A DNA stretch of 35,734 nucleotides from a virus (Duplodnaviria; Caudoviricetes), in the IMG/VR virus record IMGVR_UViG_3300002092_000108, positions 1 through 35,734 of that record. One strand, 5' to 3'. How positions within the stretch are numbered: position 1 is the first letter of the stretch; every line of letters begins with the position of its first letter. Under the pieces are notes generated by a model, which saw nothing but the letters and a program-made list of their open reading frames with translations, had not been told where the DNA came from and made no database searches. Positions 1 through 35,734 of the stretch are shown piece after piece. The translations under genes were made by a program, and so were the position numbers.

Positions 1-1
1 A

Positions 2-172
2 GACCAGATTAAGCACGATGTATATCTAGTTGTAGTTGCTTTTATAACTGCAGGATTTGCTAGTTGGCAATATCAACCAAACAAATTAAGTAAAGCCGCA
101 GTTGTTGCTGCAATAGGTGCTGGTGTTGCAGCCGTTGTAACAGTAGTTAAAAGTATTATAACAACACTGTAA
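2..172 (+). CDS. 5'-truncated holin-like small membrane protein
   Basis: Manual translation DQIKHDVYLVVVAFITAGFASWQYQPNKLSKAAVVAAIGAGVAAVVTVVKSIITTL*; two hydrophobic segments; follows the lysin module if the genome is circular. Confidence 0.6.
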   Translation, partial: DQIKHDVYLVVVAFITAGFASWQYQPNKLSKAAVVAAIGAGVAAVVTVVKSIITTL

Positions 173-204
173 AACTTATAAACAAAAATATAGGGGGTGG
201 GTTT

Positions 205-1500
205 ATGCAACCATACAAGGTTAGCTGGAAAGGTCAAGACTTAAAAAACCTCCTTACTATGAGTAATACGGAACTTCAAGCGTATTACTACTGGCTAAGC
301 TGGGATGGGTTACGAAGAACAAGAATAAAGTATCGAAACAAAGCAAAGAGGGTAATAAACATGGAAAAACAACCAGAACAACGAAGTCCAGAAACAGATA
401 AACTAGCTGAACTTTTCGAACGTTCTGGTATTGATCCTAACGATATCTTAAAAGTTAATCGTGTAAATCTGTATCAAGGTTACATGAAAAACGAAGACCA
501 AGAGTTTGAAACTGTAGACCTTATGAGCGTACAGTACGTTCCTAAGCCAACAGAGCTTACTGAGGACATGTTTATCTCTCAGGCTAAGCCAACTATCATT
601 CGACCAACAAAGTCTACTGGTAGAAAGTCTACTGCCGAGAAACTAGCTATTGTATTACCAGACATTCAAGCAGGATTTAGACAATACGAAGACGGTTCAC
701 TTGACCCTATACATGACACTAAGGCGCTAGATATAGCGTTACAGATTATCCGAGACACTAAACCTGACCAAGTTATACTAAATGGAGATAACCTAGACCT
801 ACCACAGTTGGGAAGATTTGCTCAGGAATCCACATTTACCCAAACCCTGAACCCGACTCTTGATTATGTTCATGCGTTCCTAGCTAACATACGAGCTAAC
901 GCCCCTGATACTAAAATCGTTTATCTAGCCGGGAACCATGAACTTCGATTAAGTAAGTACATTATGCAGTATGCTGAAAAGCTACATGGAGTAAGGCAAG
1001 CTGGCACAACTGAGAGAGTTTTAACAATTCCATTCCTACTTAACCTAGCTGACATAGATGTCGAGTATAAGAGTGGCTATCCTGCCGCACAATACTGGCT
1101 CAATGAAAGAATTAAAGCTATTCACGGATCAACTGTCCGCCCTGCTGGTAAAACTGCTGCGGCTCTTGTAAACGCTGATGAAACATCAACTTTGTTTGGA
1201 CACATTCACAGGCATGAATACGCTGCTCGAACAGCCAAAAACTTTCAAGGTGCTAGGTTCATAATTGCACAAAGCTTCGGATGCCTAGCAAGAATAGACG
1301 GAGCTGTACCAAGTTATGGAAATGGTATTGATGAGATGACTGACCAACCTATTATTGCTCATGAGAATTGGCAACACGGACTTGGAGCAGTTTATTACCA
1401 AGACGGAGATAAACCATTCGATACTCAACAGATAACTATTCAGACACATAACGGCTATACCACTAGATTTAATGGAAAGATGTACGTTCCTAATGAGTAG
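205..1500 (+). CDS. Calcineurin-like metallophosphoesterase (true start may be ATG 361)
   Basis: Motifs PDIQ (DxH variant), GDNLD, GNHE, IHG and GHIH in canonical order. Confidence 0.88.
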   Translation: MQPYKVSWKGQDLKNLLTMSNTELQAYYYWLSWDGLRRTRIKYRNKAKRVINMEKQPEQRSPETDKLAELFERSGIDPNDILKVNRVNLYQGYMKNEDQEFETVDLMSVQYVPKPTELTEDMFISQAKPTIIRPTKSTGRKSTAEKLAIVLPDIQAGFRQYEDGSLDPIHDTKALDIALQIIRDTKPDQVILNGDNLDLPQLGRFAQESTFTQTLNPTLDYVHAFLANIRANAPDTKIVYLAGNHELRLSKYIMQYAEKLHGVRQAGTTERVLTIPFLLNLADIDVEYKSGYPAAQYWLNERIKAIHGSTVRPAGKTAAALVNADETSTLFGHIHRHEYAARTAKNFQGARFIIAQSFGCLARIDGAVPSYGNGIDEMTDQPIIAHENWQHGLGAVYYQDGDKPFDTQQITIQTHNGYTTRFNGKMYVPNE

Positions 1501-1798
1501 TTTAACTAAACTCAAATGGTACTGTATTGATTTTGATGGCACTCTAGCCGAAGCATTGCCAGATTTTGCTATTGGTGACCCAATTGAAGAAAACATCGAT
1601 AAACTTCGAGCTGTACATAAAGCCGGCTATTCAATAATCATCTATACAGCTAGACACTGGGAAGACTATATAGATATTGAGGACTGGTTACTAAAATATA
1701 GCGTACCATTCAAGACAATAATTTGCGGTAAACCCTTAGCTTATAGATATGTTGATGACCGAAATGTTCATGCAGATTCAGAAAGCTGGTTAATATGA
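1493..1798 (+). CDS. Minimal HAD-superfamily phosphatase
   Basis: HAD motifs IDFDGT, YTAR, KP and YVDDR; start at 1493 overlaps the upstream gene end. Confidence 0.85.
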   Translation: MSSLTKLKWYCIDFDGTLAEALPDFAIGDPIEENIDKLRAVHKAGYSIIIYTARHWEDYIDIEDWLLKYSVPFKTIICGKPLAYRYVDDRNVHADSESWLI

Positions 1799-1998
1799 TT
1801 AACATCATAGGCTGGGCATCAGTTTTCTTATTACTTATAGCCTATTTAAAAGGCACTCACAGGCAATATGCCTACGCAAACCTATTCCTATGCATTCCTT
1901 GTTGTTTACCTGCTCTAGTGAACCATGCGTACCCAAGTGTATTTATATCATTAGCTTTTGGGGCAATAGCAATTAAACATATAAAGGAATATAAATGA
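1795..1998 (+). CDS. Small membrane protein
   Basis: 67 aa, about three hydrophobic segments; ATGA coupling to the upstream gene and overlap with the next. Confidence 0.65.
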   Translation: MINIIGWASVFLLLIAYLKGTHRQYAYANLFLCIPCCLPALVNHAYPSVFISLAFGAIAIKHIKEYK

Positions 1999-2243
1999 TG
2001 CAAAGTTTCGAGAAACAACCAGATTTAGTACAGGAGTTTATTCGTTCTAAGTATAACCAACCCCAACTTGAAGGATTCGAAGATACTAATCTGGAAGAGA
2101 TGGAAATAATTAAAACTAAAATGATTGAACAGGTCCGGGATCATCAAATAGCTATTCATGGATTAATGATGCAAATCTATAGATTACAAGAAGGAATTGA
2201 AATGGAGGTATATCGTGACAGAAATGCACTTCGGGAAGAATGA
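1995..2243 (+). CDS. Hypothetical protein (coiled-coil C-terminus)
   Basis: AAGGA SD upstream; operon-coupled. Confidence 0.7.
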   Translation: MMQSFEKQPDLVQEFIRSKYNQPQLEGFEDTNLEEMEIIKTKMIEQVRDHQIAIHGLMMQIYRLQEGIEMEVYRDRNALREE

Positions 2244-2625
2244 ACAAAACATTAGAGATTACTATCCTAATCATGGAGATATTGATTGGGAAGATGCATG
2301 GCTTAATAGACATGATAATAAGAAACAGTTATCTGTATGGGCAGAAGCCGAAGATAGCTTAGGTGAGTTTAAAGAACAATTACACCAAGAGAACTGCGCC
2401 ATTTATTTAAATGATACTGACCCTGACTTTGATTGCATAGTTCTAGTTGATTCTAGAGATGAGAATGGAGACTTCTGGTACTCTCGGATACAAGTAGGTG
2501 ACGAAACATTTAATGAACTGGTTGATGAGATAAGTAATGAAGTGATGGTCATATATACCAAGTACCCACTTCAGACTATTTCTGAATACATTATGAAAAT
2601 GATGATGATTGACCTTGAACCTTAA
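2224..2625 (+). CDS. Acidic hypothetical protein
   Basis: ORF 2197-2625; ATG 2224 is an alternative start; last gene of the operon. Confidence 0.7.
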   Translation: MHFGKNEQNIRDYYPNHGDIDWEDAWLNRHDNKKQLSVWAEAEDSLGEFKEQLHQENCAIYLNDTDPDFDCIVLVDSRDENGDFWYSRIQVGDETFNELVDEISNEVMVIYTKYPLQTISEYIMKMMMIDLEP

Positions 2626-2644
2626 CAACCCATAATAATTTTTA

Positions 2645-2754
2645 TCCTGCATCTGTAATCGTACCTTTACCAATTCAAAGATTAAGCTTTTACTTTTCAC
2701 TCTCAAAACTCGCCAAAACAAACACTCCTTAAAACCTACTGGGCAGATGCAGGA
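2645..2754. repeat. Perfect 11-bp inverted repeat
   Basis: TCCTGCATCTG (2645-2655) / CAGATGCAGGA (2744-2754). Confidence 0.8.
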
Positions 2755-2755
2755 C

Positions 2756-2784
2756 TTGACATTATTAAATGCTTATGGTAAAAT
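2756..2784 (+). promoter_or_regulatory. Sigma70-type promoter P1a
   Basis: TTGACA-17 nt-TAAAAT with extended -10 TG. Confidence 0.65.
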
Positions 2785-2831
2785 GGCTTTTATGTTTTTT
2801 GGAAAGAAGAACGATATATTAATAATACCTA

Positions 2832-2859
2832 TTGCATTTATCCACAGTTTTGCTATAAT
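2832..2859 (+). promoter_or_regulatory. Sigma70-type promoter P1b with a consensus DnaA box in the spacer
   Basis: TTGCAT-16 nt-TATAAT, TG extended -10; TTATCCACA at 2838-2846; predicted +1 about 2866. Confidence 0.75.
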
Positions 2860-2865
2860 GAGAGT

Positions 2866-2940
2866 ACTATTTGGATGGCCACGACTCAACAGAGTTGTGG
2901 ATTGTCACGCAATTACAACTCTCAGCAATGAGAGTTTTTT
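2866..2940 (+). promoter_or_regulatory. Transcription attenuator (leader 1)
   Basis: Hairpin 2879-2887/2892-2900, competing antiterminator 2891-2905/2909-2922, terminator 2917-2940. Confidence 0.7.
2917..2940 (+). terminator. Intrinsic terminator
   Basis: AACTCTCA-GCAA-TGAGAGTT-TTTT. Confidence 0.8.
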
Positions 2941-3026
2941 GCTTCAAGACAATAAAACGTAACACTTTAAAGTTCTGGATGCGTTAATGCCAGAACGCCA
3001 AAACTCAAACTCATGTGATGAGGGAA

Positions 3027-3200
3027 GAGCATAGGGTAGGTAAACACAAAAACAGCAGAGGGTATCACCTGTTGTCGGAACTTAGTGACTGATCTCAATA
3101 AGTATCGGTGTGTTTACTATTGCCTTCGTACCTTTATATTTTTTGTTGGTTCTTTAACACACTACCAGCCTAAATCTATGCTCCAAGAAAAAAGCATAGA
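3027..3200 (+). ncRNA. Putative multi-branched structured RNA upstream of the recombinase
   Basis: Nested helices 3027-3034/3176-3183, 3040-3048/3109-3117, 3052-3058/3069-3075 and 3145-3150/3164-3169, some with G-U pairs. Confidence 0.5.
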
Positions 3201-3249
3201 AACTACAAAATTACATAGTATTAAATACTTAATCTAAGGGAGGTATATT

Positions 3250-4119
3250 ATGTCTAACAACACAGATAACCAAAAGAACATAGAAACTATACTTTTAAGA
3301 TTCAACAAAGAATATATATGGCCACACGCATATTCTCAATATACATACGATAACTATAAATGGGCAGTCCATTCATTTGTTAAAGCAGTTGGGAATAAAG
3401 ATATAGATAAGATAACAATGGAAGATATCTATACATGGAGAAGATTCATGGAAGCCCACGAATATACTATTGGAGCAACTAATAGTTTCTTATATAGGAT
3501 AAGACTTTTACTAACCTGGAGTGCTAGAGAGTTTGAACTATCTATTGCCCCAAGAGATATAATCATACCTAAGAAAGAAAGTAGATTGCCTAAGACATTA
3601 AACAAAGAACAAATTATCAAATTACTTAAGTACGCTACACCAAGAGAGAAAGTTATTATAATGGTCCTATTCTCTTCTGGTATAAGACGTGCAGAGCTAT
3701 CTAGTTTGAGAGTTTCTGATATAAATGGACAGGTAATCAAAGTTAGAGGAAAAGGCAATAAGGAACGCTTAGGATTCATTGATCGTGAAACAAGAGAAAT
3801 TATTGACGAATATCTTGATACTAGAGAAAACAATAGTCGCTTCTTAATAGACTCGGAAAAAGGTGAAAGTTTACAACCCGGAACTATTGGCCATATTCTA
3901 TCTGATCTATCAGCTAAGAGTGGGGTGCATATTACACCTCATATGTTAAGACATACATTTGCAACAGAGATGATAAGGGAAGGCTGTGGAGCATTTCAAT
4001 TACAAAAGATACTAGGCCATGAGCATATATCGACTACTCAGATATATGTACACTTAAATGCGCAGGATGTTACACAAGCTTATGACAATTACCATAAGCC
4101 CCTATTGACATTAGCTTAG
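3250..4119 (+). CDS. XerC/D-like tyrosine recombinase/integrase
   Basis: SGIRRAEL (R), GKGNKER (K), HMLRH, LGH and TTQIY; N-terminal SAM-like core-binding region; no arm-binding domain; SD GGAGG. Confidence 0.95.
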   Translation: MSNNTDNQKNIETILLRFNKEYIWPHAYSQYTYDNYKWAVHSFVKAVGNKDIDKITMEDIYTWRRFMEAHEYTIGATNSFLYRIRLLLTWSAREFELSIAPRDIIIPKKESRLPKTLNKEQIIKLLKYATPREKVIIMVLFSSGIRRAELSSLRVSDINGQVIKVRGKGNKERLGFIDRETREIIDEYLDTRENNSRFLIDSEKGESLQPGTIGHILSDLSAKSGVHITPHMLRHTFATEMIREGCGAFQLQKILGHEHISTTQIYVHLNAQDVTQAYDNYHKPLLTLA

Positions 4120-4133
4120 TTATTTGCTATTAT
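4105..4133 (+). promoter_or_regulatory. Sigma70-type promoter P2 (early operon)
   Basis: TTGACA-17 nt-TATTAT with TG extension, overlapping the recombinase stop; +1 about 4140. Confidence 0.75.
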
Positions 4134-4139
4134 GGTTAT

Positions 4140-4281
4140 AGCTCTTTTACAGAACGAAAAGAAAAAGGATACGGGTTATCCAAGTTCTGTAATACTCCCT
4201 TTCATATAGAAAGAGTTATTACAGAGAGAATTAATCATAAATCGATTATAACAGATACCCGTCTCCACCGGGTATTTTTTT
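4140..4281 (+). promoter_or_regulatory. Attenuator/riboswitch-like leader 2
   Basis: Alternative helices 4147-4155/4184-4192 versus 4186-4194/4217-4225; 4171-4180 is complementary to the terminator 5' arm 4254-4262. Confidence 0.6.
4255..4281 (+). terminator. Intrinsic terminator
   Basis: ATACCCG-7 nt loop-CGGGTAT-TTTTTT. Confidence 0.82.
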
Positions 4282-4288
4282 ATCTAAA

Positions 4289-4320
4289 TGAGTTGTGACC
4301 ATCCAAATAGTCACAATTCA
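4289..4320 (+). ncRNA. Hairpin antisense to the 5' end of leader 1
   Basis: 11-bp stem with loop CATCCAAATA; 4289-4311 is complementary to 2866-2888 at 21 WC positions, 1 G-U and 1 mismatch. Confidence 0.6.
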
Positions 4321-4451
4321 ACAGGATAAATAAACCTGAGTTCGGTTGGGAAACTTATCGAGCGGTGGAATAAGGTATGGACCGCCAAAGCTAGAGTGCC
4401 AAAGTAATACAAATCACTCATTAGCAAGTAGCAAACCATCGAGGGAGGAAC

Positions 4452-4919
4452 ATTAGACGTTTTGTAACGGTATTGGTTCTAGTTGCCTTTTGGACACTAA
4501 AACCACCATACCCAACAGCAAGTGCGGCTATCAAGCCAACCAAAAGTAATAGTGTGAATACTTCAACTTCACAAGCACATTCCAAAGTTAAGGCTAAACC
4601 CTTACAAACAATCAACAAACAAATTGTCGCTAGCAATAGCACAGTGAGTTTGCCAGCTATCAAACAGCCAGTAGTTGATTCATCCGATACATATATGCAG
4701 TACATATTTGATCATGAATCTAGCAACAACCCATACGCAGTAAATAGCATTGGATGCATTGGTCTAGGACAAGCCTGTCCTGGCGAGAAGCTTTTATCAC
4801 ATTGCCCAGATTTAGGGGATAGAGCTTGCCAAGTTCAATTCTTTACTAACTATGCAGTTGCAAGATACGGATCATGGTATCAAGCATACATATTTTGGAT
4901 AAACAACCATTGGTGGTAA
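4452..4919 (+). CDS. Secreted/membrane-anchored lytic-transglycosylase-like protein (aggregation-promoting-factor C-terminal type)
   Basis: N-terminal signal, S/T/K linker, C-terminal HESS..AVN..GLGQ..YAVARYGSW..W motif; start ATT 4452 or TTG 4473. Confidence 0.78.
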   Translation: MRRFVTVLVLVAFWTLKPPYPTASAAIKPTKSNSVNTSTSQAHSKVKAKPLQTINKQIVASNSTVSLPAIKQPVVDSSDTYMQYIFDHESSNNPYAVNSIGCIGLGQACPGEKLLSHCPDLGDRACQVQFFTNYAVARYGSWYQAYIFWINNHWW

Positions 4920-4922
4920 AAA

Positions 4923-4997
4923 CGCCAGTCGTAATGACTGGCTTGGTGGGTGTAACTAAACCCGTGTTATATCCACCTAATTAGTCATTACGGGGCG
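4923..4997 (+). other. Long intergenic hairpin (possible RNase III site or sRNA)
   Basis: 4930-4941/4981-4992 12-bp helix, extended by further helices and closed by CGCC/GGCG. Confidence 0.6.
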
Positions 4998-5020
4998 AAT
5001 ACCATAGAAAGGTAATTCAA

Positions 5021-5194
5021 ATGATAAGTGATTTTTATGAAGATTTATTATTTAGAGACAACCCAAAGCATCCTATGTTTCAGATGCTAAACACTTGGAA
5101 AGACACAAAGGGTGCAATACATATAAATGTAGACCACGTTTATAGTGATTACGAATTAATTAATGGACAGTGGAACGAACTCCCACCATTTTAA
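5021..5194 (+). CDS. Hypothetical protein, 57 aa
   Basis: Manual ORF MISDFYEDLLF...ELPPF; SD AAAGGT; fills the gap. Confidence 0.6.
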   Translation: MISDFYEDLLFRDNPKHPMFQMLNTWKDTKGAIHINVDHVYSDYELINGQWNELPPF

Positions 5195-5196
5195 TT

Positions 5197-5613
5197 ATGA
5201 AAGTAACAGAACTATTAAACGAACTAGGTAAGATCCGCAGCGAAGCTAATCAGCTTTACTCATCTTACAAAGAACTTAAAGACCAAGAAAATAGACTCCG
5301 AGCTGACTTGGTTGGTGTACTTGATGACTTAGGACTAAAGCAAGCAAAGAACGAAGACTACATCGCATCTATATCACTTGTACCTAAAGTAGTTATCAAA
5401 GATGAATTATCAGCAATGGAATGGATCTATAAGAACCTACCAGAACAACAGGAACAATACATTGGTATCAAGAGAACAGAGTTTGGCTTAATGGCTAAAG
5501 TGATGCTTAAAGATATTGGTGAGTTAATACCCGGAACTGATGTAGAGACAACTGAATCGTTAATTATCAAAGCAAATTATAAAAAAGGAGGACAATTAAA
5601 TGTCGCTAATTAA
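5197..5613 (+). CDS. Gp157/Gam-like phage protein
   Basis: N-terminal coiled coil and C-terminal GELIPG motif typical of these early phage proteins. Confidence 0.55.
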   Translation: MKVTELLNELGKIRSEANQLYSSYKELKDQENRLRADLVGVLDDLGLKQAKNEDYIASISLVPKVVIKDELSAMEWIYKNLPEQQEQYIGIKRTEFGLMAKVMLKDIGELIPGTDVETTESLIIKANYKKGGQLNVAN

Positions 5614-5833
5614 TAAAGTAACTGATGTTAAGAACAGTTCTAAGACAGTACTAACTAACGTACTAGAACTACTTGAAGCAATAAGTCTAGTAACAGTAAG
5701 CATCTATGCTCTATGGGCAGGATACTACCATTACAAACTACACTCACTATTCGATATCCTACTATTTTCAGCAGGCATTGTAATCGCATTTATGGGTGCA
5801 GGTCTATTAGTTAAACACCTAAACAAGAGATAA
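5600..5833 (+). CDS. Small two-TM membrane protein
   Basis: GGAGG SD; two hydrophobic helices. Confidence 0.7.
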   Translation: MSLINKVTDVKNSSKTVLTNVLELLEAISLVTVSIYALWAGYYHYKLHSLFDILLFSAGIVIAFMGAGLLVKHLNKR

Positions 5834-5837
5834 GTCG

Positions 5838-6374
5838 ATGCAGGATTATATAATAATAGATTTCAGAAAAGGTGACTTCCAAGATAATCATGGCAACTAT
5901 TGGTGCGATGCAGTATTTAAAGGAGTTGGAGAGCCAGTAAAAATGGTGGTGAAAGATCCTACCAGCTTTACAGATAACATGACAGTTTATGGTGAGATAA
6001 AGCAACTTACATCTAAAGCCGGTAAAGAATATAACAGGTTTTACCGATCATCGAAGCCTGAAGCAGATGCATCTACAAGTGATAGCAAAGTAGCTACAAC
6101 TAGTACGACAAAATCTAACTGGACTCCAAGAGATGATGACCGAATTGTCGCTCAATGGGCTATTGGTCAAGCAGTACAGTTTGAATCAACCCGGAACAGT
6201 ACCAAGATCAACACAGAAGATATCGAGAAAACAGCTAAAGTTTTTTACTCTATGGTCGAAAGAGTTAAGACTTCTATACCTATTGTTGAAGAAACACCTG
6301 AAGCTGAAGAAGAAACAAAGCCATCAACTGAAGAAGAAGAAATGGCTTCATTAATGGCAAGCATTCCATTCTAA
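5838..6374 (+). CDS. Putative single-stranded DNA-binding protein
   Basis: Beta-rich N-terminus; acidic tail ending in IPF like the bacterial SSB C-terminal tip. Confidence 0.55.
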   Translation: MQDYIIIDFRKGDFQDNHGNYWCDAVFKGVGEPVKMVVKDPTSFTDNMTVYGEIKQLTSKAGKEYNRFYRSSKPEADASTSDSKVATTSTTKSNWTPRDDDRIVAQWAIGQAVQFESTRNSTKINTEDIEKTAKVFYSMVERVKTSIPIVEETPEAEEETKPSTEEEEMASLMASIPF

Positions 6375-6392
6375 AAGAAACAGGGGGGCAGG

Positions 6393-6563
6393 GTGGCAAA
6401 TTATCGTATAGCAATAATCATTCGGAGACAAAAAGAAGCTCCATTTGATTACACAGAGTTTAAGACAGATTCGCATGAGAATCCAGACGACTTAGAAGAT
6501 TTAATTTTTGATGAGATACCAAATTATATAGAACAAATAATTAACGAAAACTCGGAGGAATAA
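6393..6563 (+). CDS. Small acidic hypothetical protein, 56 aa
   Basis: Manual ORF (GTG) MANYRIAIII...NENSEE; G-rich SD. Confidence 0.6.
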   Translation: MANYRIAIIIRRQKEAPFDYTEFKTDSHENPDDLEDLIFDEIPNYIEQIINENSEE

Positions 6564-6566
6564 AAA

Positions 6567-6803
6567 GTGGATACTCTAACTCAATATCAAAAAATACTAA
6601 GAAGCTTTAAAAAGAACACGAGACAAGGACTAACAACCTACGAGTTAATAACAATTTGCCCGGCTGAGTACCGAGCAAGAATCTCAGAACTAAGGCGTGA
6701 TGGCTATAACATTGTAGCTGAACGAGTTTACTCAAATAACAAGTATATGGGTTACTTCAGATACTTTCTTATCGAAGAAAACGAAATGGCTGACGTAGCA
6801 TGA
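6567..6803 (+). CDS. Phage winged helix-turn-helix protein
   Basis: LTTYEL...RARISELRRDGYNI pattern; GGAGG SD. Confidence 0.75.
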   Translation: MDTLTQYQKILRSFKKNTRQGLTTYELITICPAEYRARISELRRDGYNIVAERVYSNNKYMGYFRYFLIEENEMADVA

Positions 6804-6976
6804 TAACAAAGTTAGTCTTAACAGAAACAAATCTATTTACCATAGTTGATGCACTTCATCACTGGGCAACCAGCCGAAAAGATCGACCAACAACAACTCA
6901 GATGCGTGACATATATGAAGTGTTGGTGATGATTGAATCAATGGAGGATTACTATGAGTCTCGTCATTCCTACTGA
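6800..6976 (+). CDS. Hypothetical protein, 58 aa
   Basis: Manual ORF MITKLVLTET...SRHSY; ATGA overlap. Confidence 0.55.
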   Translation: MITKLVLTETNLFTIVDALHHWATSRKDRPTTTQMRDIYEVLVMIESMEDYYESRHSY

Positions 6977-7301
6977 AGAAGTGGAACAAAGATTAGTTGT
7001 TGAATATTGCCGTCTTAAAAATTATGACTTCTGGCATACACCAAATGAAACTTATACCAAAAGTTGGAATCAAAAACGTAAGAACAAGGAAATGGGGGTA
7101 GTAAAAGGAATACCAGATCTATTTATCATCATCAATAACAAGTTAATTGCTATTGAAATGAAACGTACAAAAGGTAGCGTAACTTCTAAAGAACAGACAG
7201 CTTGGATCGAGAAGCTAAACCTAGCCAACATCCCAGCCAAAGTTTGTAAAGGAGCAGAAGAAGCTATCAAGTTTATTAATAATATAAAGGAGCTAAGATA
7301 A
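6954..7301 (+). CDS. VRR-NUC domain nuclease (Holliday junction resolvase-like)
   Basis: E..EQ, HTPNE, GIPDL, IEMK and S.EQ..W motifs; GGAGG SD. Confidence 0.88.
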   Translation: MSLVIPTEEVEQRLVVEYCRLKNYDFWHTPNETYTKSWNQKRKNKEMGVVKGIPDLFIIINNKLIAIEMKRTKGSVTSKEQTAWIEKLNLANIPAKVCKGAEEAIKFINNIKELR

Positions 7302-7573
7302 TGGCAGGAACAAGAACTGGTGGCTTACAGGCTAAACAAACGAACATACAAAAATATGGAGAAGACTTCTACGCTAACATTGGCAGTATTGGTGGCAAGA
7401 ATGGTACAACTGGTGGATTTTATGCTGATACTGAACGAGCTAAAGCAGCCGGACAGAAAGGTGGCAAGATTAGCCGTAGAGGTTTAAGACTACTCAAAAA
7501 AGGTATTATTTTTTATACATATCAAAGCACAACTACAGGTCAAATTATGAAAATACGGATTAAGGACTTATGA
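7301..7573 (+). CDS. KGG-motif general stress protein
   Basis: MAGTRTGG...YGEDFYANIGSIGG...GGF...AGQKGGKISRR. Confidence 0.8.
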   Translation: MAGTRTGGLQAKQTNIQKYGEDFYANIGSIGGKNGTTGGFYADTERAKAAGQKGGKISRRGLRLLKKGIIFYTYQSTTTGQIMKIRIKDL

Positions 7574-7875
7574 ATCCAGACCACGAACAACATTTAACTA
7601 TGCTTCTGGAAACTATTACCGACAAAATAGATACAAAGTATAGAGCCGGACAGAAAGAACATGGTGGCAAACTATGGCAAAAACCTCACTTACTTGATGA
7701 AGCTATTAATGAAGCAGCAGATCAACTCATCTACTTACTAACAATAGAACAACAACAAAGGAATGCAGACGGATGTACCTGTCGAACTGTAGGCAAAGAC
7801 GATGGGATGTCTACTTGTTGGAATCATCACGATTGTAGCGAAGGAAACTGTACTCACCAAGATGGTGAAGATTAA
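7570..7875 (+). CDS. Hypothetical protein, possibly MazG-like all-alpha fold with a Cys/His-rich tail
   Basis: EAINEAAD acidic helix motif; C-terminal Cys/His cluster. Confidence 0.55.
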   Translation: MNPDHEQHLTMLLETITDKIDTKYRAGQKEHGGKLWQKPHLLDEAINEAADQLIYLLTIEQQQRNADGCTCRTVGKDDGMSTCWNHHDCSEGNCTHQDGED

Positions 7876-7894
7876 TTAAAAGATTGGTGGAATC

Positions 7895-8053
7895 ATGGCA
7901 TATATAACTGAACCTTGGAAAACAAAAATAGAAGTACCAACAGAAGATAGAAGATACATCGAACCTTTTGACTTCGATAAAGAATATGAACTAATGATGC
8001 AACGTATGAGAAAACGAATAAACAGGATTAAGAAAAACAATGAGAACAATTAG
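7895..8053 (+). CDS. Hypothetical protein, 52 aa
   Basis: Manual ORF MAYITEPWKTK...; GGTGG SD. Confidence 0.5.
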   Translation: MAYITEPWKTKIEVPTEDRRYIEPFDFDKEYELMMQRMRKRINRIKKNNENN

Positions 8054-8165
8054 CACTTATGACTTCATAGTCTTACTACTAAAAACACTATGGCCATTGT
8101 TAATTTTCACAGCAATAGCTATATACCTAATCATTAAAGACGCAGGGAGGGCAGACGATGAGTAA
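8040..8165 (+). CDS. Single-TM microprotein, 41 aa
   Basis: Manual ORF MRTISTYDFIVLLLKTLWPLLIFTAIAIYLIIKDAGRADDE. Confidence 0.5.
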   Translation: MRTISTYDFIVLLLKTLWPLLIFTAIAIYLIIKDAGRADDE

Positions 8166-8260
8166 AGATGAAAAGATAGATGAGATAATGGGTTATGTAC
8201 ATGTATTATGTTCATGTATTATTGTGGCTTGAACCTCAAAAAGTAAAAGAAAGGGAGTGA
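8158..8260 (+). pseudogene. Microprotein gene apparently frameshifted by a 13-bp tandem duplication
   Basis: GGGAGG SD; repeat units 8193-8205 and 8206-8218; removing one unit restores a stop overlapping the next start. Confidence 0.35.
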
Positions 8261-8469
8261 ATAATATGAGCTGGATTAAATGGCAAATATTTAAGGTATG
8301 TTTAAAGTATAACTGGAACTTCACCACCACCTACAAGGGCAGGATATGGAGTACACGCAAACTACCTGACTATAGTAAGCAACGTATATACTTCAGTGGC
8401 AATATGGACTTTAACCCCTCAAGTGGTGGCTACACAGATAGTTCACCCAAACCATTAAAGAAAGGTTGA
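8257..8469 (+). CDS. Hypothetical protein
   Basis: ORF track; start 8257 or 8266. Confidence 0.55.
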   Translation: MNNMSWIKWQIFKVCLKYNWNFTTTYKGRIWSTRKLPDYSKQRIYFSGNMDFNPSSGGYTDSSPKPLKKG

Positions 8470-8472
8470 GCA

Positions 8473-8667
8473 ATGAACTTAGATAAAAAAATAGATGAGA
8501 TACTTGTAGATAGCGTTGGTATGGACTTTTGCGAAAATGACGAATGCACACTTTATAAACAGTATTTAGATACTAAAAAAGCTATTAAACAACTTATTAA
8601 AGAACAAGTTACGGAAAGCTACAAAAAGGGTTACATAGATAAGGGAATTGAGGAGATAACAAAATGA
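8473..8667 (+). CDS. Hypothetical protein
   Basis: ORF track; operon-coupled. Confidence 0.6.
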   Translation: MNLDKKIDEILVDSVGMDFCENDECTLYKQYLDTKKAIKQLIKEQVTESYKKGYIDKGIEEITK

Positions 8668-8846
8668 GTCATGAACATGGAGGTGGTGAAGAAGCTATAA
8701 GAAGAAGCAATCTTGAAGCCCAACAGTATAACGATACAAAGAGAAGTAGAAGGTTAGGACAAGAAACAATGCAGAAAGCTATTGAAGAACGACTAATAGA
8801 GATAGAAGCACAAACAGAAGTAATAGAACCTATGGAGGATCAGTAA
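8664..8846 (+). CDS. Hypothetical protein
   Basis: GAGGAG SD; overlaps both neighbours. Confidence 0.6.
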   Translation: MSHEHGGGEEAIRRSNLEAQQYNDTKRSRRLGQETMQKAIEERLIEIEAQTEVIEPMEDQ

Positions 8847-8932
8847 TGGATTATGGATTAATGCTAGAGATTGTAGGCAGTACATTCTTTGGACTAATAG
8901 TTGCTTATCTAATTATAAGCATTGAACGATAG
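8846..8932 (+). CDS. Single-TM microprotein, 28 aa
   Basis: Manual ORF MDYGLMLEIVGSTFFGLIVAYLIISIER; GGAGG SD; TAATG overlap. Confidence 0.5.
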   Translation: MDYGLMLEIVGSTFFGLIVAYLIISIER

Positions 8933-8971
8933 CATATATTTTGCTACGATTAAAACAACACGGGTAGGACT

Positions 8972-9092
8972 CTTAAATTATTAAATACAGGCATGGGTGA
9001 TGTTATCACAATACCCAACCTTTCTATGGTAGCCTAGCATTTCTGTTCCCACTCTTATGCTAGGTCGCCTATGTCTATATTGAATGTTTAAG
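8972..9092 (+). ncRNA. Putative structured RNA/DNA element before terS
   Basis: Interrupted stem of about 26 bp (8972-9000/9065-9092) plus inner hairpin 9033-9040/9057-9064. Confidence 0.5.
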
Positions 9093-9112
9093 GCCATGAA
9101 TAAGGTGAATCA

Positions 9113-9574
9113 ATGGCTACTACCAAACCTAAGACAACCAAACCTAAGACTAAAAGACTAACAGTCAAGCAAACAAAGTTTCTGAATGCTAAAGTACAGG
9201 GTAAATCAGGTACAAGAGCATACATGGAGGCCTATAACACTAAGAACGTTAATGTCGCAAAGGTAGAAGCTAGCCGCACCCTATCAAAACCTAACGTACA
9301 AGAAGCGTATCAGGTAGCGTTAGAAAAGAACGGCATAACACTAGATAGGGCTATTGCTCCTATTGGCAAAGCACTTGTTGCTACTAAGGTTCTTATAACC
9401 GGAAAAGATGAAGATGCATTTGCTGAAGTAGTAGACGATATAGATGTACAACTCAAAGGATCAGACAGAGCATTGAAGCTCATGGGTATAAGCCAAGGTG
9501 ACACTAATAACCAAACTGTAAACATCAACTTTAATCAGGTGGCTGAAGATGTCCGAAAATCAATCGGTATATAA
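9113..9574 (+). CDS. terS: Terminase small subunit
   Basis: LTVKQTKF...AYMEAY...ASRTLSKPNV HTH pattern; directly precedes TerL. Confidence 0.85.
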   Translation: MATTKPKTTKPKTKRLTVKQTKFLNAKVQGKSGTRAYMEAYNTKNVNVAKVEASRTLSKPNVQEAYQVALEKNGITLDRAIAPIGKALVATKVLITGKDEDAFAEVVDDIDVQLKGSDRALKLMGISQGDTNNQTVNINFNQVAEDVRKSIGI

Positions 9575-10355
9575 CAACTATGCCATTGGTATAGAGAAGT
9601 ATCTAACGATAGTTAATAAAGACAATACAGAAGTACCATTCATTCTAAACGATATACAACGCTCCTATGTGAATCAATCATCTAATAGAGACATCATACT
9701 CAAAGCTAGACAACAGGGATTCTCAAGTCTTATCTTAGCTGCATTCACTCTGGATTTTATCCTTAAAGAGAACACTAACTCGGTAGTTGTAGCTGACAAA
9801 GCAGACAATGCTCAATCATTACTTGCAAGAGTTAAGTGGTACATCAAAGCTTTTGAGCAATCAACTGGATCTCAAGTACCTCTCAAGTACAACTCTAAGT
9901 ATCAATTAGTAAATGGAGCAAACAATGCAACATACACCATCGGAACAGCACAAGAACAAGACTTCGGAAGGTCAAGAACAATTACTAACTTGCATTTGTC
10001 TGAAGCAGCATTCTATCCTAACTTGCCTAACTTACTTGCTGGAGCAGCACAAGCAGTCGTGCCAACAGGTAAACTCGTTATTGAAACAACAGCCAATGGT
10101 TTTAATTCATTTAAAACGCTATGGGATGACTCAGTCTTGGGTAATACGGCCTACCAACCATTATTCTTCGAAGCATCAAAGTTCTATGATAAACCAACCC
10201 TTGAACTAAAACGTAAAGAACTTGGTGACAGGCTATACAACCAAGAGTATCCAAGTACACCTGAACTAGCATTCATTACATCTGGACAACCATTCTTTGA
10301 CTCTGATTCTATGCAATGGTATTTAAAGCAAGCTAAGGATCCAATGACTGTATGA
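9549..10355 (+). CDS. terL: Terminase large subunit, ATPase half
   Basis: LN.IQ adenine motif, Walker A LKARQQGFS, Walker B LHLSEAAF, motif III ETTANG. Confidence 0.9.
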   Translation: MSENQSVYNNYAIGIEKYLTIVNKDNTEVPFILNDIQRSYVNQSSNRDIILKARQQGFSSLILAAFTLDFILKENTNSVVVADKADNAQSLLARVKWYIKAFEQSTGSQVPLKYNSKYQLVNGANNATYTIGTAQEQDFGRSRTITNLHLSEAAFYPNLPNLLAGAAQAVVPTGKLVIETTANGFNSFKTLWDDSVLGNTAYQPLFFEASKFYDKPTLELKRKELGDRLYNQEYPSTPELAFITSGQPFFDSDSMQWYLKQAKDPMTV

Positions 10356-11011
10356 AATACTTTAGACGTTACAGAGAATTAGATAGAGGTGAGTTTATAG
10401 TATGCTTCGCTGATACAGCAGCAGGTGGAATAGATTATTGTGCAGCACAGTTTCTTAGTAAAGATAAAGTTGATGTACCTATTATCTATCATGCTCAAAC
10501 AATAGCTACTGAGATGACCCCGGCATTACATCATGAACTAGAACGAATCTATGAAGCAACAGGTGTACAACCAGTTGTATGTTTCGAACGTAACAATGGT
10601 GGAGTATATGAATTAGAACGACTAGCAGGACTCAATCGCAATGGTAAGTACTTAATCTATCAAGAGAAGAAGAACGTAGGTTCAACTGATTCAACAGTAA
10701 GTACACCTAAACTAGGATGGACTACTAACTCAGCTACTAGACCTGTAATGCTATCAATGCTTAAAGATGCAATAGATACTAGATTACTTACAATCTATGA
10801 TCGACCAACTATCAATGAAATGTTTGCTTTCGTAGTAGTTCAGACCAGCAGTAGTTGGAAAGCTCAAGCCGAGAGTGGAGCGCATGATGATTTAATTATG
10901 AGTCTAGCCGGAGCATGGCAGATGTATCAAACAGAGGAACGACCAATCGATTACTCTAGAGTTACTATGCCAAGTGAAAAGCTCTTTGATTCAGATGGGT
11001 TTTATATATGA
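10352..11011 (+). CDS. terL: Terminase large subunit, RNase H-like nuclease half
   Basis: FADTA, FERN, GWTT and HDDLIMSLA motifs. Confidence 0.88.
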   Translation: MKYFRRYRELDRGEFIVCFADTAAGGIDYCAAQFLSKDKVDVPIIYHAQTIATEMTPALHHELERIYEATGVQPVVCFERNNGGVYELERLAGLNRNGKYLIYQEKKNVGSTDSTVSTPKLGWTTNSATRPVMLSMLKDAIDTRLLTIYDRPTINEMFAFVVVQTSSSWKAQAESGAHDDLIMSLAGAWQMYQTEERPIDYSRVTMPSEKLFDSDGFYI

Positions 11012-11319
11012 CAAAACAAGAAGCACTTAATCTTATCTCGGTTCAAATGGAACGCATGGAAGACTATGGACAGTTACAAGTATTCATTAAAAGACATGGT
11101 GGTCAGATAACAAGTATAGATACTAACTATACATCGACTATGAAGTTTACAGAGAAAGACCCAAACGTAGTAGCAGTAAGTAACATACTAACTCTGTTTA
11201 AAGCTGCAACTGCATCAAGTGAGTCTATTGGCAGGAAAACAACACTAGGATTTAACGTAATTATTGATGAGCATGGTCGAGCTAACATCATGCAAGTACA
11301 AGACTTTAAGAAACTATAA
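11008..11319 (+). CDS. Hypothetical protein (N-terminus reminiscent of DUF2292/YezD-like)
   Basis: ATGA overlap; helix followed by YGQLQVFIKRHGGQITSID beta-hairpin pattern. Confidence 0.6.
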   Translation: MTKQEALNLISVQMERMEDYGQLQVFIKRHGGQITSIDTNYTSTMKFTEKDPNVVAVSNILTLFKAATASSESIGRKTTLGFNVIIDEHGRANIMQVQDFKKL

Positions 11320-11342
11320 GGATAATTTAAAGGAGATGAGCT

Positions 11343-11525
11343 ATGAGACACACATACAAAGGAATAACAGTAGATTTATCATTCGATGGAAACTATTACT
11401 ATGAATATACATTTACATACAATGGCACAAAGTACACCAACACAAGTGATATAGCTATGGATGAAATGGATGCATACAATTGGCTAATTGAAGATGCTAA
11501 GGAAAAAATAGACTCATTAACATGA
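11343..11525 (+). CDS. Small acidic Tyr-rich protein
   Basis: AAGGAG SD; 60 aa. Confidence 0.65.
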   Translation: MRHTYKGITVDLSFDGNYYYEYTFTYNGTKYTNTSDIAMDEMDAYNWLIEDAKEKIDSLT

Positions 11526-11528
11526 TAA

Positions 11529-11591
11529 TGGTATAATGCGGACAACACTAGGACATGCCGATGTGATAACTCTAATTCGAGGTATCTGCAT
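11529..11591 (+). promoter_or_regulatory. Extended -10 promoter and SD-sequestering hairpin for the portal gene
   Basis: TGgTATAAT 11529-11537; hairpin 11561-11572/11579-11591 covers GAGGT. Confidence 0.55.
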
Positions 11592-13516
11592 TGGCTACTA
11601 AACAAAAAACTACAAATACAACTGACTCATCAACTTCTGAACTAATAAAGCAGAAGACTTCATCATGGAACTATACTGCTGTTATAAGGGCAACATGGCC
11701 AGACAAAGAACGATTACTAATTGGAAGACTGTCTGATTCTTATTCACTTAAATCTACAAGGTCACATGTTACTGATGCTCACCTATCTACTCTAGTATTC
11801 GAAAGACAACCTAGGGTTGCTTCACAATTACCTACTGGAAAAATCTATGCTCTATCTAGTGAAGATGATGGCGCTGCTTTACTAATGAATCTAATAATGA
11901 ATAAGTATGTATACAAGCATGCTAATTCACAATTCGACTTATTAACTAAGCTTCGCATGAGTGGAGTATATGCATCTGCATATGGTGCTCAACCTATACT
12001 CTATGACTACAGAATAGATGACGAATACATTGGTCCAGACTGTTGGTTAATACCAATACGAAACTTCTATCCTCAACCTGGAAAGAATGACATTCGTGAT
12101 ATGGACTGGGCAATGGTATCAAAGATAGAATCAGTCTCATTCTTGGAAGCTATTACCAAAAGGAAGAACACCAAATGGAATACGAAGAACATCCAGACGT
12201 TGATCGACGAGTTAAAGACAGGTGGAAGCCCATCACGAGACCTAAACAGCGACAGAAAGTCAGCCGTAGAAAACCTAAGAAATAACGGAACACCTTACCA
12301 AGATAAAGATAATGGAGTACGAGTAGAACTTGTTACTAAGTATGAAAAGGGAACAACTGGAAGATGGATAACATTTGCTCCTGATTACCCAGAAGTAGGC
12401 AAGCTTAGAGATATACCTAACCCTCACAAGTCAGGTCAGATACCTATTGTTATGAGACAGTGTTTCCCATTACTTGATTCACCTTATGGACTCGGTGACT
12501 TTGAACGTGGTATTACTCTCCAGAAAGCTAAAGACTCACTAATTAACTTATACCTAGATGCAGTTAAACTATCTATATTCCCACCACTTAAAGTAGACCT
12601 AGCTAATGTAACAGCATCAACAATTAGACAAGAAGCCGGTGCTAGATGGCTAATGAAAGACCTTAATGCAGTAGCTCCTTATCAGACATCACCAGTAGGC
12701 ATGGAAACATTCCAAGGTACTTATCAGTTCCTTACTACAGCATTACTTAATCAGAATGGTACAACAGATACATCAGTTAGTAGTGCAGATGGTGGTAACC
12801 CAGCATATGGCAAGACACCACAAGCAATTGCAGCTTTACAGCAAAGAGAAAATGCACGAGATAACTGGGATAGATTCATGTTAGAGAAAACTATGGAAGA
12901 CCTATTCGAGGGTATGATTAATCTTATTGGTGAGAACCAAGAGAAGCCTATTAACTTCCATTTATTCGATGATGACATTAAAACAGTAGAAGACCAGTTC
13001 GATGAAGATGATCTAAAAGGATTCATGAAGAAAGTAAACAGTAGAGTAGCTAAGGTTACTATACCTAAGAGTTTAATTGGTGGTCAGTATAAGTTCTGCA
13101 TTGATGCATCATCCAGCATGAGTAAAGACGAAGAAGCACAAGATGCTGCTCTAACTGAAATCATTACATTCTACCTACAAGGCCAACAGATGATTGACCA
13201 AGCATTACAACAAGATGGTATGAAGTTCAACTTAGCCCAAGCATTCAAAGCTAAAGTTATTAACTCAGGTATTCAAGACTGGGATGACATCATTGAAGAC
13301 CATAGTGATGACGAACAAGGTGAACAAGAACAAGGTATGCCAGGACAGCAACAACCACCAATGCAGATGCCACAGTTCCAAGACCCTAAGATTCAGCAAC
13401 TAGCACAGCAGATGTTTGGACAACAAGCTCAGGGACAACCATCACCACAACCTCAAACTATGCCACAACAACAAGCACCACAACAGCCTATGCAACCTAA
13501 TCAAGGGAGTTACTAA
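11591..13516 (+). CDS. Portal protein (P22-like) with Q/P-rich tail
   Basis: 641 aa; position after TerL; NFYPQP and PYGLGD motifs. Confidence 0.85.
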   Translation: MATKQKTTNTTDSSTSELIKQKTSSWNYTAVIRATWPDKERLLIGRLSDSYSLKSTRSHVTDAHLSTLVFERQPRVASQLPTGKIYALSSEDDGAALLMNLIMNKYVYKHANSQFDLLTKLRMSGVYASAYGAQPILYDYRIDDEYIGPDCWLIPIRNFYPQPGKNDIRDMDWAMVSKIESVSFLEAITKRKNTKWNTKNIQTLIDELKTGGSPSRDLNSDRKSAVENLRNNGTPYQDKDNGVRVELVTKYEKGTTGRWITFAPDYPEVGKLRDIPNPHKSGQIPIVMRQCFPLLDSPYGLGDFERGITLQKAKDSLINLYLDAVKLSIFPPLKVDLANVTASTIRQEAGARWLMKDLNAVAPYQTSPVGMETFQGTYQFLTTALLNQNGTTDTSVSSADGGNPAYGKTPQAIAALQQRENARDNWDRFMLEKTMEDLFEGMINLIGENQEKPINFHLFDDDIKTVEDQFDEDDLKGFMKKVNSRVAKVTIPKSLIGGQYKFCIDASSSMSKDEEAQDAALTEIITFYLQGQQMIDQALQQDGMKFNLAQAFKAKVINSGIQDWDDIIEDHSDDEQGEQEQGMPGQQQPPMQMPQFQDPKIQQLAQQMFGQQAQGQPSPQPQTMPQQQAPQQPMQPNQGSY

Positions 13517-13857
13517 TGGATAATCAATCCTTAATACCAGATACCCCTTTAATCGCTACTGAAGATATGGTTAGTGACCAAACACTTCAAGAGCAGATTG
13601 ACTTAGACCAAGAGAAAGCAATAGCTGAGATTATTGTTACTCCCGGCTGGAAAGTAGTAGAGCAAAAGCTAGATAACTATATTGAAACATTCAGAACAGG
13701 TAAGTTCATGGGTGATACAGAAAACCTAGCATTAGCCGACATCGGCCAGAAGTTTGTTATAGCCAATACTGTAGCAAGCATTTGTGAAGACATTAAATCA
13801 ACAGTCTATAAAGCAGCGGAAGCGGTGGCCGAACATGAACGAAGACAAAGAAAATAA
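13516..13857 (+). CDS. Portal-adjacent helical phage protein
   Basis: TPGWKVV motif; TAATG coupling. Confidence 0.7.
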   Translation: MDNQSLIPDTPLIATEDMVSDQTLQEQIDLDQEKAIAEIIVTPGWKVVEQKLDNYIETFRTGKFMGDTENLALADIGQKFVIANTVASICEDIKSTVYKAAEAVAEHERRQRK

Positions 13858-14056
13858 AGGAGATGCATATGAAATAAACCTAGATGAGCTACCTCAGCCA
13901 CAATTAACAGGACACCAGTGGCGACAACAAGGTACAGCATTAGTATGTCAGTCTTGCCCTTTCACACACGGATCACATCTCGAACCAGGTTATCAACTCT
14001 ACGGAATAGATGACGATGGTACACCAATGTTACGAAAGATAATCATTAAGAATTGA
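13835..14056 (+). CDS. Small putative zinc-binding protein
   Basis: HQWRQQG...CQSCPFTH. Confidence 0.65.
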   Translation: MNEDKENKGDAYEINLDELPQPQLTGHQWRQQGTALVCQSCPFTHGSHLEPGYQLYGIDDDGTPMLRKIIIKN

Positions 14057-14059
14057 GAT

Positions 14060-14121
14060 GTGGTTAGGAATCCACCATCCTAGCCACTTCCTGATACTTA
14101 TATCAGCCCTGCGAGCTAGGG
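14060..14121 (+). promoter_or_regulatory. Triple-hairpin leader of the scaffold gene
   Basis: 14060-14069/14078-14087; CTGATA-CTTA-TATCAG; CCCT/AGGG. Confidence 0.5.
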
Positions 14122-14149
14122 ATATCAGCCGTAATAACAAAGGAGATCT

Positions 14150-14977
14150 ATGGACGAAATTACGCCCCAAGAATCAGCCGTAAACAATGTCGCTGTAGAA
14201 GACAACAGCGTTACACCTTCGGCAAGTGAAGAAACAACAACTTCAACACCACAAGAAAGCACTGCTGACACAGGACAGTCTGACTCAACTCCGACTGAGG
14301 AACCAAAGCAAGAGCAATCAAGTGATGTAGAACGCCAGCAGGTTCGACCAGCCCAACGTCGAATCCAGGGTTTAGTAGAAGAAAACAAGAGTTTGAAAGA
14401 ACAACTAGGCAGGTTCGACTCAACTCCATTCACGCCACCGCCACAGCAAAAGCTTTCTGACTATTTCGCAGGTCAAGACTCAGTCTTACCAGAAGATTTA
14501 GACAAAGCAGCTGAACAAATGACGGCTCAGGCAGCCAATGGACTTGTTGATATAAAAGTACAAGCCTTGGAACAGAAGTTGGTGCAACAGCAAGCAGTAT
14601 CTAATTTAGAGAAAGACTCAGCTCTCCTCCCAAAGGAGTATCCGGAACTGGATGAAAAGAGTGATAAGTACAATCCTAGATTAGAAGAAACTATTGCCGA
14701 AACATGGAAGAAACTCGCTGTCCACGAAAACCCTTACAATAATCAGATTAAGGTCATCGACCCTAAAGTGAGTCTAGCTGAAATAGCTAAGGGATTAGTG
14801 GATCTGACACGTTCAGCAGCGGAACAAGGCAAAGCATCAGCACATATTGGTTTAGCCAACTTAGCAGATAACGCAGCCATGACACCTGGTACAGATACAG
14901 CTCCTGAAAAGAAGTTCGAAGATTTATCAGTAGATGAAATGGAAGCAAGTTTGCGAGCAAAAGGTTACCAAGTCTAA
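14150..14977 (+). CDS. Capsid scaffolding protein
   Basis: Acidic low-complexity N-terminus, coiled coils, position just before the capsid gene. Confidence 0.8.
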   Translation: MDEITPQESAVNNVAVEDNSVTPSASEETTTSTPQESTADTGQSDSTPTEEPKQEQSSDVERQQVRPAQRRIQGLVEENKSLKEQLGRFDSTPFTPPPQQKLSDYFAGQDSVLPEDLDKAAEQMTAQAANGLVDIKVQALEQKLVQQQAVSNLEKDSALLPKEYPELDEKSDKYNPRLEETIAETWKKLAVHENPYNNQIKVIDPKVSLAEIAKGLVDLTRSAAEQGKASAHIGLANLADNAAMTPGTDTAPEKKFEDLSVDEMEASLRAKGYQV

Positions 14978-15021
14978 TAAAAACTTTGCAATACAAATAT
15001 TAACAAATAGGAGACACTAAA

Positions 15022-15954
15022 ATGGCTTTAACATCCGTTTCAACCCTATCTGGTGAACTTATTGCTTACCTAGAAAAAAGATTCTTGGCTCGTTCAAGAA
15101 ACGCAATTGTTTTCGGAGAAGGCGCTCAAAAGAACGCAATCCCTGCTAACACTGGTAACACAATAAAGTTCAACAGGTATTCTCCACTTACTTCAGCAAG
15201 CACAGCTTTAACTGAAGGTGGTGGTACAACTTACCAATCTAACCCTGCTTCAGTACAACCTACTGCTGCTCAGGTTAGCGCTACTATCGCTCAATACGGT
15301 AACGTAATAGCTCTATCAGATCTATTGTTCGTAACTTCAATTGACCGAGAAGCAAAAGAAAAGACTGACTTAATGGCTCAGAACATGGCTGAAACATTAG
15401 ACAATTTGATCAGAGACGAATTGTACAGCGGTGGAACTGTACAATACGCAAACGCAAAGACTGCTTTAACAGCCGTTGCATCTGCTGACGTTCTAACAGC
15501 TACTGAAGTACGAAAAGTACGTCGATCACTACGCAAGAACAACGCAATGCCTTATGACGATGGCTTCTACCTAGCTAAAATCGGACCTGATACATCTTAT
15601 GACATCATGAACGACTCAGTATGGGTAAACGCTCACACCTATAAGGATGGCGACAACTTGTACAAGGGTGAAGTTGGAAAGCTATTTACTTTCCGATTCA
15701 TCGAAGCAACTGCTAACCAGAAGACAGAAAGCTCTACAGTTACTGTATTTTCTAACTTCTTCCACGGACAGCAAGCCTTCGGAACTATTGACCTTGATGG
15801 TATGCCTAATGGCCTTATCGTTAAGCAAGGTGGTGACCAAGATACGAGCAACCCTCTATCTCTATTCATCACTATTGGTTGGAAAGCAGCTTTTGCAGTT
15901 AAGACTCTTAACTCAAGCTGGATTTACAACGTCAAGACTGCAGCTTCAGCTTAG
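15022..15954 (+). CDS. Major capsid protein (N4-gp56 family, HK97 fold)
   Basis: IPANTGNTIKFNRY, LTEG, QYG, GEVG..FRF and DTSNPL...IGWK motifs. Confidence 0.92.
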   Translation: MALTSVSTLSGELIAYLEKRFLARSRNAIVFGEGAQKNAIPANTGNTIKFNRYSPLTSASTALTEGGGTTYQSNPASVQPTAAQVSATIAQYGNVIALSDLLFVTSIDREAKEKTDLMAQNMAETLDNLIRDELYSGGTVQYANAKTALTAVASADVLTATEVRKVRRSLRKNNAMPYDDGFYLAKIGPDTSYDIMNDSVWVNAHTYKDGDNLYKGEVGKLFTFRFIEATANQKTESSTVTVFSNFFHGQQAFGTIDLDGMPNGLIVKQGGDQDTSNPLSLFITIGWKAAFAVKTLNSSWIYNVKTAASA

Positions 15955-16037
15955 TCTGAACTGTTTGATGGTACATATTACATGTACAAAATGGGGTGGA
16001 AGGTGGCACCCTACCAAATTAACTAGGAGGAAAAATA

Positions 16038-16226
16038 ATGGCGGTAATAAATCCCCAAGCTACAACCGAGAGCATAACTGAAGATCACATCAAAGGACTT
16101 AGTGGCTATGCAATAGCTGAGAAGTACGGAATGGATGATGAAAAAGTAAAAGTAATCATTCGTGATTTAGAAGCTTCAGGAGCATTCGAACCAAAACCAA
16201 CACCTGAAACAAAAGCGAGCAAGTAA
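16038..16226 (+). CDS. Small protein with HTH-like pattern
   Basis: GLSGYAIAEKYGMDDEKVKVII; AGGAGG SD. Confidence 0.65.
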   Translation: MAVINPQATTESITEDHIKGLSGYAIAEKYGMDDEKVKVIIRDLEASGAFEPKPTPETKASK

Positions 16227-16474
16227 TGATATCTCCGGGAAGAGAACACGATATACGGATGCTTAAAGAAATGGTTCAAAAGGCCAAGACTGTAGAAGAA
16301 CGTAACAAGTGGAATCATAAGATTAGACAGATTCGTGAAGAAGGTAATCATCCTGACATCATGAATGCTAGACATAAACTTATAGATGCTACCCGGCGTA
16401 ATGATATCAAGGAAATAGAAGAACGAACCGATGAGCTACATAGATTAGCCCAATACAAAGGTTTGAGCAAATGA
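16226..16474 (+). CDS. Hypothetical helical protein
   Basis: TAATG coupling; charged helices. Confidence 0.65.
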   Translation: MISPGREHDIRMLKEMVQKAKTVEERNKWNHKIRQIREEGNHPDIMNARHKLIDATRRNDIKEIEERTDELHRLAQYKGLSK

Positions 16475-17574
16475 AAGTATTGCTAATACATGACGATACA
16501 TCCAAAAAGGATAAAGAAGTCTCAGCAGTACATATCTGGCGCATCATTCGACCATTCCAAGAACTTGCAAAACATGTTGATTGGCAAATAGACCATCAAT
16601 CGCACCTGATAGATATCAGTAAATTAACAACAGAAGATAAGCTAACCGAAAAAGAATTGCTTAAACAAGCGGAGAAGATAGGACAGTACGATATAGTTTG
16701 GTCTTCATACTATACAGATAGCTCTATGTTTGCTCTATCACAAGTGGTAGGCAAGAAGTATGGCACAAAGTTTGTAATAGATGATGATGATGATATATAC
16801 AACATTGCCGACACTAATCCATTCTGGCTCAAGATGACCAAAAAAGATCAATGGTTAATGCAACGTATGATTGAGGAAGCACCATATATAGTGACGACCA
16901 ACAAAAGATTACAGAAACATTACAAAAAGAAAAGCTTTGTCGATAGTAAGATTTATGTATTACCTAATTATATTAGTGGCTACAAACACAATTACTTCGA
17001 TAACGGACTTGAGGTAGTAATAACATTCTTTGGAGGATCAGCTCACACACCTGACTTAGAAAACACTGGAGTTATGGAAGCATTACAGCAGATTATGAAT
17101 AAGTACAAAAATGTACGAGTTCATTTTATAGGTTGTAAAGCTAAAGGATACTTGCCAACTGGAAGATTTAAGTTCGACTATGGCAAGGTAGGTTATGACT
17201 GGCTAACTGATATATGGCCAAATATTAATGCAGACATTAGTATCGCACCATTAGAAGATACAGAGTTTAACCGAAACAAGACACCAATTAAGTGGATGGA
17301 ATCAGCAATGATACCAGCGGCTTTTATAGGTTCTAATATCCCACCATTTACTGATGTAGTAGAACAAGGTAAGACTGGACTTCTAGTTAATAACACTACT
17401 GAAGATTGGTATGAAGCAATTGAAAAGTTAGTTACTGATCGTAACTACCGCAATGAACTCAAAGCCAACGCATCTAAAGAAGTACAAAAACACACACTCG
17501 AAAACAATTGGCAAAAACTTAAAGACTTAGTCGAAGAAATAGTTGCAGATAAATCAACTAAATACGACTGGTAA
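16471..17574 (+). CDS. GT-B fold glycosyltransferase (GT4-like)
   Basis: WRIIRP, IDDDDD, VLPNY, DISIAPL..FNRNKTPIKWME and GKTGLLV motifs. Confidence 0.88.
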   Translation: MKVLLIHDDTSKKDKEVSAVHIWRIIRPFQELAKHVDWQIDHQSHLIDISKLTTEDKLTEKELLKQAEKIGQYDIVWSSYYTDSSMFALSQVVGKKYGTKFVIDDDDDIYNIADTNPFWLKMTKKDQWLMQRMIEEAPYIVTTNKRLQKHYKKKSFVDSKIYVLPNYISGYKHNYFDNGLEVVITFFGGSAHTPDLENTGVMEALQQIMNKYKNVRVHFIGCKAKGYLPTGRFKFDYGKVGYDWLTDIWPNINADISIAPLEDTEFNRNKTPIKWMESAMIPAAFIGSNIPPFTDVVEQGKTGLLVNNTTEDWYEAIEKLVTDRNYRNELKANASKEVQKHTLENNWQKLKDLVEEIVADKSTKYDW

Positions 17575-17582
17575 AGGATAAT

Positions 17583-17867
17583 ATGACACAAGTATCAACA
17601 TTTACAGCTACTACAGCCGGAACTGTCATCAAGGCAGGAAACGGTGTAATTAGAAACGTTAATATTACCAAAGCAGGAAGTGCCGACACATCTATAACAA
17701 TTTATGACAACGCATCAGCAGCATCTGGCCCAATTCTATATGTAGGCGGTGGAGCAGTTACTGGTTCATTCGCACTAGATCAAGAGACTGGTGTTAATGC
17801 TACACACGGAGCATACATTGTTATATCAGCTACAACAGCACCTAATGTTTGCGTATATTACACATAA
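17583..17867 (+). CDS. Small beta-rich virion protein
   Basis: IYDNASAASG motif; A/T/G-rich. Confidence 0.65.
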   Translation: MTQVSTFTATTAGTVIKAGNGVIRNVNITKAGSADTSITIYDNASAASGPILYVGGGAVTGSFALDQETGVNATHGAYIVISATTAPNVCVYYT

Positions 17868-17890
17868 TAAAACGAAAGGAAACTAAAGCT

Positions 17891-18103
17891 ATGATTCAGA
17901 ATAACTCACACGGAAGTTACAAAGTACCTACTAAAGGAACTAAAGTATCAGTTAAAGTTGCACATCAAAACTCTATTATTGGTCAACCAGTAGTTGGTTC
18001 AAGCAATAGTGAGAACCACGCTAGAACTGTTAACTCTCCTCTTAAAGCCAAAAGAGTACATGGAACTAAGATGGTCAAGACTTCATCTGGAATCGCAATG
18101 TAA
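17891..18103 (+). CDS. Small basic hypothetical protein
   Basis: AAAGGA SD; TAATG coupling to the next gene. Confidence 0.6.
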   Translation: MIQNNSHGSYKVPTKGTKVSVKVAHQNSIIGQPVVGSSNSENHARTVNSPLKAKRVHGTKMVKTSSGIAM

Positions 18104-18543
18104 TGGAGCCACCAATTGTAAAGGGCAGAGTAGAAGCTCCAGTTTCAGAACCAATTACAGAATCAGCTAAAACTGAACATGTAGTTTCCGAAACTACTTC
18201 TAAATCATCACCTGATGAACTGTTTGCCACTTACGAATTGGATCATAACGTACCATTCTTAGCTGACTTGTTTGGCATAGAATCACTATGGAATGACCCA
18301 GGCTTAACTTACAAGGGTGAAATAGAAGCATTAAACGACTATTTCATGACAGAAATAAAAAACAAAACACTCGATAACTCTACTGGTGCTATCAAATCCA
18401 GATTAGCCGCACTTGAAAGACAAGCCGGAATATCAAAGACATCACCAGTAGAATTGAAAGTAAAACTACTAGCTGAACATGCTAGTTACTTAAATAAATT
18501 AGAAAACATTAAACTAGGAGTACGCTTCAATGGCAACACCTAA
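18103..18543 (+). CDS. Hypothetical protein
   Basis: ORF track; coupled to neighbours. Confidence 0.7.
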   Translation: MEPPIVKGRVEAPVSEPITESAKTEHVVSETTSKSSPDELFATYELDHNVPFLADLFGIESLWNDPGLTYKGEIEALNDYFMTEIKNKTLDNSTGAIKSRLAALERQAGISKTSPVELKVKLLAEHASYLNKLENIKLGVRFNGNT

Positions 18544-19282
18544 TCGCCAAAGCAAACCTTATACATATAGAACACAGCAAGAAATTGCTAACAATACTTA
18601 TGATGAACAATACAAGGTAGAGACTGTTGCTCCTTTGGGATACCGGACGGATATAGATTCATTCGTACCTTTGAATGTAGATGCATCTGGTAACCTCAAT
18701 GTAACAAGTACAGGCGGTGGTGGAGGAGGTACTCAGTACACCGATGGTTCTTCAACAATAGCTCATCCAATAGGAACAATACCTGTTTATGATAAAGCAG
18801 GAACAATCACAGCAGTTTCAGTAGCCAACCCACTTCCAGTAAGTGCAACAATTTCTACAGCAGGACTTGCTACCTCTACAATTCAAACAGATGGCACACA
18901 GAAGACACAAGTAACTTCACTACCAGCTTTACCTACAGGAACTAACGCTATAGGTTCTATAACTAATACTACCTTTGCTAGTACACAGTCTGGTACTTGG
19001 AACACTGGTACACCATCAGCCACAATTAACATAGGTCAAACAACCTCAGCAGTAACAGCAACCCAACTTACAGCATCATCTATTGCTATGACTAATGGCG
19101 TAGTTATACAGGCTCTTTCTACTAACACAGCATCAGTATTTATCGGCAACTCAGGTGTAACTACGGCCAACGGATTTGAACTAACTGCGGGTTCTTCACT
19201 TACAATCTCACCAAGCAATATCAACCTTGTATATGTAATAGGTACTAATGCAACAGATAAAGTTTGCTGGAGCGTAACATGA
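18530..19282 (+). CDS. Virion fibre/decoration protein
   Basis: T/S/G-rich; VDASGNL, NPLPV and LPTGTNAIG motifs; C-terminal beta-sandwich-like region. Confidence 0.7.
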   Translation: MATPNRQSKPYTYRTQQEIANNTYDEQYKVETVAPLGYRTDIDSFVPLNVDASGNLNVTSTGGGGGGTQYTDGSSTIAHPIGTIPVYDKAGTITAVSVANPLPVSATISTAGLATSTIQTDGTQKTQVTSLPALPTGTNAIGSITNTTFASTQSGTWNTGTPSATINIGQTTSAVTATQLTASSIAMTNGVVIQALSTNTASVFIGNSGVTTANGFELTAGSSLTISPSNINLVYVIGTNATDKVCWSVT

Positions 19283-21699
19283 TTAGTCCAGGCAGCAAAC
19301 CAACTACTATACGAGCTAAAACACAGTTACCTACTGATAACTCTACTCTTATTGCTACTGATGCTTTTGTACAGAACGTAGCAGAAACAGCCGCTATTAG
19401 TACACTTACAGTTATAGGACACTCATGGACTGGTGGAACTAACTCTAGTTCTTCTTATACGCCACAATTTGGTTCACAAAATATGATACCTAGACTTATG
19501 GGTATGTTAGGCTCAACACAAGATAATTTGTGGCACATGGGTACAGGAGCTTCTTGGCTTACTAAAACAGTCGCAGCTTTTGGTGGTCGTAACTGTGGTT
19601 GGGGTGGAGTGTTTCAATATGTAGTTCCTTATTCTAATCCTTTAATTGCCGATACAAATACTTCTCAGATACCAGTTCCAGTACCTAATCCTTCAGCTTA
19701 TGCGATAGTTCATGGTGTAAACGATATAGGAGTCATGAACCTTAATACTACCGCTACAAGCTTTGCACAAATACAAAAAGCTTATACAAATACACTGAGG
19801 TCTGTTATTTCAAGGTGCCGTGCTGGTTCGCTTTATGGTTCTTATTACGCAAGTGGTGCTACTAATACAGCTGGCACACCGCCAGTTTCTTGGGATTCAA
19901 CTATTACTACATCTGGATTTACTTCAACTGCACAAACTACTGCTAATACAGGCGTAGCAGTCTATAGAAGCTCTACTAATGGAAATACCATAACTTATAC
20001 CATTCCTGCAAACTTTGCTGGTGGTACGATAGCTATGTGTTTCTTGGGAAATAAAAACGCATGGTCGTTATGTAACACAACAATGAATAATACAGATGCT
20101 TCAACAGTTGTTGCTCTTACACAAAATGTAAATACACCCTACCAAAACTTTGCTAATGGAGATGTGATTGCTTGGTATTCAGGTGGTGTTGATTCAGGTG
20201 AACGAGGACTAATTACAGCAGGTGGCGGAACAACATCTATTACAGTTACTAGAGGATTTAACTCTACAACCAAAACAACTCATGCAATTGGCGATGAAAT
20301 AGTAACAGCTAGTTCAATCAGTGTTAATTTTTCAACAAGTGGAAGCAACGCCACCATAACAGGTAATTTAGCTTTAGGTGCTATGGGATTACCACAACTT
20401 ACTAACGTTTATGGAGCTGAGAGAGTTCCAGTAGTTAAACGATTTGTTTGTACAGGTGCAGACGCAGGTAAGACAATTGTTGCCACAGTAAGTGCAGTAG
20501 CTAGCGATACAGCTACAGTTGATTTTGATTCAGCTTGGATTGAAGCTTTTGACCCTCAACCTTGTATTGTTGCCAGCTTACCAGTTTATGCTTATTCAAG
20601 TAACGCTTTTGTAACAAGAGCACAGATGCTTGCATGGAACACAAGTAACACAGCAGTAGTGGCAGAGTTTGATGGAGCTGTTCAATCAGCTGAGTTTAAT
20701 ACAACTATATTTAACAGAAATGGTACACTTAACACTAACATTACATCTACTCAAGGTACATTAGGTGATGCTAATCCAACTTTTACAATAACAGCAGAAA
20801 GTCAATCTACTTTTGCAACTTTAGTAAACAACAGTACTTTTGCAATAGAAGGCGAAAGAATACTAGTAGGAACAATTACCAATAACAATAATGGTACTTT
20901 TACATTATCAAACTGTACTAGAGGTTATGATGGTACAGCCGCAGCTTCACATACATCAGGTAAAATATTTTCTGATGGTATTTGGTTTGGTCCAGATTGT
21001 TTGCACCCTAACGGATATGGACACAATGTTTTTGCTAATGCACTTTACAATGGATTTAAGAGTTATCAACCCCAATCAACTTATTCACTTTCAACAGGTG
21101 CAGGTAACACAAGCACTGATATGAAAAACCCAACATTAGGTTTAGTAAATAATGGCTATCTAACAGTTCCAGTCACCAACTTAGCTAACGCATTAACAGC
21201 TTTTAACACACAAACATTTATACCAATTTATATTCCAACTACTTGTATTATTACTCAAATGGGGGTAGTCGTTACTACAACAGGAGCAACAGCTTCAGTA
21301 TGTAGGTTCGGACTTTATGATTTAGATTCTTATAGACGAGCACCAGGAACTTTATATCAAGATTTTGGTACAGTATCTACAATCGGTACTAATTTTATAG
21401 CAGTTAATACCTATAAATTAGTTAGACCAGGTTGGTATTACCTTTCACAATGTGAACAAGGTAGTGGTACAGCGGCAGTTAAAAGAGGGTTTAACTCTAC
21501 AGCGGCAATTCAAGGTTGGGCTGGACCAGTAATTTCTACCACCACAGCTCCAGTAATTGCTTGGTTGCCTACATTCGGATTTACTCAAACTGGCGTAACA
21601 GGAGCATTTGCAGTTACTCCAACTCCAGTAGAAGCATCAGGTGCTTCAGCAGTAATTCCTCTTATATGGATTAAAACACAAGTAAAGGCATGGCTATAA
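19279..21699 (+). CDS. Tail spike/fibre-like protein with interrupted SGNH hydrolase domain
   Basis: Blocks VIGHSW, G.GAS, HGVND and DCLHP; two inserted GE...TRG...H modules. Confidence 0.75.
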   Translation: MISPGSKPTTIRAKTQLPTDNSTLIATDAFVQNVAETAAISTLTVIGHSWTGGTNSSSSYTPQFGSQNMIPRLMGMLGSTQDNLWHMGTGASWLTKTVAAFGGRNCGWGGVFQYVVPYSNPLIADTNTSQIPVPVPNPSAYAIVHGVNDIGVMNLNTTATSFAQIQKAYTNTLRSVISRCRAGSLYGSYYASGATNTAGTPPVSWDSTITTSGFTSTAQTTANTGVAVYRSSTNGNTITYTIPANFAGGTIAMCFLGNKNAWSLCNTTMNNTDASTVVALTQNVNTPYQNFANGDVIAWYSGGVDSGERGLITAGGGTTSITVTRGFNSTTKTTHAIGDEIVTASSISVNFSTSGSNATITGNLALGAMGLPQLTNVYGAERVPVVKRFVCTGADAGKTIVATVSAVASDTATVDFDSAWIEAFDPQPCIVASLPVYAYSSNAFVTRAQMLAWNTSNTAVVAEFDGAVQSAEFNTTIFNRNGTLNTNITSTQGTLGDANPTFTITAESQSTFATLVNNSTFAIEGERILVGTITNNNNGTFTLSNCTRGYDGTAAASHTSGKIFSDGIWFGPDCLHPNGYGHNVFANALYNGFKSYQPQSTYSLSTGAGNTSTDMKNPTLGLVNNGYLTVPVTNLANALTAFNTQTFIPIYIPTTCIITQMGVVVTTTGATASVCRFGLYDLDSYRRAPGTLYQDFGTVSTIGTNFIAVNTYKLVRPGWYYLSQCEQGSGTAAVKRGFNSTAAIQGWAGPVISTTTAPVIAWLPTFGFTQTGVTGAFAVTPTPVEASGASAVIPLIWIKTQVKAWL

Positions 21700-21700
21700 A

Positions 21701-21928
21701 ATGACTATAGATGATTTGGTAAACTTCACTTATAAAATAGATGGAGATATAGTTCAAATACTTACTAGTTTTAAAAACGTTTATTCGCTTACAACATCAC
21801 AAGATGCAGATGGTAATGAAGTTCAAGATTTAATGATTGCAAGTTGGAGTGTTCCTGCAAGTGAAATAGAAGGTATGGAAGATCCTACAGATTACCTAAA
21901 ACAAGTAATTGTAACCGCTAACTCGTAA
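21701..21928 (+). CDS. Small acidic protein (possible fibre chaperone)
   Basis: Immediately follows the fibre gene. Confidence 0.6.
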   Translation: MTIDDLVNFTYKIDGDIVQILTSFKNVYSLTTSQDADGNEVQDLMIASWSVPASEIEGMEDPTDYLKQVIVTANS

Positions 21929-21957
21929 ACGCTTGCAAATAAGTGTATAATATGGTC

Positions 21958-22533
21958 ATGAGTATAAATAATAAACCTACATTTGCTGATGCACTTATAA
22001 ATTTAATTTCAAGTACTTTTAAGACTTACTTGCCAGTAATAATTCTTGTATTAATAGGCATAATTGGTGGTGTTTTCTATCGAAACTATGAAGCTAATCG
22101 TTCTTTAGAGAGAAATAGACAATTATCTGCAACTATTTCAAATCCTGATTTATTTAATTCAGACCAATTCAATGGTTGGATGTTTGCTGAACGAATTAAT
22201 AATCATGTACGATTATCTTTTGATAATAAAAAACTAGACATTTTGGCTCAATCAGAAGCTGAATATTTAAAAGCTAATTCAAATATTCCAGATAGTACTT
22301 CAACTCAACAGAAGATTATTCAAGCAGTCGGCCCAGTTTTATATTATGGTCAAGACCATGATACTATATGTTCTTACACAACAAATGCTGATGAAGAATT
22401 ACGTTTCAAAAACAACAAAGTACTTTATAGTAATATGATTGATTACAATATTAATGCGTATGGAGTTGGTTATGTAGCTCCAGACAAAGGATCATGTAAT
22501 GGTTACTTTGTTATAGATTTTGCAGGATTATGA
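21958..22533 (+). CDS. Membrane-anchored degenerate CAP/SCP-like protein (moron)
   Basis: One TM helix, then R..L..D.KL..LAQ..A and NMID...YGVGY...VIDF pattern; own TATAAT at 21946-21951. Confidence 0.6.
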   Translation: MSINNKPTFADALINLISSTFKTYLPVIILVLIGIIGGVFYRNYEANRSLERNRQLSATISNPDLFNSDQFNGWMFAERINNHVRLSFDNKKLDILAQSEAEYLKANSNIPDSTSTQQKIIQAVGPVLYYGQDHDTICSYTTNADEELRFKNNKVLYSNMIDYNINAYGVGYVAPDKGSCNGYFVIDFAGL

Positions 22534-22624
22534 TATAATGTGGGGTAACGACAGGGACACGCCCTAACGGCCTTACTCTTATCAAAGAATAGGCACTTTC
22601 CAATAAACCGGGAGGTGCTTTTTT
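22531..22624 (+). promoter_or_regulatory. Late promoter plus UAC/AU hairpin and overlapping terminator (copy 1)
   Basis: TGaTATAAT 22531-22539; GCCT-TAC-TCTT-ATCA-AAGA-AT-AGGC 22570-22594; terminator 22591-22624. Confidence 0.7.
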
Positions 22625-22659
22625 AGTTTCTCCCTTAAAACTTCTTAGGAGAAAACAAA

Positions 22660-23703
22660 ATGAATCCCGTAGTAAATCTAATTAATCATCCTCAAATAGC
22701 TAATCCAGGTTCAGTTGCTCAAACTGCAACAGGACAGGCAGTTTATCCATCAACAGGAACACCAGATCAAATATTCCCATCCTCACAAAATAATAATATA
22801 ACTAATAACACCCCTGCCAACAATGGTGCAGTAGCAGGTGGAGGTGGTGGTGGAGGTGCATCTGGTTCAACTTACAACCCTGCAATCGCTAATGCAATTA
22901 ATCAGAATTATGCTGAACAACAAAGAGGTTATCAAGCCTTATTAGACCAACTAGATCCAAACTACCAAGCCAACACAGGTTTTGTAGGTAATCAATACAA
23001 TAATCAGAACCAAACGTTACAAGACCAATACAATGCTGGACTAAACTCTAATAAGTTAGCTAACGCACAATTAGAAACATCAAGAACTAATACTCTTAGA
23101 GATTTAACTCACCAAATGCAGGGAATGATTCAAGGCTACGGCAATCAACTCGGTACTTATGGGGCTGGTGATTCAAGCGCAGCTGGATTAATTAACTACG
23201 CTCTTACTAATCAAGGCAACAGAAGCATTAATGATGCTAACCAACAAGCCGCTTATCAACAAACTGGATTGAACAATCAATCAGATAATTTACAAAAACA
23301 ATACGAAGATCAGTATGGTGCGCTTAATAACTGGAGAGATCAATCACTTTCTCAGCTTGCTCAAGCATACGATTTATATAAACAACAATATCAAAATGCA
23401 ATTACTGGTTCACAAACTCAGCAAAGCCAGATGTTGGCTTCTTATGGTGCTCACCCTGATTCAACACTTCTTAATGCACTTCAGAACTTGGATAAATCAT
23501 ATACAAATGCAAAAGCTAATTTAGATAATACCTATACTCAAGCTTCTCCCGGCGTTGATTTATCTCAGTACAATTCTTTTGCGGTTAACCCAATAACTCA
23601 ACAACAATTACAAGGTGCTAACTTTACACCAGTTCAAACTCAACCTGTAAATGCTCCAGTATCAATAAGACGTACAACTGACCAAACTCAACAAGGATTG
23701 TAA
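22660..23703 (+). CDS. Putative DNA ejection/internal virion protein
   Basis: Q/N/A-rich coiled coil with a Gly-rich hydrophobic patch; podovirus gene position. Confidence 0.65.
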   Translation: MNPVVNLINHPQIANPGSVAQTATGQAVYPSTGTPDQIFPSSQNNNITNNTPANNGAVAGGGGGGGASGSTYNPAIANAINQNYAEQQRGYQALLDQLDPNYQANTGFVGNQYNNQNQTLQDQYNAGLNSNKLANAQLETSRTNTLRDLTHQMQGMIQGYGNQLGTYGAGDSSAAGLINYALTNQGNRSINDANQQAAYQQTGLNNQSDNLQKQYEDQYGALNNWRDQSLSQLAQAYDLYKQQYQNAITGSQTQQSQMLASYGAHPDSTLLNALQNLDKSYTNAKANLDNTYTQASPGVDLSQYNSFAVNPITQQQLQGANFTPVQTQPVNAPVSIRRTTDQTQQGL

Positions 23704-26700
23704 TGGGATTATTTGATTCGCTAGGTAACTGGTTCAAAAAAGAACTAGATATAGGGCAGCCTGCATCAGCACCTGCTCCTCAACCTAGTGCTTCTTCACA
23801 CCCTCAAAGCTTACCCGGATTATCTGTTCAGCCATTGCAGAATCAACCAAGTTTTAATATTGCACCTCCACCAAGTCCTAATCCTATAACTGTTGCCCCC
23901 CCAAGTCCAACACCTCAAGCTCCACCAGTTCATACTAATTTCTTCAACCCTTTTTTCCATCAGCTTAATCAAGCTGCTAACGGAGCTGTATCTGATTTAA
24001 AAGATATTGGTGATTTAGGTGCGCTAGGTGTTGCTAATCTTACAAATAACCAACAAGCCGCCAACAATGCTCGTAATGCCATCGGCAACAACAATGCCAA
24101 CCTTGATACAAAAAACTTTGCAACTAACTTAGGTGGACTTAGTCAGGATGTATTAGTAACACCTGCTGCCAAAGCTTATATTAATACTGGTGCCGGAATC
24201 GCAACAGGTATAGTTAATGGACTAACTGGCCAAAACCAAACATCACAAGAAGCAATAGGCGGTGGACCACTTGGAGGTATAACTAACTGGGCATCAAACA
24301 ATGGAACAGCTAATGAAGGTACAGCTCGCAATTTAGCAAGTAATGCAATTAATACAGGAATCAATTTACTAACACTAGGTAAAGGTAAAGCCATAGATCA
24401 AGCCGCTGAAGGTCTTATAGGAAACTATATACCTCAACTTGCAGAATCTGGATTAGGTAGAGCAGCACAAAGACTTGGTGGTAGCGAAGCCGTAGCAGGA
24501 CTATATGGCGCTGGAATGGGTGCATCTCAAGCTGCACAAAGTGCTAACAATATTAAAGAAGTTGGAACAGATATAGGTAAAGGCACACTACAAAACTTAC
24601 CATTTGGAATACTTGGTGTATTACCTAACGCTGCTCATGGTCTAGTAAATACAGCCAATAAAGTAGCTGATTCAACCCCGGCAATAATAAATCAAACCAG
24701 ACAATTAGTAGCCGACCAAGGTGGTCACATTGGATTTAACAATGTTGCAGATAATCACCCAGCAGTAATACAACTTAATGACCATTTAGATACTCTTAAT
24801 AAGTTAAGAGATAATATGACTCAAAATGGATTAGATGAACGTAATCCAGCAATGGTAAACAATGCTAAGGCATACCAAGCTACATTAGATGAACTTAACA
24901 ACACTAGAAATGCTATTACTCAGGGTGGCTACGTTAAAGTACGTGGAACACCAGAACCTACTCCAGAAGCCCCACAAGTAGGCGTAATAAACGAAATTAA
25001 ACAAGCATTTGGAAATCGCAAACTTACCGATAAACAGTTATATGGTGATTCAATGATAAAAAGTACATATAAAGGCAAACCAATAACTACCAATGCATTT
25101 ATGTTAGAGTTTTCTGATGTTCCATACAAAGAAGGTTTTGGAAAAGTTACAAAAGCTATTGATAAGAAATCTGCACCGATTATGGAAAAAGTACTTGCTG
25201 GAAAAGACAACCCTCAGACACAACTTACACCAGTATCTAAATCAGACCAGTTCGTAAATCTTACGGGTGGTAATAATTCAGTAGTCTTAAAAGGTAAGTA
25301 CGTTACTCACATGTATCAGAAATATGGTAATGATATTACATTCCATTCCGATAATCCGCTTGACCCAGTATTTGTAAGAAAGAATGGTGAAAATGTTGGC
25401 ATCATCATGCCAGTTAAAGAGAATGCTAAGAACAACATAAACTTTAAACCACTACAAACGGCACAAGAAATACCTACCCCCGCCCCACAAGTAGGTAAGA
25501 ATGTAAACCAACCTACATCCACACCAGTAAATACTAGTAACAATCCTAATAGTTTTAAAGTAGCAGAAAGAGATGGAACACAACAACAGGTAGATTTTAA
25601 AACAAGTAGATCTGGTAAACAAACAGTAGAAAGATCTATGGTTAATCCAGAGGGCAATTATTTCATAGAAAGTATGCCACTTGATAAAGCAACTAAAAAG
25701 TTTGGTACTTCTGATCCAGAAACTATTGCTAATCTATTGGTAGATGGGGAATTTAACCCACAATCCGAACAGTGGGAAGCTAAAGGTAGGACAGTAAATA
25801 ATGAACAACCAACTACTACTGAATCTAATGTAACCGAAAGGAAAGGTTATAATGTATATACAAATAAAGACGGTAGTCAAACTTATATACCTAAAGCTGA
25901 AAATAATAGACAGACCACTACCCCAGCCCCACAAGTAGGTAAGACACCACAAGTTGAACCACCTGTCACCAAACCCGAACATTCAATTATAGTTAGCGAA
26001 ACTAAGCCTATGCCAGATGGTAGCAAGATTGTTATTAAAGCCGGTCGTGACCCTAATACAGGTATGACTATTAAATGGGAAGAACGAGTAGATAAGAATA
26101 CAGATAAGGCTATCAATATCTCTAAATCAAAGACAGGTGATGATTTAAGTAATCCACAAAACTACGCTGATACTTTCGGAGTAACAAAACAACAAGCAGA
26201 AAAAGACTTCAAACAGATGCGTGAAGAAGACTTAACGCCTCCTAATAACCTAATCAATAACGAACCTCCAAAACTAACTGTTCAACAAAAGCGTGAGATT
26301 ATACAAGAAAATCCATACCAACAAACAAAGAATCAAGTTGAACTTAATCCTCAAGAAGGTAACGTTAAAGGTGCAATAGCTCAAGCAACAGGTAAAGCAG
26401 CTGAAAGAGATAGAAGACTATTAGATGCTGAGAAACTTGTAAATAAACTAACCCCAGAAGATAAAGAACTTCTATATAGGTATGATGATGGTGAGAAATT
26501 ATCTAATGTATTAAAAGATGCTAAAGAACCAGCTAAACTTGAACAGGCTATCAAGGCTAACGATGATGCGTTTGACTACCATCTTTCGTTAGATAGGGCA
26601 GCAGGTGGTGCTACATTAAGACAAAACAACTATACATTCCCTAAGTTCTTCCAATTACCAGAAGAAAAGATGGATGAGTTAGGTATACCAGAAAATCAAC

Positions 26701-29444
26701 GGTTTACTAATGGTGAATATAGAGGATTCCACGATACTTCTTCTAAGTATAAATCTTACCTAGATGCTGAAAGACAAGCAGGACTTAAACCTCTTTATGA
26801 TAATCCAGCAGATGCAATTAAGACTTACCGAGAAACAGGTTCAAGATCATTGAGAAATCAAGCTTTATTCACAGCACTTTCAAAAGCAGCCCCTATGGAC
26901 GTTGCTGATCTAGGTATTACTCATGACTCAGAAGGTAGACGTTTCTCTCAGGCAGCAGGGAACTTACCGTTCTCAGTAACGGATGACCTACAGAACCGAC
27001 TTAAAGCATTCAGACAAGCATATAAACCTGAGACAAAAGCTGGACAACTAGCATTACAAGCAGGTGAAAAAGTAGGTATCGCTTCTAAGGGTATGACGTT
27101 CTTACTATCTCCTGTTCACTATGCTAACGTAGGAACTAACTTCTTCGGTGCAACAGGAATTACAGGGCATGGCTTTACTCTTGTAAAAGGTTTCGGAGGT
27201 GGTATAGTCTCAATCTCTAATAAGGGATATGGAATGATGCTTGATCACTACAAAGCTAATGGAACTCTAGACTGGGCTAATAACGCAGGGCTTAAGTTAA
27301 GTGGTCATGGTGCATTAGGACGATACACTGATTCTCTAGGACTATCTCTAGCAGACTTAGCACGAAGTAAAGGGATAGACTCAACTTCTCAAGGTGGTGT
27401 AGATCTAGCAGCCGAATATAACAAAGTAATGGGTCATAAAAACTACACAGTAGAAGGGACTAGCCCTAATACTCTCGCTATAGGGCGTAATACTCTCTTG
27501 GCTCAGAACTGGACACCTTCACAATTAGCAATCTTAAAAGATGCAGGTATTAAGTGGGAAAAGAACTCTAGAGGTATTGGACTTCTTAACCCAGGAGACA
27601 CAGCTAGAAGTGCAGTCTTTGGAAAGAGATTAACTGAAGCAACAGCAGCTATTATCCTTTCAGCTATTGCTACAGGACAAGCACCTCATCTTAAAGACTT
27701 AATTAACGAAGCGGGGCTAAATCCTAACAACCCAGTTCCAAATATTCAAACTAATTCAAAAGATTCTAAAGGTAGGAAGTGGGTAATTGATATGCCTACT
27801 GATCCTATTGGTTTAGCAGCAGGACTTGTAACAGACCCTAAGCATTTCTTACAGTCAAGAGAAAGTCCTATTTTAGGAACAGCTACACGTTTAATAACTA
27901 ATCAGAACTGGAATGGACAACAAATAGCAGATATGTCTCAACCTGGTGCATGGCCTAAGAGAATAGAAGGTTCAGTTAAAGGGATGCTTCCTATTTCACT
28001 TCAGAATGCTACTAATCCTAGTTTAAGTATTAAACAGGGTCTTCTTCAAGATGTAGGCTTCCGTTATAAGTCAGATCCTAACGATCCTCAAAACGTGGCT
28101 ACTAAACAACACTTTGATGACCAAAAAACATATGAAGATTTAATTAAGTCAGGCAAGTGGAGTCAAATCCCTGGTAGTAATCTTCAAGATGTTTCACCAC
28201 AAGAGGGACTTAGAATATTTAATGATCAATACTCAAGAGCTAATGTTGCATCAACTAAAGATATAAATGGCAACACGATTCCTGGCGACTGGAATGCACT
28301 TAGTAACGAAATAAAAGCTGCAACATATTTACAAAATGACCAAAAGACTGGCAAGCAAACATTATCTCCTACATTTTTCGCTGCCCAAGCATTATCTAAT
28401 TCACAACCTAATAGACCTCATAGTCCACTATTCGATTTACAAGGAAGTGGTGTTGGTTTCACGCTAGATGATAAAGGCAACATTATTGGAACTAAAGATT
28501 TACCTAAAGCTCAGGTTGCAATAGCTTATTCAAATATGCCACCCGGCGACCCACAAAGATATTTAGTTGAACAAGCTAATCCATGGATGAAAGATTACTC
28601 TAAAGCTATGGGTGATTATTCTAATAACTATCAACAGAATATGACTAACTACATGCAAAATGAAGGCTGGAATGAAAGCGCTATAAATCAATACTGGCAA
28701 AAGCATCCATCTTCGACATCTCCAATAGCTTATCCTCAGATACCTCAGTCTACTACCGATATTATGAACAACTATGATTCTATTACCGACCCAACTGCTA
28801 AAGCTGAATATTTTGTAAACAATAAAGACGCTTTAACTCCAGCATTTAATGCAATAGCTAAATACCAAAATCAATCAAGAACTGCTAAAGGTGATTTACC
28901 GCTTCAGACTTATCCTGAAGCAACACCAGAAGTAGCAGGACTATTGGCACAATTACAAAAGAATCCAAATCACGACAAATCAATAAGTGCCGCCAACTCA
29001 ATTTTGATTAAAAATAACCCAGTATTAAATCAATACTTAGCCGACATAGGAGTTTATGGTACAACTAAAGACTTATCTAAGTATCTATATCAAAATCCAT
29101 CTTATCCTGGTATGACTCAAGGTCAATTACTAAACAATGGAGATAACCTTGCTCAATCAACACTTAAAGGCATATCAAACCTTGCTAGTTATGACATTGG
29201 CAAGAATGCTAATGGTCAGTATTCATTCATGCAAAACGGATCACTAGGTAATGGTTATAGCTCATCATCAGGTAGTGGTTCAACCAAACACAAAAAGATA
29301 TACATGAAGACTAAACGAATTAAAATCCGCAAAGCTCATATACGACCACCACACATAAGACCAGTATATGCTCAGAATAAGACTTACAAAGGGCCACTCA
29401 AAATATCTCGACCTAATAAGGTCAACGAGCAACAGTTGGCGTAA
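23703..29444 (+). CDS. Giant putative ejection/polyvalent virion protein (1913 aa)
   Basis: Gly/Ala-rich membrane-like N-terminal region, modular centre, basic C-terminus. Confidence 0.7.
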   Translation: MGLFDSLGNWFKKELDIGQPASAPAPQPSASSHPQSLPGLSVQPLQNQPSFNIAPPPSPNPITVAPPSPTPQAPPVHTNFFNPFFHQLNQAANGAVSDLKDIGDLGALGVANLTNNQQAANNARNAIGNNNANLDTKNFATNLGGLSQDVLVTPAAKAYINTGAGIATGIVNGLTGQNQTSQEAIGGGPLGGITNWASNNGTANEGTARNLASNAINTGINLLTLGKGKAIDQAAEGLIGNYIPQLAESGLGRAAQRLGGSEAVAGLYGAGMGASQAAQSANNIKEVGTDIGKGTLQNLPFGILGVLPNAAHGLVNTANKVADSTPAIINQTRQLVADQGGHIGFNNVADNHPAVIQLNDHLDTLNKLRDNMTQNGLDERNPAMVNNAKAYQATLDELNNTRNAITQGGYVKVRGTPEPTPEAPQVGVINEIKQAFGNRKLTDKQLYGDSMIKSTYKGKPITTNAFMLEFSDVPYKEGFGKVTKAIDKKSAPIMEKVLAGKDNPQTQLTPVSKSDQFVNLTGGNNSVVLKGKYVTHMYQKYGNDITFHSDNPLDPVFVRKNGENVGIIMPVKENAKNNINFKPLQTAQEIPTPAPQVGKNVNQPTSTPVNTSNNPNSFKVAERDGTQQQVDFKTSRSGKQTVERSMVNPEGNYFIESMPLDKATKKFGTSDPETIANLLVDGEFNPQSEQWEAKGRTVNNEQPTTTESNVTERKGYNVYTNKDGSQTYIPKAENNRQTTTPAPQVGKTPQVEPPVTKPEHSIIVSETKPMPDGSKIVIKAGRDPNTGMTIKWEERVDKNTDKAINISKSKTGDDLSNPQNYADTFGVTKQQAEKDFKQMREEDLTPPNNLINNEPPKLTVQQKREIIQENPYQQTKNQVELNPQEGNVKGAIAQATGKAAERDRRLLDAEKLVNKLTPEDKELLYRYDDGEKLSNVLKDAKEPAKLEQAIKANDDAFDYHLSLDRAAGGATLRQNNYTFPKFFQLPEEKMDELGIPENQRFTNGEYRGFHDTSSKYKSYLDAERQAGLKPLYDNPADAIKTYRETGSRSLRNQALFTALSKAAPMDVADLGITHDSEGRRFSQAAGNLPFSVTDDLQNRLKAFRQAYKPETKAGQLALQAGEKVGIASKGMTFLLSPVHYANVGTNFFGATGITGHGFTLVKGFGGGIVSISNKGYGMMLDHYKANGTLDWANNAGLKLSGHGALGRYTDSLGLSLADLARSKGIDSTSQGGVDLAAEYNKVMGHKNYTVEGTSPNTLAIGRNTLLAQNWTPSQLAILKDAGIKWEKNSRGIGLLNPGDTARSAVFGKRLTEATAAIILSAIATGQAPHLKDLINEAGLNPNNPVPNIQTNSKDSKGRKWVIDMPTDPIGLAAGLVTDPKHFLQSRESPILGTATRLITNQNWNGQQIADMSQPGAWPKRIEGSVKGMLPISLQNATNPSLSIKQGLLQDVGFRYKSDPNDPQNVATKQHFDDQKTYEDLIKSGKWSQIPGSNLQDVSPQEGLRIFNDQYSRANVASTKDINGNTIPGDWNALSNEIKAATYLQNDQKTGKQTLSPTFFAAQALSNSQPNRPHSPLFDLQGSGVGFTLDDKGNIIGTKDLPKAQVAIAYSNMPPGDPQRYLVEQANPWMKDYSKAMGDYSNNYQQNMTNYMQNEGWNESAINQYWQKHPSSTSPIAYPQIPQSTTDIMNNYDSITDPTAKAEYFVNNKDALTPAFNAIAKYQNQSRTAKGDLPLQTYPEATPEVAGLLAQLQKNPNHDKSISAANSILIKNNPVLNQYLADIGVYGTTKDLSKYLYQNPSYPGMTQGQLLNNGDNLAQSTLKGISNLASYDIGKNANGQYSFMQNGSLGNGYSSSSGSGSTKHKKIYMKTKRIKIRKAHIRPPHIRPVYAQNKTYKGPLKISRPNKVNEQQLA
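24969..25944 (+). repeat. Three intragenic direct repeats GCCCCACAAGTAGG (APQVG)
   Basis: 24969-24982, 25482-25495, 25926-25939; copies 2 and 3 match at 26/27 nt. Confidence 0.85.
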
Positions 29445-29457
29445 GTCAATATAGATA

Positions 29458-29521
29458 TGATATAATGTAGTCTAGGTTACTGAATACCAAATCAATACCT
29501 CTGCATTAGCAGGGGTTTTTT
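29458..29521 (+). promoter_or_regulatory. Late promoter plus UAC/AU hairpin and overlapping terminator (copy 2)
   Basis: TGaTATAAT 29458-29466; AGGT-TAC-TGA-8 nt-TCA-AT-ACCT 29474-29500; terminator 29497-29521. Confidence 0.72.
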
Positions 29522-29541
29522 ATTTTAAAAAGGAAAACAAA

Positions 29542-30264
29542 ATGGCAGTTGCATCATATACACTTCAAACAATCCAAGACCGAATACATGTCTTAGTTGA
29601 AAACGACCCTAACACACCACCATCAACTGATGATGAATGGGCTGTACGATACCAGCTTATAAGACAGGCTGTAAACAACTGGGAATCTGAAGATGTAAAC
29701 TGGAACGAATTATGGTCAAGATATACTATGACTGCTACTGTTACAGCCGGACAGACTTCTTATTCATTACTTACTGAACTACCAGACTTTAACCAAGTTG
29801 GTTCTTTTGTTAAGTTTATTACTCCCGGAACTAATAGCTACTCTTATGTAGAAGTCGTTAACCCTGCCGATATGACTAAGTACCAAGACAACTCTATTAA
29901 AGTATTCTTTACTGGTGATACAGGAAACGGATATACATTGAACTTAGGCTGGACTCCAGTAGCAGGTGATGCATTCGTTGGTTCGCAAATATCATTCATG
30001 TACTACAAGAGTGCATCTAACCCTGCTTCTGTTGCCGATGTTACTTGGTCACCACAGATGAGTAACCCTGATTACATTACTTTCTGGGCTGCAGCACAAA
30101 AGCATTTAATGGATGGCAATACTAATCAGTACAGTGTATTTTCTGGACTTGCTCAAGAAAACATGGACAAGATGAAAACATTTAACGAAGTCCGACCAAT
30201 CAACTCTGACATGCGCATGGATGATGTTGAACTTATTAAAGATAATAGTTCGTTCGGAGCTTAA
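29542..30264 (+). CDS. Head-tail adaptor-like protein
   Basis: Helix-beta-helix layout, LPDF motif, position before the nozzle. Confidence 0.65.
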   Translation: MAVASYTLQTIQDRIHVLVENDPNTPPSTDDEWAVRYQLIRQAVNNWESEDVNWNELWSRYTMTATVTAGQTSYSLLTELPDFNQVGSFVKFITPGTNSYSYVEVVNPADMTKYQDNSIKVFFTGDTGNGYTLNLGWTPVAGDAFVGSQISFMYYKSASNPASVADVTWSPQMSNPDYITFWAAAQKHLMDGNTNQYSVFSGLAQENMDKMKTFNEVRPINSDMRMDDVELIKDNSSFGA

Positions 30265-30267
30265 ACC

Positions 30268-32280
30268 ATGCCTGTACGATCTGCTCCCACACTCAAAGGT
30301 AGCGATGGCAAACCTTTTACTATCACCATAAATGAATTTAAGGGTGGTAACATTACACTTCTTGATGAATCAAGACTACCTAATACTGCTGTAACAATAT
30401 CTCAGAACATGATGCTAGACCAAGATGGTGTATGGCGTACTAGAGATGGTTCAAAAAGCTATGGTAAGACACTTGTTGGTCCAATAGAGGGCTTATCTGA
30501 TACTGTTGTTGTTTACAATTCTGACGGAACTAATACCAACTATGTTTTCGTAATGGACAATGGTTCTGTTAAATACTCACAAGATGGTGGAACATGGACT
30601 ACTATTGCTGGAAGAACATGGACAACAGGCTATACAACTACATTTAAGCAAATAGCATCAAGGCTTTATGTTACGAATGGTAAGGAAACTCTGTCTTATA
30701 TAGACCTTACTACAATGTACATTAAGATATATACTCCTCTATCTACTCCATCAGCACCAACATTGGCTAAGACAGGATTAGCTGGAAGCACCTATACTTA
30801 TTATTATAAGATTACTGCTGTAAATAATCAGATTGGTGAAACTGCCGCTTCCGCTGAAGCAAATATTGCTGTAGGTAAGCAAAGAATAATGATAAGTTCA
30901 ACTACTGCTAACTGGACTAGTGGTACAGACTCTGTAACATTAAGTTGGCCAGCCGTAACTAATGCTGATTCATATAACATATATATTTCAGACCAAACAG
31001 GACAGGAAGTTTATTTAGATTCAGTCAATAATACAAACTTGAGTTATACAGATACAGGCACACAATTACCAAATATTTACCAAGTCGCTCCTCCTACTGA
31101 CGGAACTTCCGGTCCAACAATATCTCAAACAGAATTATCTGGTAACAGAATATGGGGTACTGGTGATTCAGCCAATCCTTACCGAATAGTATGGACAGGA
31201 ACAGGCCAATACTTAGGTTCATTCAACCCTTACTTTGGTGGAGGTTATATTGATTTAGAAAAAGGTGGTGCTGAACATCCAGTAAGCGTCAAACACTTTA
31301 GAGATGGTAAAGGAAACGCTGTTGCAGTAGTCCTAACTTCTAATCCATCTGGAGGTGGTTCAAGGTGGTTTATTACTCTCACAACTCTCACAGTCGATAG
31401 TTTATCTATAGTTGTACCTCAAGCTACTAAAGAAGGTAACATTGGTACAGCATCACCTAGAGGTGTAGTAGTAGCTAATAACAATGTTTACTATCCATCA
31501 GTAAAAGGCTTCCAAAGCTTAGGTTCAACTCAGAACATACTTAACGTACTTCAAACTACTGAGATATCTGCTAACATCCGACCTACAGTCAGAAACTTAA
31601 CTAACTCAGCTATGAGTAAGATATGTGGCTTCTATTACTATGGTCGTATTTATTGGTCAGTACCTTATGGATCAACAACTAATAACCAAACTTGGGTACT
31701 AGACTTAGAACGTGGGGCATGGTGTCAGTACTGGAGCATTGGAGTAAAGCAATTTGCTGAATATACTGATTCATCTGGAACAATCCACTTACTTGCCATA
31801 CCTGTAACCGGAACTAACTTAATAGAGTTTAGTTCAACATATCAAGGTGATTCAGGTATACCATTTAACATAGACTTGGAATCAGGTTTAATTTCATGGG
31901 ATAAAGACCATTCACTATGGGCTAGAGTCGATAAAGTATATGTAGAACTTGGACACCCTAAGGGCAATATTAACTTTGCTATCTCAGGAACTCAAAAGAG
32001 TAAATCACTTGCACTACTTAAATCAATCAGTATTACAGATACTATTAGTACATCTGGAGTTGGTTCTGACTTAGTTGGTGACTTTATTATTGGTGATACC
32101 GGTGGCATCCCAGTTACTTACTCACAGTCTAGTGTTAAGAAAAGACTATTAGTCCGAAAGAGACTTAATAATATGAAATGGACACTTACTTCATCAGACA
32201 TCAATGCATCATTTACACTTCTCGAAGTTGTTATTAAGGGCAAAATCTTACCAACATCGGATCCGAGTCTTTGGAAGTGA
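30268..32280 (+). CDS. Tail nozzle/stabilisation protein (beta-propeller, P22 gp10-like position)
   Basis: FKGG...N..LDQDG...R.G N-terminus; beta-rich; FN3-like insert YYYKITAVN. Confidence 0.72.
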   Translation: MPVRSAPTLKGSDGKPFTITINEFKGGNITLLDESRLPNTAVTISQNMMLDQDGVWRTRDGSKSYGKTLVGPIEGLSDTVVVYNSDGTNTNYVFVMDNGSVKYSQDGGTWTTIAGRTWTTGYTTTFKQIASRLYVTNGKETLSYIDLTTMYIKIYTPLSTPSAPTLAKTGLAGSTYTYYYKITAVNNQIGETAASAEANIAVGKQRIMISSTTANWTSGTDSVTLSWPAVTNADSYNIYISDQTGQEVYLDSVNNTNLSYTDTGTQLPNIYQVAPPTDGTSGPTISQTELSGNRIWGTGDSANPYRIVWTGTGQYLGSFNPYFGGGYIDLEKGGAEHPVSVKHFRDGKGNAVAVVLTSNPSGGGSRWFITLTTLTVDSLSIVVPQATKEGNIGTASPRGVVVANNNVYYPSVKGFQSLGSTQNILNVLQTTEISANIRPTVRNLTNSAMSKICGFYYYGRIYWSVPYGSTTNNQTWVLDLERGAWCQYWSIGVKQFAEYTDSSGTIHLLAIPVTGTNLIEFSSTYQGDSGIPFNIDLESGLISWDKDHSLWARVDKVYVELGHPKGNINFAISGTQKSKSLALLKSISITDTISTSGVGSDLVGDFIIGDTGGIPVTYSQSSVKKRLLVRKRLNNMKWTLTSSDINASFTLLEVVIKGKILPTSDPSLWK

Positions 32281-32284
32281 TAGT

Positions 32285-32384
32285 TTGTCACTAACACAAC
32301 TTATGATATAATGACATTAATACGGCTAACGCTGTAGGTTACTGACGAACAAGTCAATACCACCTTGAAAGAGGTGGTTTTTTT
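32285..32384 (+). promoter_or_regulatory. Late promoter plus UAC/AU hairpin and overlapping terminator (copy 3)
   Basis: TTGTCA-16 nt-TATAAT; GGT-TAC-TGAC-6 nt-GTCA-AT-ACC 32337-32361; terminator 32359-32384. Confidence 0.72.
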
Positions 32385-32409
32385 ATTTCAAAAATAAAGG
32401 GATTACATT

Positions 32410-34272
32410 ATGGCAGCATCTGCAACAGATCTATTTAGAAAAATTACTAACAACTTTAGTACAACATTAACTTCAAGCATTGGCTCAGGTGATGTAACAC
32501 TATCACTAGCGAGTGTAACTAACTTACCAACTGACACAGCAATTGATTTAGTAATCGATAGAGTAGATTCAACAGGTACAAAGACTCCAACTAAAAGAGA
32601 ATATGTACTAGGTGTTGTATCTGGTTCAAACCTTATTAGCGTAGTTCGTGGAAAAGGTAACTCAACAGCACAAGCTCATGCATCAGGTGCGGTAGTTGAA
32701 TATGTTTTTGACCAAGATGTACACAATGACTTAGTAACAGGTGTACGAAACTCAATGAATCAAGATGGTTCACTTATTGGTTCTGCTGTACGAACAGCTT
32801 TAAATCAAACTGCAGCAACAGGTGCAGGATGGACAACTCTTGGCTATACACCTAATACAGTAGTCTACAATGGCAACCGCTCTTATACTTGTACAATTAA
32901 CGCTATAGATGCTACAGGAACACTCTCTCCTGGTATGCGTATTCAAACTACTAGAACAGTAGCAGCCCCAACCCAATCTACTTCCCTTAATGGTACTACT
33001 CAGTATTACTCTAAATCTTCACCAGCAGGAATGACCTTCACTAATAACTTTGTAGTAAGTGCTTGGGTGAAATTAACGAGTTATGCTACGAGTGGCAACA
33101 ATACTACCATTGCGTCTCGCTATAATGGCACAAGTGGCTGGCGTCTTAATCTAGACTCCAACGGACAGATTTATCTTCAAGGATTCAATGCTGGATCTGC
33201 TAACTTTAGCTATGTTAGGAGCTACCAGTCCGCACCACTTAATAAATGGGTTCATATTACAGCTCAGTTAGATATGTCTACATTTACGGCTACGACTACC
33301 ACGAGCTATATCATGATTGATGGTGTCGATATTCCATGTTTAGTCCAGCGTGGGGGTACTAACCCAACTGCTCTAATTCAAGCTGGTAACTTAGAAATTG
33401 GTTCAGCAAATGCCATCGACTTCTTCTCTGGCAAAATAGCTCAAGTAGCTATCTACAACGCTAAAGTAACTCAAGCTAATATTGTTGCTACAATTTCTCA
33501 AGGTCTTTCAGGCTCAGAAACATCTCTCATCTCTGCCTACTCTTTCAACAACTCTATAAACGACCTTAACACTACCAATGCTAACAACCTTACAGCTAAT
33601 AATGGTGCAGTAGCTACAGCGTCAGATACACCATTTACGACTACACAGGCTTTAACTGGTTATACAGTAGGCACAACTAACTTTGCAGAAGTAATATCGA
33701 TATCATATTCAACTAATACAACTTTAGTAGTTAAAGCTTCTGAAAGTGATACTTTGCCTACCACTGGTGGAATAAATGCTTTGTCATATTCGGCTCAATA
33801 CGAACCTTTTGCTTATCCTAATCAAGATTCTTTAAAAACTACAGCAATTTATAATCCTTATAAGTTTAGTGTATACGCTAATGCAAATCAAACAATTGTT
33901 ACAAACACTAATACTAAAATAAACTTAAATGCAAAAACTTTTGACACTAGTAATAATTTTGATACAACAACTAATTATCGTTTTACAGCTCCAGTTCCTG
34001 GTTTTTATTATTTCACAGCTTGTGTTTATATAACTGCTACTACTTCTTATATTATTCCTTTTTTATATAAAAATAATCTAAACGTATTACAAGGAACTAC
34101 AAATTATGGTGCGGCTGGACAAGATCAGCAAGTTACAGTAACAGGATTATTGCAATTAACTGCAAATGATTACGTTGAATTATTTGTTGTTCAATATAGT
34201 GGAAGCAACAAAACTACTTTAGGTTCATCATATGTTACATATATGCATGGTTATTTAGTGAGTGCCACATAG
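32410..34272 (+). CDS. Tail fibre/receptor-binding protein with LamG-like and C1q-like domains
   Basis: LamG motifs FVVSAWVK, KWVHI and FSGKIAQVAIYN; C1q motifs FD..NNFD...RFTAPVPGFYYF and L.ANDYVEL. Confidence 0.85.
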   Translation: MAASATDLFRKITNNFSTTLTSSIGSGDVTLSLASVTNLPTDTAIDLVIDRVDSTGTKTPTKREYVLGVVSGSNLISVVRGKGNSTAQAHASGAVVEYVFDQDVHNDLVTGVRNSMNQDGSLIGSAVRTALNQTAATGAGWTTLGYTPNTVVYNGNRSYTCTINAIDATGTLSPGMRIQTTRTVAAPTQSTSLNGTTQYYSKSSPAGMTFTNNFVVSAWVKLTSYATSGNNTTIASRYNGTSGWRLNLDSNGQIYLQGFNAGSANFSYVRSYQSAPLNKWVHITAQLDMSTFTATTTTSYIMIDGVDIPCLVQRGGTNPTALIQAGNLEIGSANAIDFFSGKIAQVAIYNAKVTQANIVATISQGLSGSETSLISAYSFNNSINDLNTTNANNLTANNGAVATASDTPFTTTQALTGYTVGTTNFAEVISISYSTNTTLVVKASESDTLPTTGGINALSYSAQYEPFAYPNQDSLKTTAIYNPYKFSVYANANQTIVTNTNTKINLNAKTFDTSNNFDTTTNYRFTAPVPGFYYFTACVYITATTSYIIPFLYKNNLNVLQGTTNYGAAGQDQQVTVTGLLQLTANDYVELFVVQYSGSNKTTLGSSYVTYMHGYLVSAT

Positions 34273-34284
34273 GAATTAAATAAT

Positions 34285-34506
34285 ATGACAAAACAAGAAA
34301 CTGAAAGACTCGCAATTGTGGAAACAAACCAAAATAACATGTCAAACGATATGCAGGAAATGAAAAACGATATCAAAGAGATTAAAAGATTGCTTACTCA
34401 TGCTGATGATAAATATATATCTAAGCACTTCAGCAAATGGGTAGTTGGAGTCAGCATCAGTATTGGAACACTAATAGCTTTCATCTGGACTGCTTTAAGG
34501 AAATAA
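34285..34506 (+). CDS. Coiled-coil plus C-terminal TM protein (XhlA/holin-like)
   Basis: ERLAIVET coiled coil with one TM; lysis module. Confidence 0.65.
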   Translation: MTKQETERLAIVETNQNNMSNDMQEMKNDIKEIKRLLTHADDKYISKHFSKWVVGVSISIGTLIAFIWTALRK

Positions 34507-34507
34507 T

Positions 34508-34759
34508 ATGTCTAAAAATATACAGTCAATGCTATTTTCTAAAGCATCAATAGCAGTACATAGTATATGGTTTTTTATCTGGCTAGTATTTCAGTTAAAC
34601 ATTAACTTGCTGACCTTAATAGTTTCTCTTGAAGCTATATACATCACTCTTTTTATAGGACTTGAACAACGCAATTTACATCAGGTTATGAAATCTCATA
34701 AGCCTGTAATGTCAAAGCTTGTTCGAGATATTAACAAGGTTATTAAAAGTAATAAGTAA
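34508..34759 (+). CDS. DUF1003-like membrane protein
   Basis: H.IWF.IW...LLTLIVSLEAIY.T.FI...Q pattern. Confidence 0.7.
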   Translation: MSKNIQSMLFSKASIAVHSIWFFIWLVFQLNINLLTLIVSLEAIYITLFIGLEQRNLHQVMKSHKPVMSKLVRDINKVIKSNK

Positions 34760-34769
34760 GGAGTTATGT

Positions 34770-35447
34770 ATGCAATATCAAGACTTTAAGAATGAGTGGA
34801 CTGGCAAGCGAGTAGATTACGACCATGTATATGGTTTCCAATGTGTCGATCTAATACTTGAGTATGTTAAAGAATGTTATGGATTGGCATCTGGCGTATG
34901 GGGCAATGCAATAGACTACTGGAATCACACTTCAGCACCATTACTAACTAAGTTCGACTTAGTACAAGGTTCACAAACTCAGCAAGGTGACATTGTTGTA
35001 CTTAATGGACTAGCCGGAAATCCTTATGGACATATAGGTATCGCAGATCACCAAGATGGTTCAGGTATCTGGTTATTAGAACAGAACGCTACAGGTTCAG
35101 GTGATGGACTAGGAAGAAGTGCTATTGGTGTATACCGAGCAATTCCTACTAATCGAGTAGCAGGAATCTTACGACCTAAGTCATCACCAACACCTCCACC
35201 AGCCCCAGCACCAGCAAGAGCGGAAGTAACTCTACCTGGTTCAGCACAAAGCTGGAGACTATACCGAGTAGGTTCAGGACTTCGACCAAATACTTCAGAC
35301 CAAATAGCTGTACTAGCACCACATCAATTCGGTGGACTTACTTACAAGATAGAAGCTTGGGTAGGAGATTACGCTGTAGTAATTCAAACTCAAATGTTTG
35401 GTCGAGGTGTTATATGGGTCAAGAATACAGAAGCAATAATTAATTAA
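34770..35447 (+). CDS. CHAP-domain endolysin
   Basis: QCVDL, GNAIDYW, YGHIGI and EQN; Pro linker and C-terminal putative binding domain; AAGGAG SD. Confidence 0.9.
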   Translation: MQYQDFKNEWTGKRVDYDHVYGFQCVDLILEYVKECYGLASGVWGNAIDYWNHTSAPLLTKFDLVQGSQTQQGDIVVLNGLAGNPYGHIGIADHQDGSGIWLLEQNATGSGDGLGRSAIGVYRAIPTNRVAGILRPKSSPTPPPAPAPARAEVTLPGSAQSWRLYRVGSGLRPNTSDQIAVLAPHQFGGLTYKIEAWVGDYAVVIQTQMFGRGVIWVKNTEAIIN

Positions 35448-35458
35448 AGGAGAAAGAG

Positions 35459-35632
35459 ATGCCAAAGGTAAGTAAAAGAATATTAGCAATCATGGACCCA
35501 GAAGAAAAAACTGAATCTATGAAAGAACGCAGAGCAGAAAAGAAAAACCCAGCAATGGAAGCAAAAGAAAAAAAACCAATGCAAAAGAAAAATTCTAATT
35601 TGATTAAAAAAATTATTAAAATTAACAAGTAG
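35459..35632 (+). CDS. Lys/Glu-rich small protein, 57 aa
   Basis: Manual ORF MPKVSKRILAIMDPEEK...; AAGGAG SD. Confidence 0.6.
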   Translation: MPKVSKRILAIMDPEEKTESMKERRAEKKNPAMEAKEKKPMQKKNSNLIKKIIKINK

Positions 35633-35643
35633 ATGGATAAGTT

Positions 35644-35734
35644 ATGATTGATGACCCTAAATTGCAAGAACTTGCACAATTTACACCAGAAGGAAAACTT
35701 ACTCCTGGTTATGGCGATGGATACTTATTTTATG
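35644..35734 (+). CDS. 3'-truncated hypothetical protein
   Basis: MIDDPKLQELAQFTPEGKLTPGYGDGYLFY, open to the window end. Confidence 0.5.
   Translation, partial: MIDDPKLQELAQFTPEGKLTPGYGDGYLFY

What the first reader, a model, noticed from the sequence alone, without database searches (positions are those of the whole stretch)
2866..4320. Trans-acting antisense hairpin wired to the recombinase attenuator: candidate RNA-only genetic switch
Seen: 2866-2888 (ACTATTTGGATGGCCACGACTCA) is complementary to 4289-4311 (TGAGTTGTGACCATCCAAATAGT) with 21 WC pairs, 1 G-U and 1 mismatch. The match begins at the predicted +1 of promoter P1b. The antisense copy exposes CATCCAAATA in a hairpin loop, matching the unpaired 5' tail of leader 1. 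It lies 7 nt after the terminator of leader 2, so it would be made only on read-through. Inference: pairing opens hairpin 2879-2900 and frees the antiterminator, allowing transcription into the structured RNA and recombinase, which would couple early-gene activation to recombination. Known analogues are P4 CI RNA, P1 C4 RNA and pT181/pIP501 attenuation, but those repress, whereas this geometry predicts activation. Alternative: DNA inverted repeats for recombinase-mediated inversion.
Basis: partly seen in the sequence, partly recalled or inferred. Interest (0 to 1): 0.9.

Follow-up and report, generated by a model that had tools for sequence, protein, structure and literature searches.

The report
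Paired RNA switch flanking phage integrase
A freshwater phage and over 20 related phage contigs carry two short segments, nearly always on either side of the integrase gene, whose sequences differ from phage to phage yet match each other; the downstream one is predicted to pair as RNA with the upstream one and block a transcription stop signal, which would switch the integrase on and make this a likely natural counterpart of engineered RNA activators.

Summary
Observation confirmed. The 23-nt match is near chance genome-wide (14 of 60 shuffles) but not within the two intergenic regions (0 of 400). It is a family-wide design. All 20 integrase loci with full flanks from one family scan carry a 22-31-nt complementary pair. 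In a 20-system set, arm A starts 5-11 nt after a -10 box and arm B sits in a hairpin 8-20 nt after a terminator. The arms fall into 10 sequence clusters, and the cognate partner binds best in 19 of 20. In 17 of 20, arm B covers the 5' stem of the first terminator, as engineered STARs do; here it acts through a predicted antiterminator. tRNA pieces (likely attP) lie between integrase and arm B in most relatives, so integration would cut the circuit. DNA inversion is not supported (0 of 20 inverted). Direction is unproven: the short terminated leader also looks like an immunity RNA, arm B has its own covarying refold, and one relative lacks the integrase. No Rfam match, no RNA data, host unknown. 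The scan had not noted this on other DNA. Best model: activation plus decoy (0.55).

The parts
2756..2784 (+). Promoter-like site P1a; its transcript is predicted to bury the tail of arm A
   Evidence: 11 of 12; fold of 2790-2935; relatives diverge upstream of about 2829
2832..2859 (+). Promoter-like site P1b (weak -35, extended -10), with a DnaA-box-like 9-mer (name recalled) at 2838-2846 in the spacer
   Evidence: kept in three close relatives
2866..2888 (+). Arm A: 5' tail plus 5' strand of hairpin 1 of leader 1
2874..2906 (+). Hairpin 1 (predicted anti-antiterminator)
   Evidence: T2876C in three relatives turns a U-G pair into C-G
2891..2922 (+). Predicted antiterminator, 14 bp, -13.3 kcal/mol, forms when arm A is bound
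   Evidence: p 0.03
2917..2940 (+). Intrinsic terminator T1; the terminated product is an RNA of about 77 nt
2946..3249 (+). Moderately structured non-coding stretch before the integrase; most relatives have a 96-175 aa ORF here
   Evidence: z -2.7; no remnant of that ORF
3250..4119 (+). Tyrosine recombinase/integrase, Xer-like, 289 aa
4105..4133 (+). Promoter-like site P2 overlapping the integrase stop
   Evidence: 11 of 12; a P2-like site in all 20 systems
4142..4151 (+). boxA-like motif near the start of the P2 transcript (name recalled, inferred)
4186..4225 (.). Imperfect palindrome with a core shared with relative L171; candidate attP (inferred from position)
4253..4281 (+). Intrinsic terminator T2
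4289..4320 (+). Hairpin B holding arm B (4289-4311), loop 4300-4309
4473..4919 (+). First early gene, transglycosylase / aggregation-promoting-factor-like; true start probably slightly upstream

Best explanation
Two complementary segments flank the integrase in this phage family, and the downstream hairpin RNA (B) likely acts in trans as an activator that pairs with the nascent upstream leader (A) and would stop terminator T1 from forming. Shown by sequence: the pair, its position and its conservation with changing sequence. Predicted by folding: B's loop meets A's free tail, the duplex extends to 22-31 bp and takes T1's 5' stem directly (17 of 20) or, as in this window, frees an antiterminator. 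Inferred: P1 is constitutive and mostly makes a short terminated RNA that soaks up B and sets a threshold (and could give superinfection immunity). When early transcription past T2 outruns this sink, B switches on the integrase (and, in most relatives, a ~100-aa gene), and P1 read-through feeds more transcription into T2 and B. Inferred: integration at an att site between P2 and T2 separates P1-integrase-P2 from T2-B-early genes and cuts the loop.
For: Pair in 20 of 20 full-flank integrase loci, score 20-27 against shuffle maxima of at most 17, plus 2 recovered across contig ends; 141 of 156 integrase-locus rows scored 15 or less and the other 15 were this family. Fixed geometry. 10 arm clusters at 70% identity; window arm at most 52% like any other; cognate best in 19 of 20. 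Arm covers at least 4 basal pairs of T1 in 17 of 20. Window: T1 5' strand captured before its 3' strand is made, 0.04 free against 0.98 bound; T1 pair probability about 1.0 alone, about 0.25 in the dimer; pairing gains 7-11 kcal/mol. Antiterminator better than shuffles in the window (p 0.03) and L206 (p 0.007). No promoter above 9 of 12 between T1 and the integrase in 20 of 20, and 17 of 20 have an ORF starting 85-139 nt after T1. tRNA pieces between P2 and T2 in 13 of 19 by pattern, 17 of 19 by eye (Rfam tRNA hits in 5 of 11 loci). No repressor family hit among the window ORFs scanned.
Against: A 41-63-nt RNA cannot hold a 25-nt complement without overlapping its own terminator, so the 17 of 20 overlap is partly forced. 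In the window T1 re-forms at equilibrium once its 3' strand exists (0.94 with arm A blocked), so the switch needs a kinetic trap. L019's cascade is not significant (p 0.25), and in L206 the antiterminator forms with or without binding (0.81 against 0.83). The helix between T1's 3' strand and sequence past the U-tract is significant over 20 systems (p 3e-5; p 0.017) but not after collapsing relatives (p 0.16), and is weak in the window (p 0.47). L206 keeps the pair with no integrase between the arms. Arm B's side has its own covarying refold. What lets polymerase pass T2 is unexplained. Sites of 9 of 12 are common by chance, so weak internal promoters are not excluded. The att site of the window is not mapped.
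Confidence: 0.55

Rival explanations
1. Opposite direction only: the terminated leader is a constitutive antisense RNA that binds hairpin B in the nascent early transcript, refolds it next to a boxA-like site and shuts the early operon (P4 CI-like immunity); T1 is just the end of the sRNA gene.
For: Compact promoter-to-terminator unit of 41-85 nt, with a free tail of 8 nt or more in 15 of 20. Helix formed by B's freed strand covaries: 95.5% of cells paired, 3 of 6 pairs compensatory, 0 of 500 shuffles as high on score, slid controls at most 45% (11 related sequences). boxA-like heptamer within 90 nt after B in 17 of 20 against 4.6% background. L206 has no integrase. Arms diverge like immunity determinants.
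Against: No U-tract terminator appears after the refolded helix, and boxA accessibility rises or stays level on binding in most systems. It does not explain the antiterminators of the window and L206 or how the integrase and upstream ORF are transcribed. The B-side helix is not significant after collapsing relatives (p 0.20), and the window lacks the heptamer after B.
Confidence: 0.27
2. Mutual activation: pairing both opens T1 and frees the boxA-like site behind B, so both operons need the duplex, a dose-sensing AND gate.
For: Both RNAs can refold once paired; boxA accessibility rises by 0.1 or more in 6 of 17 systems; a single A-C mismatch at duplex positions 12-15 in 12 of 20 systems could spare both transcripts from a double-strand nuclease (inference).
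Against: Accessibility falls in 3 of 17 and barely moves in the rest; blocking any strand tends to free its neighbours and I ran no control for that; a constitutive A would then favour lysis in a lysogen.
Confidence: 0.08
3. The arms are DNA inverted repeats that the recombinase uses to invert the segment between them.
For: They flank a tyrosine recombinase. Mismatch types do not pick a strand: 16 G-U on the plus strand against 14 A-C (G-U was scored as neutral in the search).
Against: 0 of 20 systems are in the inverted state: promoter, arm A, integrase and arm B share one orientation. Arms have no common sequence across clusters. The likely recombination site is the tRNA piece between P2 and T2. 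L206 has the pair without a recombinase between the arms.
Confidence: 0.03
4. Chance match or a relic of a local duplication with no function.
For: 14 of 60 genome-wide shuffles reach the same score.
Against: 0 of 400 in the restricted null; kept with changing sequence in over 20 contigs.
Confidence: 0.01

Closest known systems
STARs, small transcription activating RNAs (synthetic; bioRxiv 10.1101/022772, passages read)
   Same: A trans RNA pairs with the 5' stem of an intrinsic terminator in a nascent leader and is predicted to allow read-through.
   Different: Natural, phage-encoded, sits inside the early transcript behind a second terminator, has a hairpin-loop toehold, and its target's terminated product can bind it back. 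That 2015 paper says no natural example was known then.
Phage P4 CI RNA immunity (as described in PMC4825925, passage read); P1 C4 (recalled)
   Same: Small phage RNA pairing with a phage transcript to control elongation, tied to lysogeny.
   Different: CI is processed from the transcript it controls, pairs with two sites and causes termination. Here the RNAs come from separate promoters, form one near-perfect duplex, and the predicted effect on T1 is read-through. No Rfam match.
pT181/pIP501 antisense attenuators (recalled; pT181 named in 10.1101/022772)
   Same: Leader with competing terminator and antiterminator switched by an antisense RNA.
   Different: Those RNAs are encoded on the opposite strand of the target and induce termination; here the partner lies 0.8-2.2 kb away on the same strand and is predicted to prevent it.
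T-box riboswitch (PMC7430163, passages read) and sRNA antitermination at rpoS (PMC12360218, passages read)
   Same: Natural trans RNAs that cause antitermination.
   Different: T-boxes read uncharged tRNA through short contacts; DsrA, ArcZ and RprA block Rho. Neither is a dedicated long complement of an intrinsic terminator.
Integration-dependent immunity of mycobacteriophage BPs (PMC3694055, abstract and section 4 read)
   Same: attP inside a compact switch, so integration rewires it; Int level would set directionality.
   Different: BPs uses a protein repressor cut by attP; here attP would cut a transcription unit between two RNAs, and no repressor family was found.

Membership tests
STAR-type activator | Trans RNA complementary to the 5' stem of an intrinsic terminator, or to its anti-antiterminator | tested here: met
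   17 of 20 direct overlap; window through a cascade; by folding only
STAR-type activator | Adding the RNA raises read-through | not testable with these tools
   needs in vitro transcription or a reporter
P4 CI / P1 C4 RNAs | Match to the Rfam models | tested here: not met
   0 matches at E<=1 in the window; only tRNA in 11 related loci
P4 CI / P1 C4 RNAs | RNA processed from the transcript it controls, pairing at two flanking sites | tested here: not met
   single complement in the genome; separate promoter-like sites
P4 CI / P1 C4 RNAs | Binding causes premature termination of lytic transcription | tested here: inconclusive
   refold beside B covaries but no intrinsic terminator follows; Rho not testable
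pT181-type attenuator | Antisense RNA encoded on the opposite strand of its target | tested here: not met
   partner on the same strand, 1400 nt away
pT181-type attenuator | Leader with mutually exclusive terminator and antiterminator | tested here: met
   (predicted folds)
Integration-dependent switch | attP inside the switch unit | tested here: inconclusive
   tRNA pieces between P2 and T2 in 13-17 of 19; window has a palindrome instead; no prophage ends seen
Integration-dependent switch | attP within a repressor gene | tested here: not met
   region 4120-4440 is non-coding; no repressor family hit
Invertible DNA switch | Both orientations found; fixed recombinase-binding repeats | tested here: not met
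   0 of 20 inverted; 10 unrelated arm clusters

The most novel reading that the evidence does not exclude
A widespread family of temperate phages decides lysis against lysogeny with no protein repressor: a natural transcription-activating RNA and its own terminated target form a bistable positive-feedback loop that integration physically cuts, and the divergent arm pairs are a ready set of orthogonal immunity groups.
Probability: 0.3. Interest if true: 0.95.

Novelty: new variant of a known kind. Interest (0 to 1): 0.87.

Why it matters
If B activates, this is a natural small RNA that turns transcription on by blocking an intrinsic terminator, a mechanism I found in print only as an engineered device (searches; open-access library only). 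Either direction gives an uncatalogued RNA-based phage switch in over 20 contigs, a candidate for how repressor-less temperate phages keep lysogeny, and at least 10 naturally orthogonal RNA pairs short enough to test in E. coli at once.

Tried and rejected
Rfam: no hit. Close relatives by integrase: none in viral contigs; the metagenome scan gave 33 loci, of which only L182 (same phage) and L171 were relatives. The genome-contig scan returned only generic Xer genes, so no prophage or host was found; Atlas taxa say only 'Viruses'. A CPR/Saccharibacteria host is my recalled guess, not a result. L171 shows no partner in its 367 nt of upstream DNA (score 8); the contig may be too short. Leader 2 as a folding-controlled attenuator: rejected for the family (T2 at least 0.9 in 18 of 20; 0.75 in the window's full leader). 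The hairpin at 4186-4225 as a protein-binding RNA: set aside for a candidate att site. No RNA holder listed. No strand-switch joints in the contigs of 7 runs; contigs drop rare variants, so this is not evidence. Compensation in close relatives could not be read: T2876C is seen in 3 runs, but differences at arm B for those strains were cut from or not covered (160 rows not shown). One search had two loci on the wrong strand and was replaced; crashed. The representative search gave no context. Rows left out of the 20-system set: L298, L315, L306 (near-duplicates), L290, L301 (cut by contig start), L296, L313 (split across contig ends), L291, L312 (no integrase). Supplements were not consulted; RNA motif lists in supplements could hold this motif.

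Full report
Context. The window is a 35.7-kb phage record, 97% complete, with its recognisable genes on the plus strand: terminase, major head protein, endolysin and a Xer-like tyrosine integrase at 3250-4119. Runs that hold it well are labelled freshwater or lake water. The host is not established.

Observation. The match is as described: 21 WC pairs, one G-U, one C-A mismatch, a single copy in the genome. Arm B lies in a hairpin with a 10-nt loop, 7 nt after the U-tract of T2. Arm A begins 6 nt after an extended -10 and runs from an 8-nt free tail into hairpin 1, ahead of terminator T1. As a bare inverted repeat it is unremarkable: 14 of 60 genome shuffles match it. Within the two intergenic regions 0 of 400 do.

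Relatives. Integrase searches first gave only generic hits. A terminase alignment led to related phages, and one of them (L279, integrase 27.5% identical) had the same layout with a wholly different, perfect 23-nt pair. Of 156 integrase-locus rows with enough flank, 141 scored 15 or less and 15 scored 17-25; those 15 rows are the window, its copy L182 and six other records. A family-specific pattern then gave 26 loci, four or five of them records already seen: 2 had no integrase, 4 were cut by contig ends, and all 20 with full flanks had a pair scoring 20-27 against shuffle maxima of 17 or less. Two of the cut ones had the pair across the contig ends. L206, from the terminase set, has the pair with no integrase between the arms.

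Geometry in a 20-system set (window, L019, L206 and 17 loci). Arm A starts 5-11 nt after a -10 box, with a promoter score of 9 of 12 or more in 19 of 20. Arm B starts 8-20 nt after the T2 stem. A boxA-like heptamer (name recalled) follows B within 90 nt in 17 of 20, against 4.6% in random windows; the window is one of the three without it. The arms form 10 clusters at 70% identity, 11 systems in one cluster; cognate duplexes average -37 kcal/mol against -14 for non-cognate ones, and the cognate partner is best in 19 of 20. A single A-C mismatch sits at positions 12-15 in 12 of 20.

What pairing does to leader 1. In 17 of 20 the arm covers at least four basal pairs of T1, so binding excludes the terminator directly; this is partly forced by the small size of these RNAs, and L295's T1 has a poor U-tract. 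In the window the arm covers hairpin 1 instead. With arm A bound, a 14-bp antiterminator forms before T1's 3' strand is made (0.04 to 0.98). T1 re-forms at equilibrium on the RNA cut at the U-tract (0.94), so the effect must be kinetic; on the longer RNA the dimer keeps T1 at about 0.25. The antiterminator beats shuffles in the window (p 0.03) and L206 (p 0.007), not in L019 (p 0.25); in L206 it forms with or without binding. Many systems can also pair T1's 3' strand with sequence beyond the U-tract, which exists only after read-through: p 3e-5 or 0.017 over 20 systems by two definitions, controls p 0.6, but 0.16 after collapsing relatives. No promoter above 9 of 12 lies between T1 and the integrase, and 17 of 20 have a 96-175 aa ORF there, unmatched in Pfam and only faintly like DnaD/RepB proteins. 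Three close relatives differ at one site in 2866-2945, T2876C, which strengthens hairpin 1 but breaks a duplex pair unless 4301 changed too, which I could not read.

What pairing does to B. Hairpin B is conserved with compensatory changes (6 of 14 pairs). Its freed 3' strand can form a second helix that also covaries (3 of 6 pairs, 0 of 500 shuffles on score; 11 related sequences, and not significant after collapsing). No intrinsic terminator follows, and boxA accessibility changes little. So B is also built to be switched, and the sign of that switch is unknown.

The att site. Between P2 and T2 most relatives carry whole or half tRNA genes in either orientation (13 of 19 by pattern, 17 of 19 by eye), the usual mark of an attP (established knowledge). 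The window and L308 have palindromes there; the window's core is shared with L171 while its arms differ. Integration there would leave P1-integrase-P2 at one prophage end and T2-B-early genes at the other. T2 is a plain terminator by folding; how it is passed is open, and boxA-like motifs near the P2 start are only a lead.

Mechanism. Shown: the pair, its position, its conservation. Predicted: duplex formation and loss of T1. Inferred: B activates the integrase operon; the terminated A RNA titrates B; read-through from P1 feeds back into B; integration cuts the loop. I give this 0.55, repression by A alone 0.27, mutual activation 0.08, DNA inversion 0.03 (0 of 20 inverted). No repressor family was hit among the window ORFs scanned, though ORF 6567-6803 looks like a winged helix by eye.

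Comparison and novelty. It works like a STAR (10.1101/022772, passages) and, in the rival reading, like P4 CI (PMC4825925, passage), but fails the membership tests for CI/C4 and for cis-encoded attenuators. Natural RNA-driven antitermination is known for T-boxes and at Rho-dependent sites (PMC7430163, PMC12360218, passages); one review notes in general terms that antisense RNAs may induce antiterminators (PMC6524683, passage). BPs is the precedent for attP inside a switch (PMC3694055, abstract and section 4). PMC13059738 (passages) did not bear on it. Nine searches (listings only) showed no description of this system; the library is open-access only and I read no supplements. The scan's notes list no look-alike; two notes on integrase-linked sRNAs describe a one-to-many design aimed at start codons.

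Verdict. Real, conserved and uncatalogued; a new variant of antisense-controlled attenuation with a likely inverted sign. Interest 0.87.

Noticed in passing
L206 minus strand, last 1700 bases: Terminase-family phage with both arms, both promoters and terminators but no integrase; about 550 nt of apparently non-coding DNA lies between T1 and P2.
   Followed up: partly
L277:484-810, L011:4551-4850 and 15 other systems: A conserved ~100-aa ORF between T1 and the integrase, often with DnaA-box-like repeats; no Pfam family, faint DnaD/RepB-like Atlas neighbours. Candidate replication initiator with its origin.
   Followed up: partly
window 2838-2846: The genome's only exact DnaA-box-like 9-mer of this form lies in the spacer of P1b, so host DnaA might gate the leader (inference).
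   Followed up: no
L292-L314, between P2 and T2: Phages carry 5' halves, 3' halves or whole tRNA-Ala, -Thr or -Gly genes in both orientations; several with 5' halves have a promoter in front that could rebuild the host gene.
   Followed up: partly
window 9549-10355 and 10352-11011: The large terminase is split into two adjacent ORFs; over 1100 homologs of the N-terminal piece have a similar length (search limited to near lengths).
   Followed up: no
window 4930-4992: 27-bp imperfect hairpin right after the first early gene, with no U-tract.
   Followed up: no
window 4441-4460: The first early gene has a strong ribosome-binding site followed by ATT in frame; possible non-standard start.
   Followed up: no
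window 22619, 29516, 32378: Only three further terminator-like sites in the genome, all on the plus strand in the late region.
   Followed up: no
window 6567-6803: Small early ORF that looks like a winged-helix protein by eye; only unknown-function PHROG hits.
   Followed up: no

Follow-up and report, generated by a model that had tools for sequence, protein, structure and literature searches.

The DNA analysed here (the window, 35,734 nt) contains three leaders in which a promoter, an internal-loop hairpin and an intrinsic terminator follow one another, ahead of the ejection, adaptor/nozzle and fibre/lysis genes (3/3 copies present; Table 1). The names 'ejection' (22660) and 'nozzle' (30268) are putative, drawn from gene position and weak matches, and neither operon 1 protein had a family match in family searches; the adaptor gene (29542) is a Pfam SU10_adaptor match, and the LamG and C1q domains of the fibre protein (32410) come from a Pfam search. 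All three hairpins carry the same U-UAC-U/A-AU-A internal loop (3x2) and overlap the terminator by 4, 4 and 3 nt (copies 1-3) when the U-tract pair is included, or by 2, 3 and 2 nt without that pair. In a related strain with unrelated DNA upstream of leader 1 (homology ends at ~22545), TATAAT again lies 5 nt from the leader, and in the 221 nt around promoter 2 strains differ at a single base, the free n of the motif (29460). The ejection leader of relative G002 has a hairpin similar to P1 of leader 1. The portal leader is a possible fourth target of the candidate factor discussed below.

Table 1. Leader elements, the operons behind them and the candidate factor gene in the window.
Feature	Position	Strand	Basis or remark
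Extended -10 promoters, motif TGATATAAT	starts 22531, 29458, 32304	+	
Extended -10 promoter 1 (TGnTATAAT)	22531..22539	+	its TGA doubles as stop codon of ORF 21943-22533
Accessory hairpin P1, upstream in leader 1	22553..22565	+	fold computation
Candidate antiterminator hairpin 1	22570..22594	+	4 bp, UAC/AU loop, 4 bp
Intrinsic terminator 1	22591..22624	+	overlaps hairpin 1; z -4.5
Extended -10 promoter 2	29458..29466	+	sequence match
Candidate antiterminator hairpin 2	29474..29500	+	fold and covariation
Intrinsic terminator 2	29497..29522	+	z -5.2
Promoter 3	32285..32312	+	-35 TTGTCA and extended -10; consensus 11/12
Accessory hairpin P1, upstream in leader 3	32321..32336	+	fold; covarying P1 in G001, G002
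Candidate antiterminator hairpin 3	32337..32361	+	fold and covariation
Intrinsic terminator 3	32359..32384	+	z -4.3
Putatively gated operon 1	22660..29444	+	347-aa and 1913-aa proteins, likely ejection; role from position and size
Putatively gated operon 2	29542..32280	+	SU10-type adaptor and likely nozzle/tail protein
Putatively gated operon 3	32410..35447	+	tail fibre (LamG, C1q), likely holin, CHAP endolysin
Portal leader	11529..11600	+	promoter and hairpin with internal A, covering ribosome-binding site and TTG start; no terminator
Candidate antiterminator ORF	11008..11319	+	103 aa, predicted tandem DUF2292/YezD-like; between terminase and portal genes

An initial annotation of this DNA had proposed the threefold layout of promoter, hairpin and overlapping terminator; every element lies where it was placed, and the full architecture is beyond chance. 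Taken by itself, the loose sequence motif occurs at chance level (30 matches vs 27.7 expected) and TGNTATAAT is mildly enriched (7 vs 3.4 expected, with 7 reached in 6/100 shuffles). A generic descriptor of the full architecture with its promoter, composed after the leaders had been seen, matches 2/3 window copies vs 0.025 per shuffled window (40 shuffles); it misses copy 1, probably because the terminator stem of that copy is interrupted. The terminators at 22591, 29497 and 32359 take ranks 1-3 among 9 terminator-like sites between 18000 and 35734.

The same layout recurs in related phages, whose hosts are probably Saccharibacteria, where it is present in 20/25 promoter-terminator leaders (12 records; 1.71 expected) and precedes the same genes as in the window. 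As initially proposed, the stems covary: compensatory changes affect 8/8 stem pairs (0/500 shuffles equally high), and pairing reaches 91.7% at the true register vs at most 42% in slid controls, the pair counts coming from a gap-free alignment of 9/18 hairpins, those 27 nt long. Of the suggested searches, one with a covariance model built on the hairpins recovered an untrained copy ahead of the G007 ejection gene, at the predicted place with E=1, and one against the Rfam models gave nothing for any of the three leaders at E≤10. The exact UAC/AU loop, which had been described as invariant, is constant in the window phage and two relatives only. The loops of other relatives read CAC/AC, AAA/AC, CAG/CA or GA/A (the last in two leaders of G008, a carrier of the ORF 11008 family), and what persists across relatives is chiefly the pairing of the stems and the central A. 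Loops in relatives measure 3x1 or 3x2, with the third base pairing with the short strand in several relatives to leave a 2x1 loop, and their sequence varies from phage to phage while being mostly common to the leaders of one phage.

Searches for further copies covered viral contigs, where an exact sequence pattern gave 0/70 matches with the architecture and a second pattern 4/95 that passed pairing and terminator filters, all of them known G001/G002 leaders. A single-protein adaptor scan gave no result, a scan of capsid clade B gave no additional record combining capsid and leaders, and records L096-L104, four of which were inspected, were excluded as weak adaptor matches. We did not find this leader element described in the literature; the catalogues in PMC10690425, PMC8040213 and PMC5737381 may hold the motif unnamed.

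The hairpin and terminator pairings are mutually exclusive. In fold computations, the hairpin is the preferred structure before the terminator 3' arm is transcribed, and the complete terminator is favoured over it by 1.6-6.8 kcal/mol across the three leaders, so that read-through should need help. Together with covariation and recurrence before the same genes, these energetics sustain the attenuator initially proposed, though not its membership of the RAT class. On balance, we lean towards a model, built from sequence comparison and computed folds, in which the three leaders are RNA gates opened by the tandem DUF2292-like protein of ORF 11008 binding the hairpin. Transcription from each of the three consensus host-type promoters would yield a conserved internal-loop hairpin whose 3' strand also belongs to the terminator base, the default outcome being short leader RNAs of ~45-75 nt. 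The ORF 11008 protein, presumably made from the terminase operon, would bind the loop and hold the hairpin, allowing RNA polymerase to continue into the genes for ejection, tail and fibre/lysis functions. Its two units may act as a fused pseudo-dimer recognising the asymmetric loop around the central A, and the protein would work on each leader separately rather than processively. If it is both made from the terminase operon and the reader of the loops, head-packaging expression would therefore license the later virion and lysis genes.

ORF 11008 is the best candidate factor among the three small proteins initially singled out, on the grounds of co-occurrence, DUF2292 likeness and the CPR hairpins described below; the other two, ORFs 6567 and 16038, are helix-turn-helix-like and absent from some carriers. 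Homologues of ORF 11008 are present in 9/9 close relatives (window included) and in the distant phage G824, and the family was undetected in 10 other phages, 9 of which have no promoter-linked hairpin. The promoter-linked descriptor matches 8/10 carriers vs 1/10 non-carriers (Fisher p=0.0055), a co-occurrence confounded by relatedness and with several non-carriers incomplete. A gated leader occurs in G013, where the family was not detected, and G004 has the protein yet passes neither leader descriptor. Seven non-carriers (G011, G012, G013, G014, G016, G017 and G018) encode a different small protein in the same gene position; those of G013/G018 and G017 have no detectable homology to the ORF 11008 family (hhalign <1%).

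ORF 11008 may share with DUF2292/YezD/OscA proteins (PF10055) a unit in which a helix leads into [FY]G and a beta hairpin; it differs in being about twice as long (predicted tandem), in its sub-cut-off score and in its distance from its proposed targets, its gene lying 11-21 kb from the leaders whereas bacterial DUF2292 genes adjoin their hairpins. In Pfam searches the window protein gave no DUF2292 match, and its homologues match PF10055 weakly at the N-terminal unit (G007, E=3.3e-4; G003, E=0.014), with scores of 15.9 and 11.5 bits, below the Pfam cut-off of 22 bits. A single-unit phage protein aligned to the N and C halves of ORF 11008-type proteins at 89% and 50%, and CPR DUF2292 proteins at 59% and 2%; the two halves of the window protein do not align with each other (0.4%). 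With 12 K+R against 11 D+E, this protein has no overall basic character, its AlphaFold model is poor (pLDDT 51), no PDB relative was found, and its Atlas matches, at 0.80, are without names. In CPR genomes, DUF2292 members adjoin hairpin-terminator elements related to the phage leaders: a stem-[RA/A]-CCG-loop-CGG hairpin occurs at 6/10 DUF2292 loci vs 0.02-0.04 per shuffled locus, lies downstream of 6/7 genes above the Pfam cut-off (a set of 7/401, all single-unit genes), and in all 6 cases runs into a terminator-like stem. The GA/A form of this hairpin is the one seen in the two G008 leaders. Rfam returned one chance-level miRNA match at 6 CPR loci (24.7 bits vs 67), and our literature search found neither an RNA-binding role for DUF2292 nor a report of it as an antiterminator.

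The best surviving alternative, which we consider unlikely, keeps the switch and changes its ligand to the major capsid protein or a co-inherited gene (HTH-like 16038 or helical 16226), such that capsid build-up would turn on the tail and ejection genes. Among 7 genes tested in 8 phages, the capsid tree correlates best with loop type (rho 0.56-0.62, Mantel p 0.003-0.005), a fit no worse than that of ORF 11008 (rho 0.56, p 0.005 vs rho 0.53, p 0.059), with loop classes partly defined after the tree had been seen; G008 and G009, moreover, share AAA/AC loops and 72% capsid identity, but only 29-46% identity in portal, ejection, adaptor, nozzle and fibre proteins. Against this, G003 and G006 fall in one capsid clade (69%) with dissimilar loops (0.10), in G021 and G022 related capsids occur without gated leaders, no 16038/16226 pair was observed behind the capsid gene of either G008 or G009, and the related hairpin beside chromosomal DUF2292 genes is left unexplained.

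It is quite unlikely that there is no switch at all, with constitutively leaky terminators keeping minor virion proteins at a low level and the hairpin tuning the leak or serving as an architectural C-loop. The leader-1 folds are just 1.6 kcal/mol apart, distant relatives express the same genes without such terminators, and the loop size is compatible with C-loop geometry as given in PMC4551918. With the terminator complete, however, hairpins 2 and 3 have almost no equilibrium occupancy (computed P ≤0.001), and a leak needs neither a dedicated promoter 45-80 nt before each terminator, nor a conserved asymmetric loop with a fixed A, nor a co-occurring protein.

We regard as very unlikely a gate opened by a host factor, be it chromosomal DUF2292 or another RNA-binding protein reporting host state. 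CPR genomes do hold the single-unit DUF2292 genes with a related hairpin, but the phage-type hairpin model finds nothing in 151 Saccharimonadales-order genomes (incomplete genomes, strict filters), and loops that differ between phages and are largely common within one are expected of a phage-encoded partner. Least probable of all is that the hairpin serves as a nut/put-like loading site from which RNA polymerase becomes processively resistant to terminators, perhaps by way of the zinc-binding-like protein of ORF 13835-14056 (H..CxSC..H), which is kept in all close relatives and more conserved than its neighbours: processive antitermination would make each operon's own promoter and overlapping terminator redundant, the protein is also present in G021/G022, which are without leaders, and loop type does not follow its tree (p 0.11-0.20). 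As a candidate factor, ORF 13835 was lowered; its model has a pLDDT of 81, Foldseek gave nothing at E≤0.001, the best VIA Z was 2.7, and no solved relative was found. For this ORF, 317 clusters were counted.

Known phage late switches rely on the phage's own polymerase or sigma factor, on DNA-binding activators or on processive antiterminators. If the ORF 11008 model is true, phages would have one more means of timing late genes, a local RAT-like switch placed ahead of several separate virion operons, and this would offer insight into transcription control in the barely studied CPR phages; being read by a domain of unknown function, the switch would also give DUF2292 a testable function. More tentatively, DUF2292/YezD could be a widespread but overlooked family of RNA-binding antiterminators, whose fused two-unit phage version would have co-evolved with the asymmetric hairpin, would open all three late attenuators in trans and could in addition bind the portal leader and lower portal translation; a single protein would then act as an RNA timer setting the order of head, tail and lysis genes. 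The hairpin and the 103-aa protein are of a size that suits testing in a reporter, and the loop variants found in nature point to orthogonal protein/hairpin pairs.

As described in PMC5393181, RAT elements have two conserved internal loops and a 6-10 nt terminator overlap, and BglG/SacY/LicT act as CAT dimers whose activity is set by PTS phosphorylation. The phage leaders resemble these elements (PMC5393181) in having a promoter-proximal, weak internal-loop hairpin whose 3' end is also part of the terminator 5' arm, an apical loop free to vary, and a protein proposed to stabilise the hairpin. They differ in having one loop only, an overlap of 3-4 nt in the window and 2-13 nt among relatives, no CAT or PRD domain, and phage virion genes as targets. 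The RAT parallel initially drawn thus extends to a leader hairpin overlapping an intrinsic terminator, and not to the two loops, the overlap length or the CAT domain. The C-loop variants listed in PMC4551918 begin with C and close on U-A; the phage hairpins share with them a 3-nt long strand, a short strand with 0-2 bulged bases and, in some relatives, a CAA/CAC-like sequence. Unlike these C-loops, the first base here is mostly U (U 14, C 4, A 2, G 1 in 21 hairpins), both closing pairs interchange freely and several relatives have a 2x1 loop.

A Pfam search of the 52 window proteins (E≤0.05) gave no CAT or PRD domain, and family searches likewise gave no homologue of N or Q, in agreement with the initial annotation. 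In the lambda N/nut, lambda Q/qut and HK022 put systems, RNA polymerase is modified processively from one site. As in those systems, phage genes here lie behind host-type promoters and would be held back by termination; unlike them, there are three separate leaders, with a competing hairpin in each.

The initial annotation placed a promoter, a hairpin and an overlapping terminator before the ejection, adaptor and fibre genes (leaders 1, 2 and 3), and all three sets were recovered at those positions. Within the common layout it described, the loose sequence motif occurs at chance level, whereas the full architecture exceeds it, with 2 promoter-linked matches against 0.025 per shuffled window. 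Strain-level support for the promoters comes from a relative with unrelated upstream DNA that retains TATAAT at equal distance from leader 1, and from leader 2, whose surrounding 221 nt differ only at the free n of TGnTATAAT (two runs, one study). In folding computations, the hairpin folds first, while the terminator 3' arm is still untranscribed; the complete terminator then beats it by 1.6, 6.8 and 4.5 kcal/mol in leaders 1, 2 and 3, respectively, and forcing the hairpin costs the terminator the 3–4 base pairs adjoining the U-tract. Loss of pairs next to the U-tract should disable an intrinsic terminator. Because the complete terminator wins and the hairpin removes its U-tract-side pairs, the default state of the three leaders is predicted to be off. 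Summed over all readings, a switch opened by a protein of some kind is probable.

The hairpin-terminator element is a real, covarying and uncatalogued attenuator. Relatives (G-numbers, related phage records or genomes; L-numbers, individual loci) were gathered via capsid, adaptor and nozzle proteins and read whole, and a genome-wide listing gave 25 promoter-plus-terminator leaders before ejection, adaptor or fibre genes in 12 records. A hairpin with a 3x(1–2) loop overlaps the terminator in 20 of them, against 1.71 expected when each leader is shuffled, the phages being related and the descriptor written after the leaders were seen. The other five are the G004 fibre leader, the G006 ejection and fibre leaders, and the two from G008, whose loops are 5x2. 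A gap-free alignment of nine hairpins shows compensatory changes at all eight pairs, with 91.7% of cells paired (slid controls, at most 42%), and the covariance model found one copy outside its training set, before the G007 ejection gene. The claimed invariance of UAC/AU extends to the window, G001 and G002, while the remaining relatives carry CAC/AC, UAC/CC, UAC/GC, UUC/GC, xAA/AC, CAG/CA or CAU/AA; the middle loop base is A in 17/21 hairpins. Among 95 pattern matches in viral contigs, four paired UAC/AU with a terminator, and no phages other than G001 and G002 contributed to these. The suggested Rfam scan returned no match for the leader hairpins, and no phage-type hairpin was found in 151 Saccharimonadales-order genomes.

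The portal leader is a possible translational target; its hairpin covaries in G001, G002, G006, G009 and L074, and its G008 counterpart is a GA/A hairpin. Adaptor and fibre leaders of distant relatives (L120, L123, L124) have a promoter and an asymmetric-loop hairpin beside the ribosome-binding site, without a terminator, and are possibly a translational version.

Features of the window discussed here or observed alongside the leaders
Feature	Position	Description	Internal loop
Further TGnTATAAT promoter	2851-2940	Upstream of integrase region; structured leader and terminator	No 3x2 loop
Terminase large subunit	9549-11011	Split into ORFs of 268 and 219 aa that overlap; same split in several relatives	
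ORF 11008	11008-11319	103 aa, predicted tandem DUF2292/YezD-like	
Portal leader	11529-11600	Promoter and conserved hairpin burying ribosome-binding site and TTG start	Internal A
ORF 13835	13835-14056	73 aa, H-x-W-x-Q-x-G...CxSC...H; flanked by the portal and scaffold genes; 317 clusters; cysteines lost in G021/G022 versions	
Stacked hairpins	14050-14150	Before scaffold gene; structure kept in relatives	
Capsid gene	15022-15954	Tree conflicts with portal, adaptor and nozzle trees (capsid G008-G009 72%; G013-G003 67%), pointing to putative capsid module exchange	
Stacked hairpins	15955-16030	After capsid gene; structure kept in relatives	
Fibre	32410-34272	LamG domain also matches clostridial receptor-binding Pfam model; shared lectin fold, not toxin	

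Gene-content comparison narrowed the search for the factor to three small conserved candidates, ORF 13835, 16038 and ORF 11008, and we moderately favour ORF 11008 as the key opening the late leaders. Its homologues occur in 9/9 close relatives tested (window included) and in G824, and were undetected in G011, G012, G013, G014, G015, G016, G017, G018, G021 and G022. Promoter-linked descriptor matches were present in 8/10 carriers vs 1/10 non-carriers (p=0.0055, uncorrected for relatedness), in a comparison that includes some incomplete or partly read records and leaves out G005 (a truncated twin of G006) and G010 (a short fragment). ORF 11008 homologues match PF10055 (DUF2292) weakly and single-unit proteins align to halves of ORF 11008; the window protein itself has no Pfam match, and there is no alignment between its two halves. 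G013 has a gated leader despite the absence of this family. A different small protein, which could be a remote analogue, occupies the same gene position in seven non-carriers, among them G012 and G016, where it precedes the portal gene.

The partner might instead be the major capsid protein, whose tree tracks loop sequence best among the genes (rho 0.56–0.62, p 0.003–0.005, n=8, compared with rho 0.53, p 0.059 for ORF 11008); this correlation is driven by the G008-G009 pair, and the G003-G006 pair contradicts it. The region following the capsid gene in G008 and in G009 showed no copy of HTH-like 16038, which the initial annotation had proposed for testing. Zinc-like ORF 13835 is a less likely factor, as it is also present in G021 and G022, both without leaders, and has no family or fold match.

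For ORF 11008, an independent bacterial test used 401 CPR genomes, which gave 10 DUF2292 matches, 7 above the cut-off. A stem-[RA/A]-CCG-loop-CGG hairpin follows 6/10 matches, vs 0.02–0.04 per shuffled locus; these chromosomal hairpins (L328-L332, L334) run into a terminator-like stem and have no Rfam family. Read as 3x2, the CPR loop is GAC/GA, its long-strand N-A-C common with the UAC/AU of the window. The GA/A form occurs in two leaders of G008, and intermediate 2x1 forms in G003, G006, G013 and G440. The phage-trained covariance model did not detect the CPR hairpins, and the putative phage-CPR link is drawn from inspection and a shared descriptor that fits 2/10 CPR loci.

The window record, from freshwater metagenomes, is a near-complete phage (35,734 nt, CheckV 97%) encoding terminase, capsid, SU10-type adaptor, fibre and CHAP endolysin. 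Saccharibacteria assemblies hold nozzle-gene relatives (31–33% identity), and matches at E<1e-90 occur in 4/401 genomes of the Saccharibacteria order (G017, G047, G140, G584) vs 2/401 in a phylum-wide sample, G017 itself among the two; a Saccharibacteria/CPR host is thus likely on sequence grounds. In L071, a near-identical relative, the two terminase large subunit ORFs are separated by an inserted ORF of 442 aa, and the G006 virion genes (L137, post-capsid region), read from translations, include GroES/GroEL-like, glycosyltransferase-like and methyltransferase-like genes.

A listing-level search, with large motif catalogues outside its coverage, found no published description of the element. 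The loop fits the C-loop in size but departs from its usual first base (PMC4551918). Compared with the RAT features in PMC5393181, the element is not a RAT, having one loop, a shorter overlap and no CAT domain, but the parallel initially drawn with BglG/SacY/LicT holds for its predicted operation, which follows the same working mode as LicT-RAT.
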